Below are positions 1 through 64,000 of a stretch of DNA of 64,000 bases, one piece after another. The notes beneath the pieces are model-generated. The model searched no databases. It saw only the letters and a program-made list of their open reading frames with translations, and was not told where the DNA came from. Source of the stretch: Solirubrobacterales bacterium (GTDB taxonomy: Bacteria > Actinomycetota > Thermoleophilia > Solirubrobacterales > 70-9); NCBI GenBank assembly GCA_044867815.1, contig JBIOVP010000064.1, positions 549-64,548 of the forward strand, in the 5' to 3' direction. Within the stretch, counting starts at the first letter, position 1; every line of letters begins with the position of its first letter. A program made the translations under genes and the position numbers.

Positions 1-164
1 ACATCACCCGCAAGCACAAGAACCTCGTCTACGTGCAGACGCTGAAGTTCCTGCAGACGACGGGGCGGCCGAAGGCGCCGAAACGGCGGGTGCCGGACGC
101 GAAACCGGTGCGCGGCGGGCGGCCGCGGCGGCGCAAAGAGGGGCGGCGGGCGAGCAAGTCCTGA
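1..164 (+). CDS. 3' end of an unidentified CDS entering from the left edge (partial)
   Basis: Frame open from position 3 (..ITRKHKNLVYVQTLKFLQTTGRPKAPKRR..RRASKS*) with high GC3. The TGA at 162-164 overlaps the ATG of the next gene (TGATG). 53 aa is too short to name a product. Confidence 0.3.
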   Translation, partial: ITRKHKNLVYVQTLKFLQTTGRPKAPKRRVPDAKPVRGGRPRRRKEGRRASKS

Positions 165-823
165 TGCAGACGGACCGTCGCAAAGGAGCCGCGCCCGCCC
201 CGTCAAAGAACGCCCCGATGCGCAGCATCGACGACGAGATCCGAGAGAAGTACCTGGAGCGGGCGATCCGCGAGCTCAACCAGATGAACCGCGAGGTTCA
301 GGAGTGCCAGCACTGCCCCCGCGGCAAGCTGATGCCGGTCCTCGGCTCGGGCCACCCGCAGGCGGACGTCTTCATGCTCAAGCAGGCGCCGCTGGCATCG
401 GAGATCGAGGAGGGGGTGGCCTTCTACGGCCGCTCGGGCAACGCGCTGATGAAGAGCTTCAAGCGCCTCGGCATCGACCCCCTGGTCGTCTACGGCACCC
501 TCTGTGCGAAATGCCCGATCCCCGAGCCCGACCTGGCGGCTGGCGAGTGCGTCGGCCGCCTGGTCGAAGAGCTGGCGATCGTGCAGCCGAAGATCGTCGT
601 CGTCATGGGCGAGCCGGCCCTCCGCATCCTCAACGGCCTCTCCGTTCCCCTCTCCCGCCCGATCGAGCAGCGCGAGGGCGAGATTCAGCCCTTCACCCCC
701 ACCGTCGACGCCCTTTACGTCCCCGACATCGACGAATCCCTGGACGAGGAGGGCGCCAAGCAGCGCTTCTGGCGAGCCTTCAAGCAGCTCGGCGACTGGT
801 ACGACGACCTGCCGCCTTACTGA
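164..823 (+). CDS. Uracil-DNA glycosylase superfamily protein (family 4-like, Fe-S cysteines)
   Basis: 219-aa ORF with ECQHCPRG and LCAKCP cysteine pairs, a GSGHPQADVFMLKQAP motif-A-like segment and VVVMGEPA. The start overlaps the upstream stop. An internal Met at 218 is an alternative start. Confidence 0.75.
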   Translation: MQTDRRKGAAPAPSKNAPMRSIDDEIREKYLERAIRELNQMNREVQECQHCPRGKLMPVLGSGHPQADVFMLKQAPLASEIEEGVAFYGRSGNALMKSFKRLGIDPLVVYGTLCAKCPIPEPDLAAGECVGRLVEELAIVQPKIVVVMGEPALRILNGLSVPLSRPIEQREGEIQPFTPTVDALYVPDIDESLDEEGAKQRFWRAFKQLGDWYDDLPPY

Positions 824-878
824 GGGAGAACACCCGCACCTTCGAGCATATTCGATGGCCTTGCGGAACGGGTCATCT

Positions 879-1223
879 TCATCGGCTCGGAGCCACGGTC
901 ACTTCGGGCGAAGGTTCTGGGGTCGGGGTTGGAGGCGGTTCTTCTTCCACCCCTTCGCTTACTTCAACGGGCGTCACTTCCCCTTCGGTTTCGGGTTCGG
1001 TGGCCACTGAAGTCGTGGTCTGAAGCGGAGGAATCTTCTCCTTCTTGCCCAGGGCCGGCGCAGCCGGGACTGCGGCTCGCGTGACGATGCGATTGGGGAC
1101 GCTTCCAGGTCTGGAGCCGTCATTGCTCGCATCCCCGATTGCTCTGCCGAGAAAAAATCCGGAGATGACAATTCCCACCCCGAGGACGATGAGTTTCAAT
1201 ATGCCCAGTTGTTGCTGCCGCAC
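879..1223 (-). CDS. Hypothetical membrane-anchored Pro/Glu/Thr-rich protein
   Basis: 114 aa with one N-terminal TM helix (LKLIVLGVGIVISGFFLG) followed by a low-complexity PTPEP-type tail. No family recognised; it could be spurious. Confidence 0.4.
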   Translation of the reverse strand: MRQQQLGILKLIVLGVGIVISGFFLGRAIGDASNDGSRPGSVPNRIVTRAAVPAAPALGKKEKIPPLQTTTSVATEPETEGEVTPVEVSEGVEEEPPPTPTPEPSPEVTVAPSR

Positions 1224-1312
1224 GTCGCTTGGCCCTATTTCTCCCTATATCGGCGGACCGTAGCGGAGCATTACGACGGTAGCCGGGGGTTCGAGACTTA
1301 GACTGGCGGCCG

Positions 1313-3076
1313 ATGCTGCCGGCGGGAACGATCATCTCTGACTTCCGCATCGAAGATTTGCTGGGAGAGGGCGGGATGGCCACTGTGTACGAAGCGCACC
1401 AGGTCTCTCTCGACCGTACGGTTGCGCTCAAGGTTCTGGCGGCGAGGTTGGGCGATGATCCGGACTTCCAGGAGCGTTTCCGACGAGAGTGTCAGATCCA
1501 GGCACGCCTCGATCATCCGCACATCGTTCCGATACACGCGGCCGGCAATAGCCAGTACGGGCTTTGGCTGGCGATGCGGTTGGTGAGGGGGCCGACGCTG
1601 CGTGAGCTCCTGCTCGCGGAGCCTCTTCCGCCTGCCCGGGCACTCATCCTGCTCGCACCGGTCGCCGCCGCCTTGGATGTCGCCCACGACAGCGGCCTCA
1701 TCCATCGCGACATTACGCCCCAGAACATCTTGATCGAGCGAAACGAGCACCCTTTCCTCTCTGATTTCGGGATTACCAGAGGAAGGGGTGACCGAAGCCT
1801 GACCCAAACCGGCCAGTTCCTGGGGACGCTCGACTACGTCGCCCCGGAGCAGATTCGCGACGAGCCGATTACCACGACCGCCGACATCTACTCCTTCGGC
1901 GCCGTCCTCTTCGAGTGCTTGGCTGGCCGTGTCCCGTTCGAAAAGAAGACCGACACGGCGCTCATGTGGGCCCACGTGCACGAGGAGCCGCCCCTGGTCA
2001 GCCAGGTCAACCCTTCGCTGCCGAAAGCCCTCGACCCGGTGCTCGGAAAAGCTTTGACGAAGCTTCCCGGAGATCGCTACGCGAGGGCGTCGGATCTGAT
2101 CGCCGATGCGACGAAAGCCCTCAGTCCCCCTCCGAACCGGCGCCCTCCTCCCCCTGAGGAAGAAGAGGGACGCTCCCTCCGTCTTGTCGCTCTGATCTCG
2201 AGCCTGGCCGTTGGGCTCGCCGCGCTCGTCTTCGGCGCGATGAGCATCGGCAGCGCCGACACGACGGATACGCGCCGGGTGGTGGCGGGAGACTTGGCGG
2301 TGGAAATTCCCCGCGACTGGACGGTTTCGAAGGTCCGGCAGAGCCCGATCGTGGGCCTGCCTCTCGAGGACCCAGCGGTCCTCAGCGCGGGGCAGGGTCA
2401 GACCGTGACGATCGGGATGTCGGGGGCGACCGGAAAGAGCCTGCTCCCCCCCGGCCTTCCACCGCCCGCGGCCCCGGATGGCGAACCCGTCGCCCTGGGC
2501 GAGCTGGAGGCACTGCGCTATTCCGATCTCCCGACCGAAGGTTCCAGCCCCGGCATGGGCGTCTTCGTCGTGCCCAAGGAGGGCGGTGTGGCCACCGTCG
2601 CCTGTCGGCCTGGCGCTCAGGGCCCAAGCTTCTTCGATGCGTGCCAGCGAATCGCCTCCACGCTCGAGCTGGTCGAGGGCCGGGCCTATCCGCTTGGGCC
2701 TTCGCCCGCCTTCGCCCGGGCGTTGCGCCGCCAGCTGACGATCTTGGATCGGCGCCGTTCCAAGTTGACGAAGAGGCTGGACGCTGCCGAGACCGCCGAC
2801 GAGCAAGCCGCGGTGGCATCGGGTCTGAAGGCCGCCTTCCGGCGTGCGGCCCGGGGTCTCTCCTTCCACATCACGCCACAGAGCGCCGCTGGTCAAGCAT
2901 CCGTCGTCGGTGGGCTGCGCGCTGTGCGGTCTGCTTACGCAGAGCTGGCAGCTGCCGCCACCCGGGAAGATGCAGATGGATATGCGAATGCGGCTCGGAT
3001 TGTGAAGCGGACCGAAGAGCGGCTTGACCGTCGCCTACGCTCGCTCGAGCGTCTTGGCTACAGGGTGGTGGGGTAG
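1313..3076 (+). CDS. Transmembrane Ser/Thr protein kinase (Hanks type)
   Basis: Contains GEGGMATVY..ALKVL, HRDITPQNIL, SDFG and YVAPE motifs. These are followed by a Pro-rich linker, a TM helix (LVALISSLAVGLAALVFGAM) and an extracytoplasmic C-terminal domain. Confidence 0.92.
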   Translation: MLPAGTIISDFRIEDLLGEGGMATVYEAHQVSLDRTVALKVLAARLGDDPDFQERFRRECQIQARLDHPHIVPIHAAGNSQYGLWLAMRLVRGPTLRELLLAEPLPPARALILLAPVAAALDVAHDSGLIHRDITPQNILIERNEHPFLSDFGITRGRGDRSLTQTGQFLGTLDYVAPEQIRDEPITTTADIYSFGAVLFECLAGRVPFEKKTDTALMWAHVHEEPPLVSQVNPSLPKALDPVLGKALTKLPGDRYARASDLIADATKALSPPPNRRPPPPEEEEGRSLRLVALISSLAVGLAALVFGAMSIGSADTTDTRRVVAGDLAVEIPRDWTVSKVRQSPIVGLPLEDPAVLSAGQGQTVTIGMSGATGKSLLPPGLPPPAAPDGEPVALGELEALRYSDLPTEGSSPGMGVFVVPKEGGVATVACRPGAQGPSFFDACQRIASTLELVEGRAYPLGPSPAFARALRRQLTILDRRRSKLTKRLDAAETADEQAAVASGLKAAFRRAARGLSFHITPQSAAGQASVVGGLRAVRSAYAELAAAATREDADGYANAARIVKRTEERLDRRLRSLERLGYRVVG

Positions 3077-3078
3077 TT

Positions 3079-3660
3079 GTGAGCGCGCCGACGCCGAAGA
3101 TCTGGGTCCACAAACCGGGCGGTGGGCCCCGTTCGAAGCCGATCGGGGATGCGCTGCTGATCGGGCGCGGGGATCACTGCGACCTGGTTCTCGACGACGA
3201 CACGGTCTCCAATGACCATCTAGAGGTGACGTGTCGGGGCAGCACTTATCTGGTCGCCGATCTCGGCAGCAGAAACGGCACGCTCCTCAACGGGAGCGTG
3301 CTGGACAAGCCGACCCGCCTTAGCCCTGGCGACGTCCTCCAGGTGGGTCCCTTCCGGCTGGAGGCTGACCTGCCGAAGACCGTGCGCACGCGGCCGCGAA
3401 AGGCGATTCCGGTCAGCCTGACCGAAGAGGAGCGGGAGGTTGCTCGCGCCCTCGTCGCTCTCTACCGAGAGGAGGACACCTTTGCCGCTCGCCCGGCGAC
3501 CAAGAGGGAGATCGCCGAGCGCCTGCACGTCAGCGAGAGCACGGCCCAGCGCCGCCTGCGTAACTTGGCCGGAAAGCTCGGGGTGTCTGACGCCCCGCGT
3601 GGGGATCGAGCCCGCCAGATCGCTGACCGGGTGATTGCCCTCGGCCTCGATCAGTCCTGA
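3079..3660 (+). CDS. FHA-domain protein with C-terminal HTH-like segment
   Basis: GTG start lies 3 nt after the kinase stop. FHA signature LLIGRGDHCDLVLDDDTVSNDHLEV..GSRNGTLLNG; C-terminal TKREIAERLHVSESTAQRRLRNL. Confidence 0.85.
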   Translation: MSAPTPKIWVHKPGGGPRSKPIGDALLIGRGDHCDLVLDDDTVSNDHLEVTCRGSTYLVADLGSRNGTLLNGSVLDKPTRLSPGDVLQVGPFRLEADLPKTVRTRPRKAIPVSLTEEEREVARALVALYREEDTFAARPATKREIAERLHVSESTAQRRLRNLAGKLGVSDAPRGDRARQIADRVIALGLDQS

Positions 3661-4535
3661 GTGCGAGCGCGGCGTTCGGCGGTCGCGGGCGTGCCCGGCG
3701 AGCAGGGCTGTGACTTCACACAGAGGATCGCAACTGGTGGGTTCGGTGCTGCGGTGGTGCAACTCAAGGACCCGGGAAACGAGTCCTTCCGTACGGCCGC
3801 GGTCGTGCAGGCAGCGGCGCCACTTCGATGGGAATGGACGACACCGGTTCGCCGGTTGCGCGTTAGCCATATGTGAGCCAGGCGTCCTCGCACCTCGACG
3901 CCGTGTCTCAAGGTTTTCCGTGCCGGGGCGACCTCGACGGCAATCTCGGTCCGCCTTCCGACGTTGACGGCCAATCCCCGGGGGAACCTGTAGACGCGCT
4001 TGGCAGTGTTCTTCTGGCGAAGTCTCAGGGGCAGGGAGCGCACCCCCGTGTTGGAATCGCGGGGGAAGCTCCAGGCTCTGACCACCCGGCCGGGCGCAAC
4101 GCGTGAGACGACCAGCCCGACAACCTGCGCGGTGCCGGCGACGACCAGTGCCGAGACACGGGGCGCTCGCACCTGGGGCAGCCGGTAAATCTGAATGCCT
4201 CCACCGTTCATCTGGAAACCGCAGCAGCCGGCCATTGCGGCTTCGCTTTTCCATTTGTACGGCCCTGGTTTCAGGTCCCCGGTTGGGATCGAGAACCGAA
4301 ACGGAGGTTCCAGGTCGATCATCTTCTCCATCTTCTGCAGGTGGAGGGTCATGCGGGCCGCGGTCGGCGGAGCAGAGATTTCCAATTCGATGGTTTGACC
4401 CCTCACGGCGCTGGGGTGGAACGCACCCCTGACTGCTCCAGCGGCGGTTCGATCGACGCCAACGATTTGCAGCAGCACCGCCGCTGTCACTACGGCGATC
4501 GCCATCCCCAACCGAGTTCCCCGCTGCGAGCCCAT
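3651..4535 (-). CDS. Secreted/membrane-anchored hypothetical protein
   Basis: 294 aa with an N-terminal hydrophobic signal (LGMAIAVVTAAVLLQIV). GC is visibly lower than in the flanks and no domain is recognised. Its end overlaps the FHA gene end convergently by 10 nt. Confidence 0.5.
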   Translation of the reverse strand: MGSQRGTRLGMAIAVVTAAVLLQIVGVDRTAAGAVRGAFHPSAVRGQTIELEISAPPTAARMTLHLQKMEKMIDLEPPFRFSIPTGDLKPGPYKWKSEAAMAGCCGFQMNGGGIQIYRLPQVRAPRVSALVVAGTAQVVGLVVSRVAPGRVVRAWSFPRDSNTGVRSLPLRLRQKNTAKRVYRFPRGLAVNVGRRTEIAVEVAPARKTLRHGVEVRGRLAHIWLTRNRRTGVVHSHRSGAAACTTAAVRKDSFPGSLSCTTAAPNPPVAILCVKSQPCSPGTPATAERRARTQD

Positions 4536-4673
4536 AGCAGCCTGAAGCTAACCAGACCGCCGTGATCCGTGAAGGTTCAAAGTTGACTTCGGACGGTTCC
4601 TTTCAGCGCCTGGTGAGGTTGAGGTCTTCGCCCATGCTGGCACTCCAACTCACAACCAAGGAGGCCAGGAAAG

Positions 4674-4820
4674 ATGAAGGGAAGTGAAAGCGGTTCGATC
4701 GCTTGGTGGGCGATACTCGCCGTTATTGCAGTGCTGATCGGATCGAGTGGTCCTCCGGGTGGCCGGATCTGTCTCGAGCCGGAGACTGCATGGGTCGGTG
4801 AGCCGACCCATGTGCGCTAG
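4674..4820 (+). CDS. Possible 48-aa small membrane protein
   Basis: AAGGAGG lies 7-8 nt upstream of the ATG. Sequence is MKGSESGSIAWWAILAVIAVLIGSSGPPGG.., with one TM helix. It sits in an otherwise unassigned 500-bp gap and is below the ORF-track size cutoff. Confidence 0.3.
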   Translation: MKGSESGSIAWWAILAVIAVLIGSSGPPGGRICLEPETAWVGEPTHVR

Positions 4821-5044
4821 CTCGTGGCTTCGGCGGGATCCGGGCTACGGTCCGGGTCCCGCCGTTAGTGGGGCGGACCACCTTTGCGCGGGGTGTCGCT
4901 CGGGTGGCCGGCGTGCTTGGCGGGGTTCCTCCCGGTAGGTCGGCGGTTGGTGACTTGTAGCCCCTATAGGGGCCCTAACTCACCAATCGCTTGACGTCGC
5001 CGAGATTTTGGGGGCTAATAGGGACCCAAAGTTCGGAAGGTGTG

Positions 5045-5833
5045 TCAGGTGGAGGGGGCGGCGGCCTCGGCGAGGGCGGTCATCGGGTCGACCTTGGCGG
5101 AGGCGAGGCCGCGGACGACGATGGTGTCGAGGGGACCTTCGTAGGCGCTGAGCTGCTGTTGGGCGTTGTCGCTGTCGGGGGCGGCGACGCCGACGGTGCC
5201 CTCGGGCTCGGCGAGGCGATCGAAGTGGTCGCGGTAGCCCTTGTGGAGGTCGCGGTAGAAGGATTCCTCCTTGGCGAGGCGGTCGGCGGCGTCGGGGCCG
5301 ACGGCGGTGCGGACGTAGCCGAAGACGGGAGGGGTGGGACGGTCGGCTGCGGTGGCGCCGGCTTCGACCTTCTCGCGGGCGCCGGCGGCGAAGCCGGGGG
5401 TCATCCAGTTGAAGAAGACGCCGTCGTAGGAGCCGCCGGCGAGTTCGCACATCTTCGGCCCCATCGCGGCAAGGACGAGTTCCACCCCGGGCAGCAGCTC
5501 ACGCAGCTCCGGCAACGCCTCTCGCATCTTCGTCAGCGGCTTCTTCGTGAAGCCGGCGCCGACGCCGAGCCAGAGCTTCGCCGGGTCGATGCCGAACTCC
5601 TCGATGTCGGCGGCGATCTGCTCGGGCGGGGTGCGGTCGAGGGCGATCACTGCGACGCCGAGCCCGACCCCGGGCGCCGCGGCGGCAAACTCGGCCAGCG
5701 TCCCCAGGCCTTTCGCACCGGGGTGGTCGTTGGACCAGATCGAGCCGTAGCCGAGCTCGGCGCAGCGGGCGGCCAGTGGCCGCGCCACCTCCGGGTCCAG
5801 TCCCGCCGCAACTCCGAACGCCCTACTCGCCAT
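5045..5833 (-). CDS. Luciferase-like (LLM class) F420/flavin-dependent oxidoreductase
   Basis: Has the ELGYGSIWSNDH motif and LLM-sized TIM-barrel length. Start is set at Met-9 of the 270-aa ORF. It overlaps the stop of the upstream methyltransferase gene by 11 nt. Confidence 0.78.
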   Translation of the reverse strand: MASRAFGVAAGLDPEVARPLAARCAELGYGSIWSNDHPGAKGLGTLAEFAAAAPGVGLGVAVIALDRTPPEQIAADIEEFGIDPAKLWLGVGAGFTKKPLTKMREALPELRELLPGVELVLAAMGPKMCELAGGSYDGVFFNWMTPGFAAGAREKVEAGATAADRPTPPVFGYVRTAVGPDAADRLAKEESFYRDLHKGYRDHFDRLAEPEGTVGVAAPDSDNAQQQLSAYEGPLDTIVVRGLASAKVDPMTALAEAAAPST

Positions 5834-7061
5834 GGGTCTTTGACTCCTCCGCTTCACGTTTGGCGGCGGCTACCCGTTTGGGATCGCGTTCGAAGAGCGC
5901 GACGCACTCGATGTGCGGGGTCTGGGGGAACATGTCGACCGGCCTCACGCACGCCAATCTATAACCGGCCTCTCCCAGCTGGGCGGCGTTGGGGGCGAGC
6001 GTGGTCGGGTTGCAGGAGACGTAGACGATCTTCTTCGCCTCGCACTCGAGCACGCGGCGGACGATTTTCTGCGAGAGCCCGGCCCGCGGCGGGTCGACGA
6101 CGACGACGTCGGGCCTGCCGGCCTTCTCGACCAGCGGCCGCACCCCGGTGCGCGCGTTCCCGGCCATGAAGTGGGCGTTCTCGATCCTGTTGCGGCGGGC
6201 GTTGCGCTCGGCGTCTTCGATCGCCTCGGGGACGATCTCCAGGCCCCAGACCTCGCCGGCCTGCCCGGCCATCGTCAGCCCGATCGTGCCGATCCCGCAG
6301 AAGAGGTCGAAGACGCGCTCGCGCCCGCTCAGCCCGGCGTACTCGGCGGCGACCGCGTAGAGCCTTTCGGCCATCTCGGTGTTGGTCTGGAAGAAGGCGC
6401 CGTGGGACATCTCCAGCCGCAGGCCGCAGAGCTCCTCCCGCAGCCGCTCCTCGCCCAGCACCCCGGTAGGGCCGTCGCTGCTGCCGGCGTTGCCCTCGAC
6501 GATCGTGTGCAGGTCGACCGGTGGTCGCGGGAAGCGCGCTTTCACCGTCACCAGGCGGGTCTGGACCTGGCCGGTGCGGCGCCCCTCGCGGACCGCGAGG
6601 TTGCGGAGGACGCCGCGGCCGGCGCGGCGGTCGTAGGCCGGGATCGCCTCCGCCCGCCCCCACCCGCGCACCGCGTTTCGCGCCTCGTTGCCCGCCGCGG
6701 TCCCGAGGTGGCAGTCGTCGACGTCGACGATCAGGTCCCAGCGGCCGCGGGCGTGGAAGCCGAGCGCCAGCTCGTCATCCGTTTCGCCGAACGAGTATTC
6801 GAGCTTGTTGCGGTAGCGCCACTGCTCCACCGCCGGCACGATCTCCTCCAGCTCGTAGCCCGCGAGGCCGCCGATCCGGTTCAGCGCGTCGCCGACCTGC
6901 TCCTGCTTGTAGGCGAGCTGGCGCTCGTAGGGGAGGCCCTGCCAGGGTGCGCCCGGACAGGCCTCGCCGCCGTGGACGCAGACGTCGGGCAGGCGGTCGG
7001 CGCCGGCCTCGACGACCTCGACGGTCCGCGCCTCGGCGAAACGCTTCTTCGCCTTCGTCAC
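5823..7061 (-). CDS. 23S rRNA/tRNA (uracil-5)-methyltransferase, RumA/TrmA family
   Basis: Contains FFQTNTEMAERLY, DLFCGIGTIGL (SAM motif I), VVVDPPRAGL and YVSCNPTTLAPN. A TRAM-like N-terminal segment (ELEIDSLAFGGRGISRRDGFVVFVTGALPGDRVRAEV) continues in frame upstream to about 7190. The true start is therefore probably upstream of the GTG at 7061. Confidence 0.85.
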   Translation of the reverse strand: MTKAKKRFAEARTVEVVEAGADRLPDVCVHGGEACPGAPWQGLPYERQLAYKQEQVGDALNRIGGLAGYELEEIVPAVEQWRYRNKLEYSFGETDDELALGFHARGRWDLIVDVDDCHLGTAAGNEARNAVRGWGRAEAIPAYDRRAGRGVLRNLAVREGRRTGQVQTRLVTVKARFPRPPVDLHTIVEGNAGSSDGPTGVLGEERLREELCGLRLEMSHGAFFQTNTEMAERLYAVAAEYAGLSGRERVFDLFCGIGTIGLTMAGQAGEVWGLEIVPEAIEDAERNARRNRIENAHFMAGNARTGVRPLVEKAGRPDVVVVDPPRAGLSQKIVRRVLECEAKKIVYVSCNPTTLAPNAAQLGEAGYRLACVRPVDMFPQTPHIECVALFERDPKRVAAAKREAEESKTHGE

Positions 7062-7186
7062 CTCGGCGCGGACCCGGTCCCCCGGCAGCGCCCCGGTGAC
7101 GAAGACGACGAAGCCGTCGCGGCGGGAGATCCCCCGCCCGCCGAAGGCGAGCGAGTCGATCTCCAGCTCGAGTTGCTCCCCCCGCT

Positions 7187-7651
7187 TTATGGCAGGGCTT
7201 TGCGCGCCTGTTTGACCAGCCGCTCGAGTTCTTTGATCAGCGAGTCGCGCTGTTTCCTGCCTTTTTTCACCAGGTCGGTGAGCAGTTTCTCGGCGTCGCT
7301 GCGGGTCATCCGGCCGCGTTTGACGGCGTCGTCGACGACGTCCTGGATGCGGTCGCGGCTCAGGGTCACGCTCTGCTCGAGGCTCTCGCGGAACTGGGCG
7401 ACGCTCTTGTCTAGCCCGCTCGTCGCTTTGCTGGAGGCTTTCCGTTTCGGGCTGCTTTTTTTGGCAGAGCCGTTTTTCGAAGCTTTGGTGCTTTTTTTGG
7501 TGCCTTTGGACGCTGCTTTTTTGGCTTTGGTCGCTTTGCCTTTGGCTTTCGATTTCGTCGATTTGGCCGCTTTCGACGTTTTCGATTTCGCGCCGGCTTT
7601 CGCTTTGCTTTTTTTGCTGCTGGATTTGCCGGTCGCTTTTTTGTCCGCCAT
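7187..7651 (-). CDS. Lys/Ala/Ser-rich histone-H1-like N-terminus fused to a phasin/COG3937-like helical C-terminal domain
   Basis: 154 aa. The first ~75 aa are KKxxKAK-type repeats. The C-terminus is VTLSRDRIQDVVDDAVKRGRMTRSDAEKLLTDLVKKGRKQRDSLIKELERLV. Confidence 0.75.
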   Translation of the reverse strand: MADKKATGKSSSKKSKAKAGAKSKTSKAAKSTKSKAKGKATKAKKAASKGTKKSTKASKNGSAKKSSPKRKASSKATSGLDKSVAQFRESLEQSVTLSRDRIQDVVDDAVKRGRMTRSDAEKLLTDLVKKGRKQRDSLIKELERLVKQARKALP

Positions 7652-7700
7652 CTAGGTGTGCCTCCGTTGTCGGTTGTCCCGCTGGTGGGACCCGACTATC

Positions 7701-8540
7701 TCAATTCCGCAGGAGGTCTGGCTCGGCGGCGCGGAACCGTGCCTGCACGGGTGCATGGTCGGAGAGCCGCAGCGCCCGTCCCGCGCACGGCAGCTCGCGC
7801 TGCTCGGGCGGCCAGCGGGTCGGCTGTTCGATCACCTCGAGGCCGCGGCAGAGGATGTGGTCGATCGCGTCCGGCGCGGTCGGCGGCGCCAGCCCGAACT
7901 CGTCCTCCAACTGCTCGAAGACCCGCGGGTTCCTGCCGGGACGGAGGTTGAGGTCGCCGCCGAAGATCAGCGGCGCGCCGGCGGCCCAGGCGAGCGCGGC
8001 CCGCGCCGCCGTCTCCACATCCTCGGCCGCCAGCCGCGGCCAGTCGTTGGTCGCGTGCAGGTTGGCGACGCAGAGGCCGGAGGCGGTGCGGACGAAGCCC
8101 ATCGCCCGGCGCTCGGGCTCGCCTTCGTGGATTGCCATCTCGCGCCGCTCGGCGATGCCGCCGAGCTTGCCGGGCACCCGCACGAGGATCAGGTTCGAGC
8201 CGCCCTCGCCGGAGGCCATCAGGTCCGGATTCTGCCGTGCCAGCAGGCCGCGCAGAGCGCCGAACCCGTTGCGCGAGGTCAGCGTCCGGTGCCACTCGGC
8301 CCGGCAGGCGCGCGCCAGCGGCTCGGCGAAGCGGGGCGGGCACTCCTGCAGCATCGCCACGTCCCACTGGGCCCGCGAGAGCAGCGTCGCGAACTCCTCG
8401 GTGAGGTCGCGGTTGACCTGGACGTGGGTCGCGTTCCGCTCCTCCAGGCGCAGCAGCCGCGAGCGCCAGGTGCGCAGCGCCCGGTCGGGCGGGAAGTCGC
8501 GCCCGTGGAAGAGGTTCCAGCTCAGTGCGGTCAGCTCCAT
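7701..8540 (-). CDS. Endonuclease/exonuclease/phosphatase (EEP) family protein
   Basis: Start set at MELTALSWNLFHGRD (ATG 8540). Contains GGDLNLRPG and LSDHAPV motifs. The longer 384-aa ORF prefix is Ser/Pro-rich off-frame-looking sequence overlapping argF. Confidence 0.8.
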   Translation of the reverse strand: MELTALSWNLFHGRDFPPDRALRTWRSRLLRLEERNATHVQVNRDLTEEFATLLSRAQWDVAMLQECPPRFAEPLARACRAEWHRTLTSRNGFGALRGLLARQNPDLMASGEGGSNLILVRVPGKLGGIAERREMAIHEGEPERRAMGFVRTASGLCVANLHATNDWPRLAAEDVETAARAALAWAAGAPLIFGGDLNLRPGRNPRVFEQLEDEFGLAPPTAPDAIDHILCRGLEVIEQPTRWPPEQRELPCAGRALRLSDHAPVQARFRAAEPDLLRN

Positions 8541-8595
8541 GCGGCGTAGTATCCGCAAGCTTGTTGATCGCGAAGCGAAGCGGAGCGCACTCTTG

Positions 8596-9477
8596 ATGAA
8601 TTTCCTCACCGGCGAAGAGATCGGGGCGTTCGAGCTCGGCAGGCTGCTCGACCGCGCGGCCGAGCTGAAAGCGGGGCGGCGCGAGGGCGTCGGTCGCGAC
8701 TCGCTCGCCGGCCGCAGCATCGCGCTGGTCTTCGAAAAGCCCTCGACGCGGACGCGGATCAGCTTCGACGTCGGCGTCGCCGAGCTCGGCGCCCACGGGG
8801 TGATGCTGCGGGGCGACGAACTGCAGCTCGCCCGCGGCGAGTCGAGCGGCGACACCGCCCGCGTCCTCTCCCGCTACGTCGACGCGATCGTGATCCGCTC
8901 GGGCTCGCACGAGGTCGTCGCCGACCTCGCCGCGGCGGCCGAGGTGCCGGTGGTCAACGCCCTCACCCCGCTGCACCACCCCTGCCAGGCGATCGCCGAC
9001 CTGCTGACGCTGCGGGAGCGCTTCGGCGACCTCCAGGGCCTGCGGCTCGCCTACGTCGGCGACGGCAACAACGTCGCCCGCTCGCTGGCGATCCTCGCCG
9101 AGCTGGCCGGGGTCGAGGTGGTCGTCGCCGCGCCCGAGGGCTACCAGCTGGAGGAGGGGCACGGGGCGAAGCTGACCGGCGACCCGCGCGCCGCCGCGGC
9201 CGGCGCCGACGCTCTCTACACCGACGTCTGGGTCAGCATGGGCGACGAGGAGGAGGCCGCGCGACGGCGCGCCGACCTCGCTCCCTTCCGGCTCGACGGC
9301 GACCTCCTCGCCGCGGCCAAGGAGCGGGCGATCGTCCTCCACTGCCTTCCCGCCCACCCGGGCGAGGAGATCACCGCCGATGTCCTCTACGGCGAGCGCT
9401 CGGCCGTCTGGGACCAGGCCGAGAACCGGCTGCACGCGCAGAAGGCGCTGCTCGAGCTGCTGCTCACGGACGGGTAG
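8596..9477 (+). CDS. argF: Ornithine carbamoyltransferase
   Basis: Contains FEKPSTRTR, HPCQAIADLLT, DVWVSMG and HCLPAHPGEE motifs. Start set at MNFLTGEE inside the long 540-aa ORF. Confidence 0.9.
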   Translation: MNFLTGEEIGAFELGRLLDRAAELKAGRREGVGRDSLAGRSIALVFEKPSTRTRISFDVGVAELGAHGVMLRGDELQLARGESSGDTARVLSRYVDAIVIRSGSHEVVADLAAAAEVPVVNALTPLHHPCQAIADLLTLRERFGDLQGLRLAYVGDGNNVARSLAILAELAGVEVVVAAPEGYQLEEGHGAKLTGDPRAAAAGADALYTDVWVSMGDEEEAARRRADLAPFRLDGDLLAAAKERAIVLHCLPAHPGEEITADVLYGERSAVWDQAENRLHAQKALLELLLTDG

Positions 9478-9489
9478 GCGCGGCGGCCG

Positions 9490-10275
9490 ATGTATCCCGA
9501 GATCCACCTGGGGCCGCTGACGCTGCAGACCTTCGGGCTGATGTTCGCGCTCGCCTTCCTCGCCGCCGGGGCGCTGATCTGGAAGCGCTTCGAGGAGATC
9601 GGCAGGCCGGTCGACTGGGCCTACGAGATGGGCTTCTCGGCGCTGGTCGGCGGCGTCATCGGCTCCCGCGTCTACTTCATCGTCGACAACTACAGCGAGG
9701 TCAAGGACGACCTCCTCGGCAACATCTTCAGCGGCTCCGGCCTGACCTGGTACGGCGGCGCGATCGGCGGCGCCATCGCCGTCCTCCTCTGGGCCTGGTA
9801 CCGCGGCTTCCTCGGCCTGGCGCTGCTCGACGTGGCGGCGCCGGCGCTGGCGCTCGGCTACGCGATCGGCCGCTGCGGCTGCCAGCTCTCCGGCGACGGC
9901 GACTACGGCAAGGCCTGGGACGGTCCCTGGGCGATGTCCTACCCGGACGGGACCGTGCCGACCGACCAGGCCGTCCACCCGACGCCGATCTACGAGACGC
10001 TGGCGATGGGGCTCGGCGCCTGGCTGCTCTGGCAGCTGCGCGACCGGGTGCGGCCGGGGATCCTCTTCGCGATCTACCTGCTCTACGCGGGAACCGAGCG
10101 CTTCCTCGTCGAGTTCCTCCGCCGCAACACCGACGCGGCGCTGGGGTTGACCCAGGCGCAGCTGGAGAGCCTGGTGATGATCGCCGCCGGCGGGCTCTGG
10201 ATCGCTATCGTGACCCGTCGCTACGGAGGCATCGGGAGGCCGGCGGCGAACGATCCGGTAGGTGCGGGCGCCTGA
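9490..10275 (+). CDS. lgt: Prolipoprotein diacylglyceryl transferase
   Basis: Polytopic 261-aa protein with GSRVYF, WYGGAIGG, GRCGCQLSGDG and HPTPIYE motifs. Confidence 0.9.
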   Translation: MYPEIHLGPLTLQTFGLMFALAFLAAGALIWKRFEEIGRPVDWAYEMGFSALVGGVIGSRVYFIVDNYSEVKDDLLGNIFSGSGLTWYGGAIGGAIAVLLWAWYRGFLGLALLDVAAPALALGYAIGRCGCQLSGDGDYGKAWDGPWAMSYPDGTVPTDQAVHPTPIYETLAMGLGAWLLWQLRDRVRPGILFAIYLLYAGTERFLVEFLRRNTDAALGLTQAQLESLVMIAAGGLWIAIVTRRYGGIGRPAANDPVGAGA

Positions 10276-10283
10276 TCTCACCG

Positions 10284-10325
10284 GGTTGCCGGTTGGTCAT
10301 GCCAGGCAAGGCAAAACCGGCAACC
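10284..10325 (+). terminator. Perfect 11-bp inverted repeat hairpin downstream of lgt
   Basis: GGTTGCCGGTT-N20-AACCGGCAACC begins 9 nt after the lgt stop. There is no U-tract, so it may be a stabiliser or protein site rather than an intrinsic terminator. Confidence 0.4.
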
Positions 10326-10394
10326 AGGGATACGAAACACTGCTATCTTGCGCAAAATCTTTGGAGCGGTTTGAAACGGGAGGATGTGGCGGTA

Positions 10395-11243
10395 ATGGCG
10401 GCTATTGACGTTCAGAGCGAGGGTTTTTCGGCCCGCACCGTGGGGGCGATTCTCGACGACGCGGCCGAGCGGATCGCCGCCGCCGGGGTCGAGGACTCCC
10501 GCACCGAGGCGGAAATCCTCGTTGCCGACGCGCTCGGCGTCGCGCCCAGCGAACTGAGCGTCGAGAGTGCCGGCGAGGTCGGCGCCGAGGCCGCCGAGAA
10601 GATCGAGCGCAACGTCCAGCGCCGGGTCGAGCGCGAGCCGATGGCCTACATCCTCGGCCGCGCCCCCTTCCGCAACCTTGAGATCTACGTCGACGAGCGC
10701 GTGCTCTGGCCGCGCCGGGAGACCGAGCTGCTGGTCGAGGTGGGAGCTTCGCTGCCCGAGGGGGCGCGCGTGCACGAGATCGGCACCGGCTCCGGCGCGA
10801 TCGCGCTGGCGCTGCTGTCGGAGCGGCCCGACCTGAAGGTGACCGCCTCGGACCTCTCGCCGGAAGCGGTCGAAGCCGCGCGCGAGAACGCCGAGCGGCT
10901 CGGGCTCGACCTCGAGATCACGGTCGGCAAGGGGCTGCCGGACGCGGTCGAAGCCGAAGACGTCGACCTCGTGATCGCCAACATGCCCTACGTCACCGAC
11001 GAGACCATCTTCGAGCGCTCGCCCGAGATCCAGAAGGAGCCGCGGATGGCGGTGACCGGCGACTGCGGCGAGGACGGCCTCGGCGTGATCCGCGGCGTCA
11101 TCGCCGAAACGCCCTCGGGCTGGAAACTGGCGATGGAGCACGACACCCATCACGGCCCGGCGATGCGCGAGCTGCTGCGCGACGCGACTACCCTTCAGGA
11201 CTATGAAGGCGACGACCGGGTCACCGTCGGCTACGCCCCCTGA
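10395..11243 (+). CDS. prmC: Release-factor glutamine N5-methyltransferase (PrmC/HemK)
   Basis: Contains EPMAYILG, VLWPRRETELLVE, EIGTGSGAIAL and VIANMPYV (an NPPY variant). Start set at the ATG at 10395, with GGGAGGA upstream. Confidence 0.8.
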   Translation: MAAIDVQSEGFSARTVGAILDDAAERIAAAGVEDSRTEAEILVADALGVAPSELSVESAGEVGAEAAEKIERNVQRRVEREPMAYILGRAPFRNLEIYVDERVLWPRRETELLVEVGASLPEGARVHEIGTGSGAIALALLSERPDLKVTASDLSPEAVEAARENAERLGLDLEITVGKGLPDAVEAEDVDLVIANMPYVTDETIFERSPEIQKEPRMAVTGDCGEDGLGVIRGVIAETPSGWKLAMEHDTHHGPAMRELLRDATTLQDYEGDDRVTVGYAP

Positions 11244-12744
11244 GCCGAGCACCAAGGGCGACCGCTCCGTCGCCGTCTCCACCGAGGAGCAGCGCCGGGC
11301 CAAGATCGAGCGCCTGCGCGCGGAGGGAGTCGATCCCTACCCGCACGCGTTCCCGGGGCGGACGCACGTCGAGGAGATCGAGGCGAAGCATGACCCGGCG
11401 GCGCTGGGCGAGGGCGAGCACGAGGAGTTCAGCTACCGGGTGATGGGCCGGGTGACCGGCAAGCGCGGGCACGGCAAGACCGCCTTCCTCGACGTCCGCG
11501 ACATCACCGGCACGATCCAGGCCTACGCGCGGCGCGACGTGCTGGGGGAGGAGGCGTTCGGGCGGGTCGAGGAGCTCGACATCGGCGACCTGGTCGGGAT
11601 CGAGGGGCCGCTGCACGTGACCAAGCGCGGGCAGCTGGCGATCGGGATGCGCGAGTGCACGCTGCTGGCGAAGGCGCTGAAAGACCCGCCGGACCTCTTC
11701 CACGGGATCTCCGACCCGGACACGCGGTACCGCCAGCGCGAACTCGACCTGATGGCGAATGCCGATTCGCGGGAGATCTTCAAGAAGCGCAACGACCTGC
11801 TGTTCGCGATCCGCACCCACATGCACGAGCGCGGCTGGGTCGAGCTGGAAACGCCGGTGCTGCAGCGGCTGACCGGGGGCGCCGCGGCGCGGCCGTTCGT
11901 CACCCACCACAATGCGCTCGACCGCGAGCTCTTCCTGCGGACGGCGACCGAGCTCTACCTGAAGCGGGCGATCGTCGGCGGCTTCGAGGACGTCTACGAG
12001 TTCGGCAAGTTCTTCCGCAACGAGGGGATGTCCCCCCAGCACAACCCCGAGTTCACGATGCTGGAGATGTTCGTCGGCGGCGCCGACTACAACGGCGTCA
12101 TGGAGTTCATCGAGGTCCTGGTCGCGAGCGTGGTCGAGAAGGTGATGGGGACGACGGTGGTCGAGCGCGACGGGGTCGAGATCGACTTCGCGGCGCCGTG
12201 GCCGCGGGTGCGGCTGCGCGACGAGCTGCTGCGGGAGACCGGGCTCGACATCTACGAGGCGAGCCGCGACGAGCTGGCCGAGGCGGCGGGGGACGCGGTC
12301 GACGAGAACGACGACTGGGCCGGCGTCGTCGACACCCTGCAGGGCAGGTTCGTCGAGCCGAAACTAATCCAGCCCACCTACATCATCGACCTGCCGATCG
12401 ACATCTGGCCGCTGGTCAAGGTGCACCCCGAGAGTCCGCGCATCTGCGAGGCCTTCGACGGGATCGTGGCCGGGATGGAGATCGTCGGCGGGGGGACGGA
12501 CCTGAACGACCCGATCGAGCAGCGCGAGCGCTTCATCAAACAGCGCGAACGCCAGGAGACCGGCGCCGAGGCCGACCCGCACCCCCACGACGAAGAGTTC
12601 GTGCGCGCGCTCGAATACGGGATGCCCCCGGCGAGCGGCTGCGGGCTGGGGATCGACCGCCTGCTGATGATCATGACCGGGGCGAAAACGCTGCGCGACG
12701 TGATCATCTATCCCGCGATGCGTGAGGCGCCCGGCGAGAGCTAG
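11203..12744 (+). CDS. lysS: Lysine--tRNA ligase, class II
   Basis: Contains RAKIERLRAEGVDPYPHAF, an OB-fold region, FRNEGMSPQHNPEFTMLE (motif 2) and GLGIDRLLM (motif 3). It overlaps the prmC end by 41 nt. Confidence 0.92.
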   Translation: MKATTGSPSATPPEPSTKGDRSVAVSTEEQRRAKIERLRAEGVDPYPHAFPGRTHVEEIEAKHDPAALGEGEHEEFSYRVMGRVTGKRGHGKTAFLDVRDITGTIQAYARRDVLGEEAFGRVEELDIGDLVGIEGPLHVTKRGQLAIGMRECTLLAKALKDPPDLFHGISDPDTRYRQRELDLMANADSREIFKKRNDLLFAIRTHMHERGWVELETPVLQRLTGGAAARPFVTHHNALDRELFLRTATELYLKRAIVGGFEDVYEFGKFFRNEGMSPQHNPEFTMLEMFVGGADYNGVMEFIEVLVASVVEKVMGTTVVERDGVEIDFAAPWPRVRLRDELLRETGLDIYEASRDELAEAAGDAVDENDDWAGVVDTLQGRFVEPKLIQPTYIIDLPIDIWPLVKVHPESPRICEAFDGIVAGMEIVGGGTDLNDPIEQRERFIKQRERQETGAEADPHPHDEEFVRALEYGMPPASGCGLGIDRLLMIMTGAKTLRDVIIYPAMREAPGES

Positions 12745-12747
12745 ACA

Positions 12748-13392
12748 GTGGGCCCGGGTCAGTACTCCAGCACCTTCGTTGCGCGACGCTACGACCGCCT
12801 GGCGAGGATCTACGGCTTCCTCGAATCGATCTTCATGATGCGGCCAGGCATACGGAGTGCGACCGTGGACGCTCTCGCGCTGGCTCCCGGACAGACAGTG
12901 TTGGAGATCGGGTGTGGGACGGGGGCCAATCTCTCTCGCCTCGTCCAGAGCGTCGGCCCGTCAGGGACGGTGCTCGGCATCGATGTCTCGAGTGGGATGG
13001 TGGCGAGGGCGAAATCATTGCGGGATAGCCGTGGCTGGAAGAACGTGGAGCTGACCGTGCAGGATGCGCAGCAGCTCAATACGCAACAAGGTCTCGACGC
13101 CGTTCTCTTCAGCCTTTCCTATTCGGTGCTTTCAGACCAACAGCGCGCCCTTGCCGATGCCTGGAATCACCTTGCCGATGGCGGTCGCCTGGTAATCATG
13201 GACGCTCGATCGCCGGACGGGCGGCTCGGAGCGTTATTGACCAGACCGATGCGGATCCTAAGTCGAGTCAGCGTGCTGGGAGACCCGCAGTCACGGCCGG
13301 AGGCGCATCTCGCTGCACTTGCCGGCGATGCTGACTTTCGGCGCTTCCGATTAAGCCCATACTTCCTTTGCGTTGCTACAAAGCAGACATGA
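12748..13392 (+). CDS. Class I SAM-dependent methyltransferase
   Basis: Contains VLEIGCGTGANL (motif I) and GRLVIMD. GTG start lies 4 nt after the lysS stop. Confidence 0.75.
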   Translation: MGPGQYSSTFVARRYDRLARIYGFLESIFMMRPGIRSATVDALALAPGQTVLEIGCGTGANLSRLVQSVGPSGTVLGIDVSSGMVARAKSLRDSRGWKNVELTVQDAQQLNTQQGLDAVLFSLSYSVLSDQQRALADAWNHLADGGRLVIMDARSPDGRLGALLTRPMRILSRVSVLGDPQSRPEAHLAALAGDADFRRFRLSPYFLCVATKQT

Positions 13393-13497
13393 AACAACAC
13401 ACCCCCGCCGTCCAGGAAATTGATTTCTCCGCCGAGGGTGAGAGGTGGTTCTTCCGGCGGCGGGCGTGTTCAAGGGGCCCCGGAAAAAGGGACACCA

Positions 13498-14250
13498 CTA
13501 CACGGTTGAGCGCATCAGGCCGCCGTCGATCGGGATCACGGCGCCGGTGATGTAGGCGGAGCGCTCGGAGCAGAGGAAGGCGACGATGTCGCCGTACTCC
13601 TCGACGGTGCCGAGCCGGCCCGCCGGCACCTCGTCCCGGGCGACCTCTTCGACAAGCTCGATCGAGCCGGCGAGCTCGGCCATACGGTCGGTGGCGAAGC
13701 GGCCGGTGGCGACGGTGTTGACGGTGACCCCGTCGCCGGCGACCTCGCGGGCCAGGGTCTTGAAGAAGCCGACGGTTGCCATCCGGTGCGCATTGGAGAG
13801 ACCGAGCGCGGGGTTGATCTCGATCGTCGTCGTCGAGCCGACGTTGACGATCCGCCCCCAGCCCTCGCCGCGCATGCCGGGGACGACGGCGCCGGCGAGC
13901 ACCCGCGGCGCCAGCACCAGCGAGCGGTAGGCGTCCTCCCATTCCTCGAAGCCGTGGTCGAGTGCGCCGCCCGGCGGCGGGCCGCCGGTATTCGTCACGA
14001 GGATGTCGACCCACCCCAGCGCCTCCGCGACCTCAAGCGGTAACCGCGCCAGCCGCTCGAGGTCGGTCGTGTCGGCGACGAACGGGGTGCCGCTCCCGAT
14101 CTCCGCCACCGCCTCATCGAGGCGCTCCTGCGATCGGCTGGCCAGGGCGACCCGAGCCCCTTCCCGAGCCAGAGCAGCCGCGATCCCGCGCCCGATCCCT
14201 TTGCTCGCGCCCATCACCAAGGCGACTTTCCCCTCGATCCCAAGCTCCAT
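13498..14250 (-). CDS. SDR family oxidoreductase (FabG-like)
   Basis: Start at MELGIEGKVALVMGASKGIGRGIA (TGxxxGxG). Also has NVGS and a PG-type C-terminal motif (AYITGAVIPIDGG). Confidence 0.85.
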   Translation of the reverse strand: MELGIEGKVALVMGASKGIGRGIAAALAREGARVALASRSQERLDEAVAEIGSGTPFVADTTDLERLARLPLEVAEALGWVDILVTNTGGPPPGGALDHGFEEWEDAYRSLVLAPRVLAGAVVPGMRGEGWGRIVNVGSTTTIEINPALGLSNAHRMATVGFFKTLAREVAGDGVTVNTVATGRFATDRMAELAGSIELVEEVARDEVPAGRLGTVEEYGDIVAFLCSERSAYITGAVIPIDGGLMRSTV

Positions 14251-14313
14251 CCCACTGACTCTAGCCGCGCCCACGATGCTCAGAACCCCTTGCGCGGGTA
14301 TCGTTCCAGTCGA

Positions 14314-14409
14314 GCGCCCGTAGCTCAGTGGTCAACGGGTCCTTTCGGGGGCCCAAAGAGCGTCGGTCTTTCAAGCCGAAGGTCGCGGGTTCGACTCCCG
14401 TCGGGCGCA
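14314..14409 (+). tRNA. tRNA-Glu(UUC)-like gene carrying a ~23-nt hairpin insertion in the D-loop (96 nt, no encoded CCA)
   Basis: Hand-folded cloverleaf. Acceptor GCGCCCG/CGGGCGC plus A73. D-stem GCTC/GAGC. Anticodon stem TCGGT/GCCGA with loop CTTTCAA. Variable loop AGGTC. T-arm GCGGG-TTCGACT-CCCGT. The D-loop is 31 nt and contains the hairpin GGGTCC-TTTCGG-GGGCCC. Confidence 0.6.
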
Positions 14410-14706
14410 TTCCTTGGTGTTCCGGGCCATGCCGCGCATTGTGCGGTGCAGAGCCAGATCGTCGGCCTCGGGCTGGATTGGCGTTCCGGCGGAGCGCCAG
14501 CCCATGGCAGCCCGATACGCCTCACTAAATAGGTTGCGCTGCCGCTCTAGTTGGCCGGTGAGGAGCAGGCCGAAGGCTCGTAGTAGAAGTGCGGCGATCG
14601 AAACAACGCCGGCAACAATCGCCGCGAGTGTGGGCAGGTCAAGGTACGCATCGGGTTCAAGAGCGGCTAAGTCTATCGGCGGGTTGATCTGGCTAGGCGA
14701 CTACAT

Positions 14707-15024
14707 ATGCCGAAAGTTGACGAGGCTCTCATTGCCGAGCCGGGCGGCGCTTGGCCGCGGCTGCCCCTGGCTCCCAGTGATTTTTGTTCGGCTTCCAGGC
14801 GCACGGAGAGGCCACCCCGCGCAGCGATGTCGACTTCCTCATCGTCGAGGCTGAGGGTCGCTAACGAGGCTGAGGAGTCGGTTCGCCTTCATCGCACCCT
14901 GCGCGATCTGCGCCTGCCCGCCGATGTCGTCGTCGTGAGTCGCGAATACGCCAATCAGTGGCGAGGGGTACGGGGCGGCGTTGTCCACGCGGCCCTTTCG
15001 CAGGGCCGGGTACTGGCGGGTTGA
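14707..15024 (+). pseudogene. Frame-disrupted MNT-type nucleotidyltransferase remnant
   Basis: The signature FLFGFQAHGEATPRSDVDFLIVEAEGR* is readable only in a shifted frame (about 14777-14857), bounded by stops. The C-terminal half (..LPADVVVVSREYANQWRGVRGGVVHAALSQGRVLAG) is in the listed ORF frame. Confidence 0.4.
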
Positions 15025-15092
15025 GTTCTGGGCTGGATCTGCCTGCGACCCTCAAACCATCTCCTACGCCTCAATGGACGCGCGCTCGCCAC

Positions 15093-15422
15093 TCAAGCCC
15101 GGCTTGGACGACCTCGGCGCGGCTCGTCGTAGTCGAAATAGCCAGCCTCTCTTGAGCCCTCTGGCATTCGGCGATCTGCCGTGGCCGTCCGATAGGCCTG
15201 AACCATTGCGACGAGCCTGCCCTCATCCAATCCCTCGGCCTCCGTTACGTCGAAGAGAATGGCTGCGACCATCTCTTTGCGCGTGACTTCCCCGAGAATC
15301 CCAGTTTCCCGGGCAATGTCGCACAAGGTTCCGATCATGCGATTAAGTGGAACTGGCACGCTCACGCCGAGCTGCTCGTTCTCGCAGCGATTGAGCTTTT
15401 GATCGCAATGGATTCGTGGCAT
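15093..15422 (-). CDS. Hypothetical protein, possible ribbon-helix-helix fold
   Basis: 109 aa with GVSVPVPLNRMIGTLCDIARETG..TRKEMVAAIL, which resembles an RHH strand-helix-helix. GC is lower than in the flanks and an AT-rich CTAG-repeat region lies directly upstream. Confidence 0.5.
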   Translation of the reverse strand: MPRIHCDQKLNRCENEQLGVSVPVPLNRMIGTLCDIARETGILGEVTRKEMVAAILFDVTEAEGLDEGRLVAMVQAYRTATADRRMPEGSREAGYFDYDEPRRGRPSRA

Positions 15423-15440
15423 CGAGATTCCGTCCGAGAC

Positions 15441-15492
15441 CTAAACTAGATTCCAGCTAAGATAAATACATCTAGCTAATATCTAGATTCGA
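15441..15492. promoter_or_regulatory. AT-rich CTAG-repeat block (candidate promoter/operator of the 15422 gene)
   Basis: CTAGATTC occurs twice (15446-15453, 15483-15490). TCTAG-N7-CTAGA forms an inverted repeat around 15471-15487. This is the most AT-rich stretch of the window. Confidence 0.35.
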
Positions 15493-15779
15493 CGAACACC
15501 CACGTTACGACAGATTCAGATCGAAATGCAATAGGGCGCCCTGTCTGGGAGAAATAACTTGTAGCATCTCCCGCTTCGCGCTTTACCACAGGGATCGGCG
15601 GAAAAGAATTTGGCTAAGAAACCGGCATACGAGGATCTTGTTCCCGATGACGTCCGCAAACTAGCGGAGGGGGTCGGATTGCCTGAGCCGACGTGGTACG
15701 ACGGGCGCACGAATGGGCATGAGATCCCAGGGGAGCAAGAGGGTGCCCATCCTGATCCCCCGCCTGGGCAAGATCGCCG

Positions 15780-17162
15780 CTAACGCTCACTGGAGCTTGG
15801 GCTACTAAACGGCCCTTGTACCACCTCAATTTGGGCTTCGGCAGCACGAGCCCGACGCCGAAAGTCACGTCGGGCCGTGAATGGCCTGGGAATTCGCTTG
15901 TCGCGTGCGATGATCAAGACCAAGGCGAGTAGCCACGCAATGATCGCGAGTCCACCGAACTCCCATTTGAGCGTGCATTCCGCTGCTGGCTGCGACTGTG
16001 AGATGACCGCGAGTCGAGCTGCCGCGATGAAGGCGATAGCGCCGGATGCCAATACAACCCGCCGGGCATTTGCAAGCAGAACCTGGGTCAGGTGGTGTGC
16101 GGGCCGCGCAAGGTAGTTCGCAACCACGCCAGGGAAGAGCATCAACAGCGAGGGTGCGGCCGTCGTGGTCTCCCGCAGCTCCCCGGCAAATGCCCAGCAG
16201 GCCGTAACCGAGATGGCGACGAGGATTCCTGCAAGAGCCGCACCACCAAGAAAGCCATCTCCGCTCACCCGAAGGTCTACCTGAACCAAGGCCTTTCGAC
16301 TCTTGAGCGTCTCGTCGGAGTAAAAATGCAGCTGCCTTGAGAAGGAACGAGCAACCCGCAGCCGCTTTGGTTCCGATGCGTCTACGAAACCCGCCTCCAT
16401 GATCTCCATGCCGGGAGGACATTCGAGCTCGAAGTGGTAGTTGCGCGCACCGATGAAGGGAAGATCGAAAAGCACGCGGTACCCCCGAAAACCGTACCTA
16501 TAGCGGGTGGGGTCGTAGGCCAGATCGAACATTGGAACGTCATACGACAGTTTGATGATGCGGCGCAAGCCTTCATCCTCGATGAAGGGGATGCTCAGGA
16601 TTGATGAGTCTGCCAGTTCCCAGACGAGCGCAAGAAACTCATTGTCGCCGACTAGGAGTCGGCGCTCCCGGCAGTTTCCATTCGCGGCAAAGGCGGCTGC
16701 TAGACCACGACTGTGAGGGGGATAGGCATGCGCAATCGCTTCTAAGTCGACTGAAACCGCGGAACTCGGCTTGCGTCCTAGCACTTGGCTGGCTGCGTGA
16801 AGCAAGACCTGTCCTGCCAGCTTCCCATTCTCACTGCGAGTGGGCATCGCAAGCGCTGCCCCCTTCTCATCGCGAAGGTCAAATCGCGTGAAGCGACTTG
16901 GCGCCTTACGAAGTAGGAAGAGCGGCGCGTAGCGGACTGGTGCCCCCTGTCGCGTTTGAGCTAATGGTGCGATGTCCGCAGGCAGGGCGAAGTCAACGCT
17001 TACCTGCCTTCTGGTCATCAGCTGATCGAGGAGTATCACCGCTTCCTTTCGGCGATAGACCCAGCGCAGATCTCCGCAAATGAGCCTGTGGGTCTGCTTG
17101 GCGAGAGCGGACGCGTCTGGCTCGCTAGGCAGTTTTGGAAGTCGCCGTAGGCGCGTCATCAC
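15780..17162 (-). CDS. Membrane protein of unknown function, paralog 1 (soluble N-domain plus 3-4 C-terminal TM helices)
   Basis: 460 aa. It shares RQVSVDFALPAD and RFDLRDEKG..PTRSENG motifs and its overall architecture with the 44690..45997 product. Confidence 0.65.
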   Translation of the reverse strand: MMTRLRRLPKLPSEPDASALAKQTHRLICGDLRWVYRRKEAVILLDQLMTRRQVSVDFALPADIAPLAQTRQGAPVRYAPLFLLRKAPSRFTRFDLRDEKGAALAMPTRSENGKLAGQVLLHAASQVLGRKPSSAVSVDLEAIAHAYPPHSRGLAAAFAANGNCRERRLLVGDNEFLALVWELADSSILSIPFIEDEGLRRIIKLSYDVPMFDLAYDPTRYRYGFRGYRVLFDLPFIGARNYHFELECPPGMEIMEAGFVDASEPKRLRVARSFSRQLHFYSDETLKSRKALVQVDLRVSGDGFLGGAALAGILVAISVTACWAFAGELRETTTAAPSLLMLFPGVVANYLARPAHHLTQVLLANARRVVLASGAIAFIAAARLAVISQSQPAAECTLKWEFGGLAIIAWLLALVLIIARDKRIPRPFTARRDFRRRARAAEAQIEVVQGPFSSPSSSER

Positions 17163-17552
17163 TACCGATGACTCCCAATCCAGGAGTCAGTTTGGGGTCC
17201 CTGCCCAGCCACCTCCATGCTTATATCGCACTAGGCCGTACCGAAAGAGCGTATTTCTCGGAATGAGGGGCGGGATCGAAATGAAGCCGACTTCAGATGG
17301 ACGGGCCTGTTGATCACGGATGCCCGAATTCAGGTCGCATCCCGGTCACATGGCCGTCGCGATCCCGCTCCCCTCGCGAAGGCCCCTCCTCCTTTCAATC
17401 CGAAGGACTATGGCCCGACCGAGCGAGCTGGCCATCAGGCAGAGCTATCGCGATCGGTGCTCGCGGTGACTTGGTGGTGATCACCAGAGCCTCTCGTTTA
17501 TCCCTGTCCCAGCTGGGGATGGTCTATGCCTCCGTTCGGGATGTGCCGCTGG

Positions 17553-18866
17553 TCACCGGTGCGACAGCTGGTGGTTCAGAAAGGCGAGCATTCGATCAAA
17601 GTAGCGCCGACGGTCGGAGTCGTCAGTTAGGTTGCGAGCGACACGGAAGTGCCGCTGGGCTTCTTGGTAGGCGGCGGTTGCTCCTGGCTCCTCGGGTCCT
17701 CCGGGGAGGAGAGTGAAGCCCAGCCAGCCATGCGCCTCCGCGTACTCGGTCCGGAAGCGGACAGGTTGCTTTCTGCCGATCCGGAACACGACACGGAAGC
17801 CCGCCGCAGCCTTTGCCCAGCGGTTCTCGATGCCTGCTTGGCTCAGGCAGAAGTCCGCGCGAGCCTGTCCGAGGCGTGCACGGAGAAAGAGCGCTTGATT
17901 GGCAGCTGTGTCGTCTCCGGTCGCAGCGGTCCGGGCTAGATGGGCAAAGGCGGCAGAAGCATCTCGGAGGCCTTTGCCGCCGGCTCCGCGGCCGCAGTTG
18001 CTCGAGCTGCGGTGGAAATGAATCTCCACGATTCCGAGGCGCGCTCTGTGGAAGCCCTGGCGGTGTAGCTCGGCCGACAGGTACGCATCTTCGGCCTCTT
18101 TGAAGCGCCCGAGCTTCCCCAGGACATTCCCCCGGAAGAGCTCGGCGACCGCGGCGAAACGCCCTCGCGTTCGCATGGCAGCACGGTCCAGCCAGACGAG
18201 CGCCCGCTTCATGCGGTTGGCGTCGAACCAGCTCAGGCCCACCGCCAGGCTGGCCAAGGCGGAGAGTTCGACCGCGACCGCCTTTCGCACCAACAGCCGG
18301 GTCGCGGTCGAATTGCCGCCGCTGGTGCTTCCGGCGGTGATCGGGTCCAAGGCGTAGGCGCCCGCGAACTCCTCCACGCCCACCAGCCAGCCGGGGTCGA
18401 GGTAGAGGTAGGGACGCACGACGATCCTGCCGTGCTTGGAACCTACCTCTCCGTAAACAAGGATCTGAGCACCGTGCTCGCTCATTGCTTCGAGTGCCGT
18501 GCTCTGATTAGACGGAGCGCTTGAGCCGATCGGACCGCGGATCTGCACGTCCAAGGCCGCATCGGCCACTGACCTACGCGCCGCTTTGAGGTTTCTCGCG
18601 ATCGTCTGACTGAGCTCAATCCCGAACTCGGGACGAGTCGCGTCAGTGAAAGGGGCAACCAGAACGTTCACGTCTCCTGACATGGGAGCGAAGGACTCGT
18701 CAACCGGCAGCAGTTGATGAAGGGTGAGAAGGGTGACTATCGCTCCAAGGATCCAAAAAACGCCCCTTATCCCTCCGAAGAGCGGGCGCAGGACTTTCCG
18801 ATGAAGGCGGCGCAGGCGCCTCGAGTGCTTCAAGTGCAGTAGGAATCTGGTAAAAGCCGCTTTCAC
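17553..18866 (-). CDS. Membrane-anchored protein with TPR-like helical repeats
   Basis: 437 aa with a basic N-terminus, a TM helix (GVFWILGAIVTLLTL) and a helical-repeat-looking C-terminal half. The start is uncertain; an in-frame TTG 30 nt downstream is possible. Confidence 0.55.
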   Translation of the reverse strand: MKAAFTRFLLHLKHSRRLRRLHRKVLRPLFGGIRGVFWILGAIVTLLTLHQLLPVDESFAPMSGDVNVLVAPFTDATRPEFGIELSQTIARNLKAARRSVADAALDVQIRGPIGSSAPSNQSTALEAMSEHGAQILVYGEVGSKHGRIVVRPYLYLDPGWLVGVEEFAGAYALDPITAGSTSGGNSTATRLLVRKAVAVELSALASLAVGLSWFDANRMKRALVWLDRAAMRTRGRFAAVAELFRGNVLGKLGRFKEAEDAYLSAELHRQGFHRARLGIVEIHFHRSSSNCGRGAGGKGLRDASAAFAHLARTAATGDDTAANQALFLRARLGQARADFCLSQAGIENRWAKAAAGFRVVFRIGRKQPVRFRTEYAEAHGWLGFTLLPGGPEEPGATAAYQEAQRHFRVARNLTDDSDRRRYFDRMLAFLNHQLSHR

Positions 18867-19736
18867 TTGACCACTAGGGTATTTGCAATCCTCTGGCTGG
18901 CCATCGCGCTGGTCGCAGCCTCACTCGTTGTGGGATGCGGGGAATCGGAAACGTCGACCTCCTCCGCAAAGTCTTCCGGCTCTGACGGTGGCCGAGGGGC
19001 ACCGCCCAAGCCGTTCAAGAGCCTGCCGGACGAACCACCCGAGGGAGTTAAGGGGCTGGTCCAGTACTACCAGGAGGGGGGGCCGCCGGCTTGTCACAAC
19101 GAAGAAGAAACGGACCAACTTTCAATGAGCTTTGGAGTGTCTTCACTCCCTCGTAAGGGAAAGGAACGCTTTCTTCCCAGCCCCAGGATCGGCGATTCCC
19201 TTGCGGTATGCGTGCTTGGCGTGCTCGGCGAAGAAAGAGTCAAGGTGGAGTTCGATTCGCCGGGATCGACTCCAACTCCTGTCGTCGAGCGCGGCTTCCG
19301 AAGCCCCGGCGAATATGGGCTGGTGACGATGTACCTCTTCTTGGCACCGGAATATGGCTTCGGCCAATGGCATCTGACGGCCCATGCCGGAGGGCGAGCC
19401 GCAGAGATGGACATGCGGGTCGGCCGGCCGGCCGCTCCCGGCTATGTCCACAGCGCTACTCGGGAGCACCGGTACGTCGATTTTGTCGTCGTCGGCTTGG
19501 AGCCGAACCAGGAGTTCACGATGCACTTCTACGTTCCTCATGATGAGGATTTGCTTGCCGAATACGTGTCGAGCACCCGGGGGAGGGTGGGCCCGGAAGG
19601 AATGACGACGATGACGATCGATGCGACTGGAGCACCGAGCACCTGTTACATCGCCAAGTTGGAAGTGGCGGGAAAAATCGTGGATGACCTGCACAACACG
19701 CTCAGCTACTTCTGCCCGCGAATCGAAGACAAATGA
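18867..19736 (+). CDS. Lipoprotein of unknown function
   Basis: TTG start and signal peptide with lipobox (LVAASLVVG|C). 289 aa with no recognised domain. Confidence 0.6.
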   Translation: MTTRVFAILWLAIALVAASLVVGCGESETSTSSAKSSGSDGGRGAPPKPFKSLPDEPPEGVKGLVQYYQEGGPPACHNEEETDQLSMSFGVSSLPRKGKERFLPSPRIGDSLAVCVLGVLGEERVKVEFDSPGSTPTPVVERGFRSPGEYGLVTMYLFLAPEYGFGQWHLTAHAGGRAAEMDMRVGRPAAPGYVHSATREHRYVDFVVVGLEPNQEFTMHFYVPHDEDLLAEYVSSTRGRVGPEGMTTMTIDATGAPSTCYIAKLEVAGKIVDDLHNTLSYFCPRIEDK

Positions 19737-19781
19737 CGCCCGAGCCGCGCTACCGGCCCCCGATGGCGATGGCCACTGGGC

Positions 19782-20438
19782 CTACTCCGCGTTGAAGGTG
19801 GGCTCGTTCTCGATGCCGGACATGAAGGGCATCGCGGTAAGGGTGGCCAGTTCTTCTTGAAGGTCTCCGAAGAGGAGGGAGTTTCCTCGCCAGACTTCTC
19901 CGGCGATCACGGCGATTATGCCGCTCGCCATCAGCTCCTCGGTCAGTGCCGGTGGTTCGCAGGCGGGGCGCTCGGCTCGCGCCTGTCCGATCACGTTGGC
20001 GAGGGCCTCGAGGAGTTCGGGGGGGAGGAGCGCGAAGGTGGGATTGCCCCGGCCGCCCCCGTGGACAAGGCACAGCTCCGCCAGGTAGAGGTCGGCTTCA
20101 ATCGCCTGAAGCAGGCTGCCGATCGCGGCGCCGACCCGCTCCCGCCACGGAAGCTGGGGGTGCGCTCCTGTCTCGAGCGCTTCGCGCAGCCGCCGGACCC
20201 CGAGCTCGCAGGCGAACTGGAACGCCGCGTCGCAGCCTTCGAAGAGGTCGTAGAAGGTCGCGCGTGCCATCTTCGCCTCCTTGCAGATCCGATCGACCGT
20301 CAGGGCGGCGGGACCGTGCTCATGGACCAGCTCGCCTATCGCCAGCGCGCACCGTTCGCGCTTGTAGTCATCGACGAACTGCTGAGGAAGTTGGCTGTGG
20401 CCCACCGGCCACCTCTTTGGAACAGGTTCTAAAACCAT
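19782..20438 (-). CDS. TetR-like transcriptional regulator (same paralog family as the 22.8-27.6 kb array)
   Basis: Start at MVLEPVP. Has LPQQFVDDYKRERCALAIGELVHEHGPAALTVDRICKEAKMARATFYDLF (HTH) and a family-typical C-terminus. Confidence 0.7.
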   Translation of the reverse strand: MVLEPVPKRWPVGHSQLPQQFVDDYKRERCALAIGELVHEHGPAALTVDRICKEAKMARATFYDLFEGCDAAFQFACELGVRRLREALETGAHPQLPWRERVGAAIGSLLQAIEADLYLAELCLVHGGGRGNPTFALLPPELLEALANVIGQARAERPACEPPALTEELMASGIIAVIAGEVWRGNSLLFGDLQEELATLTAMPFMSGIENEPTFNAE

Positions 20439-20544
20439 AAGTCTTCCCAGAAAATACCGATATCTACCTGAGCGCTGCAGGGCCGGACCGTCGGGGAGCG
20501 GTAGCCCGTGGTAACGCTTTTCCCGCCGGCGACCAATAAGGAGC

Positions 20545-21201
20545 ATGGAGATGGAGGACGCGCTGCCCAGCCCACCCGGTGATCTCAGTCGCAGCCTTCG
20601 CCTCGTCGCCGCCCGCGAGCAGGGCGTGGGAGCGGAGCAGGTGCGCTGGATCGGGACCGATCCCGAGCTCTTCGAATTGTTCTACCGCGAACACGTCGAG
20701 GGGGTGCAGAGGTTCGTCGCCCGCCGGGTCGCCGACCGCGAGCGGGCGGCCGACCTCACCGCCGAGATCTTCCTCGCCGTGATCGAGTCGGCCCATCGCT
20801 ACCGGCGGCGGCGCGGCACACCGAAGGCCTGGCTGTACGGGATCGCCCGCGTCCTCGTCGCCGACGACCGGCGCCGGCGCGACCGCGAGCGGGCGCGGGA
20901 GGAACGGTTTCGCGGCAGCGCGCTGCTGGAGGCGGAGGACGCCGCGGGCATCGACGCGCGGATCGACGCCGCCGCCCGGGCGCGCCGACTCTACGTGGCG
21001 ATGGACCGCCTCCCCGAAGCCGAGCGGGCGGTCCTTGAGCTGGTCGCGGTCGACGAGCTGACGGTCGTGGAGGCGGCGGCCGCGGCCGGCGTGCGCCCGG
21101 TCACCGCCCGCGTGCGCCTGCACCGGGCGCGGCGCAAGCTGCGCCGCGAGCTCGAGCCAACTGAATCTGAAGGGGCATCGCCCGAGGAGGTCGGATCGTG
21201 A
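20545..21201 (+). CDS. ECF-type RNA polymerase sigma-70 factor
   Basis: Region 2 (FYREHVEGVQRFVARRV..AADLTAEIFLAV) and region 4 (LPEAERAVLELVAVDELTVVEAAAAAGVRPVTARVRLHRARRKLR). Confidence 0.85.
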   Translation: MEMEDALPSPPGDLSRSLRLVAAREQGVGAEQVRWIGTDPELFELFYREHVEGVQRFVARRVADRERAADLTAEIFLAVIESAHRYRRRRGTPKAWLYGIARVLVADDRRRRDRERAREERFRGSALLEAEDAAGIDARIDAAARARRLYVAMDRLPEAERAVLELVAVDELTVVEAAAAAGVRPVTARVRLHRARRKLRRELEPTESEGASPEEVGS

Positions 21202-22802
21202 AAGGGAGAGGAACCGAGGAGGACGGTTTCGAGCAGCGACTGCTGACCGAGCTGAAGTCGGTGGTTGCGGAGCGGGGCGCCGAACAGGCCGCCGCCGGGA
21301 CGGGGGGAGGGCGCGGGTCCGCCCGGCGACAGGTCCCCCGGCTGGCGCTCGCCGCGACCGCCGCGCTCGTGGCCGCAGCCGCCGTGCTCGTCCTCAGGCC
21401 CGGCGGCGACGGCTCCTCCCGGGCCTTCGCGGTCGAACCCCAGGAGGGCGGTGGGGTGAAGATCGAGGTCTACAGCCTCGAAGACGCCTCAGGCCTCGAA
21501 CAGGCTCTGGAGGATGCGGGGATCCGGGCGCAGGTGACCTGGTTGCCGGCCAAAACGTCGTGCCGGGAACCGCACTTCACGCCGTCGAGGGTGAAGCTCC
21601 CGGGAGGCGGCGGCATCGGCGGCTTCATCGCCTCCGGCCCGGAAACTCTGACGATCTCGATCGGCAGCACCGAGAGATCGCGCAAGCGCTTCGGGGAACA
21701 CCGGCGCGGTGAAATCTCCGACGAGGAGTACTACGGCGGGATCGCGAACGTCAACCTCGACCCCGACACCTTCCGGCGCGACCAGAGCGTGGTCCTCTCC
21801 GGGGCGCCGAAGCCCTTCGACGGGGACCCCGAGGGTGGCTACGAAGCCCGCTTCGCGGTCGCCGCCGGACCGGTCGAACCGTGCGATCCCCTGCCGGCGC
21901 CGGCCAGCAGCATCGGCGCGATCGAGGTTTCCGGGGCTGGGGGAGGAGCGGCGCCGGCCGTGCCGACCCCCGGCCAGTTCCTCTACACGAAGACGAAGGT
22001 CGTCCAGCTGCAGGGCTGGGACCCGGAAGGGCCCGGGGCGGGGCCGAGGGACAGGCCGAGATACTTCACGCCAAACCTGGTGGGCCCCGAGGGCGACGCG
22101 CTTCCGGCGCTTGTCCCGACCCTGAAGGAAGTCTGGATGACCCGAGGCGGGAAGACCCGGGAGCGGGAAACGCTCGGCCAGATCGAGTTCCTCTCCGGCG
22201 AGGACCAGGCACGTTGGGAAGCGGCGGGCTCGCCGCCCCCCTTCGCCTACGACGGCGCCGAGCACGACGTGCGGCGCGACGGCGCCGGGCGCCTGGTCAA
22301 GGAATACGCCTCACGGTCCTGGCGAGGGCGTCATGAATTCTCCTACGTCGGCAAGCTCTCCAGGTTGCCGACCGACCCCGAAGCCCTGCGCCTGGCGATC
22401 GAAAACCGCCGCGGTGGATCCGCGCCGGTCCTTCCCTCGCCGGCCGGATCCCAGCGGGGCGGGACGACGGCCGAACGACTGATGGAAATCCTCGCCGAGC
22501 CGATCACGACCCCGGCGCTGCGCGCCGCGGCCCTCAACGCCCTCGCTGAAATCCCGGGGATAGGGATCGACCGGAACGTGACCGATGCCGCCGGCCGCCG
22601 CGGCAACGCCATCACCTGGGATCGCGAACGCGGATTCGGGCGCCGGATCATCTTCGACCCCCGCACCTCCAGGATCCTCGCCCAGGCCGAAATGATCTTC
22701 GACGCGGAGGCGGCGGAATCACCCGGTGTCCCGGACGGCACCGTCTTCCGGGAAACCGCCTACCTGCGCTCCGCGATCGTCGATTCGATCGATCACGGCT
22801 GA
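21198..22802 (+). CDS. ECF-associated membrane-anchored protein (putative anti-sigma/CU044_5270-like)
   Basis: GTGA overlap with the sigma gene stop. N-terminal cytoplasmic segment, one TM helix (LALAATAALVAAAAVLVL) and a large extracytoplasmic domain. Confidence 0.6.
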   Translation: MKGRGTEEDGFEQRLLTELKSVVAERGAEQAAAGTGGGRGSARRQVPRLALAATAALVAAAAVLVLRPGGDGSSRAFAVEPQEGGGVKIEVYSLEDASGLEQALEDAGIRAQVTWLPAKTSCREPHFTPSRVKLPGGGGIGGFIASGPETLTISIGSTERSRKRFGEHRRGEISDEEYYGGIANVNLDPDTFRRDQSVVLSGAPKPFDGDPEGGYEARFAVAAGPVEPCDPLPAPASSIGAIEVSGAGGGAAPAVPTPGQFLYTKTKVVQLQGWDPEGPGAGPRDRPRYFTPNLVGPEGDALPALVPTLKEVWMTRGGKTRERETLGQIEFLSGEDQARWEAAGSPPPFAYDGAEHDVRRDGAGRLVKEYASRSWRGRHEFSYVGKLSRLPTDPEALRLAIENRRGGSAPVLPSPAGSQRGGTTAERLMEILAEPITTPALRAAALNALAEIPGIGIDRNVTDAAGRRGNAITWDRERGFGRRIIFDPRTSRILAQAEMIFDAEAAESPGVPDGTVFRETAYLRSAIVDSIDHG

Positions 22803-22832
22803 GGATCGGGCCAGACCGCTCCGGTCCCGAGG

Positions 22833-23459
22833 CTATGAGGAGCCGAGCAGCCTGCGTGCCTCGCGGCCGAAGCGCAGCGCCTCGGTCTGGCCGAGGAAGG
22901 GGACGAGCGCCGAGTAGATCAGCTGCGGCGCCAGGTCCGGGAGGGTGGCCGCGCGCCCCTGCGCCAGCTCTCTGCGGATCAACGCCTCGGCCCCACCGAG
23001 GCCGGCTCGGGCCGCCGAGGCGGGGGGCTCGGTCTCCACGGCGGGGGCGTCGGCCCGCAGCCGGTCGAGCATCGCCAGCAGGATCGCGAAGCCGCCCGCG
23101 TAGCGCTCGAAGGCCGCCTTCGGCAGCCGTTGCCGGGAGTCGGTCATCGCCAGGCTGCCCATCTCGGGCCGTTCGGCGAACAGCGCCAGCAGGCCCAGCA
23201 GCGCCCGCAGGGTGCTTTCGCCCTCGGCCATGTCGCCCGAGTAGGAGGTGGAGACGATCGCGATGCCCTCGGCCAGCACCACCTCGACGGCGGCGATCGC
23301 GCACGCTTCCTTGTCGGCGAAGTGCCGCTCGAACTCGGTCCGGGTGACGCCGGTCGCGGCCAGCAGATCCTCCACGGTCGTGTCGGTGTAGCCGCGCTCG
23401 TAGCAGCCGCGCGCCATCGCCTCGATCAGCGCCGCCCGCGGGTCGGACGGCCCGCTCAA
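22833..23459 (-). CDS. TetR-like regulator, array member 1
   Basis: TTG start overlaps the upstream stop (TTGA). Contains ALIEAMARGCYERGYTDTTVEDLLAATGVTRTEFERHFADKEAC and the family C-terminus LGGAEALIRRELAQGRAATLPDLAPQLIYSALVPFLGQTEALR. Confidence 0.75.
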   Translation of the reverse strand: MSGPSDPRAALIEAMARGCYERGYTDTTVEDLLAATGVTRTEFERHFADKEACAIAAVEVVLAEGIAIVSTSYSGDMAEGESTLRALLGLLALFAERPEMGSLAMTDSRQRLPKAAFERYAGGFAILLAMLDRLRADAPAVETEPPASAARAGLGGAEALIRRELAQGRAATLPDLAPQLIYSALVPFLGQTEALRFGREARRLLGSS

Positions 23460-24100
23460 CGGTTCAGCCCCTCTGATACCCGGGTGCTCATCCGCGCCAG
23501 GCGCAGGCCCTCCCTCTGCCCGACGAACGGCGCCGTCGCCCCGTAGACGACGTCGGGGACGACCTCCATGAGGCGCTCGGCGTGGCCCGCGAGGACTTCG
23601 CGCCTGACCACCGCTTCGGCCGCGCCCAGCGCGCCCAGCGCGGTCCCGACCGGCTGCGTGCTCGAGGCGCTGCTCTCGCGCAGCCGGTCGAGCATCGCCA
23701 CCATCAGCCCGCCGCCGGTCCTGGCGACGCCGCTGACCGCCATCGGAACGCCCCCGATCCGCCTGCCGACGTAGACGACGTAGGCGTAGGCGGGATTGGC
23801 CGCCATCAGCTCGAGGATCGCGACGATGCCCATCATGCAGCTCTCGGGCTCGGGCCGGTCTGGCGCGAACTGCTCCCCGACGAGGCCGACCATGGCCGCG
23901 ATCGGCGCCTCGAGCGTGGCCCGCGCCGCCTCCGCGATGTCGCCGAACATCGCCGCGAAGGAATCCTCGGGGATCCCGGCGCGGGCGGCGATCGCAGCGG
24001 CACTCAGGGAGTCGTAACCGCCCTCCGCCCACAGCTCGGCGATGGCGAGAAGCGCCCGCTCACGCTCGCTGGCGGCGGGCAGGACCAGGGACGAGGCCAT
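23456..24100 (-). CDS. TetR-like regulator, array member 2 (divergent HTH)
   Basis: 214 aa. Contains RALLAIAELWAEGGYDSLSAAAIAARAGIPEDSFAAMF and the C-terminus GAAEAVVRREVLAGHAERLMEVVPDVVYGATAPFVGQREGLR. Confidence 0.7.
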   Translation of the reverse strand: MASSLVLPAASERERALLAIAELWAEGGYDSLSAAAIAARAGIPEDSFAAMFGDIAEAARATLEAPIAAMVGLVGEQFAPDRPEPESCMMGIVAILELMAANPAYAYVVYVGRRIGGVPMAVSGVARTGGGLMVAMLDRLRESSASSTQPVGTALGALGAAEAVVRREVLAGHAERLMEVVPDVVYGATAPFVGQREGLRLARMSTRVSEGLNR

Positions 24101-24103
24101 CGC

Positions 24104-24712
24104 TCAGATGCTCATGGCGGCGCTGCGCATCTCGTCGGCGGCCCGATCGGGCCCCATGAAGGGCACCAGGACCGAGAAGAGGATTTCCGGCATCATCTGC
24201 GGCAGCCTCTCGGCCCGTCCCGCGTCGACCTCGCCGAAGATGATCGCCTCGGCGGCTCCGACCGCGAGCAGCTCCACCTCGCTCGGCAGCTCCTCGTCCA
24301 CCTCCGAGTACTCGCGGCCCTCGCGCATGAAGGGCTCGAACCGCGACAGCAGCCCGACGTAGCGGTCGTAGGCCGCCGGCCTGATGCCCGGGAAGGACCG
24401 GGTCACCGCGGTCGCCATCCGGGGATGGGCGGCGATCGCCTCCAACAGGCTCTCGAGGCCCGTCTTCACCCGTTCCGGCCATGGCTCGGCCGCTTCGCAG
24501 GCGGAGCTCGCGACCGCGACCACCCGCTCTGTCAGACAGTCGTAGGCGGCGAACAGACACTCGTCCTTGTCGCGGTACTCCGCCTCGAATTCCGCCGTCG
24601 AGACTCCCGCGACCTCTCGTGCGCTCTCGACCGACGCTTCTCCGTAGCCCTTTCCCACGAGCTCCTCGAGCATCGCCCGCAGCAAGGATTCCCTTCGCTG
24701 TGCGTTCATCAT
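24104..24712 (-). CDS. TetR-like regulator, array member 3
   Basis: Start at MMNAQRRESLLRAMLEELVGKGYGEASVESAREVAGVSTAEFEAEY. ATGA overlap with member 4; only 3 nt separate it from member 2. Confidence 0.75.
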   Translation of the reverse strand: MMNAQRRESLLRAMLEELVGKGYGEASVESAREVAGVSTAEFEAEYRDKDECLFAAYDCLTERVVAVASSACEAAEPWPERVKTGLESLLEAIAAHPRMATAVTRSFPGIRPAAYDRYVGLLSRFEPFMREGREYSEVDEELPSEVELLAVGAAEAIIFGEVDAGRAERLPQMMPEILFSVLVPFMGPDRAADEMRSAAMSI

Positions 24713-25353
24713 CCCTCCTCGGCGGCCACCCTCGCCGCCAGCTTCGCTTGACGTAGCGCCTCCCTCTGGCCCAGAAACGGGACCAGCACCGCGTATACGA
24801 AGTCGGGCAGAAACTGGGGCAACCCCTCGGCCCGGCCGGCCGCGAGCTCCCTGCGCACGACCGCTTCGGCCCCGCCCAGCGCCGCCCGCGCGCTGGCGTT
24901 CGCGTTCCCCGGCCCCTCGCTGACCCGCTCCATCATCAGGGCCAGGACCCGCGCCGCGGACTCCTGGGCGTCGCGCATCCGCGGCGTCCCGCACTGCCGG
25001 GACTCGACGAAGGTGAGCTTCGCGAACGAGGCCCGCGCGGCCAGCAGCTCGAGGATCTCCCGTCCCTCGATCTGGCGCCGCCCGATCACGTCGCCGCTTG
25101 CCGCTGCCGCCATCGAGATCCGGGCAAGGGTCTCGGAGACCATCTTGTTGAGGGCGGCGAGCGCGCAGTCCTCCTTGCCGGCGAAATGGCTTTCGAAGAT
25201 CTCCAGCTCGACGCCGGCGCGATCGAGGACGGCGTCCACCGTGGTCTCCAGGTAGCCGCGCTCGGCGCAGCATTCCGCCATCGCCTGCAGGATCCGATCG
25301 CGGTCAGAGATCGCGAGAACGTCGCTCCCTGTGATCACAGTCCCCAAGGTCAC
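24709..25353 (-). CDS. TetR-like regulator, array member 4 (first gene of the 4-gene operon)
   Basis: GTG start. Contains DRILQAMAECCAERGYLETTVDAVLDRAGVELEIFESHFAGKEDC and the C-terminus LGGAEAVVRRELAAGRAEGLPQFLPDFVYAVLVPFLGQREALR. Confidence 0.78.
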   Translation of the reverse strand: MTLGTVITGSDVLAISDRDRILQAMAECCAERGYLETTVDAVLDRAGVELEIFESHFAGKEDCALAALNKMVSETLARISMAAAASGDVIGRRQIEGREILELLAARASFAKLTFVESRQCGTPRMRDAQESAARVLALMMERVSEGPGNANASARAALGGAEAVVRRELAAGRAEGLPQFLPDFVYAVLVPFLGQREALRQAKLAARVAAEEG

Positions 25354-25475
25354 CCATGGTATCGCCTGGTGGCCAAAAAAGTATGGGCAGGAATAGAACG
25401 CGTTTACTTCTAGGAATGGCTATGGTCCCACGCGATCAGGGCAAGGGTCGCGGACAGCGCGGGGGGAATGATTGT

Positions 25476-25491
25476 GGAACGTCGATGTTCC
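25476..25491. promoter_or_regulatory. Near-palindrome GGAACGTCGATGTTCC in the divergent TetR intergenic region (candidate operator)
   Basis: 14 of 16 positions are self-complementary. It abuts the motif TCCTTGGCAACACC, which recurs upstream of the secreted-protein cassettes. Confidence 0.35.
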
Positions 25492-25552
25492 TTGGCAACA
25501 CCAAAGGAGTTTTTTCAAGCGCCCGGGACCGGCTTCCGTTTATCCTCCACCC

Positions 25553-26206
25553 ATGGCGGGTGGAGCGAAACGAGGGCGCCGCGCCCAACCGGGCGGCCAT
25601 CCCCTGCGCCGCGAGGTGGTTGCCCACCATCAACGCCAGCGCATCCTCGCCGGCGCCGCCAGGGTCTTCGCCGAGCGTGGCTACAGGCAGGCGTCGGTGG
25701 CGGACATCGTCAAGGCCGCCGCGATCGCCCGCGGCCGCTTCTACGACAACTTCTCCTCCAAGGAAGACTGCTTCTTCGCCCTCTACGACGCCGCCACCGG
25801 AGCCACGCTCGAGCGCGTCGGCCGCGCCTGCGCGGAGTCGATCGAGAGCTTTCCCGAGCGCGTCTCGGCCGGAATCGGGGCGCTGCTCGCCGCGATCGAG
25901 GCCGAACCGGAGGCGGCCCGGGCCTGCGTCGTCGAGGGCCCGGCCGTGGGCCCGGCGATCAACGAGCGCTTCGAGAAGCTGATCGACGATTTCGCCGGCC
26001 TGTTGCGCTCGGGGCGCAGCGAGGCCCCCTCCTCCGAGCTGCCGGAAACCGTCGAGGAGACCGTGGTCGGCGGCCTCTACTGGCTGCTCTACTACGCCCT
26101 GCTGGAGCAGCGGCCACGGAAGGTCAGCCGCCTGCGCGCCCAGCTGGTCGAGTTCTCGCTGATCCCCTTCGTCGGCGCCGAGGCGGCCGCGGCCGCGGCC
26201 GGATAG
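25553..26206 (+). CDS. TetR-like regulator, array member 5
   Basis: Start at MAGGAKRG. Contains HPLRREVVAHHQRQRILAGAARVFAERGYRQASVADIVKAAAIARGRFYDNFSSKEDCF. Confidence 0.75.
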   Translation: MAGGAKRGRRAQPGGHPLRREVVAHHQRQRILAGAARVFAERGYRQASVADIVKAAAIARGRFYDNFSSKEDCFFALYDAATGATLERVGRACAESIESFPERVSAGIGALLAAIEAEPEAARACVVEGPAVGPAINERFEKLIDDFAGLLRSGRSEAPSSELPETVEETVVGGLYWLLYYALLEQRPRKVSRLRAQLVEFSLIPFVGAEAAAAAAG

Positions 26207-26237
26207 CGCCGGCCCGACCCGCCGGGGGCCCGCGGTA

Positions 26238-26750
26238 GTGGGCGCTCCCGATCCCTACCTCGGCGTCCTCGCCGAGCACGGTTTTCGCTCCGACGACGCC
26301 CAGCTCTTCCTCGCCAGCTGGGAGCGGCTTGAAAGCGCCTACTTCGAGCGCCTCGCGGTCGTCACGGCGCCGCTCGGCAGCTGGCGCGAGCGCTTCCGCG
26401 CGGCCGCCACCGAGACCGCCGCCCTGGTCGAGTCCCACCAGGCCCAGGCTCGCTTCCTCGCCGTCGACGCGCTCGCCGCCGGCGAGCTCGGCCGCGAGCG
26501 CCAGCGCGCGTTCGGCGCCCGCCTCGCCGGGCTCGTCGACTCGGCCCGCGACGAGCTCGCCGAACCGGAGCTGGTGCCGGAGTCGACGGCCCCCTGGATC
26601 GTCGCCATGTTCTTCAACCGGGTGTACCGTCGCTGCGCCCGCGCCGGCGGGCCGGACCTGCCCTCGCAGCTGCCGGAGCTGATGTTCCTCGCGATCAGCG
26701 CCTATTTCGGTACCGAGGCGGGCCTCGAAGAGCTGCTCCCTCCCTCCTAG
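26238..26750 (+). CDS. TetR-family C-terminal-domain-like protein lacking a recognisable HTH
   Basis: 170 aa with a GTG start. The C-terminus (LPSQLPELMFLAISAYFGTEAGLEEL) matches the family tail, but the N-terminus has no HTH. The stop TAG lies inside a CCCTCCTAG repeat end. Confidence 0.5.
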   Translation: MGAPDPYLGVLAEHGFRSDDAQLFLASWERLESAYFERLAVVTAPLGSWRERFRAAATETAALVESHQAQARFLAVDALAAGELGRERQRAFGARLAGLVDSARDELAEPELVPESTAPWIVAMFFNRVYRRCARAGGPDLPSQLPELMFLAISAYFGTEAGLEELLPPS

Positions 26751-26753
26751 GAG

Positions 26754-26853
26754 CTAGGAGGGCCGCCAAGTGCCGCATCCGACTTTGAGCACAGCGGAGT
26801 GTGGTCAAAATCGGATGCGGTGGGTACACGCGGGTTTCACCAATCCCTCCTAG
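26754..26853. repeat. CTAG-bounded MITE-like repeat, copy A (100 bp)
   Basis: Runs from CTAGGAGGG to GGGTTTCACCAATCCCTCCTAG. The right end matches the ends of the 61.9 and 62.6 kb copies. It has an internal 10-bp inverted repeat CCGCATCCGA/TCGGATGCGG. Confidence 0.45.
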
Positions 26854-26881
26854 CCGTCTCGGTCCTTAAGATGGTGGCCTC

Positions 26882-27562
26882 GTGTCGACCAAACTGCCGG
26901 CGGAGGATCCGCATCAGCCCGACGAGCTGGCGCAGCTGCCGCACGGCCGCCACGGCCTGCCCCAGGAGTTCGTCGAGCACAACCAGCGCGAACGCCTGAT
27001 CGCCTCCTTCGTCGGGATCGTCGGCGAGGGCGGCTACAGCAGCGTCACGATCACCGCCGTGATCGACGGCGCCGGGGTGGCCAGCCGCACCTTCTACCGC
27101 TATTTCGACACGATCGACGACGTCTGCGTCGCCGCCTTCGAAAAAGGGCTGGGCGACCTGCGGCCGCTGGTCGTCGGCGCCTACGAGGGGGAGGGGGAGT
27201 GGCCGCGCCGCATCCGCGCCGTCCTCGCCGCCGTCCTCGCCGACTTCGCCGAGTACCCGGAGCTGGCGCGGCTGCTGACCGCCGAGCCGTTCGTCGCCGG
27301 GCCCGAAATCGCCCGCCTGCACAAAGCCGCGGTTGAGGAGCTGGTGCCGTTCCTGCGCCTGGGCCGGGAGCTGCGCGAGGACGGCGAGTCACTCCCCGAC
27401 ACCGCCGAGCGCGGCATCCTCGGCGCCGTCAACTCGATGGTCGCCCGCCAGGTCGTGGCCGGGCGCGGGGAGGGGCTGGGGTCGCTGCTCCCGGACCTCA
27501 CCCAGTTCGTCCTGACGCCGTATCTCGGCGCTTCGGCGGCCCGCCGAATCGCCTCCGGCTGA
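26882..27562 (+). CDS. TetR-like regulator, array member 6
   Basis: GTG start. Contains HGLPQEFVEHNQRERLIASFVGIVGEGGYSSVTITAVIDGAGVASRTFYRYF and the C-terminus LLPDLTQFVLTPYLGASAARR. Confidence 0.78.
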   Translation: MSTKLPAEDPHQPDELAQLPHGRHGLPQEFVEHNQRERLIASFVGIVGEGGYSSVTITAVIDGAGVASRTFYRYFDTIDDVCVAAFEKGLGDLRPLVVGAYEGEGEWPRRIRAVLAAVLADFAEYPELARLLTAEPFVAGPEIARLHKAAVEELVPFLRLGRELREDGESLPDTAERGILGAVNSMVARQVVAGRGEGLGSLLPDLTQFVLTPYLGASAARRIASG

Positions 27563-27769
27563 AAATTTTCAGCTTCGTTTTGGGTGGCGGGCGCACGCGG
27601 GTTAGTCTCTATTGCCGGCGCACCCGGTCCCCGCGATTTTCGATAACCCGCCCACTCTGGGCATGGCCGGGAGACGGCGCAACCCTGCCTCGCCCACGAG
27701 AGTAATTGACCTTTTCTTTTTGGCTCCAGAGGCGGAAATGCGGGCGTTTATAAAACCGTTCTCTATCCC

Positions 27770-27798
27770 TTGCACAACCAGTTATTTGCCGCTACGGT
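27770..27798 (+). promoter_or_regulatory. Candidate sigma-70-type promoter of cassette 1 (TTGCAC-N17-TACGGT)
   Basis: The extended motif TCCCTTGCACAACC is shared with sites at 48267, 36765, 56287 and 25487. About 100 nt of leader containing the hairpin 27805-27823 precedes the GTG at 27906. Confidence 0.35.
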
Positions 27799-27905
27799 GA
27801 CGCCGTCTCCTCGGGTAGGAGACCGGCAGCAGGACGCCGCCACCCGGCGCCGCCGCCGCGATTCGAGGGCCACCAGGGGGCCCAATGGGAGAAGGAGAGA
27901 CACAA

Positions 27906-30900
27906 GTGAAGGCACGGGACTTGTTCGCCGCTGGGTTCGGCCGCTCGAAGGCTCTGTTTGCGATCGCCGCCGCGCTTGCCACGGCGACCCTTGTGCTCGG
28001 TGTCTCCCTGGCCGCGGCCGCGCCCCCTGCCCTGACGATCGACGCCCCCAGCGGCGTCGAAACCACCAAGGCCCACGTCTCCGGCGAAGTCACCGTCCCG
28101 GCCGAGGGCCCGGAAGTCTGGTGGGGCTTCGAATACGCTGTCCAAGGCAGCGGCCAGTGGTCGGGTTTCCCCTTCTCGGGCACGGTCCCGGCCGGCGAAT
28201 CCCAGGCGGTGCAGGCAGACCTCACCGGCCTGAAGGCAGGCACCACCTACGAAGTCCGCCTCTTCGCCGACGACTTCAGCGGCACCCAGGCCGAAAGCCC
28301 AGTCGAATCCTTCACCACCGACCCCGCCACTGTCGAGCCCGCCCTCGTCCTCGACCCCGCCGCCGCCTCCTACCTCTCCGCCCAGCTACAGGGCACCATC
28401 GACCCCGAAGGCGGCAACCAGGAAGCCGGCGGCAGTTATGTGCCGATCCACTGGGCGCTGCAGATCTCCCAAACCGGCGAACCGGACAGCTTCAGCGACG
28501 TCGCCGCCGGCGACCTGACCGAAGACGGCGAACAGGCGAAAGCCGACGATCCGATCGCCGTCTCGGCCGAACCGGGCGGCCTCAGCCCCGGCACCACCTA
28601 CCACTACCGCCTGCTCGTCACCTACGCCGGCCAGACCGTCGAGCCGGTCCCGGGTGGGGAATTCACCACGCTCCCGGTGGCGAAGCCGACGATCTCCAAC
28701 CTCGCCGTCAGCGACGTCGCCGGCGAGGGGGCGCACCTCTCGGCCGAAATCGACCCCGGCGGCTCCGCCTCCGCCTTCGACACCGCCTGGGAGTTCCAGT
28801 GCGTCCCAGCCTGCCAGGGCCTGCAGGGCGGCACGGTCTCCGGCTCGGCGCAGACCGTGGAGAACGACGCCACCGGCCTCGACACCAACACCAGCTACAC
28901 GGTCAGCCTCACCGCCACCAACGCCGGCGGCTCGGTCAAAGACTTCACGACTTTCAACACGGGAACCGCCGCCCCGGAAGTCATCTCCTTCGATGCAGGC
29001 CCGGTCCTGCCCACCTCGGCAGAGCTGAACGCCGAAATCCGTCCCCGCGGCTCCGACACCGTCTACTGGTTCGAGTGGGGCGGCGAGGACTGCTCGCAGC
29101 CCGGCGCCGACTGCGCGGCGGTGCCGGCTGAGAAGGACGCCAGCGCCGGCTCCGGACAGTTCTTCAGGTACGTCTCGCGCAAGATCGCCGGCCTCGCCCC
29201 CGAGACCACCTACCACTTCCGCGTCGTCGCCGAGAGCGACGCCGGCACCACCGCCGGCGAGGACCGCGAATTCACCACCCCCGCGCCCGAACCGCCGTGC
29301 GCGAACGCCGGCATGCCCGGCACCGGGTTCCTCCCCAGCTGCCGCGCCTACGAGATGGTCTCGCCGCCCGACAAGAACGGCGCCGACGTCATCGCCTCGA
29401 GCTTCAAGACCTTCGCCGCCACCGACGGCAGTGATGCCGTCGCCTTTCCCGCCACCGGCGCCTTTGCCGGCCCCCGCGGCACCGAGACCGATTCCCAGTA
29501 CCTCAGCCGCCGCACCGGCGCCGCCGGCACCAATGGCTGGACTACCAAGGCCATCTCTCCTCCTACCGGTTCGCTCCCGCTTCTTCATATTCCTTTCAGC
29601 GGTCCTACCTTTGACGCGGCTTTCACTCCCGACCTCACCGCCGCCGTCTACCGCACGCCGAGCCCTTTGACGGATTCCCCTAACGTTGCCGGCGTCCGCA
29701 ACCTCTACCGCATCACCGATCTCGAGTCAGGATCTCCACAGGTCGACCTTTTGACTGCTTCTGCGGCCCCCCTCGGCTCTCCTCCCGGACCCTTCGGCCA
29801 GCTCCTGAAACTGCAATTGGGGAACACTTTCGCGGCTGCATCTGAGGATCTCGGTAACGTGATCTTCCAGTCGCCCTACGACCTCACTGGCGACGGCAGT
29901 TGGCTGGGGGGGCAGGGGGAAAGCAGTGACCTCTATGAGTACGCCGACGGCGCTGGTGTCCGCCGCGTCGGCCGGGTTCCGTCGGACCCCGGCATCGCTG
30001 TCTGCGACGACGTCGTCGGCCCGCCATGTGTCGACGCAGTCGCGCAGGCCGGCATCAAAGCGGACGTCCGCCAGACGAATTCACTGTACTCGGGATCAAT
30101 GATCTCGGATGACGGCTCCCGCATCCTAATTTCGGCAGGCGGCGGTCTCTATATCCGGGAAGACGGGGTCCGCACCGTCAAAATCGACGCCTCCGAGAAG
30201 ACCGAACCTGAGTCCCCGGGGGCTGCAGAAGCCTGGGACATGACCCCCGACGGCAACCGAGTTTTCTTCATCACCAGGGAGGGACTTGTCGATGGTGATG
30301 ACGGTGACGAAGGCTCCGAGGACGATGCTTACATGTACGACTTCGAAGCTCCCGCAGGCGAACGCCTCACCCGGCTTTCTGATACTGGATCTCGGCATTG
30401 TTATGCCCGAAAGATCTTCGGTGCAAGCGAGGACGGCCACTCCGTCTACTTCACCTGCCGTGATCAACTCGTACCAGGAGCCCCGGAGGCTGAGGCCGGA
30501 CTCTACCTCTGGCACGACGGCTCGGTCTCCTACATCGGCAAATTCGACGAGCAGAATTTTCCTCTTGACGAGATATACAACACCCCCCTCCTAGAATGGC
30601 AAGTACTCCTTGCGAAAGGCTCCCGGATATCGTCTGGTGGCCGCTCCCTCCTCTTCATCGCCAATGACGGGCACGGCTTTGTCGGTAGAGGCGGATTCTC
30701 TGGCTTTGAGCACACCGGTCATCGCGCCCTCTATCTCTACAACGCTGACACCGGCCGGCTTGTCTGCGCCTCCTGCGACCCTCATGGGACCTCTGCGTCC
30801 TATGAGGCATACACCGATTTCAAGAGCCAGGTCAGTGCGGTACAGAACACGCAGCATCTCTCCCATGCCCTCTCCCGGGATGGTCGCTACGTCTTCTTCA

Positions 30901-31385
30901 GCACTTCGGGGGCTCTGGTGCCCGAGGACACCAATGGCGAAACCTACGACGCCTACCAGTACGACTCGCTGACCGGCGAGGTCCGCCTCCTCTCATCCGG
31001 CACCGACGAGGCCGACTCCGTATTCATGGACGCCTCCCCCGATGGCCGCGATGCCTACTTCGCCACCCGCGAGCGGCTCGTCGGTTGGGACACCGACACC
31101 AGCTACGACCTCTACGACGCCCGCGTCGGCGGCGGGTTCCCCGAGCCCGTTCCGGAGCCCGACTCCTGCCAGGGGGACTCCTGCCTCACCGCCCCTGCCT
31201 CAGCACCGCCCCCTGCCGCTGCAACCAGCGAGACCCTCGGTGAAGGCAACCCGACCCGTACCTGCCCGAAGGGCAAGCGCCCCGTGCGCAAGAACGGTCG
31301 CATCCGCTGCGTCAAGAAGGGCAAGCGACATGCGAAAGGCCACCAGAAGCGACACGCCAACAACGACCGGAGGGTCGCACGATGA
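27906..31385 (+). CDS. A1: giant secreted protein (4 FN3-like repeats, TolB/PD40-like beta-propeller region, CxxxxC plus basic tail)
   Basis: GTG start after GGAGAGA, homologous to the start of A2 (VKARD). Signal/TM segment ALFAIAAALATATLVLGVSLAAA. Repeats end in TTYxxR..A.. motifs. Also has FLPSCRAYEMVSPPDKNGADV, DG..V.F-type repeats and the tail ..GGGFPEP..CQGDSC..KKGKRHAKGHQKRH. Confidence 0.9.
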   Translation: MKARDLFAAGFGRSKALFAIAAALATATLVLGVSLAAAAPPALTIDAPSGVETTKAHVSGEVTVPAEGPEVWWGFEYAVQGSGQWSGFPFSGTVPAGESQAVQADLTGLKAGTTYEVRLFADDFSGTQAESPVESFTTDPATVEPALVLDPAAASYLSAQLQGTIDPEGGNQEAGGSYVPIHWALQISQTGEPDSFSDVAAGDLTEDGEQAKADDPIAVSAEPGGLSPGTTYHYRLLVTYAGQTVEPVPGGEFTTLPVAKPTISNLAVSDVAGEGAHLSAEIDPGGSASAFDTAWEFQCVPACQGLQGGTVSGSAQTVENDATGLDTNTSYTVSLTATNAGGSVKDFTTFNTGTAAPEVISFDAGPVLPTSAELNAEIRPRGSDTVYWFEWGGEDCSQPGADCAAVPAEKDASAGSGQFFRYVSRKIAGLAPETTYHFRVVAESDAGTTAGEDREFTTPAPEPPCANAGMPGTGFLPSCRAYEMVSPPDKNGADVIASSFKTFAATDGSDAVAFPATGAFAGPRGTETDSQYLSRRTGAAGTNGWTTKAISPPTGSLPLLHIPFSGPTFDAAFTPDLTAAVYRTPSPLTDSPNVAGVRNLYRITDLESGSPQVDLLTASAAPLGSPPGPFGQLLKLQLGNTFAAASEDLGNVIFQSPYDLTGDGSWLGGQGESSDLYEYADGAGVRRVGRVPSDPGIAVCDDVVGPPCVDAVAQAGIKADVRQTNSLYSGSMISDDGSRILISAGGGLYIREDGVRTVKIDASEKTEPESPGAAEAWDMTPDGNRVFFITREGLVDGDDGDEGSEDDAYMYDFEAPAGERLTRLSDTGSRHCYARKIFGASEDGHSVYFTCRDQLVPGAPEAEAGLYLWHDGSVSYIGKFDEQNFPLDEIYNTPLLEWQVLLAKGSRISSGGRSLLFIANDGHGFVGRGGFSGFEHTGHRALYLYNADTGRLVCASCDPHGTSASYEAYTDFKSQVSAVQNTQHLSHALSRDGRYVFFSTSGALVPEDTNGETYDAYQYDSLTGEVRLLSSGTDEADSVFMDASPDGRDAYFATRERLVGWDTDTSYDLYDARVGGGFPEPVPEPDSCQGDSCLTAPASAPPPAAATSETLGEGNPTRTCPKGKRPVRKNGRIRCVKKGKRHAKGHQKRHANNDRRVAR

Positions 31386-34300
31386 ACATCCGACGTTTGC
31401 GGTTCCTTCCCGTCGCCGTTCTTGCCGTCGCAGTGGGCATGGCCACTTCCGCCACCGCCGCCGCTGCCCAGGTCAGGTGGGAGGGAACGTCCACCTCTAA
31501 CACCGCCGCCGCCCCGGGCGAAACCCTCGAATTCGCCGTTACCCTCACCAATCTCGGCGATGTCTCCTCGGTTGGCACGACCGAGCTGACCGCGACCCTT
31601 CCTGAGGGCCTCATCCCCACCGCCGTCACTAACCTTGCTGGTTTTCCCATCGGGTCGTGCGTCATCGTTGCCGCGGTGGTTACCTGCGAAATCAGCGAAT
31701 CGGTCCCTGTCAACCAAAAAGCGGGACTCGGAGGCACCTTCAGGCTCCTCGCGGATGTTGATTCTGGCGCTGACGGCTCTGAAACCGTCTATTTCGAAGC
31801 TTCCGGCGGCGGCGCCCCCTCGCCTGACTTTTGGGCAGACCCCGTCCAGATCTCCGGTGAGGAGTCGCCCTTCGGCATCGACGCCTTCGACGCTCTCGCC
31901 ACCGACGGGGATGGATCCATTTCCACCCAGGCTGGCCGGCATCCGAGTCAGTACTCAAACTCCTTCGACTTCAACCGCCACACCGATTCCACCTTCGGTT
32001 CCCGCTTTCCCGTCGAGGACGCTCGCGACGTCTTCGTCGACCTCCCCCCGGGCTTCGTCGGTGCCGTTGTCGACCTCCCCCAGTGCACCCTTGCCCAGCT
32101 CGCCAACGGCACCGCCGTCACCGACGTGAGGCCAGCTTGCGCTCCCGGGTCCCAGCTCGGAATTGCCCGCATCCGCATTCCCGAAGGCGAAACCAATTTC
32201 GTGGCCATCTACAATCTTGCCCCTCCCCCGGGTGTCCCGGCCCGCTTCGGTCTCAATGTCGCGGGAACCCTCATCGTCCTCGACACCCACCTCGTCTCCG
32301 ATGACGATGGCTATCACCTCCGCGTCGGCTCCACCGGCGTCGCCCAGGCCCTTGCCATCGACGGCAACAGCCTCGAATTCTGGGGCGTCCCCGCCGATCC
32401 CGCCCACGAATCCCAGCGCTCCTGTGCCGCTCAGAACCCGCCTTCTCAGGGCGGCACTCCCTGCCCGAGCGATGCCGAGCCGCGGGCGTTCTTCCGCAAC
32501 CCCACGACCTGCGCCGGGCCCGCGGGCCTGACGACCACCATCGCCGCCGACTCCTGGCAGAACCCGGGCGACTTCGCCCTGCGCTCGATCCAGGGCCACG
32601 ATCTCCCCGGCTACTCGTTCCCGGAGAGCGAGTGGGGCGACCCGCTGGGCATCGAAGGCTGCGACGAGGTCCCCTTCGAACCGACCCTCGACGTCGACGT
32701 CACCACGAACGCCGCCGACAGCCCCACCGGCCTCTCCGTCGACCTCGGCCTTCCCGACGACTGCTGGCTGCCGAAGGCGACCGCCGAGGAAGCCGAAGAA
32801 GCGCTCTGCCAGTCCGACCTCCGCTCGGCCGCGGTCACCCTGCCGCCGGGCCTCGCGCTCAACCCCTCCGCCGCCAACGGCCGCAAGGCGTGCAGCCCGG
32901 CGCAGGCCGGCGTCACCTCGCCGGTCGGCCGGGTCCCGGTCGCCTTCGACGAAGCTGCGGTCACCTGCCCCGACGCCAGCAAGATCGGCACCGTCGAGGT
33001 GCAGACGCCGCTGCTCGACGACCCGCTCGGCGGCGCCGTCTACCTCGCCGAGCAGTCCCACAACCCCTTCGGGTCGCTGCTGGCGATGTACCTGGTGATC
33101 GAAGGTCAGGGCATCCGCATCAAGCAGGCCGGTCGAGTCCAGCTCGGCGAGGACGGGCAGCTGACCACGGTCTTCGAGGAGACCCCGCAGACCCCGTTCT
33201 CAAACCTCCACGTCGAGCTCTTCGGCGGACCGCGGGCCGCGCTGCGCACCCCGGCCGCCTGCGGCACGCACACCGCCACCGCGAAGCTCACTCCCTGGTC
33301 GGGGACCGGAACCGTCCAGAGCCAGGGCTCCTTCCAGGTCAGCGAGGGCTGCGGCGGCGGCTTCGACCCGAAGCTCTCGGCGGGAACCGAGACCCCGCTC
33401 GCCGGCTCCTCGAGCCCGTTCAACCTGCGGATCACCCGCGCCGACGCGACCCAGGAGGTCGCCGGCCTGCAGATCGACCTGCCGCCGGGGCTGCTGAGCT
33501 CGCTCAAGGGGTACGCCTACTGCAGCGACGCCGCCCTCGCCGCGGTCTCCGAGGACCTCGGCACCGGCAGGGCCCAGGAAGCCGCGCCGGCCTGCCCCGC
33601 CTCGAGCCTGGTCGGCACCGTCACGGTCGGCGCCGGGGCGGGGGTCAACCCCTTTTATACGACCGCGGGCAGGGCCTACCTCGCCGGCCCCTACAAGGGC
33701 GCCCCGGTCTCCCTCGCCGTGATCGCCCCCGCGGTCGCCGGACCCTTCGACCTCGGCTCGGTGCTGGTCCGCAACGCGATTTACGTCGACCCGACCAGTA
33801 GCCGGCTGCGGATCGCCAGCGACCCGATCCCGACGGTCCTGCACGGCGTTCCCCTCGACCTGCGCGACGTCCGCGTCCACTACAACCAGACCCTCAACCC
33901 GACCAGCTGCGAACCGTTCCAGGTCGGCTCGAAGATCACCTCGGCCCAGGGCGCGACCGCCAGCCCCTCGGTCCACTTCCAGGCCGCCGGCTGCGACCGC
34001 CTCGGCTACAAGCCCCGCCTCGTCCTGCGGCTGAAGGGCGGCATCAAGCGGTCCGCCAACCCGGCGCTGACCGCGGTGATGCGCCCGCGGGCCGGCGACG
34101 CCAACAGCGGTCGGATCCAGGTCGCCCTGCCGCACTCGGAGTTCCTCGCCCAGGCCCACATCCGCACGATCTGCACCCGCGTGCAGTTCGCCGCCAACCA
34201 GTGCCCGAAGGGATCGATCTACGGGCGCGTCAGCGCCGTCAGCCCGATCCTCGACTACGTCCTCACCGGCAACGTCTACCTGCGCAGCTCCGACAACCCG

Positions 34301-34594
34301 CTGCCGGACCTGGTGCTGGCGCTGCGCGGCCCCGCCCACCAGCCGGTCGCGATCGACGCCGTCGGGCGCATCGACCAGAAGGACGGCGGCATCCGCACCA
34401 CCTTCTCCGGCCTCCCGGACGCGCCGCTGACCAGGGTCGTGCTGCGGATGCAGGGAGGGGAGAAGTCGCTGCTCGAGAACAGCGTCAACATCTGCCGCCG
34501 ACCGCACCGGGCGACGGTGCAGATGGACGGCCAGAACGGCAAGCTCCGTGACTTCCGGCCGAAGCTGCGGGTCGCCTGCGGCAAGCGGAAGTAG
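31382..34594 (+). CDS. B1: 1070-aa secreted Cys-rich protein of unknown family (DUF11/CARDB-like N-domain plus conserved B core)
   Basis: ATGA overlap with A1. Signal peptide MNIRRLRFLPVAVLAVAVGMATSATAAAA. Contains TQAGRHP, NPFGSLLAMYLV, AGPYKGAPVSLAV..GPFDLGSVLVR, NPTSCEP and the end ..NICRRPHRATVQMDGQNGKLRDFRPKLRVACGKRK. Confidence 0.9.
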   Translation: MNIRRLRFLPVAVLAVAVGMATSATAAAAQVRWEGTSTSNTAAAPGETLEFAVTLTNLGDVSSVGTTELTATLPEGLIPTAVTNLAGFPIGSCVIVAAVVTCEISESVPVNQKAGLGGTFRLLADVDSGADGSETVYFEASGGGAPSPDFWADPVQISGEESPFGIDAFDALATDGDGSISTQAGRHPSQYSNSFDFNRHTDSTFGSRFPVEDARDVFVDLPPGFVGAVVDLPQCTLAQLANGTAVTDVRPACAPGSQLGIARIRIPEGETNFVAIYNLAPPPGVPARFGLNVAGTLIVLDTHLVSDDDGYHLRVGSTGVAQALAIDGNSLEFWGVPADPAHESQRSCAAQNPPSQGGTPCPSDAEPRAFFRNPTTCAGPAGLTTTIAADSWQNPGDFALRSIQGHDLPGYSFPESEWGDPLGIEGCDEVPFEPTLDVDVTTNAADSPTGLSVDLGLPDDCWLPKATAEEAEEALCQSDLRSAAVTLPPGLALNPSAANGRKACSPAQAGVTSPVGRVPVAFDEAAVTCPDASKIGTVEVQTPLLDDPLGGAVYLAEQSHNPFGSLLAMYLVIEGQGIRIKQAGRVQLGEDGQLTTVFEETPQTPFSNLHVELFGGPRAALRTPAACGTHTATAKLTPWSGTGTVQSQGSFQVSEGCGGGFDPKLSAGTETPLAGSSSPFNLRITRADATQEVAGLQIDLPPGLLSSLKGYAYCSDAALAAVSEDLGTGRAQEAAPACPASSLVGTVTVGAGAGVNPFYTTAGRAYLAGPYKGAPVSLAVIAPAVAGPFDLGSVLVRNAIYVDPTSSRLRIASDPIPTVLHGVPLDLRDVRVHYNQTLNPTSCEPFQVGSKITSAQGATASPSVHFQAAGCDRLGYKPRLVLRLKGGIKRSANPALTAVMRPRAGDANSGRIQVALPHSEFLAQAHIRTICTRVQFAANQCPKGSIYGRVSAVSPILDYVLTGNVYLRSSDNPLPDLVLALRGPAHQPVAIDAVGRIDQKDGGIRTTFSGLPDAPLTRVVLRMQGGEKSLLENSVNICRRPHRATVQMDGQNGKLRDFRPKLRVACGKRK

Positions 34595-35873
34595 GGCCGA
34601 GCCGCGACGGCGGCTGATCGAGGCGATGACCCGGGTTGTGGCGGCCGACGGCTACGCGGGCGCCAGCGTCGCCCGGGTCGCCGCCGTCGCCGGTGCCTCG
34701 CGGGCGACCTTCTACGAGCACTTCCGCTCCCGCGAGGCGTGCTTCGAGGCCGCCTACCGCAGCGGCGTCGAGGAGGTCCTGGCCCGCGCCCGCGGCGCCT
34801 CGGAGCCGGGCGATCCCGCGACCGTGATCGCCTCGCTCCTGCGCCAGGCGAGCGAGGAGCCCGAGCTTGCGCGCCTGCTTCTGGTCGAGGCGATGGCCGG
34901 CCCGAGCGCGATCCGCCGCGATCGCGAGCGCCGGCTGCTGGCGGCCGAACGGTCGCTGATCCGCCGCGGGGACTGCCTCCTGCAGCTGCCGCCGGGAACC
35001 CTCCACGGGGGCATCACCGCCGTGGCCTCATCCGCGGTGATCGGCGGGGACGAGCAGCAGCTGGCGGGCCTCCTGCCGCCGCTCACCGCCTGGGTGCGGA
35101 GCTACGCCCGGCCCGCCGGCGCGGAGACCTGGGACGAGGGAGCCTGGCGCGACCTGGGGAGACGGGTTCTCGGCGCCGGGCCGGGAGCCGGGGGAGAGGC
35201 ACCCGCCGGCCCGCCTCCGCGCCTCCCCCGGGGTCGCAGCGCCGCCCCGGCCTCCTACTCGGCCCAGCACCGCCGCCGCCGGATCCTCGACGCCACGATG
35301 GAGGTCGTGGCGGCGAAGGGGTACGCGGCGGCCAGCGTCGGCGAGATCGTCGCCAGGGCGCGGGTCGCGCGCGGCGCCTTCTACTCGCACTTTCGCTGCA
35401 AGCGGGACGCCTTCCTGGCGGCGGTGACGAGGAGCCTGCAGGAGAGCGTGGCCGCCGCCGCGCAGGGGTTCTTCCCCGACCGCGTCTGGCCCGATCGCGT
35501 CTGGAACGGCCTGCGGGGCCTGCTGGACTACCTGGGGCGGAACCCGGATGCCGCCCACGTCGGCATCGTCGGGTTCTACGCGGCCGGCGAGCCGGCTCTC
35601 CGCCAGAGCCTGCACAACCGCCAGGCATTCACGCTGTTCCTCGCCGACGGCTACCGCCAGAGCGAGCGGGCCGAGATCCTGCCGAGCCTCTTCTCGGAGG
35701 CGATCGCCGGCGCCGTCGAAGGGTTGATCAGGGGGCGGATCCTCGAAGGGGCGGGCGACCGGGTGCTGGAGCTGCTGCCCCAGTGCGCCTATGTGGCGCT
35801 TGCCCCGTTCATCGGCAGCGAGGAGGCCCTGGAGCTCGTCACCGCAAAGTCCCATGGCCGAACAGTGGAGTGA
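34548..35873 (+). CDS. Fused tandem (double) TetR-like regulator
   Basis: Two complete family units in one 441-aa chain (RRRLIEAMTRVVAADGYAGASVARVAAVAGASRATFYEHF.. and RRRILDATMEVVAAKGYAAASVGEIVARARVARGAFYSHF..). The GTG start lies 47 nt inside the end of B1. Confidence 0.75.
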   Translation: MTSGRSCGSPAASGSRAEPRRRLIEAMTRVVAADGYAGASVARVAAVAGASRATFYEHFRSREACFEAAYRSGVEEVLARARGASEPGDPATVIASLLRQASEEPELARLLLVEAMAGPSAIRRDRERRLLAAERSLIRRGDCLLQLPPGTLHGGITAVASSAVIGGDEQQLAGLLPPLTAWVRSYARPAGAETWDEGAWRDLGRRVLGAGPGAGGEAPAGPPPRLPRGRSAAPASYSAQHRRRRILDATMEVVAAKGYAAASVGEIVARARVARGAFYSHFRCKRDAFLAAVTRSLQESVAAAAQGFFPDRVWPDRVWNGLRGLLDYLGRNPDAAHVGIVGFYAAGEPALRQSLHNRQAFTLFLADGYRQSERAEILPSLFSEAIAGAVEGLIRGRILEGAGDRVLELLPQCAYVALAPFIGSEEALELVTAKSHGRTVE

Positions 35874-36039
35874 CGAGACGGACAGTGGTGGTTTCGCAGA
35901 GCCGGACCGGGGTCGAGGTTTTCGTTTTTCACCCGCACCATAGGCGGCTCGGCAGCATGACCTCGTTTGCACCCCACGCTTTCGTATCCATTGCCCCCGG
36001 CAGGTGGCGCTGGGAGGTTGCGCGCGACTGGTAATGGCA

Positions 36040-36062
36040 CCGCACCCGTCGGGTGCGGTTTG
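36040..36062 (+). terminator. Intrinsic-terminator-like hairpin
   Basis: CCGCACCC-GTC-GGGTGCGG followed by TTTG, downstream of the double TetR gene and upstream of the 36079 gene. Confidence 0.5.
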
Positions 36063-36078
36063 CCACCCCAAGGAAAGG

Positions 36079-36684
36079 ATGGAAATGAAGAATCTCGGAA
36101 AGGCCTCGGCACTTGCCGTCGCCTCCTGCCTGCTGCTGCTGGTTGCCGCGTCGTCGGCGATGGCATCTGAGGTCCCCGCGAAATTCTCCAGCAACACCGC
36201 GATCAAAGTCACGGGCACCGGCCTCACCGTGAAGAAAAACGGTGGGGAAGCGAAGACCTGTGAACTCACCAGCGCCACCGGCTCGGTCGCGAACTCGACC
36301 GACGGGACCAATCAGGGGGTTCTCACCGCGCAGAACGAAGAACCCTTCTACCGGACCAAACTCTCCTGCACCGGCGGCACCTCGCTGCAGTTGATCCTGG
36401 CCCTCGGTAGCGCCAAGTACGAGACGACGACGGGGGCGTATTCCCTGCGCTTCTCTCCGTTTGCCGGGAACTCCGTCTCGAGCCCCTACGGGACCTACTA
36501 CTGGGCCTTCGGTGCAGCCAATGTGCAGGTCGGATGGACCAACGGCTCCGGCGCGACCGCCTCGACGCTGAATTTCAGCGAAACGAACATCGGCACCCAC
36601 ATCGACGAAAAATCCAAAATTACCCTGACGGGCTCGCTCAAAGTGACTACCAGCGTTGGCGGTTTGGTGACGCTCAGTCACTAG
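36079..36684 (+). CDS. S: small secreted Thr/Ser/Gly/Asn-rich protein of unknown function
   Basis: AAGGAAAGGA RBS with ATG at 36079 or 36085. Signal peptide MKNLGKASALAVASCLLLLVAASSAMA|SE. About 175 mature aa with a beta-rich-looking composition and visibly lower GC. It has its own terminator. Confidence 0.7.
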   Translation: MEMKNLGKASALAVASCLLLLVAASSAMASEVPAKFSSNTAIKVTGTGLTVKKNGGEAKTCELTSATGSVANSTDGTNQGVLTAQNEEPFYRTKLSCTGGTSLQLILALGSAKYETTTGAYSLRFSPFAGNSVSSPYGTYYWAFGAANVQVGWTNGSGATASTLNFSETNIGTHIDEKSKITLTGSLKVTTSVGGLVTLSH

Positions 36685-36701
36685 ACAACTCCGACGCCGA
36701 T

Positions 36702-36738
36702 GGGGGACTCGGCTCTTGTGTCGAGTCCCCCGCCTTTT
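36702..36738 (+). terminator. Rho-independent terminator of the S gene
   Basis: Perfect 10-bp stem GGGGGACTCG/CGAGTCCCCC with a 10-nt loop, followed by GCCTTTT. Confidence 0.7.
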
Positions 36739-36768
36739 ACATATAGCTAGAAGAACCGCAGTACTTCC

Positions 36769-36796
36769 TTGACAGAACCGTGTAGTTAGATAGCCT
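36769..36796 (+). promoter_or_regulatory. Candidate promoter of cassette 3 (TTGACA-N16-TAGCCT)
   Basis: The extended motif TTCCTTGACAGAACC resembles those upstream of A1, A2 and the GH-like gene. The predicted 5' UTR to the GTG at 36809 is very short. Confidence 0.4.
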
Positions 36797-36808
36797 TCAC
36801 GGGACAGG

Positions 36809-37042
36809 GTGACTCCCAGGGTGAGGAAATTGTCAGGGTGGCTGGCCGTGTTATGCGGCTCGGCGGCGATACTCGCCGCGGTGACGAACGGCGCCGACTG
36901 CGATGGCGACGAATGTCAGGTTCCGCCGGCGCCGCCGGCGGAGGTGATCCCCGCCACCTCGGTGGTCAACGGCCCTCCGAACCCGCCGGTCCACTTCCCC
37001 AAGCGTCACAAGGCGAAGGGCAAGAACGGCAAGCGGAAATGA
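36809..37042 (+). CDS. T3: 77-aa 'tail-only' secreted protein (signal peptide, CxxxxC, Pro-rich linker, Lys/His-rich tail) resembling the C-terminus of A1/A2
   Basis: Sequence is MTPRVRKLSGWLAVLCGSAAILAAV..NGADCDGDECQVPPAPP...FPKRHKAKGKNGKRK. ATGA overlap with the B3 start, the same junction as A1-B1 and A2-B2. Confidence 0.6.
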   Translation: MTPRVRKLSGWLAVLCGSAAILAAVTNGADCDGDECQVPPAPPAEVIPATSVVNGPPNPPVHFPKRHKAKGKNGKRK

Positions 37043-39789
37043 TCCGGGTCGCCCTGGCCGCACTGGTCGCGGTGGCGTTGACGGCCGCCCCCTCGGCGAG
37101 CGCGTTGGAGCTGAGCGGGTTCGAGGTCACAGCGGAGAAGTTGAGCGGGGCGGCGGAGACGCAGGCCGGTGCCCATCCCTACACCCTCCGGGTCGGCCTC
37201 GAGGCGGACGAAGGGCTGGGGATGCTCCGCCTCTCGCTTCCCCCCGGCTTCCTCGTCAACCCCACCGCGGTCGCCGAATGCAAGGCGACGGCCTTCGCCA
37301 CCCCGCGCAGCTCCCCCTTCGAAGCGAGCGCCTCCGGCGAGAGCTGCCCCAACTCCACCCAGGTCGGGATCGCGACGGTCGAGACGACCGCGGGGACCCG
37401 CACCTTCGGCGTCTTCAACCTCGTGCCCCCCTTCGGCTCCCCCTTCGCCTTCGGGCTCTCGCCCTTTGGCACCCCGCTGGTCCTCGCCGGGCGCCTGCGC
37501 GAAGCCGACTCCGGCCTCGACCTGCAGCTGAGCGGTGTGCCGCAGGCGCTCGGTTTGCGCTCACTGCAGCTGACGATCTGGGGGACGCCGTGGTGGGGCG
37601 ACGACTCCACCCACCCGGCGGAGTCCCACGACTCCCAGCGCGGCAACTGCCTGAACGAGCAGACCGGCGGCTCCCACGGCAGCTGCCCCGTCTTCGGCTC
37701 CGCGGGGGCGTCGGACGGGCTGATCGAGAGCGACCTGACCCTGCCGACCACCCCCTGCGGCACCCCGCCCGGGTTCGCCCTCGCCGCCACGGCGTCCACC
37801 GGCGCGACCGACACCGCCACGGCGGCGATCGCCGCGCTGGTCAAATGCAACAAAGCCCTGACCACCCCGAAGGTGCAGCTGATGACCGATGCGGCGGCGG
37901 CGCGGACCGGCCTCGCCTTCAACCTCGAGGTCAACGACGGCGGCGGCATCCTCAACCCCGGCGGCATCGCCCGGCCGGCGGTCAAGCAGGCGATCCTCTC
38001 GCTGCCGGAGGGTTTGACGATCAACCCCTCGCTCGGCGCCGGCCTCGGGGCCTGCTCGGAAGCTGACTTCGCCCGCGAGACGGCCGCCTCCGAGCCGGGC
38101 GCCGGCTGCCCCAACGGCTCGAAGATCGGCAGCGTCGTCCTCGACGGGGCGCTCGGCCTCGACGAACCGCTGCAGGGGGCGGTCTACCTCGCGCGGCCCC
38201 ACGCCAACCCCTTCGGCACGCTGCTCGCGGTCTACATGGTCGCCCGCTCGCCGCGCCGCGGCCTCGTCGTCAGGTCGCAGGGGAAGATCGAGCCGGACCA
38301 GCGCAGCGGCAGGCTCGTCGCCACCTTCGACCAACTGCCCCGCCTCCTCTACACCCATTTCGGCCTCACCCTGCGCGAAGGCCAGCGCTCGGCGTTGCTC
38401 AGCCCGCCCTCCTGCGGCACCTATCCCGCCGACCTCGAAATCGCCTCCTGGGCCGAGCCGGCGGTGTTCGCCCACACCTCCTCCTACTTCCTGATCAACC
38501 GCGGCGACGGCGGCCCCTGTCCGCCCGGCGGGGCGCTGCCCTTCGCGCCCCACGTCCTCGCCGGCTCGGTGGGAGCGAACGCCGGCGCCTACAGCCCCTT
38601 CTACCTGCGGATCGACCGCGGCGACGGCGAAGCGGCGATCGCCTCCTACTCGGCCACCTTTCCCCCCGGCCTGCTCGGCAGGATCGCCGGGGTCGACAAC
38701 TGCCCGGAGGAGGTGATCGCGGCCGCGGCCCGGCGCAGCGGCGCCGAGGAGCAGGCGAGCCCCGGCTGCCCCGCGTCCAGCTCGATCGGCCACACCATGG
38801 CGGGCTACGGCGTGGGGGGGACGCTGGCCTGGGCGCCGGGCGGCCTCTACCTCGCCGGCCCCTACCGCGGCGCCCCGCTCTCGATCGTCGCGATCGACGC
38901 GGCGACGATCGGCCCCTTCGACCTCGGCACCGTCGTCGTCCGCCAGGCGGTCCGGATCGACCGCCGCAGCGCCCAGGTCTCGCTCGACGCCGCCGGGTCC
39001 GACCCGATCCCCCACATCCTCGCCGGGATCCCGCTGCACCTGCGGGACATCCGCGTCTACGTCGACCGGCCGGGCTTCATGCTCAACCCGACCAGCTGCG
39101 ACCCGATGCGGATCTCCTCGCGCCTCGGCGGCGCCGGCGCCAACCCCTTCGACCCCGCCGACGACACCGTCGTCGAGGCCGGCCAGCGCTTCCAGGTGCT
39201 CGGCTGCACCGCGCTCGGCTTCCGCCCCGGGCTCTCGCTGCGCCTGCGCGGCTCGCTCCGCCACGGCGGCTACCCCTCCCTGCGCGCCACCTACAGGCCC
39301 CGCCGCGGCGCCAACCTCGGCGCCGTCTCGGTGACCCTGCCGCGCTCCGCCTTCCTCGCCCAGGAGCACATCGACGGCGTCTGCACCCGCGCCCAGTTCG
39401 CCGCCTCCGCCTGCCCCGCCGCCTCCGTCTACGGGCGCGCCCGGGCGGTGACGCCGCTGCTCGACGAGCCGCTGCAGGGCCCGGTCTACCTGCGCTCCTC
39501 CCGCACCGCCGTCCCCGACCTCGTCGCCGACCTGCGCGGGCGGGGGATCGAGATCGAAGTGCCGGCCCGGATCGACTCCTCCCGGGGCGGCATCCGCGCC
39601 AACTTCGAAGCCCTCCCCGACGCGCCCGTGACCAGCTTCGCGATGACCCTCTTCGGCGGCAGGCGCGGCCTCGTCGCCAACGCCGAATCGCCCTGCCGGG
39701 GGATCCACCGCGCCAACGCCCGCCTCGTCGCCCAGAGCAACCTGACGGCGATCCTGCGGCCGCGCCTGCGCGCGAGGTGCCGGCGATGA
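37039..39789 (+). CDS. B3: 916-aa secreted B-family protein (no DUF11-like N-domain)
   Basis: Signal peptide MIRVALAALVAVALTAAPSASA|LE. Contains TQAGAHP, NPFGTLLAVYMV, AGPYRGAPLSIVA..GPFDLGTVVVR and NPTSCDP, with a basic Cys-containing end (..RLRARCRR). Confidence 0.9.
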   Translation: MIRVALAALVAVALTAAPSASALELSGFEVTAEKLSGAAETQAGAHPYTLRVGLEADEGLGMLRLSLPPGFLVNPTAVAECKATAFATPRSSPFEASASGESCPNSTQVGIATVETTAGTRTFGVFNLVPPFGSPFAFGLSPFGTPLVLAGRLREADSGLDLQLSGVPQALGLRSLQLTIWGTPWWGDDSTHPAESHDSQRGNCLNEQTGGSHGSCPVFGSAGASDGLIESDLTLPTTPCGTPPGFALAATASTGATDTATAAIAALVKCNKALTTPKVQLMTDAAAARTGLAFNLEVNDGGGILNPGGIARPAVKQAILSLPEGLTINPSLGAGLGACSEADFARETAASEPGAGCPNGSKIGSVVLDGALGLDEPLQGAVYLARPHANPFGTLLAVYMVARSPRRGLVVRSQGKIEPDQRSGRLVATFDQLPRLLYTHFGLTLREGQRSALLSPPSCGTYPADLEIASWAEPAVFAHTSSYFLINRGDGGPCPPGGALPFAPHVLAGSVGANAGAYSPFYLRIDRGDGEAAIASYSATFPPGLLGRIAGVDNCPEEVIAAAARRSGAEEQASPGCPASSSIGHTMAGYGVGGTLAWAPGGLYLAGPYRGAPLSIVAIDAATIGPFDLGTVVVRQAVRIDRRSAQVSLDAAGSDPIPHILAGIPLHLRDIRVYVDRPGFMLNPTSCDPMRISSRLGGAGANPFDPADDTVVEAGQRFQVLGCTALGFRPGLSLRLRGSLRHGGYPSLRATYRPRRGANLGAVSVTLPRSAFLAQEHIDGVCTRAQFAASACPAASVYGRARAVTPLLDEPLQGPVYLRSSRTAVPDLVADLRGRGIEIEVPARIDSSRGGIRANFEALPDAPVTSFAMTLFGGRRGLVANAESPCRGIHRANARLVAQSNLTAILRPRLRARCRR

Positions 39790-40547
39790 AACGGGTGGCG
39801 CTCGCCCTCGTCGTGGTCCTCGCCGTCGCCGTCCCGGCCGGGGCCGACGAGGTCGTGCAGCGGGGCAACCTCCGCGTCGCCTTCGACGGCGGCCTGGCGC
39901 CGCGGAAGCTGCCGCGGCGCGGGCCGGCCCCGGTGACGGTCGAGCTCGGCGGGCGGATCTTCACCACCGACGGCAGCGACCCGCCGGGCCTGAGCGAGCT
40001 CGAGCTCGCGATCAACCGCGGCGGCCGCATCGACCCGGGGGCGCGGCCGACCTGCCGCCTCGACCGGATTCAGCCCGCCTCGACCACCTACGCGCGCCGG
40101 GTCTGCGCCGCCGCCCGGGTGGGGGAGGGGACCTTCAGCGCCGCGGTCGCGATCCCCGAGCAGGCGCCCTACCCATCGCGCGGCACGGTGACCGCCTTCA
40201 ACGGCGTCGAGGCGGGCCGGCCGGTGGTCCTCCTCCACGTCTACGGGACCGAACCGCTGCCGACCTCCTTCACCCTGTCGCTCTCGATCCGCCGCAGCGG
40301 CGGCCAGTTCGGCACCGTCCTGCGCGGCTCCCTGCCCACCGTCGACTCCCACGTCGGCTTCGTCACCGGGATCTCCCTGCGCCTCGACGGCGGCCACGGC
40401 CGTCGTCCCTACCTGAGCGCCAGCTGCCCGGCGCCCCGCGGCTCCACCCTCGCCGTCTTCCCCCTCGCCCGCGCCGGCTTCTCCTTCGCCGACGGCCGCG
40501 TCCTCCGCTCGACCCTGATCCGTTCCTGCACGGTGCGGAAGGGCTAG
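39786..40547 (+). CDS. C1: 253-aa secreted C-family protein
   Basis: ATGA overlap with the B3 stop. Signal peptide MKRVALALVVVLAVAVPAGA|DE. Contains CRLDRIQ..ARRVCAAARVGEG..IPEQAPYPS..LLHVYG. Paralogs are at 58213..58974 and 61134..61907. Confidence 0.85.
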   Translation: MKRVALALVVVLAVAVPAGADEVVQRGNLRVAFDGGLAPRKLPRRGPAPVTVELGGRIFTTDGSDPPGLSELELAINRGGRIDPGARPTCRLDRIQPASTTYARRVCAAARVGEGTFSAAVAIPEQAPYPSRGTVTAFNGVEAGRPVVLLHVYGTEPLPTSFTLSLSIRRSGGQFGTVLRGSLPTVDSHVGFVTGISLRLDGGHGRRPYLSASCPAPRGSTLAVFPLARAGFSFADGRVLRSTLIRSCTVRKG

Positions 40548-40594
40548 CTGCGCCCCTTAGCTTCGCTTTATAGACGTGCGGCAGACTGTGCAGT

Positions 40595-41431
40595 ATGGTG
40601 TGCAACGTGCGTGACTTGATCGATGACGTAGTCGTCGACCGCCCGCGGCTCTGCAACACGCCTCTGAAGGCGGTGATCTGCCAGGTCCGGTTCCCGCGCC
40701 AGCTCGATCTGACCGCGGCCGAGCTGCGGCCGGTCCAGCGCGGCCTCGCCGACCGGTACCCCGTCCTCGAGGAGGAGGTCGCCGCCGAGCTGACGATCGA
40801 GGCGGGGGCCTCCCCGCAGGCGTTCTTCTCGCCGGCTCGCGAGCAGACGATCTATCGCTTCCGCGACGTGTCCCAGGAGTGGACCGCGACGGTCGGGTCG
40901 GAGGGGATATCGCTGGAGACCACCGCCTACCTCGGCATGCGGGACCTTCTCGTCCGCTGGGCCGAGTTCGTTTCCCTGGCTCAGGACGCGCTCTCGCTGC
41001 GGGCGCAGAGCCGGCTCGGGCTGCGCTACGTCAACGAGGTGCCGTGCCCGGGGCTGACCCGGCGGCACCTCGACGGGTGGGTGCGCGAGGAGCTGATCGC
41101 CCTGATCGGGGCCCACCCGACGCGGACGAACGACCTCGTCCGCCTCGTCTCGCAGGCCCAGTTCCGCCAGCCCGGCGGGGCGATCTGCAATTTCAGACAC
41201 GGGCTCGCGGTCGACCCGCAGGACGCGGCGCGCACGCTCTTCCTCCTCGACCTCGACTACTTCGAGGACGAAATCGGCGAGTTCGACGTCGAACGGCAGA
41301 TCCGGGCGCTGGCCTCCTTCAACGAGGGGGCGCGCGAGCTGTTCGAGTGGACGTTCCCGGATCCGACGCGGGAGGCATTCGGCCCGGAGGAGCCGATCGA
41401 CCCGGCGGCGAAGGAGGGAGTAGATGACTAG
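40595..41431 (+). CDS. TIGR04255-like uncharacterised protein
   Basis: 278 aa. The N-terminal NTPLKAVICQVRFP pattern and the length resemble my memory of the TIGR04255 family. Needs HMM confirmation. Confidence 0.55.
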   Translation: MVCNVRDLIDDVVVDRPRLCNTPLKAVICQVRFPRQLDLTAAELRPVQRGLADRYPVLEEEVAAELTIEAGASPQAFFSPAREQTIYRFRDVSQEWTATVGSEGISLETTAYLGMRDLLVRWAEFVSLAQDALSLRAQSRLGLRYVNEVPCPGLTRRHLDGWVREELIALIGAHPTRTNDLVRLVSQAQFRQPGGAICNFRHGLAVDPQDAARTLFLLDLDYFEDEIGEFDVERQIRALASFNEGARELFEWTFPDPTREAFGPEEPIDPAAKEGVDD

Positions 41432-42182
41432 GTCCGAGCTGAAGTACACCGTTGCCGAGCACTGCGCGGACATGGTGCGGTTCGTTTCCGGCGCCACCGG
41501 CATGATCAGCTCGGTCGACCTGCGATGCCGATTCGACTGGGAGCAGACGAGCGACCCGGTGGTCAACCAGGTGGACGTCTACTCCTCGGCCTACGACGAG
41601 GTGATCGGAGTGGTGATCGTGCCGGCCAATCTGCCGCTGCTGCCGGCTCACCTCTCCTGCCACCCGCTGGTGGAGGTCGCCCCGCTGTTGCAGAACGCTC
41701 CGCAGCCGGCTGGGCCACCCGGGCCCGCCCAGCTCGCCAACCGCCTGCGCGACCTCGTGGACCTGCCGGTCACCGACCTCGCGGCGATGATCGGGATCGG
41801 CCGTCGGCAGTTCTACAACCTGCTCGAGCAGGGCTCGACCCGTCCGGAGACCGAGTTGCGACTGCGCCACCTGGCCGATCAGGTCGAGCGCCTCGCCGGG
41901 GTCGTCGGCGAGGACCCGGTGGCGATCCGCTCCGCCCTGCTGACGCCGGTCGGCGATCCCGCCCGGTCGCTGTTCGAGGTCGCGGTCGGCGACGAGCACT
42001 CGAAGCTGGGCGAGACCTTCCGGGCCCTGCTCGACCGGATCGAGCGCCGCGGCCTCCGCCATGTGCCGCGTGCGGTCCCCCGCCGCCGCGGCGGCGACCC
42101 CGAGGCCGCCCGGCGCGCGCGCGAGGCACTGGACGACCTGCCCTCGATCGACCTCGGGTCGGAGGGCGAAGTTGAGCGCTGA
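41424..42182 (+). CDS. HTH (XRE-like) protein with a possible Xre/MbcA/ParS-type antitoxin-like C-terminal region
   Basis: 8-nt overlap with the upstream gene. Central LPVTDLAAMIGIGRRQFYNLLEQG, followed by ..AIRSALLTPVGDPARSLFEVAVGDE. The ~100-aa N-terminal part is unknown. Confidence 0.5.
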   Translation: MTRSELKYTVAEHCADMVRFVSGATGMISSVDLRCRFDWEQTSDPVVNQVDVYSSAYDEVIGVVIVPANLPLLPAHLSCHPLVEVAPLLQNAPQPAGPPGPAQLANRLRDLVDLPVTDLAAMIGIGRRQFYNLLEQGSTRPETELRLRHLADQVERLAGVVGEDPVAIRSALLTPVGDPARSLFEVAVGDEHSKLGETFRALLDRIERRGLRHVPRAVPRRRGGDPEAARRAREALDDLPSIDLGSEGEVER

Positions 42183-42936
42183 GGCGGCGGTCGAGATGCC
42201 CGCCTGCCTCAGGGACCTGCTCGAGCTGAGCGAGGGGGAGGAGGCCGAGCTGCTCGCCGACATCCTCACCAGCGGCTGGGACCAGGGCTGTTTCCTTCGC
42301 CTCGATGGGGACTCACCGCCTCCCGACCTCTCACCGCAGCGGATCGAGGTCCTGCTCGAAGGCGCCGCCGGCCGGCCCCGCCCGCATCCCGAGGGCGAGA
42401 TCGCCGACCCGTTCGAGGACAAACCGCTGGCCGAGGAGTTGCCCGATGACGAGACGTCCCCAAGCACTGGCTCCGCGACCGCAGGCCGAGCCAGCTGCTG
42501 CCTGTTGGAGCGTCCCGGCGCCGCTTCGCTCGGCGTCTCGGCGCCCGGCGGTCGCGGACCCCGATCCCCACCAGCCTCGCCGAGGGGGTCCAGCGTCCCC
42601 TGCGCGGATGGCTCTACAGGAACGCGACCCGGAACGCGCTCTGCGCTCACTTCAGCGACTTCCTGCTGCTGCCGGTCGGCGATGGCTCCTGGTCCCTGAT
42701 CGCTCTGCCGGGAGGGGGGCGCACCATGCGTGAAGTCGAAGACGCCGTCGACCAGCTCTTCGCCATGATCGCCGAGCGCGTCGCGCCATTCCCCCCTGAG
42801 CGAGGACCACTCCGATGTCGTTCCCCTGGAGCAGCTGTCGGTCGCCGACTACGACCAGGCTTTCCACCTCGACCTGGCGCAGGTCACCTACGGATCGAAA
42901 TCGCGGGGCAGCGACCACGCCGAGCCGAGCCTGTAG
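42172..42936 (+). pseudogene. Third gene of the 40.6 kb operon, apparently disrupted by two compensating frameshifts
   Basis: TTG overlaps the upstream stop. High GC3 follows frame 1 to about 42447, then a shifted frame over 42449-42790 (..GWLYRNATRNALCAHFSDFLLLPVGDGSWSLIALPGGGRTMREVEDAVDQLFAMIAERV). It then returns to frame 1 as far as the TAG at 42934-42936 (PLSEDHSDVVPLEQLSVADYDQAFHLDLAQVTYGS..). Confidence 0.35.
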
Positions 42937-42982
42937 AACCCGGCTGATGGCTGCGCCTCGCGCAGCGAATGGGCGTTGGTCC

Positions 42983-44182
42983 TCACACCGTCGGGCTGGC
43001 CTCGGCGATGAACAGGGAGCTGGCGTCAAGAGGCTGGCGACGCTCGCGGGCGCGATTTCGAATCTCCTCGAGTGGCTCGGCCGCCACGTAGTAGGTCCCC
43101 CGTTTCCTGCCGTGCTGCTTTAGCAGGCCGGCCTCGACAAGCGCCCTCAGATCGCTCGTCGCGACCTGATGCGAAACATCCTCAGCGCCAAACCGCCTGA
43201 GCACTGAACGATAGGAGGCGTTGCGAACCCGAAGCCCGAGAGTGGCGTCGAACAGCCCTTGGATCGACCGCTCGGGAAGTCCGCGTCGCTCCTCGAGCAA
43301 GGTTTCGAGGTCGGTCCACATCCTCTCTGACTCTCGAACCCGGCGCAGCACGCTCATGGCTTGGATGTAGTGGGCTTCCAGGCAGAACCGTACCCACGGG
43401 CGCGCATCTTTCTCAGGATTCCACTCCCCTTCGCCGACCTGGCCCAGGACCTCGTAGTACCGCTGGGTGTTAGCGCCCAGATACTCCTCGATGCTGCACC
43501 ACGCCGGAGCCAGAATTTTGTCGCGAGCCAGGACGAGAGTCTGAAGGCAGCGGGACATCCGCCCGTTGCCATCCCGAAACGGATGGATCATGACGAGGCT
43601 CAGGTGGGCCATCGCACCGCGAATGATCGGGGGAGCATCCTGGTGCTCGGAGAGTTGCGTCACCAGCTCGTCAACGAGACCTGGCACGTCATCCGCATCC
43701 GGGCCTTCGTAGACAACCTCGCCCGTGGCGTCATTCCGAATCCAGATTGGGCCCGCACGCCAAAGACCAGGACTCGCTTTCAGGTCGTACTCAGCCATCA
43801 TGAAATGGAGGCTTCGAAGCAGGTGCGCGCTCAGCTCGAAATGCTCATCCTCAGCGAGCTGCAGCACATAGGTCATCGCCCGCCGATAGCCCATCACCGC
43901 ATGCCAATCCTCGGTTCGGGCCTCGGCGGGATCACCGTCCTCGATAGCGGCGACCGCGTCCTCGACTGAGACGTGGTACCCCTCGATGCTGTTGGAGCCC
44001 TGGATTGCGCGAGCGGCCAGCATTCGCCGAACCGAGCCCACCCATCGACGCGGCTCAGCTACGTGGTGGCGCAGCTCTTTTCGCAGGTTGTCGATCTTGG
44101 CGAGGGCGATCTCCTCCTCGACCTGCAGCTCTGGAAATTCAAAAACCATCAGGCTCAACCCCGTGGGATATATAGATTGCAT
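42983..44182 (-). CDS. Fic family protein (AMPylase-type) with C-terminal winged-helix
   Basis: Canonical Fic motif HPFRDGNGRMSR and C-terminal SDLRALVEAGLLKQHGRKRGTYYVA. GC is lower than in the flanks. An alternative start is the Met at 44149. Confidence 0.88.
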   Translation of the reverse strand: MQSIYPTGLSLMVFEFPELQVEEEIALAKIDNLRKELRHHVAEPRRWVGSVRRMLAARAIQGSNSIEGYHVSVEDAVAAIEDGDPAEARTEDWHAVMGYRRAMTYVLQLAEDEHFELSAHLLRSLHFMMAEYDLKASPGLWRAGPIWIRNDATGEVVYEGPDADDVPGLVDELVTQLSEHQDAPPIIRGAMAHLSLVMIHPFRDGNGRMSRCLQTLVLARDKILAPAWCSIEEYLGANTQRYYEVLGQVGEGEWNPEKDARPWVRFCLEAHYIQAMSVLRRVRESERMWTDLETLLEERRGLPERSIQGLFDATLGLRVRNASYRSVLRRFGAEDVSHQVATSDLRALVEAGLLKQHGRKRGTYYVAAEPLEEIRNRARERRQPLDASSLFIAEASPTV

Positions 44183-44486
44183 CCATCTTCAGAATTGATA
44201 ATAACATTCCTACCAAAGGAAGCAAACATTCAAACTGACCCACTACTCGGCGCCGGGACGTCGTTCCACTCGACGACTGGAGTCGCGCGCTCTGGCGTCC
44301 GATCCTCGGTGGAGGATTCGGGCGTGCTCTGGCGAAGCGGATCCGCGATGCGCTCCTTGTCACTCCCGCGGGTGAAGGCCGCCGTATTGGCCTCTGAATG
44401 GCGCAGGAGAGGTCGCCGCGATAGCCTCCGCGAAGTGAACGGGGCGGTATCACTCCTGCCTGCAAGCGAGCTCGGAAAGACCCGAG

Positions 44487-44669
44487 ATGGCTGAGCGCTC
44501 CCCGATTTCGGTCCTCAGCCGCTTCGCGAAGGCAAAGAAGCTGCCGGCGGTCGGGCGGGTCTCGGGTGGAGGGGTTCGCACCGTCTACTACCGCCATCCG
44601 AACCGGGTCAAGGTCGTCCGCGGCAAACGGGTCAACGGCACCCGCGCGGCGAGCTACGGCCAGCGCTAG
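44487..44669 (+). CDS. Possible 60-aa basic protein
   Basis: Sequence is MAERSPISVLSRFAKAKKLPAVGRVSGGGVRTVYYRHPNRVKVVRGKRVNG... It ends 20 nt upstream of the paralog-2 membrane protein gene. No family recognised. Confidence 0.3.
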   Translation: MAERSPISVLSRFAKAKKLPAVGRVSGGGVRTVYYRHPNRVKVVRGKRVNGTRAASYGQR

Positions 44670-44689
44670 AGCAGCTCCCCGCCGCGCTG

Positions 44690-45997
44690 ATGCGCTCGTC
44701 CTTCGAGCAGGAGCTTGCCACGGCCGGGCGACTCGCCCCCGAGCTCGTGCTTCCCGACTGCGATTGGGTGCATCGACGCGTCCAGCGAGTCTCCTATCTC
44801 GACCGCCGCTTGCTCCTGAACCGGCTTAGCGTCGATTTCACCGTGCCCGCGGACTGGGAGGGCGATTTGGTCCCGGTCTCGGTCCTGCCGAAGTGGCCGC
44901 CGCTATACCGCCTCGACTTCAAAGCGGAAGACGGACGACCGATCCCGCTGCTGACGAGCGCCGAGAACGGAGTCGTCGACGAGGCCCTGATGTCGGCCCT
45001 GGTCGAGACGGTCGCCCCGGCAGCCTTCGAACACCCCGGCTTCAAGGCCGCGCTGACCAGCCTCACCCGCGGACCTGAGACCCACCTCGAGGTTGCCTTT
45101 GAAACCTTTCGCGCCGGGTTGCCTAACGATCCCTCCGACAAGCGGGTCGAGCGCCTACTCGACCTCGCCGCGATGCTGACTGATGCGACGCTCCTCTGGT
45201 ACCCGGTCGACCACTCGCGAAGGGGAGAGCGGATGCTCTGCAAGGTTGAGTACCTGATCCGCAATTTTGAGACCGAAAGTTGGCCGCTGCGCCTAATGCG
45301 CTCGCTCTCCTGGGCGCATCCGGCAGAGTGGATACCGCTCTGGCACATTGGTGCCGACGCAAATTTCCACGCCGAGCTCGAAGCACCGTCGGTCTTAACC
45401 GTCCGCGGCGTGGAGCCGCGCTTCTATTGGTTCAGCGACGAAAGCCTCGAGGATGATGGTGAGGAGACCGACGCCGACTCCGCCGAAGCCGAATCGGTGG
45501 GCCTGCGGCCCGAGCAACACATCGATCGCGAGGGACGACTGGCGCACGTCTATGTCGCCGGCAGGCGGCCGCTGGGGGCGGACCTGATTGCCACCTTCGC
45601 TGCCTCTCGCACGGTCGTGTTCCCGATGTTCGGGGCGGCGCTCCTGATCGCCGGCCTCGTAACCGCGTTCTATTGCTGGCGGGAGGAGATGGTATCCCCG
45701 AGCCACATCGATGCGGCCGTTGCGGTTCTCATTCTGATCCCCGCCTTGATCGGATACGTAGTGATCCGCCCCTCCGATCCGCCTGTGGCCAGGCGCTTCA
45801 TTCTCGGCGCCCAGACCCTCTCGTTAGCGGCAAGTGCCGTGCCCCTGCTGATGGCGGTATTGCTCCTACGCTACTCCGGAGATCCGGCTTGCCTGCAGAG
45901 CGTCTGGGTGTGGCCGATGCGGGCCTCGTGGATCATCGCGGCATGCCTGGCCTTCAGCTTTCTGCGCGCCGGCTCGGGCGGGAAGCCGGACTCATAA
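44690..45997 (+). CDS. Membrane protein of unknown function, paralog 2
   Basis: 435 aa. Contains NRLSVDFTVPAD and RLDFKAEDG..LTSAENG motifs, an acidic linker and 3-4 C-terminal TM helices. Same architecture as 15780..17162. Confidence 0.65.
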   Translation: MRSSFEQELATAGRLAPELVLPDCDWVHRRVQRVSYLDRRLLLNRLSVDFTVPADWEGDLVPVSVLPKWPPLYRLDFKAEDGRPIPLLTSAENGVVDEALMSALVETVAPAAFEHPGFKAALTSLTRGPETHLEVAFETFRAGLPNDPSDKRVERLLDLAAMLTDATLLWYPVDHSRRGERMLCKVEYLIRNFETESWPLRLMRSLSWAHPAEWIPLWHIGADANFHAELEAPSVLTVRGVEPRFYWFSDESLEDDGEETDADSAEAESVGLRPEQHIDREGRLAHVYVAGRRPLGADLIATFAASRTVVFPMFGAALLIAGLVTAFYCWREEMVSPSHIDAAVAVLILIPALIGYVVIRPSDPPVARRFILGAQTLSLAASAVPLLMAVLLLRYSGDPACLQSVWVWPMRASWIIAACLAFSFLRAGSGGKPDS

Positions 45998-46010
45998 GCG
46001 GCCTCGAAGG

Positions 46011-47297
46011 CTAGCCGCAGGCGACCTCCCAGGCCTCCTCGGCCCCCAGCAGCGGCGCCAGCGCCAGGTAGGTGGCGAAGGGGACCAGCTCGCCGAGGCG
46101 CTCGACACCCTGCTCCCGCACCCAGAGGAAGAGCAGGGCGTGGATCGCCGCCAGGGTCGCTTCCAGCGGCACCGGCTCGATCCCGGTCGGCGCCTCGGCG
46201 GGCAGCGAGCACAGCACGGAGACGATCTCGGCCTCGTGGCGGTCGCGCAGCTGCACCGCCTCCAGCCCCAACCCGTAGACCTCGACCGAGCGCAGATGGG
46301 CGAAGGCGGGCTCGGCGGCGAGGAAGCCGAAGATCGCCTCCAGGGCGACCCGGAGCGCCGCCGGCCAGGGCGGTGCCCGCCGCACCGCCGGCAGGGTCGC
46401 CGCCACGAGCTGGGCCCCACTCGAGTCGAGCGCCGCGTTGAAGGCGTCTTCCTTGTCGCGGAAGTGGGCGTAGAAGGTGGCCTGGGAGATCGAGGCCCGG
46501 GCCACCACGTCGGAGACCTTGGTGCCGGCGTAGCCTTTCTCGGCGACCACGGCGGCGAAGGCGCGAAGGATCCGCTCGCCGGAGAGGTGGGCGGCGAACG
46601 GGGGCGCCTCGCTGGCCGCGGCGCGGTTGCGGCGGGTCGGCGAGCGCAGCGGCCGCGGCGGCGGCGGCACCGAGAGAACCCAGCGTCCGAGCGCCGAGGC
46701 CAGCTCCTCGATCCCCTCGATCTCGTCCCTCGCGAGCCGGCGGGCCACCACCCCCGCGACGCCACCGAGCAGCGCCCGTGTCAGCTCTGGCGGCATACCC
46801 TGGCGTCCGGGGGTCTGCTCGAAGGCCGCCTGCAGCAGCTCGCCCGTCCGCTTTTCGACCTCGTGCATCCGGCCCCGGGCCTCCTCGCCGGCGCTGAACG
46901 CCTCGACCAGGAGGAGCCTGGCGGCGTAGGGCTGGTGCGCCAGCATCTGAGCCAGCGCCCGGCCGACCGCCACCACCCCCTGCTCGGGACCGTCCACGTC
47001 CAGGGGTCCCTCCGCCACCTGGCGCCTGGTGATCGCGACGATCTCGTCGAGCGTCGCCAGGAAGCACTCCTCCTTGTCGGCGAAGTGCTGGTAGAAGGAG
47101 CGGCTGGAGACGCCGGAGATCTCGACCAGGTCGGCGACCGAGGTCGCCCGGTAGCCCTTGGTGGAGGCCACCGCGACCATCGCCGCGAAGAGCCGTTCGC
47201 GCTGGTTTCGCCGCGCCACCTCCCGCGGGGTACCGCGCCCGGGGGCGAGGCGCCGCTCGTGCAGCGTGCTTGCGTTCCCCCAAGGCGTCATCACCAT
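46011..47297 (-). CDS. Fused tandem (double) TetR-like regulator, second copy
   Basis: Two family units (RNQRERLFAAMVAVASTKGYRATSVADLVEISGVSSRSFYQHF.. and ERILRAFAAVVAEKGYAGTKVSDVVARASISQATFYAHF..). The start is uncertain (47297 or 47357). Confidence 0.75.
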   Translation of the reverse strand: MVMTPWGNASTLHERRLAPGRGTPREVARRNQRERLFAAMVAVASTKGYRATSVADLVEISGVSSRSFYQHFADKEECFLATLDEIVAITRRQVAEGPLDVDGPEQGVVAVGRALAQMLAHQPYAARLLLVEAFSAGEEARGRMHEVEKRTGELLQAAFEQTPGRQGMPPELTRALLGGVAGVVARRLARDEIEGIEELASALGRWVLSVPPPPRPLRSPTRRNRAAASEAPPFAAHLSGERILRAFAAVVAEKGYAGTKVSDVVARASISQATFYAHFRDKEDAFNAALDSSGAQLVAATLPAVRRAPPWPAALRVALEAIFGFLAAEPAFAHLRSVEVYGLGLEAVQLRDRHEAEIVSVLCSLPAEAPTGIEPVPLEATLAAIHALLFLWVREQGVERLGELVPFATYLALAPLLGAEEAWEVACG

Positions 47298-47560
47298 TGC
47301 GGCGGCAACATATCCGGCCAATTCGACCCCCGGAGCTGTGGTGAAGCAACGGTACACCCGCGCTTCTAAAGCGACCCCAGGGGGTGCCGCAAACCCAGTG
47401 CTGATGCCGGTTCCCGACCCTTGACGCGGATCTTCGCTCCCCTTGCGGCCGCCGCCGCGACGCGGGCGTCGCTCCCCGGCTCAACGAGGGTCTATTCCTG
47501 ACAAAACCAATGCCTATCCTTTAACTGCCCCACGGCAGGGTGGGCGGTACCTCAGGTTTT

Positions 47561-47893
47561 TCAATCGCTGTGGCTCTGGCTGTACTGCCGGGCGAGCGGT
47601 TCGCTGAGGAGCTCGAAGAGGGTCGCAAGCTTTCTCGCCGCGTCGAGGTCGAGGGTGAAGCGCCGCGCCGGCCGGCCGGGGGTGAGGCCGTCGGGCTCGG
47701 CCGGCAGCTCGCGGACGAGGCCGAGGGTCTCGAGGGCGCCGAGGTGGCGGAGGGCGGTGGGACCGCTGGTGTGACAGCGGTCGCGAAGCTCGGGCGCCGT
47801 CGCCGTCCCCAGCTCGCAGAGGCCGCGCAGGATCGCCAGCCGAATCGGGTCGGTGAGGATCGCCGCCCAGCTCTGGTCTATCGACCAACGCAA
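47561..47893 (-). CDS. ArsR-family winged-helix regulator
   Basis: TTG start. Contains ILTDPIRLAILRGLCELGTATAPELRDRCHTSGPTALRHLGALETLGLV. Confidence 0.75.
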   Translation of the reverse strand: MRWSIDQSWAAILTDPIRLAILRGLCELGTATAPELRDRCHTSGPTALRHLGALETLGLVRELPAEPDGLTPGRPARRFTLDLDAARKLATLFELLSEPLARQYSQSHSD

Positions 47894-47938
47894 GGCTGCT
47901 CCTCCGCGGCGGGGTTCCCCGTCGCATTCGCGGGGCCG

Positions 47939-47978
47939 AAAAAGCGCCCCCGGGCGGGGAACCCGAGGACGCTTTTTT
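47939..47978 (-). terminator. Strong A-tract/hairpin/T-tract terminator-like element upstream of the ArsR gene
   Basis: Minus strand reads AAAAAA-GCGTCCTCGGGT-TCCCC-GCCCGGGGGCGC-TTTTT. The stem is 11-12 bp including G-U pairs. On the plus strand the same stem has A-C mismatches, so the element is orientated with the minus strand. Confidence 0.55.
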
Positions 47979-48270
47979 CGAGGCCCGCCTCGACAGGGAA
48001 GGCGAGGGGGCCCGGGGTGGATGTAGCCGCACGCGACGAGGCGGCAGGGATTCCGCTCCCATCGCGCCCTGCGGGAATCAACAATCGGCCGAGTCCCAGA
48101 CAGCTACAGCAGAGAAAGTAGTCCCATTGCACGGTCTTGTCAAGGATAGATGCTGGTTCTATATCCCGACGTGGGCGGTCCAGGCCCTCACCGGGTCATT
48201 GGTCGAGGAGTGTACATGGGCGCTTCTAAGCCACGGTTGGGCAGGCGCAGAGCGAAACCATAACTCATCC

Positions 48271-48300
48271 TTGACAACACCTTAGATCTCTCGTTACAGT
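48271..48300 (+). promoter_or_regulatory. Candidate promoter of cassette 2 (TTGACA-N18-TACAGT)
   Basis: Extended motif ATCCTTGACAACACC. About 110 nt of leader to the GTG at 48416. Confidence 0.4.
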
Positions 48301-48349
48301 ACCGCTGCTTTTCAATAGCTCCGCCCCGCAGGCCGGGTCGAGCAGAGAG

Positions 48350-48372
48350 GGCGGCTCGGGAAGCCGCCTTTT
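48350..48372 (+). terminator. Terminator-like hairpin inside the A2 leader (possible attenuator)
   Basis: GGCGGCT-CGGGA-AGCCGCC followed by TTTT, located between the candidate promoter and the A2 start codon. Confidence 0.4.
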
Positions 48373-48415
48373 GACAACAAAGGTCCGGCAGGGGCCAGAG
48401 GACAAGGAGAGATAC

Positions 48416-51400
48416 GTGAAGGCAAGGGACGTACTCGGCGCATTGGTTGGCCGTACCAGGATCCTCCTCGTCCTCGGGGCGCTGGTAGCCCTCGCCCTGC
48501 CGGCGAGCGCCGTCGCCGCCCCGCCGCAGCTGACGATCGGCCCGGTAACCGACGAATCGCTCGTCACCGCCAAGGTCTCAGGCACCGTCGACGCCGACGG
48601 CATCTTCAGCGAATGGTGGTTCGAGGTCTCGACCGAAGGCGGCGAATTCGTCCGCTCCAGCGTCGGCGGCACGGTCGAAGGGAGCGATCCCGAAAGCGTC
48701 TCCGGCACGCTGCAGGGACTGGCCGCCGGCAAGAGCCACGAGGTCCGCCTGGCCGCCCTCAACTACGAGGAATTCGTCACCGAAACCTCCGAAGCCAAAG
48801 CCTTTAGCACCGATCCCGCCGTCGCCCCGGCGCTGACGCTCGACCCAGCGGCCGACGTCACCAGCGGCGGCGCCCACCTCGCCGGCACGATCGACCCCGA
48901 AGGCGGCAACACCGACCCCGAAGCGGGCCTGCTGGCGATCAGCTGGGAGCTGCAGATCAACCGCGAAAACCCGCAGACGAGCGAACTGGAAGGCTGGAAC
49001 ACGGTCGGCTCGGAAGAATGGACCGACGCGAGGGCGGAAGCCGACGACCCGATCGGCGTCGAAGCCGACGCGACGGGGCTGCAGCCGAACTCGCACTACC
49101 GCTACCGCCTGCTGGTTCGCTACGCGGGCCTCGAAGCGGAAGCGCCGGAAGGCGGGGCCGCGGCCTTCGACACCGGCGCGGTCAAGCCCGACGTCGCCCG
49201 CGAAACCCTCTGGAACCCGACCCGCACCTCGATCCAGCTCAACGCCAAGGTCAACCCCCACAACGCCCAGCTCGGCGACTGCCACTTCGAGTACGGCGTG
49301 GGGGGCGATCTCGACCAGAGCGCTCCCTGCGAGAGGCAGCTCCCCGGCGGCGGGTCGTTCACCCTTCCCGGCAACGAGGGCTTCTCCGGCGTCGCCGCCC
49401 GCATCGGCGGTCTCTCTCCCGGCACCGAGTACGGCTTCCGCCTCGTCGCCACCAACAGCGCCGGCACCACCGAAGGGGAGGTGCGCAGCTTCACCACCCT
49501 GGCGGAGCCGGAACCCGAATCCTGCCCCAACCAGGAGATCCGCGATTTCCAGCACACCACGTTCCTCCCCGATTGCCGCGCCTACGAGAAGGTTTCGCCG
49601 TCGAAAAAGAGCATTGGCGACATCGTCGGCTTCAGCAACACGAACTTCGCCTCGATCGACGGCAACGGCCTCACCTTCTCCACCCTCACCCCCTTCGGAG
49701 ACACGATCGGCTCCGGCATCGTCGGCCAAACCATGTACCTCGCCCGCCGGGCCGGGGACGGTTGGTCCAGCCATGCGATCACGCCCGTCCCGCGCCACGA
49801 CGCCTACCAGACCTTCGTCGGAACCCGCATGCAGGCGTTCTCCGGCGACCTAAGCCGCACCGTCCTCAGGGGGTTCGATCTTCCCGCCGCGAGCGACGAC
49901 ATTCCCCTGCACAACAACCTCTACGTCGAGGAGACCAGTTCCCGCACCCTGCAGACGGTGACGATGAAGCAGAACGGCCTCCCCGACCCCTCACCATTTC
50001 TCGCCAACGAGCAATTCGTCGAAACCGACTGGGGCACCTCCGCTGACGCCCGCCATGTCGCCTTCGTCTCCCGCGCCTCCTACCTGCCGGTGATCAAGCA
50101 GCTGCGCGAAGCGGAACCGCCCGAACAGGGACCCTCCGCCCCGAACATCTACCAGTGGGACGACGGCGTCCTCAGCCTCGCCGGCATCCTCCCCGACGGT
50201 TCGGTGGCCACCGCTGGTTCGGATGCCGCGGCCCAAAACCTTTTCGGCTATCGCGCTGCGATGTCGGAGGATGGATCGCGCCTTCTCTTCCGCGCCTCGG
50301 CCGGTGGCCCGAAGCAGCTCTACCAGCGCGTCAATGGGGAAGAAACGGTTTGGGTCTCTCGACCCGAGGTCGACCCCGCCGATCCAAATCTCCCCCCCGG
50401 CTATCAGCCCGAACCCGCCGACGTCACCCTCCAGGCCGCGTCTCCTTCCGGCCACGCGGTCTTTTTCTCCACCTCCAGCCCCCTTCTCAGCGACGACACC
50501 AACGAAGCCGGCGACCTCTACCGCTGGACCGCGGAGCCGGATGTATCCAGTGGAAAGCACCTCACCCGGATCACCTCGGGGGGCTTTGGTGGCGAAGTCA
50601 TCGGGATGAGCGATGACGCCGAGCGCATTTACTATCAATCCGGGGGAAACATCATCTTCTGGGCCCATGGTGCAGGTCGAGTGATTGCCTCAGGGGCGTT
50701 CGGCGGGTTTTTACTGGGAGAAAGGCCACCGGGAGTCATGTTCAGCCCAGGAATGGCCAGGGTGACTCCTGACGGTCGCTATCTCGCGTTCCTCACTAAC
50801 GCTCAGGACGGAGATCCCCCAGTAGGGCCGGCGGGCGACCTGATCGGCAGCGACGGTCCCCCAGCGCAAATGTACCTGTACAGCCTCGATAACGACACGC
50901 TGGACTGCATCTCCTGTCCGCCCGGGGTCGCGAAGAACAACACCAGCGTTGTAAACGGGGCAAGTGTTGGGATTGTCCCCCACAATCCCAAACAGTTCCG
51001 CCCCCGATATCTAAGCCATGGCGGCGCGGTCAGTTTCTCGACCGCCGAGGCCCTCGTTCCTGATGATTCCAACGGCGAAGTCGATTCTTACCGGTACGAC
51101 CCCGTCACCGGAAGCCTCGGCCTGCTCTCCACCGGCAGGGGCGCAGCGCCGACCACGTTCGTCGCCGCCGACCCCGACGGGGACAACGTCTTCCTCGCGA
51201 CCCGGCAGCGCCTCGTGCCATCCGACACCGATGAACTCGTCGACGTGTACGACGTCCGCATCGGCGGCGGCTTCCCCGAAACGATTCCCGCCGTACCGCC
51301 TCTTCCCTGCAGGAGTGACGGCTGCCAGCCACCGGTCTCGATGCCCGCTCCGTCCACTCCGGCGGCCTCCGCCGCTGCGGGTCGAGGCAACGTCAAACAG

Positions 51401-51517
51401 CAGCGCCGGCGCTGCGGCCGCCGCGCGGCTTCGGCTAGCCGTCGGACGAAGCAGCGCTGCGCGAAGAAGCCCCACAAGCAAAGACGAGCGCACCACGACA
51501 GGGGGGCTGGACGATGA
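48416..51517 (+). CDS. A2: giant secreted A-family protein (3 FN3-like repeats, beta-propeller region, CxxxxC plus basic tail)
   Basis: GTG start after GGAGAGA. Signal ILLVLGALVALALPASAVAA. Contains FLPDCRAYEKVSPSKKSIGDI and repeats such as SEDGSRLLF, TPDGRYLAF and DPDGDNVFLATRQRLVPSDTD. The tail is GGGFPE..CRSDGC..KKPHKQRRAHH. Confidence 0.9.
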   Translation: MKARDVLGALVGRTRILLVLGALVALALPASAVAAPPQLTIGPVTDESLVTAKVSGTVDADGIFSEWWFEVSTEGGEFVRSSVGGTVEGSDPESVSGTLQGLAAGKSHEVRLAALNYEEFVTETSEAKAFSTDPAVAPALTLDPAADVTSGGAHLAGTIDPEGGNTDPEAGLLAISWELQINRENPQTSELEGWNTVGSEEWTDARAEADDPIGVEADATGLQPNSHYRYRLLVRYAGLEAEAPEGGAAAFDTGAVKPDVARETLWNPTRTSIQLNAKVNPHNAQLGDCHFEYGVGGDLDQSAPCERQLPGGGSFTLPGNEGFSGVAARIGGLSPGTEYGFRLVATNSAGTTEGEVRSFTTLAEPEPESCPNQEIRDFQHTTFLPDCRAYEKVSPSKKSIGDIVGFSNTNFASIDGNGLTFSTLTPFGDTIGSGIVGQTMYLARRAGDGWSSHAITPVPRHDAYQTFVGTRMQAFSGDLSRTVLRGFDLPAASDDIPLHNNLYVEETSSRTLQTVTMKQNGLPDPSPFLANEQFVETDWGTSADARHVAFVSRASYLPVIKQLREAEPPEQGPSAPNIYQWDDGVLSLAGILPDGSVATAGSDAAAQNLFGYRAAMSEDGSRLLFRASAGGPKQLYQRVNGEETVWVSRPEVDPADPNLPPGYQPEPADVTLQAASPSGHAVFFSTSSPLLSDDTNEAGDLYRWTAEPDVSSGKHLTRITSGGFGGEVIGMSDDAERIYYQSGGNIIFWAHGAGRVIASGAFGGFLLGERPPGVMFSPGMARVTPDGRYLAFLTNAQDGDPPVGPAGDLIGSDGPPAQMYLYSLDNDTLDCISCPPGVAKNNTSVVNGASVGIVPHNPKQFRPRYLSHGGAVSFSTAEALVPDDSNGEVDSYRYDPVTGSLGLLSTGRGAAPTTFVAADPDGDNVFLATRQRLVPSDTDELVDVYDVRIGGGFPETIPAVPPLPCRSDGCQPPVSMPAPSTPAASAAAGRGNVKQQRRRCGRRAASASRRTKQRCAKKPHKQRRAHHDRGAGR

Positions 51518-54500
51518 CGAGGCAGCGGATCATGCGATTCTCGCTTCTGGCAGCGGCTCTGGGACTGGTTGCCTTCGGCCTGCCTGCCGCCTCTCCGGCG
51601 ACGGCCGTCGCTGCCCCGGCCATCAAGGTCACCACCCAGGCACCTGACTACGTGACGCCTGGCGGTGGATTCGCTCTAACTATTAATGTCCGCAGCACCG
51701 GCGACCAGCCGCTCGACGGTCCACTAAACCTCCGGTTGGGAATGCCTGAGGGCATCCTGCCGGTGCCTGTGGGGAGCCTAAGCCAAGGGATCGAAATACT
51801 GTGTCCCCCTGCCACCCAGGACATGGAGTGCACCGTTGTGCTCAATGGTGTCAAAGCGGGTGAACCGGGCGCTCAGCTCAGGTTCGAACTGAGGACGACT
51901 GTCGACTCCAGTGCAACCGGTCCTCTTCTCGGGGGCTTGATCGAAGTCTCCGGCGGCGGGACACCGGGAAGCTTCGTGCACCCACTCCCGGTCACCGCCG
52001 GCCTGATCGGCCCCTTCGCGATCGACGTCTTCGACGTCCAGATGGACCCCACTCCAGCCGGCCTTCCGTCGGCGCAGGCAGGCGCCGACCCGACTGAGGT
52101 CAGGACCCGGATCGAGCCTGTCAACGAAGCATCCTCTTACTTCGGTGACCCAAGTTTCGGCGCTACCATCGTCGCGCCGCCCGAGCAGTTCCGCGACGTC
52201 GTCACCCACATCCCTCCCGGCTTCATCGGCGCTCCGACGGCCACCCCGGCCCGCTGTACCCTGGCCGAACTGAACTCTCCCTTGGCGGGGGAATTCGGTG
52301 TCCCATCGTGTTCTCCGCAGAGCCAGGTAGGCGTTGCCGAAATCAATACCGGTGACATCGTCGGTCTCTACAACCTCGAGCCGCCACCGGGCTCCCCGGC
52401 CGCCTTCGGCTTTCTCTACCAGGGCGTCGTCGTCGCCCTCCTGGCTCGGGTTCGGCCGTCCGACCACGGCGTCGACCTCGTCGTCAAGGACTCGGTCAAC
52501 TCGGTCCCCCTGCCCTCGACCGAGGTGGAGCTCTGGGGTGTGCCCAGCGATTCCTCCCACGATCACCTCCGCAGCGTCTGCCTGCTTGGCGGCGGGGGCT
52601 ACAACGCGGCAATGGAGCCCTGCGGGCTGACTAACCGCAGCGGGGCGCCCTTCTTCCGCACCCCTACTTCTTGCCCGGGCACCCCCTTGCCTTGGGAAAT
52701 CGAAATGAACACCTGGCAGAACCGCGGTAGATGGGTGAGCAAGGAGACCGAGACCGAACCGACCGTGGGTTGCGACAAACTCCCCTTCACCCCGGAGGTC
52801 TCCATGGCGCCTTCCGACTCAAAGGCCGGCTCTCCCAGCGGCCTCGAGGTCGGCATCGCCATGCCGCAGGATCGCACCGCCGCCGGCTTCGCCCAGGCAG
52901 ACCTGCGCTCGGCGACCGTGCGGCTGCCCGAGGGCGTGACGATCAACCCGGCCTCCGCCGACGGCCTCGCCGCCTGCACCGACGCGCAGCTGCGTCTCGA
53001 GCAGGAAGGCCCGTCGAACTGCCCCGACGCCGCCAAACTCGGCTCGCTCGAGTTGACCTCGCCGTTGCTCGAGGACCCGATCGGCGGCTCGGTGTACCTC
53101 CGCTCGCAGGCGTCCGACGATCCCGGGTCGGGCGACCTCTTCCGCCTCGCCCTCGAGATCCGCGACGACCGCTACGGCATCGCGATCAGGCTGCCCGGCT
53201 CGCTCGTCGTCGACGAGGAGACCGGCCAGCTGACGACCCGCTTCGAGGACCTTCCCCAGCTGCCGTTCGAGACGATGCAGCTCCACCTCAAGACCGGCCC
53301 CCGGGCGCCGCTCTCGTTGCCCGCGTCCTGTGGGACCTACACCGCCGATGTGCGGCTGGAAGGGTGGAACGGGAAGGTCGACACCTCCAGTCCGCGGTTC
53401 GACGTCGACGACAACTGCTCGCCGGTCGCATTCTCGCCGGGCTTCGAAGCCGGGGCGACGGACTCGACCGCGGGCGAGTTCGCTCCCTTCGAGCTGCGGG
53501 TGACCCGCGGCGCCGGGCAGCCCAACGTCTCCCGCATCGACGCGACCCTGCCCGAAGGCCTGGTCGCCAAACTCGCCGGGGTCGGGGTATGCGCGGGGAC
53601 GCAGGCTCAGAGCGGCGAGTGCCCGGCCGCCAGCCGGATCGGATCGGTGGTCGCCGGCATCGGCGAGGGCAGCAGCCCGCTCTTCCTGCCGCAGGCGGGC
53701 AAGGCGCCGACCGCCGTCTACTTCGCCGGTCCCTACAATGGCGCGCCGTACAGCATCGTCGCCAGGGTGCCGGCCCAGGCCGGGCCGTTCGACCTCGGCC
53801 AGGTGCTGGTGCGCTCGGCCGTGCGGATCGACCCGGAGACCGTGCAGGTGACGGTCGCGTCCGACCCGCTGCCGCAGATCTACCAGGGCGTCCCGGTCTC
53901 CTATCGCGACGTGCGGATCAGGATCGACCGGCCCGAATACACCCTCAACCCGACCGACTGCGAACCGACCGCCGTCAGCGGGATGATCTCCTCGGTCGAG
54001 GGCCAGACCGCGGCGGTGTCCTCCCGCTTCCAGGTCGCCGACTGCGCGGCGCTCGGCTTCAAGCCGAAGCTCTCGATCAGGCTCCGCGGCAAGACCCGCC
54101 GCACCGGCAACCCGGCCCTCACCGCGGTCTTGAAGATGCCGCAGGGGGGCGCCAACATCGCCCGCACCTCGGTGGCTCTGCCCAGCTCCGAGTTCCTCGC
54201 CCAGAGCCACCTCGGCACCTCCTGCACCCGGGTCGAGTACAGCGCCGGAGCGGGTGGGGGCGCGGGCTGCCCCGCGGGCTCGGTGTACGGGCGCGCCCGC
54301 GCCTTCAGCCCGCTGCTCGACCGGCCACTGGAAGGCCCGGTGTACCTGCGCTCCAACGGCGGCGCGCGGGAACTCCCGGACCTCGTCGCCTCGCTCGACG
54401 GGCAGATCCACGTCGACCTCGTCGGCTACATCGACTCCAACAAGCACACGGGCGGCCTGCGGACGACCTTCGCCAAGGTGCCGGACGCGCCGGTCTCGAA

Positions 54501-54669
54501 GTTCGTCCTGAAGATGCCGGGCGGCAAGAAGTCCCTGCTGGAAAACAGCACCAACATCTGCCGCGGCAAGCACCGCGCGATCGTCAGGATGGACGCCCAG
54601 AACGGCCGGATCCACGACTTCCGGCCGCTCGTCCGGGCGAGCTGCGGCAAGGCGGGGCGCAAGCGCTGA
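51514..54669 (+). CDS. B2: 1051-aa secreted B-family protein with DUF11/CARDB-like N-domain
   Basis: ATGA overlap with A2. Signal MRFSLLAAALGLVAFGLPAASPATAVAA. Contains AQAGADP, AGPYNGAPYSIVA..GPFDLGQVLVR and NPTDCEP. The end is NICRGKHRAIVRMDAQNGRIHDFRPLVRASCGKAGRKR. Confidence 0.9.
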   Translation: MTRQRIMRFSLLAAALGLVAFGLPAASPATAVAAPAIKVTTQAPDYVTPGGGFALTINVRSTGDQPLDGPLNLRLGMPEGILPVPVGSLSQGIEILCPPATQDMECTVVLNGVKAGEPGAQLRFELRTTVDSSATGPLLGGLIEVSGGGTPGSFVHPLPVTAGLIGPFAIDVFDVQMDPTPAGLPSAQAGADPTEVRTRIEPVNEASSYFGDPSFGATIVAPPEQFRDVVTHIPPGFIGAPTATPARCTLAELNSPLAGEFGVPSCSPQSQVGVAEINTGDIVGLYNLEPPPGSPAAFGFLYQGVVVALLARVRPSDHGVDLVVKDSVNSVPLPSTEVELWGVPSDSSHDHLRSVCLLGGGGYNAAMEPCGLTNRSGAPFFRTPTSCPGTPLPWEIEMNTWQNRGRWVSKETETEPTVGCDKLPFTPEVSMAPSDSKAGSPSGLEVGIAMPQDRTAAGFAQADLRSATVRLPEGVTINPASADGLAACTDAQLRLEQEGPSNCPDAAKLGSLELTSPLLEDPIGGSVYLRSQASDDPGSGDLFRLALEIRDDRYGIAIRLPGSLVVDEETGQLTTRFEDLPQLPFETMQLHLKTGPRAPLSLPASCGTYTADVRLEGWNGKVDTSSPRFDVDDNCSPVAFSPGFEAGATDSTAGEFAPFELRVTRGAGQPNVSRIDATLPEGLVAKLAGVGVCAGTQAQSGECPAASRIGSVVAGIGEGSSPLFLPQAGKAPTAVYFAGPYNGAPYSIVARVPAQAGPFDLGQVLVRSAVRIDPETVQVTVASDPLPQIYQGVPVSYRDVRIRIDRPEYTLNPTDCEPTAVSGMISSVEGQTAAVSSRFQVADCAALGFKPKLSIRLRGKTRRTGNPALTAVLKMPQGGANIARTSVALPSSEFLAQSHLGTSCTRVEYSAGAGGGAGCPAGSVYGRARAFSPLLDRPLEGPVYLRSNGGARELPDLVASLDGQIHVDLVGYIDSNKHTGGLRTTFAKVPDAPVSKFVLKMPGGKKSLLENSTNICRGKHRAIVRMDAQNGRIHDFRPLVRASCGKAGRKR

Positions 54670-54751
54670 GGGCCACCGCTCCACGGGGCGCAACTTCCCG
54701 CCTGAGGCGGGTTCGAGCCTGAAAGCGATTCGAGACGCGGGAGGGCTGGAG

Positions 54752-56230
54752 ATGGACCGGAGGCGGGGGCCTCGATGGCGGATGATCCTGTTGCTGGCGG
54801 GGTGCTGCGCCGCCCTGGCCGCGGTCGCGGGGGAGCCGGCCTCCGCCGCCTGGAGCGGCCGGCAGCTGGCCGTCGGCGACAGCGCCAGCCTGCCCCTGTT
54901 CGGCGTCTCCTGCCCCAGCGCTTCCCTCTGCGTCGCGGTGGGGGGAGGCAACACGATCGCCTCCTCGACCAGGCCGGCCGGCGGCAGCGACGAATGGAGG
55001 GCGATCTATCCCGGCTCGGGGCCGGCGGCGCCGAACCAGCGGCAGATCCGCGCCGTCTCCTGCCCGTCCGCGCAGCTCTGTGTCGCCGTCACCTTCGAGG
55101 GCCTCGTCTACACCAGTACCAACCCGAGCGGGGGTGTGGGCGCCTGGCAGATGACCGACCTCGCAGCCGTGGGGCCGAACCTCCATTTGTACGGCCTTTC
55201 CTGTCCCACCGCCTCTTTCTGCGCGGCCTCGGCCGGCGCCGCCAAGGTGCTGACCACGACCGACCCGACGGGGGGCGCCGGCGCCTGGCACCTGACCGAG
55301 CTTGAGGGTCCGATGGAACTGCGGGGGATCTCATGCGCCTCCGCCGCGCTCTGCGTAGCGGTCGGCGACGACGGCGACAACATCAGGCCGGAAGTGGGCG
55401 ATCAGGCGGTGGTGGTCGCCTCCACCGCTCCGCTTGCCGGGCTCTGGGGCAAGGCGACCCTGCCCGGGCACGGGAATCTCTTCGGCGTCGCCTGCCCGTC
55501 CACCGGCCTCTGCCTCAGCGGCGACGCCCTCGGGAACCTCCTCGTCGCCACCAACCCGGTGGGCGGTGCCGCCGCCTGGCGCCGGACCGACGGCGGCGGC
55601 TCGGTCCAGATAACCGATGCCGAGTGCCTCTCCGCGTCGCTCTGCCTGGCGATCGACAACAACGGCGACGTCCTCGCCTCGACCGATCCGACGGGCGGGG
55701 CCGCCGCCTGGACCTTCACCAACCTCGTGCCCTACCCGGGGATCGAGGGAGGCGGGCCCAACCACCTCTTCGCGGCCTCCTGCCCGGAGCGCGATTTCTG
55801 CGCGGCCAGCGGCAGCGGCGGCATGATCTACACCAGCGATGACCCCTTCGCCGGCGACACCGGCGTCGCCGGCCCGGCGGGGAAGAAGGCGAAGAAGGGC
55901 GGGAAGCGCCCGAAGCGGCCGCGGGTGACGATCGCCAAGGCGCCGCCGCCCGGGGTCGAGGTCCCGCGCGGCCGCAGGGCGAAAGCCCTGTACCGTTTCT
56001 TCGCCCGCAACCGGGCCCAGGTGCGCGGCTTCGTCTGCAAGCTCGACGACCGCCCGCTGCGTCGCTGCAGGTCGCCGAAGATCTACCAGGTCGGCCTCGG
56101 TCGCCACGTCTTCCGCGTCCGTGCGCTGGGCTGGAGCGGCCTGCGGGGACCGGCCGAGGTCCACCGCTTCCGGGTCTGCCGCCCGACCCCCCTCGGGACC
56201 TGCCTAGGGCACGTTCCGCCGCCGCGCTGA
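54752..56230 (+). CDS. D: secreted protein with seven ~45-aa Cys-containing repeats (beta-propeller-like), Lys-rich linker and C-terminal Ig-like domain
   Basis: Signal MILLLAGCCAALAAVAGEPASA. The repeat pattern is L.G(V/I)SCPS..LCVAV...G.(V/I)..ST(N/D)P.GG..AW (7 copies). These are followed by GKKAKKGGKRPKRPR and then YRFFA..GFVCKLDDRPLRRCRSPKIYQVGLGRHVFRVRA. Confidence 0.85.
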   Translation: MDRRRGPRWRMILLLAGCCAALAAVAGEPASAAWSGRQLAVGDSASLPLFGVSCPSASLCVAVGGGNTIASSTRPAGGSDEWRAIYPGSGPAAPNQRQIRAVSCPSAQLCVAVTFEGLVYTSTNPSGGVGAWQMTDLAAVGPNLHLYGLSCPTASFCAASAGAAKVLTTTDPTGGAGAWHLTELEGPMELRGISCASAALCVAVGDDGDNIRPEVGDQAVVVASTAPLAGLWGKATLPGHGNLFGVACPSTGLCLSGDALGNLLVATNPVGGAAAWRRTDGGGSVQITDAECLSASLCLAIDNNGDVLASTDPTGGAAAWTFTNLVPYPGIEGGGPNHLFAASCPERDFCAASGSGGMIYTSDDPFAGDTGVAGPAGKKAKKGGKRPKRPRVTIAKAPPPGVEVPRGRRAKALYRFFARNRAQVRGFVCKLDDRPLRRCRSPKIYQVGLGRHVFRVRALGWSGLRGPAEVHRFRVCRPTPLGTCLGHVPPPR

Positions 56231-56290
56231 AGGCGGCTCCCTTCAGGGAAAATCCTTCGCCGCGGATGTGATATGAACCACGATACTGCC

Positions 56291-56318
56291 TTGAACGAAC
56301 CAGTATCTATCCTAGAAG
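56291..56318 (+). promoter_or_regulatory. Candidate promoter of the GH-like gene (TTGAAC-N16-TAGAAG)
   Basis: The extended motif GCCTTGAACGAACC resembles the cassette promoters. The -10 is weak. Confidence 0.3.
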
Positions 56319-56368
56319 TCCGGCTCTCTCCCAAAGTCGAACTTCTGTCTTCGGAGAGGAAGTCTTTG

Positions 56369-58111
56369 ATGAACCTGAGGTCCCGTTTCGTCCTCGCGTT
56401 GTCGCTGGCCATCAGCATGCTTCTGATCTCGGCGGTCTCGGCGGCCGCCTTCCCTCCGGAGTTCGGGATCTCGCAGTCCTATCGCAACTTCGGCCTGAAG
56501 ACGAACGAAGGTCCCTATGACCCCTACAAGGATGTCTCCAAGTCGATCTACTGGGCTCCGCTGAACGTCAAACGCCTCCGCGTCATCATCCCGTGGGACA
56601 TCGCCGGTCGTCCCGCAGGTGACGGCATTCGACAGGAGTTCCAGGCCTGGCTGAACCGCGCCAACCAGCTCGGAGCCGACCCCTACGTCGTCTTCGGTCC
56701 GACCGAGCGCACGCCGTCAACCGATGAAGCCCACAGCCCCGCACACTGGTCGAACGTGCAGACCAGGTTCGCCGACGACTCGGCCCTCGTCGCCCCGCCC
56801 GGCCTTGTCTACAAAACCGCGATCAAGGACTTCCTCGACACCTGGGGTCCGGGCACCGCCGGCGACGTCCGCGAGATCGGCGCCTGGAACGAGCCCAACG
56901 TCGGCAAAGTCAACATGGCCATCCCAGGCAGCATCGACGGCCCGGTCTACCTCCCTGGCGGCACAACGAAGATGACGGATTGTCCCGGTGCGAGCTTCAA
57001 CACCTGCGGGCCGCTCGCGGCGGCCTGGTACTGGGAGCACGCTGTCGAAGGCATGATCGAAGAGTGCGGCTTCGGCAACGGCAACGACTGCGAGGTTGTG
57101 GCGGGCGAGTTCGCCTCCGCGCCGGGGAACGGGACGAGCTCGGAAGCCTGGCAGTACTGGACCAAGTACGCAAACAAGATTTACGCGATCGGTCCATTCG
57201 TACCGGAACTGATCAGCTTCCACGCCCACCGCGACGCCGAGGAGCTGGGCGCCAACAACGTCTACAACGAAAAAGGCGAAAAAATCGGCAACCACGACTG
57301 CAAATCCGGGCAGAAACAGTGGTGCGTCACGACGACGTTCCGTGAATGGATGACCGCCTACGGGTGGACCGGTCTCGTGCAGATCTGGAACACCGAGACC
57401 GGCGCCAGGTGGGCAAGCGGCGAATCGCAGAGCAGCGCCGACACTGCGCAGAACAACCGCTTCAACTGGTTGACCCAGATTTCCGACGAAGCAAACGTCC
57501 GCCGCCTCTACTACTTCAATTTTCAAGGGAGCGGAACCGATCGAGGGCTGATCGATTCCGGCTCCGGAGTCGATACGCGCAACCGGACGATCTGGAACAC
57601 CATCCGCTGCCGCAACGGCTGCTCGGCCTGGAGTCCACCGCCGGCGCCGACCGTTCAGACGATCGCGGCGTCGGGGGTGCAGATGACCCAGGCCACGCTG
57701 AACGGGACGGTCAACCCCAACGGCGCCAACACCGGCTACCACTTCGAGTACGGAACGGCGGATTGTTCGAGTAACCCCTGCTCCGCTGTTCCCGCTGCAG
57801 ATGCCTACGTCGGCAACGGTACTTCGGCGGTGGCAGAGAGCGCAGGCATTACCGGCCTGCAGGCTGGGACGACGTACCACTTCCGGATCGTCGCGACGAG
57901 CTCGAGAGGGGTGAGCAAAGGTGCGGATCAGACCTTCACCGCTCCTCTGAGCTCGCCCTCGTCTGCGGGTGAGTTGGCTGGCTACAACCACTTCGACGGC
58001 TCCCACAACGTCTACTTCCGCGGCACCAACGGCCACCTCTGGCAGGCCCAGTGGGGCGCGGTCAGCAAAATGTGGAGCCAGACCGACCTCGGGGGTTCGC
58101 CGGCCGGGTAG
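56369..58111 (+). CDS. Secreted clan GH-A-like glycoside hydrolase candidate with C-terminal FN3-like module
   Basis: GGAGAGGAAG RBS. Signal MNLRSRFVLALSLAISMLLISAVSAAA. IGAWNEPN (the NEP acid/base motif typical of GH5-like TIM barrels). The C-terminal ATLNGTVNPNGANTGYHFEYG..GLQAGTTYHFRIVATSSRG is the same repeat type as in A1/A2. Confidence 0.6.
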   Translation: MNLRSRFVLALSLAISMLLISAVSAAAFPPEFGISQSYRNFGLKTNEGPYDPYKDVSKSIYWAPLNVKRLRVIIPWDIAGRPAGDGIRQEFQAWLNRANQLGADPYVVFGPTERTPSTDEAHSPAHWSNVQTRFADDSALVAPPGLVYKTAIKDFLDTWGPGTAGDVREIGAWNEPNVGKVNMAIPGSIDGPVYLPGGTTKMTDCPGASFNTCGPLAAAWYWEHAVEGMIEECGFGNGNDCEVVAGEFASAPGNGTSSEAWQYWTKYANKIYAIGPFVPELISFHAHRDAEELGANNVYNEKGEKIGNHDCKSGQKQWCVTTTFREWMTAYGWTGLVQIWNTETGARWASGESQSSADTAQNNRFNWLTQISDEANVRRLYYFNFQGSGTDRGLIDSGSGVDTRNRTIWNTIRCRNGCSAWSPPPAPTVQTIAASGVQMTQATLNGTVNPNGANTGYHFEYGTADCSSNPCSAVPAADAYVGNGTSAVAESAGITGLQAGTTYHFRIVATSSRGVSKGADQTFTAPLSSPSSAGELAGYNHFDGSHNVYFRGTNGHLWQAQWGAVSKMWSQTDLGGSPAG

Positions 58112-58212
58112 GAAGCGAGCTGGAGTGGGCTCGGATCGCGTTGCCCTGACTGGCGCATCGGCGCCGCCCAGGGAAGCGCCCCAAGCGGCCGTGCGTCACG
58201 GCCCCGGTCTCG

Positions 58213-58974
58213 TCAGTGCCGTGCCGTGCAGGGCTGAGAGACCGCGCCGGACAGTGCCCGTTCATCGGCAAAGGCGAAGTGGACCCGTGCTTGGAGGCTT
58301 CCGTTTTCGCACCTGCCGTTGACGTAGCTATGAAGCCTGTGGCGATGCATCCATTTGCGACCGACTTGGAAGGAAAGCGAAATGAGGTGGCCGTAGCCGT
58401 TTGCGATCGGCGGGATCCTGGCTTCGGCTCGGAAGCCGTACACACCCTTGCGAATCCGTTCGACGACCACGGGAACTATGAAAGTGGTCGGCACCGGTTC
58501 GCTCGCGTAGGCATGGACCAAAAGGGTGGGTTCTCCGCCCACCGTCGGCCCGTTGAAGAGCGTGATCGGCGAAGAGGCCGAGAATGCGCTCTGTTCGGGG
58601 AATTCGATGATCGCGGTTGCGGTTCCGCGCCCGACTATCGAACTGGAGCACGCTCGTCGAGCGGCTCGCACGGTGGTGCCCCGAAGCCGACTCTTACGGC
58701 AATGGGAAAGACCCGTGGTATCGACTTTTCCGTGCCGGTCGAACATGAAGGTGATCGTGTTCAGAATCGGCGGCGTCCTACCCGAAGCGAGGGAGATTCG
58801 AAAGGAGGTGTGAACGGCTAGCGGCGCGTTTTCAGAGTGCGGCAAGGTCGTGGGGGTGAAGCCGGCATCACCCCTCAGAACGAAACCGTCAGCCCTGATG
58901 GTCAGCGCCTTTGCAGTGCCAAGCACGAGCAGAAGAGCAGCGAGGACGACGACGGCGAGCCTCGCGGTCCTCAT
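58213..58974 (-). CDS. C2: 253-aa secreted C-family protein
   Basis: Start at MRTARLAVVVLAALLLVLGTAKA. Contains CRKSRL..ARRACSSSIVGRG..FPEQSAFSA..LLVHAY. ATGA overlap with the upstream 2TM gene. Confidence 0.8.
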   Translation of the reverse strand: MRTARLAVVVLAALLLVLGTAKALTIRADGFVLRGDAGFTPTTLPHSENAPLAVHTSFRISLASGRTPPILNTITFMFDRHGKVDTTGLSHCRKSRLRGTTVRAARRACSSSIVGRGTATAIIEFPEQSAFSASSPITLFNGPTVGGEPTLLVHAYASEPVPTTFIVPVVVERIRKGVYGFRAEARIPPIANGYGHLISLSFQVGRKWMHRHRLHSYVNGRCENGSLQARVHFAFADERALSGAVSQPCTARH

Positions 58975-59285
58975 CCGACTTCTTCTCCGCTCAGGTATTC
59001 CATCTCCCTGCGGAGCTCGTCCTCTCCGATGGCCGGACGCCAGTAGACGAGCCAGGCGTTGCCCAGCACGCCGAAGCCCCAGCCAACCATCGGGAACACC
59101 GGCCAGAACGGCCCGCCGGTGCTCGCCCAAACCCCCACGAGCATCATGTTCACGCCGACGTAGGCGAAGAGGTGCACCCGAAAACCCTGCCGCGCTCGGA
59201 GCCTCGAAAGCGCTCGTGCCCGCAGCTCCGCCGACGCCGCATCCTCTGACCGAATATCCAACATGGACCATCCAAAACATAGCAT
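58971..59285 (-). CDS. 2TM-domain small membrane protein
   Basis: Contains RQGFRVHLFAYVGVNMMLVGVWASTGGPFWPVFPMVGWGFGVLGNAWLVY, a pattern resembling the 2TM family. The start could instead be the Met at 59264. Confidence 0.6.
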   Translation of the reverse strand: MLCFGWSMLDIRSEDAASAELRARALSRLRARQGFRVHLFAYVGVNMMLVGVWASTGGPFWPVFPMVGWGFGVLGNAWLVYWRPAIGEDELRREMEYLSGEEVG

Positions 59286-59354
59286 CTAAACTGGACTGTT
59301 GCATCACGCCTCGTCTCGGCGCGGGTTGCGGCGCCCCCGGATACAGTCCCGGCG

Positions 59355-59879
59355 ATGCCCAGCGAGTTACGTCTCACGCCTGCGTCCTACATCGTGCTTG
59401 GGCTGCTCGAGGCCGCCGGTGAGGCGACGCCCTATGAGCTCAAGGGCCTGGTGGCGGGCAGCCTGGGGGAGTTCTGGTCGGTCCAGCACGCCCAGATATA
59501 CAGCGAGTCCGAGCGATTGGCGGAGGCGGGATTCGTGCGGGAGCGACGCGAGGACACGGGGCGGCGCCGCCGCCACTACAGGATCACCACCAAGGGAAAG
59601 AAGGCCTTGAAAAGTTGGATCCAGGGGCCAACCGACGATCTGACGGAGCTGCGGGACCTGGGGTTGTTGAAGCTCTTCTTCGGCGCAACGCCGGCGGTCG
59701 TCGCCCGAGGGCAGCTTCCGGCCCATCGTGCGAAGTTGGCGGAGCACGAACGCACGCTCCAGGAGCTGGGGCCGCAGGCGCCCGTTTCCCTCCGGCTCGT
59801 GCTGGAAGCCGGTATTGGGCACGAGCGGGAGTGGGTGGGCTTCTGGACCCGTGCCGCAGATGACACGCAGTCGCGCTGA
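59355..59879 (+). CDS. PadR family transcriptional regulator
   Basis: Contains YIVLGLLEAAGEATPYELKGLV...QIYSESERLAEAGFV..RRRHYRITTKGKKAL plus a C-terminal helical domain. Confidence 0.85.
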   Translation: MPSELRLTPASYIVLGLLEAAGEATPYELKGLVAGSLGEFWSVQHAQIYSESERLAEAGFVRERREDTGRRRRHYRITTKGKKALKSWIQGPTDDLTELRDLGLLKLFFGATPAVVARGQLPAHRAKLAEHERTLQELGPQAPVSLRLVLEAGIGHEREWVGFWTRAADDTQSR

Positions 59880-61032
59880 CCAGGTGCCGCCGCGGACGGT
59901 GCTGGCGCGCCGCCTGCGGGAGCGGTTGCCGGAGCTCCAGTCGGCGGTGGCGACGCGCGTCTACGCGATCGCGGATCCGTATGAGGTGGCCGACCCGGCC
60001 TACCTCGAGGGCCTGAACGCGGCCGTCGCCGCTGCGGTCGATCACCGGCTCGCGGTGCTCGAGGTGGGGGAGCGGCGGGCGCCGGCGGTGCCGGAGGTGC
60101 TGCTGGCGCAGGCGCGGCTGGACGCGCGCGACGGGGTCGCGCTCGACACGGTGCTGCGGCGGTACTTCGCCGGCAACAGCCTGGTCGGGGACTTCCTCGC
60201 CGAAGAGGCGGAGCGGGCGGAGGTGCCGAGCTCGGAGCTGCGGCGGCTGCTGGCCGAGCAGGCGACGCTGGGCGACCGGCTGATCGAGGCGGTCAGCGCC
60301 GAACACGCGCGGGAGTCTGCGAGCCGTCCGAGCAGCAGCGAAGAGCGGATACGGGAGCGCGTCAAGGCGCTGCTCGCCGGCGAGCTGGTCGATCGGTCAG
60401 AACTCGAAGCTCAACTCGGATATGACCTCGACGCCGCTCATATCGGTCTGATGGTGAAAGGGGAGGGGGGAGAGAAACTGCTGCGCGCCCTGGCGACGAC
60501 GCTCGACCGGCGCCTTCTCTTCGGCAAGCGCGAGGAGGAGCCGATCTGGGGTGCCTGGCTGGGTGGTCGCCGACCGCTGGCCGCGGAGGATGTGGTCGCA
60601 GCATTGGACGCAGTCGCGACCAACCGGGTGTTCGTGACCGTTGGCGAGCCGGGGGAAGGGCTCGCGGGATGGCGATTCAGCCACCGGCAGGCCAAGGCGG
60701 CGCTGCCGATCGCCGAGCGCATCGGCAAGCGCGTGCTCCGATACAGCGAGGTCGCCTTGCTGGCGGCGATCGCCCGCGACGACCTGGTTGCCACCTCGCT
60801 GCGCCAGCTCTACCTGGAGCCGCTCGAGCACGGGCGGGACGGCGGCAGGGTCGCCCGCGAAACCCTGGGCGCCTACTTCGAGGCCGATCGCAACGTCTCC
60901 TCGACCGCGGCGGCTCTCGGCGTCGACCGCCGCACCGTCCGCAACCGCATCCGCGCGATCGAGGAGCTGCTCGGCCGGCCGCTGCACGGCTCGCTGGCCG
61001 ATCTCGAGATCGCGCTGCGGCTCGACGACTGA
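59860..61032 (+). CDS. PucR/CdaR-family transcriptional regulator
   Basis: Start at MTRSRADQ, overlapping the PadR end by 20 nt. C-terminal PucR HTH: TLGAYFEADRNVSSTAAALGVDRRTVRNRIRAIEELLGRPL. Confidence 0.8.
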   Translation: MTRSRADQVPPRTVLARRLRERLPELQSAVATRVYAIADPYEVADPAYLEGLNAAVAAAVDHRLAVLEVGERRAPAVPEVLLAQARLDARDGVALDTVLRRYFAGNSLVGDFLAEEAERAEVPSSELRRLLAEQATLGDRLIEAVSAEHARESASRPSSSEERIRERVKALLAGELVDRSELEAQLGYDLDAAHIGLMVKGEGGEKLLRALATTLDRRLLFGKREEEPIWGAWLGGRRPLAAEDVVAALDAVATNRVFVTVGEPGEGLAGWRFSHRQAKAALPIAERIGKRVLRYSEVALLAAIARDDLVATSLRQLYLEPLEHGRDGGRVARETLGAYFEADRNVSSTAAALGVDRRTVRNRIRAIEELLGRPLHGSLADLEIALRLDD

Positions 61033-61133
61033 CGCGCTGCTTCGCGGCCCGCTTCCCACATTGGCGTATCGGCGTCGCCGAAAGGCCCAGATTGGGGAGG
61101 AAGCACCCACCCCCGGCCGGCGAGGATCGGGGC

Positions 61134-61907
61134 ATGAAGAAGAACCTGCTCCAAGCCACCCCCATCGCGCTCGCCGTGGCGCTGGTCTTCGCGACCGGCG
61201 CCACCGGCGAGCGCAAAATCGAGTGCGCCGGCAACATCTGCGTCAGCGACGACGGCGGCATCTCCCCGACCAGGCTGCCTCGGCACGGCAAAGCCCCGAT
61301 CACGGCGCGCCTGCTCGCCGCAATTGAGAGCCGCGACGGCAGCCATCCCCCGGCGCTGCGGTCCGTTCGGATCGATGTTGACAGGACGATCGCCGTCGAC
61401 GCCGTCGGCCTCCCGACCTGCCGCAAGGCCCAGCTCGAAGCGAGCAGCTCGGCGACCGCCCGCCGCGCCTGCGCCGATGCGATCGTCGGCTCGGGCGAGG
61501 CCGAAGTCGAGGTCGCCTTCCCCGAACAGGCGCCGTTCCGCTCGACCGGCCCCCTGATCCTCTTCAACGCCGGTGTCCGCGGCACCACCACCACCGTTCT
61601 CCTCCATGCCTACGTCAACGTCCCGGCGCCGACCGCGATCATCACCAAGGCGACGATCACCCGCATCCACCAGGGGCCCTACGGCCTGCGCATCGAGGCC
61701 CGCGTCCCCCGGATCGCCGGCGGCTCCGGCTCGGTCACCCGCTTCGAGCTGAAGGTCGGCCGTCGTTACACCTACAAGGGCCACAGGAAGAGCTTCCTCG
61801 AAGCCGGCTGCCCGACCGGCACCTGGCGGGTCAAAGGCCACCCCGAGTTCGCCGACGGCACCGAGCTCGGTGTCAGTCACCTGTTCTCCTGCACGCCCGC
61901 CGACTAG
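61134..61907 (+). CDS. C3: 257-aa secreted C-family protein
   Basis: Start at MKKNLLQATPIALAVALVFATGATG. Contains CRKAQL..ARRACADAIVGSG..FPEQAPFRS..LLHAYV. The stop TAG lies inside the first CTAG of repeat copy B. Confidence 0.8.
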   Translation: MKKNLLQATPIALAVALVFATGATGERKIECAGNICVSDDGGISPTRLPRHGKAPITARLLAAIESRDGSHPPALRSVRIDVDRTIAVDAVGLPTCRKAQLEASSSATARRACADAIVGSGEAEVEVAFPEQAPFRSTGPLILFNAGVRGTTTTVLLHAYVNVPAPTAIITKATITRIHQGPYGLRIEARVPRIAGGSGSVTRFELKVGRRYTYKGHRKSFLEAGCPTGTWRVKGHPEFADGTELGVSHLFSCTPAD

Positions 61908-61953
61908 GAGGATTGGCGAAACCCGCGCGCATGCTGGTTTCGCCAATCCTTCC
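61904..61953. repeat. CTAG-bounded MITE-like repeat, copy B (minimal, inverted repeats only)
   Basis: CTAGGAGGATTGGCGAAACC-N12-GGTTTCGCCAATCCTTCC, a perfect 14-bp inverted repeat. The left end is nearly identical to that of copy C. Confidence 0.5.
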
Positions 61954-61971
61954 CGGGCCAGCGGCAGCTGA

Positions 61972-62232
61972 TCAGTCGCGGATCCGGTCCGCCAGGCTCG
62001 CCAGCTCGCCGACTTCCGTCCCCAGCGCGTCGGCCAGCCGCAGCAGCGTCGTGTAGCTGGGATTGCGGACGCCGCGCTCGATGCCGCCGACCTGGGTGAG
62101 GTCGGTGCCGGCCGCTTCGGCCAGTTCCTCCTGACTCATCTCCGCTTCGGCGCGCAGCTGGCGCACAGCCTCGCCGAGGGCAGCGTGCTCAGGGGAGCGG
62201 GGTTTGCTGCGGCGCGGGGGTGGCATCGCCAC
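61972..62232 (-). CDS. XRE-family HTH transcriptional regulator
   Basis: Contains LGEAVRQLRAEAEMSQEELAEAAGTDLTQVGGIERGVRNPSYTTLLRLADALG. Confidence 0.85.
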   Translation of the reverse strand: MAMPPPRRSKPRSPEHAALGEAVRQLRAEAEMSQEELAEAAGTDLTQVGGIERGVRNPSYTTLLRLADALGTEVGELASLADRIRD

Positions 62233-62331
62233 CCGGAGCCTCTCTATTAAAAGACTCCAGTGTTAGGGTATTTATGCCATAACATCCAAAGCGCAGGAGA
62301 CGGGCTGAGCAGTTGGCCCTCCTGCATCGCT

Positions 62332-62637
62332 ATGCCGCCCTCGTCTTCAGAGCTGATCAGCGCCGTCGGCCACCCCCTACGCCGGCGGATCCTCGGCGCC
62401 TATCTCGACGGCGAGCTGGAGTGCGCATCGGCGCGGGATCTGGCGGAGGCGCTGGACCAGCGGGTCGGGCGGGTCGCCTATCACCTGAAGACGCTGGCGA
62501 AGAGCGAGATCCTGCGGCCGGTCCGGCGCCGCGAGGGCCATGCGGCGGAGGAGGCCCACTGCTGGGCGCTCGCCGTCGAGGCGGTCTGGCTGCGCCTGCT
62601 GCTCGAGGTCTGGGTCGAGGTGGACCCGGCCAACTAG
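62332..62637 (+). CDS. ArsR-like winged-helix protein
   Basis: Start at MPPSSSELISAVGHPLRRRILGAYL..ASARDLAEALDQRVGRVAYHLKTLAKSEIL. The stop TAG lies inside the left CTAG of repeat copy C. Confidence 0.65.
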   Translation: MPPSSSELISAVGHPLRRRILGAYLDGELECASARDLAEALDQRVGRVAYHLKTLAKSEILRPVRRREGHAAEEAHCWALAVEAVWLRLLLEVWVEVDPAN

Positions 62638-62803
62638 GAGGGATTGGCGAAACCCCCGCGCACATCTGGTGGCGCCGGACACACTTCGCGGGGCGTCGTC
62701 CTCAGTCGGCCAAATGGCGCTGCCATTCGGCCTCCTTGCGTCCTATCCCCGCTCGGTCCGGCACTCGCCAGCCGCACACGCGGGTGTCGCCAATCCCTCC
62801 TAG
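62634..62803. repeat. CTAG-bounded MITE-like repeat, copy C (170 bp, ~30-bp imperfect terminal inverted repeats)
   Basis: Left end CTAGGAGGGATTGGCGAAACCCCCGCGCACA; right end ACACGCGGGTGTCGCCAATCCCTCCTAG. The two terminal CTAGs supply the stop codons of the convergent flanking genes. Confidence 0.55.
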
Positions 62804-63402
62804 GGGACCAGGTGGAACGGGGCGCGCAGGCGCGAGCGCAGTTCCTCGGCTGCCGCGTTTGACCCGGTGCCGGGCTCGGCGACGAGGAAGACCTCGGTCG
62901 CCGGGTACTCGCGCAGCTGGTCGGTGACCGTCTGGACCACGTCCTCGTCGCCGACGCGGGCGGTGGCGGCGACCCCCGCGCGGGCCAGCGAGGCGAGGCT
63001 GAGGACGAGGCTGCGCTGCGCCCGTTCGTGGCCGGGACGGGTGTCGGAGGCCCAGCGGTCGAGGAAGCGGTTGCGGGTCGGGGCGATGACCAGGACCTCC
63101 GGCTCCGGCTCGTCGCGGTCGCGCGGCCTGGAGGCGGCGGCGATGCGTTCGATCGCGGCGCCGTCCTCGAGCGGCTGCTCGACGACGACCAGCAGGTGCT
63201 CGCGCAGGTCCGGCGCCGGTGCCGGGACGATCGGCCGCAGCGGCGGCTTGCGCGCGGCCATGACGATGATCGCGGCGGCGGCGAGGGCGCCGACCGCCAT
63301 CCCCAGGCCCGGCCCGCCGAGGTAGAAGCCGGCGACGATCGAGCCGGCGATCCCCAGCACGATCAAGGGGAGCTTCCATGCCGCTATGCCCTGATCGTCC
63401 AT
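62800..63402 (-). CDS. Membrane protein of unknown function (2 N-terminal TM helices plus soluble domain)
   Basis: 200 aa. Contains WKLPLIVLGIAGSIVAGFYLGGPGLGMAVGALAAAAIIVMA followed by a soluble alpha/beta-looking domain. Confidence 0.6.
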   Translation of the reverse strand: MDDQGIAAWKLPLIVLGIAGSIVAGFYLGGPGLGMAVGALAAAAIIVMAARKPPLRPIVPAPAPDLREHLLVVVEQPLEDGAAIERIAAASRPRDRDEPEPEVLVIAPTRNRFLDRWASDTRPGHERAQRSLVLSLASLARAGVAATARVGDEDVVQTVTDQLREYPATEVFLVAEPGTGSNAAAEELRSRLRAPFHLVP

Positions 63403-63432
63403 ACCTCGAATTTAAAGGCTCGGCGGCGCCAG

Positions 63433-63651
63433 TCAATCCTCCTGGCGGCTGACGAGGTCGCGGAGGCTGCGGAAGTCCTCGGCGCAGGCGGGGCAGCCGT
63501 CGAGGTGGGCGCGCATCCCGGGCACCCGCTCGTCGGCCCGCTCGCCGGCGACGACCAGCTCGACGTAGCGGTCGAGCTCCTCGAAGCACTGCTCGCAGGT
63601 CAGCTCGGGGGCGGCGGGGCCGAGGACCCGGCCGAGGACGTCCCGCTTCAT
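63433..63651 (-). CDS. Small zf-HC2-type anti-sigma factor
   Basis: 72 aa with CEQC...H..C.AC (ELTCEQCFEEL..MRAHLDGCPACAEDF). ATGA-type overlap with the sigma gene stop. Confidence 0.7.
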   Translation of the reverse strand: MKRDVLGRVLGPAAPELTCEQCFEELDRYVELVVAGERADERVPGMRAHLDGCPACAEDFRSLRDLVSRQED

Positions 63652-64000
63652 CGCTCCTCCTCTCCGCCGCCGACCGCGAAGCCGCGCGCGGCGAGGGCTC
63701 CCCGCAGCTTGCGGCGGGCGTCGTGCAGGTTCTTGTAGAGGGCGCCGCGGGTGCTGCCGAGGCGCTCGGCGAGGACGTCGATCGGGACGTCGTTGAGGGC
63801 GACGGCGACGAGCACCTCGCGCTGGCGCGGCCCGAGGCTGCGCTCGATCTCCTCGCGCAGGGCGGCGAAGAGCTCGGCGTCCTCGGCGCGGCGGCCGGCA
63901 CCGGTCCCGGCGTCGGCGAGCGTCCGCCAGGCCTCGTCCTCGAGCGGGACCTCGCGTCCCTGCCAGGCGCGGCGCCGCACCTTCACCGCCGCCTCGAGCA
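63648..64000 (-). CDS. ECF sigma-70 factor (partial, N-terminus beyond the right edge)
   Basis: Region 4 is LGPRQREVLVAVALNDVPIDVLAERLGSTRGALYKNLHDARRKLR. The frame stays open to position 64000. Confidence 0.8.
   Translation of the reverse strand, partial: LEAAVKVRRRAWQGREVPLEDEAWRTLADAGTGAGRRAEDAELFAALREEIERSLGPRQREVLVAVALNDVPIDVLAERLGSTRGALYKNLHDARRKLRGALAARGFAVGGGEEER

Follow-up and report, generated by a model that had tools for sequence, protein, structure and literature searches.

A free-standing C-terminal tail peptide encoded immediately upstream of B genes in Solirubrobacterales: a candidate two-part adaptor

In the 64,000-nucleotide stretch of Solirubrobacterales DNA analysed here (the window), the genes B1 and B2 are each preceded by the gene of a large A protein (A1, A2), and a third gene, B3, is preceded by an ORF of only 77 codons. 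A sequence-only reading of this DNA took the small ORF for the part of A that pairs functionally with B, set free from the rest of the protein. We therefore asked whether this ORF is a gene, how it is related to the A proteins and what may have kept it next to B3. The features concerned are:

36809–37042, plus strand: tail-only ORF, 77 aa from GTG 36809; stop TGA at 37040–37042
36809–36895, plus strand: signal peptide of the tail-only ORF (residues 1–29), with an RVRK n-region and the h-region LSGWLAVLCGSAAILAAV
36899–37006, plus strand: conserved tail core, comprising the CDGDEC Cys loop, a Pro-rich spacer and GPPNPPVHFPK
37001–37039, plus strand: polybasic end of the tail-only ORF, KRHKAKGKNGKRK
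37039–39789, plus strand: B3, a secreted protein of 916 aa, built from successive Ig-like beta-sandwich domains that have conserved Cys pairs
39786–40547, plus strand: C1, a secreted protein of 253 aa that comprises two beta-sandwich domains and whose ATG overlaps the stop of B3 (ATGA)

The frame of the small ORF has a coding-type GC3 (0.83–0.90 over 36800–37069), and this signal passes to the B3 frame at 37040. Orthologues were found at 12 further loci, and all B3 orthologues with genomic context (6/6) had one upstream. Codon usage and conservation thus indicate that the ORF is real. Any of three start codons (36809, 36821 or 36830) may be used; P0121, a 73-aa database protein (NCBI and Logan), matches the product begun at GTG 36821. 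Translation from GTG 36809 gives the 77-aa VTPRVRKLSGWLAVLCGSAAILAAVTNGADCDGDECQVPPAPPAEVIPATSVVNGPPNPPVHFPKRHKAKGKNGKRK and confirms the signal peptide, CDGDEC, Pro-rich spacer and basic end that had been read in it. The predicted signal peptide cut is preceded by TNGA, the site being placed from orthologues whose leaders end in AxA before [DE]C, and leaves a mature peptide of about 48 residues. Residues 1–30 of this peptide are acidic (net −5) and the remainder is basic (net +8). The purine-rich 3' end of the ORF, AAGGCGAAGGGCAAGAACGGCAAGCGGAAATGA, immediately precedes the B3 start; since this ribosome-binding region partly coincides with the polybasic end, the composition of that end could owe something to constraint at the nucleotide level.

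To relate the small ORF to the A proteins, it was compared with their C-terminal tails:

31167–31385, plus strand: A1 C-terminal tail, with CQGDSC, 18 residues, GEGNP, a second Cys loop CPKGKRPVRKNGRIRC and a basic end; its stop overlaps the B1 start
51308–51517, plus strand: A2 C-terminal tail, with CRSDGC, 18 residues, GRGNV, a second Cys loop and a basic end; its stop overlaps the B2 start

All three have a C-x4-C motif, a Pro-rich spacer of 18–19 residues, G-x-x-N and a polybasic end, the window ORF reading CDGDEC, 18 residues, then GPPN. When the pattern C.{4}C.{18,19}G..N was scanned against the six-frame ORFs of the window and six loci (315,780 aa), 13 of 2,340 ORFs matched, and these were exactly seven small ORFs and six A tails, including those of A1 and A2. 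An HMM of the six A tails detected the window tail-only ORF (E=5.4e-7), and an HMM of the small ORFs detected an A tail (E=2.2e-5). The exclusive pattern and the HMM matches in both directions bear out the earlier claim that the small ORF mirrors the A1 and A2 C-termini, and the conserved Cys spacing takes the likeness beyond low-complexity composition. A search of 1.84 billion proteins with a profile of the stand-alone peptides (library-wide E<=1e-3) retrieved about 42 distinct short stand-alone tail clusters and also matched about 19 clusters of large A-type proteins, at their last ~55 residues. A tail-core HMM detected the A2 tail (E=1e-4) and missed the A1 tail at E<0.01; HMM scores linking the small ORFs to the A1 tail of the window itself are weak. 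In their basic part, A1 and A2 have a second Cys pair (C-x14-15-C), which is absent from the window tail-only ORF. This second loop (CPKGK...RC) is optional rather than defining, since it is missing from 29/66 A tails as well as from all 18 stand-alone tails. Judged by these matches, the tail-only ORFs and the A tails are homologous: in A-type propeller proteins the module forms the C terminus, and in the predicted exported peptide of ~48 residues it stands alone.

The module is bipartite, with a sequence-specific acidic core followed by a sequence-variable polybasic end. In the core, the C-x4-C loop is followed by Pro-rich sequence that includes a D-P-T-P-x-T motif, and this by G-x-G-N-P-P; the consensus of 90 tails is C.GdaCQ..p..P.dptPgt....g.gNp. 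The charge after the core is at least +6 in every tail examined (median +9 for small ORFs and +16 for A tails). A hydrophobic segment is absent from all tails examined (maximum 15-aa Kyte-Doolittle mean 1.17), and a hydrophobic leader is present in all 18 stand-alone cases.

A tail-core profile was then run over 15,536 six-frame ORFs from the window and 86 related loci, whose hosts are soil Solirubrobacterales (Actinomycetota). It gave 92 matches, every one at an ORF end and on the strand of B. In 87 of the 92, a B gene lay within 1 kb directly downstream; 76 of these 87 junctions had a 4-nt stop/start overlap ([A/G/T]TGA) and a further 6 were TGATG or TAATG, so that overlap is kept in about 94% overall. 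The window itself has four ATGA junctions: A1/B1 (31382), A2/B2 (51514), small ORF/B3 (37039), where the B3 ATG overlaps the stop of the tail-only ORF, and B3/C1 (39786). The last two had been noted correctly from the sequence, as had the resemblance of the small ORF/B3 junction to those of A1/B1 and A2/B2. The carriers of the tail were about 66 propeller proteins, 18 proteins consisting of a signal peptide and a tail only, and one B1-tail fusion; stand-alone tail ORFs upstream of B homologues, which the earlier reading had proposed to look for in other genomes, thus occur at 18 loci in this survey. In any A-B operon the C terminus of A automatically lies beside the B start, so that the evidence that counts comes from the tail-only and B1-fusion cases alone. 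These support the view of the tail as a conserved module in its own right, which nearly always lies directly 5' of B and is translationally coupled to it.

Those cases also bear on how the small ORF arose. The A-body carriers are stop-to-stop ORFs of roughly 600–1670 aa with differing N-terminal domains, whereas every A carrier whose sequence was read has the same propeller ending, ...YDARVGGGFPEP. The suggestion that the body of A is an exchangeable payload therefore holds for its N-terminal parts (FN3, NHL, Ig) and not for this ending of the propeller. Upstream of B3-type genes that are more distant, the place of the tail-only ORF is taken by a complete A-type propeller protein (~600–870 aa) with a near-identical tail, for instance at L048: CDGDACQVLPGAPDDPTPGTQVPGPANPPVHFPKAHKK. 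One clade of 13 comprises 12 stand-alone ORFs, that of the window included, and the B1-tail fusion (L006), which is placed exactly before B3 and whose tail has lost its signal peptide. About five more tail-only lineages nest among A-linked B genes. For the five singleton loci (L019, L036, L040, L042 and L047), the B genes were 57–71% identical to A-linked B genes, versus 51–66% to other B genes linked to tail-only ORFs. At L035, the order is A3 with a tail, a tail-only ORF and B3. The median dN/dS of the tail core was 0.29 (36 codons, 78 pairs; pS ~0.5), which indicates that the core is under purifying selection. The comparison shows repeated loss of the A body, in lineages that retained signal peptide, tail and coupling to B under purifying selection.

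The sequence-only reading had described the small ORF, B3 and C1 as a third cassette. The surroundings of the small ORF point to a different arrangement:

27885–34594, plus strand: A1 and B1; A1 (27885–31385) has FN3 repeats, a propeller and the tail, and B1 is at 31382–34594
34548–35873, plus strand: double TetR-family regulator, between B1 and the tail-only ORF
36701–36732, plus strand: terminator-like hairpin with a 13-bp stem followed by CCTTTTACAT, bounding the unit of small ORF, B3 and C1 on its upstream side

The TetR regulator is in the same position at L003, L009 and L010. By gene order, the conserved module is A-B1-(TetR)-tail-B3-C1, of which A1-B1 represents the upstream half and tail-B3-C1 the downstream half, so that the unit is the conserved second half of the A1-B1 module and not an independent cassette. 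The hairpin lies after a lineage-specific secreted-protein gene (36004–36684). Nor is C1 an addition special to the tail-only cassette, as had been thought, since it also follows 17 of the 58 A-linked B genes whose downstream sequence is long enough. Four sequenced relatives have C1 joined to the B3 C terminus, six more matches have fusion-like lengths (1135–1207 aa), and C1 bears a weak relationship to the first module of B.

The tail module and the B family, which consists of Ig-like surface proteins, are both uncharacterised. Over ~900 shared residues, B3 is 37% and B2 42% identical to B1, with 18 conserved Cys. B3 lacks the first ~140–165 residues of B1 and B2, as had been observed; the 'DUF11-like' label given to this N-domain is weak, TIGR01451 (DUF11 repeat) matching residues 38–77 of B1 with 19 bits (cut-off 24; E=0.001), B2 giving no match and B3 lacking the region. 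None of the B partners of the 18 stand-alone tails has the extra N-terminal domain. The second Cys loop was found in 19/24 tails whose B has this domain versus 18/42 of those whose B does not, a co-variation that speaks for a link between tail and B, in counts of tails that take no account of shared ancestry. Among 1,669 B homologues, the best 120 were without a Pfam domain; Pfam at E<=0.1 gave no family for the small ORF, B1–B3 or C1, and B3 and C1 were without a Pfam, NCBIfam or close PDB relative. The structural models are all-beta and Ig-like for both B3 (pLDDT 86.7, pTM 0.75) and C1 (pLDDT 90.1). Foldseek gave only generic Ig-array matches for B3 (TM<0.2), and the fold search with C1 gave nothing at E<0.01. 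These confident models fit what would be expected of a scaffold or stalk, a role that we infer.

With moderate confidence, we propose that the tail is a two-part adaptor, whose extended core would dock onto the co-secreted B protein and whose cationic end would hold the complex on an anionic surface. What B requires would then be the tail and not the A body. The core may dock as a linear or strand-adding peptide, and the surface may consist of cell-wall polymers or another polyanion. A functional analogy is offered by cohesin-dockerin pairs, in which a small conserved C-terminal module is likewise common to varied secreted 'payload' proteins with widely differing N-terminal domains, and the secreted partner has repeated beta-sandwich modules. 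However, Pfam gives no dockerin or cohesin match for the tail or the B modules, and dockerin has a Ca-binding, duplicated EF-hand-like fold, unlike the Cys-loop/Pro-rich/polybasic peptide described here. Furthermore, a cellulosome has many enzymes per scaffoldin, whereas gene coupling points to a putative 1:1 pairing of tail and B. Donor-strand complementation, where a short extended peptide of one subunit completes, or docks on, an Ig-like domain of the next, would fit the conserved, Pro-flanked, strand-prone core. Foldseek matched the B3 model best to the chaperone-usher Saf pilus (PDB 5y9h, SafD-A-A with donor strands; E=3e-9), though its TM-scores of 0.12–0.19 denote a generic Ig-array resemblance only. 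Unlike in those pili, no usher or chaperone gene was seen among the conserved neighbours, the tail is C-terminal with a disulfide loop and a polybasic end, and the hosts are Solirubrobacterales. Actinomycetota are generally regarded as Gram-positive. At the level of fold there is a resemblance to the integrin alpha chain, a propeller head on Ig-like thigh and calf legs: A has a beta-propeller, and the leg domains are matched by the models of B3 (E ~1e-8) and C1 (probability up to 0.99, TM 0.36–0.40 on query), but head and legs are here separate polypeptides, and the likeness is one of common beta-sandwich folds with 5–10% sequence identity.

We considered the possibility that the tail is simply a cationic anchor that attaches A proteins to the envelope (anionic wall polymers or the membrane) or to a polyanion such as extracellular DNA without binding B, the free peptide occupying or competing for sites, or conditioning the surface for B3. 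Cationic regions of Lactobacillus S-layer proteins bind teichoic acids as anchors, and the Lys-rich (Lys/Ala/Pro-rich) tail of mycobacterial HBHA binds sulfated glycans. These, too, are strongly basic low-complexity C termini of secreted surface proteins and have no membrane segment, and some tails look HBHA-like, for instance that of L014, AKKKKAAKKKAAKKK. The net charge of +6 or more in every tail, the variable sequence and length of the basic end, typical of electrostatic binding, and the lack of a hydrophobic segment would all agree with such a role. Yet, in contrast to those anchors, an acidic Cys-loop core precedes the basic stretch, and the module also occurs by itself, as the product of a gene that is coupled to that of a partner. 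An anchor would leave unexplained the sequence-specific conservation of this core across 90 tails, the overlap with B at ~94% of junctions, even after loss of the A body, and the B1-tail fusion exactly before B3. We therefore consider this explanation rather unlikely.

It is less probable still that the tail is a sorting, processing or modification signal for machinery encoded elsewhere (for instance one for O-glycosylation at P-T-P-x-T, for proteolysis or for attachment by a dedicated enzyme), with the small ORF as a decoy or substrate. Such a signal would need no enzyme in cis, and it would suit the extreme C-terminal position, the short conserved motif followed by basic residues, which across otherwise different secreted proteins recalls LPXTG/sortase, PEP-CTERM and MYXO-CTERM signals, and the resemblance of the Pro/Thr-rich DPTPxT motif to actinobacterial O-mannosylation sites. 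Unlike LPXTG, PEP-CTERM and similar signals, though, the tails have no transmembrane segment or hydrophobic helix between motif and basic residues. NCBIfam and Pfam searches with the A1, A2 and small-ORF tails gave no match to C-terminal sorting signals, no sortase-like gene was seen nearby, and the 86 neighbourhoods had no conserved enzyme gene, only TetR regulators.

A functionless coding remnant of a deleted A3 body, kept as the ribosome-binding site of B3 and for translational coupling, appears very improbable. The ATGA overlap and the purine-rich 3' end directly before the B3 start are what such a remnant would have, and the upstream terminator-like hairpin would mean that B3 translation must start from a short leader ORF. 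It would not, however, account for a core conserved at the amino-acid level far from the junction (dN/dS ~0.29, pS ~0.5), for a signal peptide retained or re-created in 18/18 stand-alone cases over about six lineages, or for ~42 distinct stand-alone clusters library-wide. Finally, an independent antimicrobial-like or signalling peptide co-opted from a structural tail is hardly credible: a Pro-rich, cationic peptide of ~48 aa with one disulfide loop and its own predicted export signal does resemble Pro-rich cationic peptides, but overlapping codons always lock it to B3, large structural proteins carry the same module, and no immunity, transporter or maturation genes were found near the tail-only ORF.

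The comparative evidence thus partly supports the overall interpretation put forward from the sequence. If the tail is a two-part adaptor, it would tether the propeller/FN3/NHL head of A-type proteins to a B stalk, whereas in the lineage of the window B3 would receive the adaptor alone. C1 would be an extra B-like module that lengthens B3, whether it is fused to B3 or made separately as a coupled product. The stand-alone peptide would offer a natural minimal tool for probing the function of the tail.

The window is rich in GC (about 65-75%) and carries three A/B-type units, all on the plus strand. The unit under study here is the third of the following, formed by the small ORF, B3 and C1:

27885-31385, plus strand: A1, paired with B1 at 31382-34594
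48371-51517, plus strand: A2, paired with B2 at 51514-54669
36809-37042, 37039-39789 and 39786-40547, plus strand: small ORF, B3 and C1, respectively
36701-36732: terminator-like hairpin with a 13-bp stem, separating the small-ORF/B3/C1 unit from the preceding gene

The stop of the small ORF overlaps the start of B3 as ATGA, and that of B3 the start of C1, as the sequence-only reading had described; the same overlap was found at all four junctions checked (A1/B1, A2/B2, small ORF/B3 and B3/C1). The small ORF is coding by its composition, with a GC3 of 0.83-0.90 in its frame over 36800-37069 and a change of the high-GC3 frame to that of B3 at 37040. A 73-aa version of it, which would start at GTG 36821, is present in the searched protein collection (P0121, sourced from NCBI and Logan). 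We considered the possibility that B3 starts at GTG 36838 and that the small ORF is a spurious overlap. The B3 frame is indeed open as far upstream as 36838, yet a clean signal peptide begins at ATG 37039, where the alignment with B1 and B2 also begins; this start, together with the GC3 preference for the small-ORF frame until 37040, led us to reject that possibility. No promoter was found upstream of the small ORF in a sigma-70 scan, and no RNA family in an Rfam search of 26-56 kb.

The mature peptide of the small ORF consists of DCDGDEC, 18 residues, GPPNPPVHFPK and KRHKAKGKNGKRK. A1 ends with CQGDSC, 18 residues and GEGNP, and A2 with CRSDGC, 18 residues and GRGNV, each followed by a long basic stretch to the end. 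The C-x4-C motif and the 18-residue spacing are thus common to all three, and the proposed mirroring of the A1 and A2 C-termini held up. Six-frame translation of the window and six related genomic loci gave 2,340 ORFs (315,780 residues). The pattern C.{4}C.{18,19}G..N occurred in 13 of them, and these were exactly the seven small ORFs and the six A tails. An HMM of the six A tails matched the small ORF of the window with E=5.4e-7 and the other small ORFs with 2.5e-4 to 1.5e-3; the reverse HMM, made from the small ORFs, matched an A tail at 2.2e-5. A similarity due to low complexity only was rejected on the conserved spacing and the exclusive pattern. The basic part of A1 and A2 also contains a further Cys pair (CPKGK...RC) that is absent from the small ORF.

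A word-indexed homologue search with the 77-aa ORF returned only 4 proteins, because such small ORFs are rarely called. It was replaced by six-frame HMM scans at the DNA level and by an exhaustive search of representative proteins. In the latter, a profile of four stand-alone peptides only, run against 1.84 billion proteins, matched 62 clusters at E<=1e-3. About 42 of these were proteins of 60-172 aa, and about 19 were proteins of 400-1381 aa matched at their very last ~55 residues. The tail core was present in all 19 sequences read out of the 20 longer proteins (>=241 aa). In 18 of them it was placed after ...D[ILV]YDAR.GGG.P, the A-type propeller end; the exception, P0256 (241 aa), is a short protein with a long N-terminal extension and no propeller end before the core. 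The consensus from 90 tails was C.GdaCQ..p..P.dptPgt....g.gNp, and about 60 tail clusters were obtained at 50% identity. In P0284, an A fragment, the tail reads on into the N-terminal domain of a B protein without a break in the frame.

A genome scan with B3 retrieved six loci (five from MAGs labelled Solirubrobacterales, one from an uncultured Actinomycetes bacterium) in which B3 is 65-76% identical and the small ORF lies directly upstream in 6/6. A further 80 loci came from a metagenome scan with the B alignment. The gene order shared by the six genome loci is A, B1, (double TetR), small ORF, B3, C1. The unit that had been presented as a third cassette of its own is therefore better described as the conserved downstream half of the A1-B1 module, and an independent cassette was rejected on the synteny A-B1-(TetR)-tail-B3-C1 seen in L002-L011 (related loci). 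In the window, the two halves are separated by a TetR gene and by a gene for a secreted protein. The separators and the other TetR genes are:

34548-35873, plus strand: TetR-family gene, flanking a cassette
36004-36684, plus strand: gene for a secreted protein of ~200 aa, between the TetR gene and the small ORF, with GC1 and GC3 lower than its neighbours
46011-47357, minus strand: TetR-family gene, flanking a cassette
25472-26206 and 26882-27562: further TetR-family genes flanking cassettes

Neither Pfam nor tblastn (E<=1e-6; the six genome loci and the first six metagenome loci whose lists were read) matched the 36004-36684 product. The gene, which is lineage-specific and is followed by the strong hairpin at 36701-36732, looks like an insertion splitting the A1-B1/tail-B3-C1 module. 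TetR regulators were also the main neighbours conserved across loci. The regulators next to the cassettes are of two kinds, double-TetR proteins (two TetR_N domains in one protein of ~440 aa) and single ones. The 34548 ORF shares 47 nt with the 3' end of B1, and the same regulator stands between B1 and the tail ORF in L003, L009 and L010.

The coupling of the tail to B was assessed with a 36-residue tail-core HMM on all six-frame ORFs of the window and the 86 loci (15,536 ORFs, 1.74 M residues). All 92 matches at E<0.01 were on the B strand and at ORF C-termini, and a B gene followed within 1 kb downstream for 87 of them. Of these 87 junctions, 76 were 4-nt [A/G/T]TGA overlaps and six more were TGATG/TAATG. 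About 66 carriers were A-type proteins (stop-to-stop ORFs of roughly 600-1670 aa). Eighteen others consisted of a signal peptide and the tail, with nothing else; they include the stand-alone tail ORFs upstream of B in other genomes that the sequence-only reading had proposed to look for. A hydrophobic leader at most 40 residues from the first Cys was found in 18/18 tail-only carriers vs 7/68 A carriers. The A body had been taken for an exchangeable payload; this applies to the N-terminal parts, which vary (FN3, NHL repeats, Ig), but not to the propeller end, which was constant among the carriers read.

A neighbour-joining tree of 85 B proteins placed the tail-only loci in one clade of 13 (12 stand-alone ORFs and the fusion in L006; B3 identity >=60%), which includes the window, L001-L011 and L052, and in five singletons (L019, L036, L040, L042, L047). 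The B proteins of the singletons are 57-71% identical to their closest A-linked B vs 51-66% to any other tail-only-linked B. In L035 (2597-5370), the stop of an A3 that bears a tail of its own overlaps, as ATGA, the start of a separate ORF for signal peptide and tail, and B3 comes next; the arrangement may show a tail duplication caught before the A body was lost. By tree placement and the L035 arrangement, the comparison of sequences indicates that the A body was lost, or the tail duplicated, several times, and that each such event spared the signal peptide, the core and the coupling to B. Next to more distant B3-type genes (45-50% identity), a mid-sized A protein occupies the small-ORF position and its tail is almost that of the window peptide (CDGDACQVLPGAPDDPTPGTQVPGPANPPVHFPKAHKK in L048). 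In L006 (6174-9938), no stop codon separates a B1-like ORF from the tail (VRCGKRSRALMLNRGSAFAAECEGDECQ), and B3 follows directly; in this natural B1-tail fusion the tail is in frame and has lost its own signal peptide. In L004 (9559-10089), a frameshift, possibly an assembly error, affects the basic end of the small ORF (PKKKHHPKKHHRGGRN in the correct frame). Within the window's clade, the 36-codon core had a median dN/dS of 0.29 (pN/pS 0.39, mean pS 0.51); this value and the conservation in 13 loci led us to reject a pseudogene remnant.

B1, B2 and B3 are mutually 37-42% identical, and B3 lacks the first ~140-165 residues of B1 and B2. The absence of an N-terminal region from B3 was thus correctly read, but for the 'DUF11-like' label only a sub-threshold match was found, in B1. 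B3 had 1,669 homologues; the best 120 listed were at least 57% identical, had no Pfam domain and were nameless or 'hypothetical protein' at source. Metagenomes contributed at least 562 stretches with a gene for a B relative. AlphaFold confidently modelled B3 as an all-beta chain of Ig-like sandwiches (pLDDT 86.7, pTM 0.75), for which Foldseek against the PDB returned generic arrays only, at TM<0.2 (SafDAA pilus subunits, integrin alpha legs, factor XIII). A PDB sequence search with the B profile gave nothing meaningful. B1 (34570-34594, CGKRK), B2 (54640-54669, CGKAGRKR), B3 (39770-39789, CRR) and C1 (40530-40547, CTVRKG) all end with a Cys and a few basic residues, reminiscent on a small scale of how the tails end.

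C1 had 425 homologues, of which the best 120 listed lacked a Pfam domain. Its model comprises two beta-sandwich domains (pLDDT 90.1) without a PDB match below E=0.01 in Foldseek; the Foldseek matches of B3 and C1 were of the generic Ig-array or integrin-leg/pilin-like type and assigned neither to a family. Profile comparison showed a weak similarity between C1 and the first module of B (probability 38%, E=3e-4). Ten of the 120 best B3 matches listed had the length expected of a fusion (1135-1207 aa); the four read (P0004, P0007, P0058, P0061) are B3-C1 fusions with a short basic linker in place of the C1 signal peptide, and six more were classified by length only. Among B genes with enough downstream sequence, C1 followed 12/15 of the tail-only-linked vs 17/58 of the A-linked ones; in L036, L040 and L047 it is found another 1-2 kb downstream. 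The C protein is coupled to B3 as had been stated, but tail-only units are not the only ones to have it. Another A-B cassette, in L004, is preceded by a C1-like gene. Further proteins of the window are:

61164-61895, plus strand, and 58216-58914, minus strand: C1 paralogues (36% and 30% identity, respectively), away from any B gene
54752-56230, plus strand: secreted protein downstream of B2 with many CPSxxLC(V/A)AV-like repeats, not C1-like, with a basic region (GKKAKKGGKRPKRPR) ahead of a Cys-containing C-terminal domain
56273-58111, plus strand: 612-aa secreted protein (p56273) whose C-terminal FN3 cross-matches the FN3 region of several A-type carriers

Comparative analysis establishes that the peptide is homologous to the A tails, has an export signal, is coupled to B, was retained repeatedly when the A body was not, and is under purifying selection. 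As ~48 residues were kept when the whole A body was discarded, the tail-only ORF points to the tail as the part that matters for B. The tail is dipolar: its first 30 mature residues form an acidic, sequence-specific core (net -5), followed by a cationic end of variable sequence (+8 in the window's peptide, no less than +6 in any tail). That the core is specific, extended and flanked by Pro suggests that it docks on a folded protein; through guilt by association, this partner would be the co-translated and co-secreted B. For the polybasic end, its variability suggests that it attaches electrostatically to an anionic surface. Taken together, these two readings favour a two-part adaptor, whose core would dock on B and whose basic end would hold on to the envelope or another polyanion. 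Through the tail, A-type proteins would mount propeller heads on B stalks, and B3 in the window's lineage would receive a headless adaptor. The second Cys loop was present in 19/24 tails whose B has the extra N-terminal domain vs 18/42 without it (Fisher p=0.005, shared ancestry ignored), and was lacking in 18/18 stand-alone tails, all of whose B partners are without this domain; we take this co-variation as weak.

Several rival explanations were considered. The tail might be an anchor making no contact with B; in its basic end it is like the cationic anchors found on Gram-positive surface proteins and on mycobacterial HBHA. It might also be a sorting or modification signal for machinery encoded elsewhere. 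Unlike motif-helix sorting signals of the sortase type, the tails have no hydrophobic helix; no membrane-like hydrophobic stretch was present in any tail examined, and no chaperone, usher or sortase gene among the conserved neighbours of the loci. An independent bioactive peptide is a further rival; the export signal of the stand-alone tails would speak for it and the coupling to B against it. A leader ORF kept solely for translational coupling, as the overlaps might suggest, is contradicted by conservation at the amino-acid level and by retention of the signal peptide. The sequence-only reading, in which the tail functionally pairs with B, was confirmed in its observation and is partly supported in its interpretation by strong comparative evidence, the physical pairing of tail and B being putative.

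The logic of such a pairing would resemble cohesin-dockerin assembly or donor-strand docking. Yet, neither dockerin nor cohesin was matched by Pfam or NCBIfam in the small ORF, B1-3 or C1; these two collections, searched with the same proteins and A1 and A2, gave only FN3/PD40-type matches in A and the sub-threshold DUF11 in B1. Similarity of fold to pilus subunits and integrin legs was only generic. Membership of the compared known families failed wherever it could be tested, and we class the system as a putative modular surface-protein assembly, not as a demonstrably separate kind of mechanism. A literature search on Solirubrobacterales surface and beta-propeller proteins returned no description. 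The B, C and tail families are undescribed and have no Pfam, NCBIfam or PDB sequence relatives, yet are abundant; the principle is that of a stand-alone copy of a C-terminal module beside its presumed partner.

The tail is a small, synthesisable peptide (~48 residues) for binding, localisation and structural experiments, and at 230 nt its gene is a clean genetic handle, where A takes 3.5 kb. Should the tail indeed dock as proposed, it would represent a new peptide/Ig-module pairing system and a possible protein-assembly tag. Tentatively, and with more doubt than conviction, we propose that this undescribed docking module, with the Ig-like B and C proteins, may build a modular surface appendage or matrix in soil Solirubrobacterales. 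The stalk would be made of B and C modules and carry A propellers as interchangeable heads, with the polybasic end securing the whole to the envelope; tails that stand alone would be natural headless adaptors capping, priming or anchoring B3 stalks, with repeated evolutionary switching between headed and headless forms.
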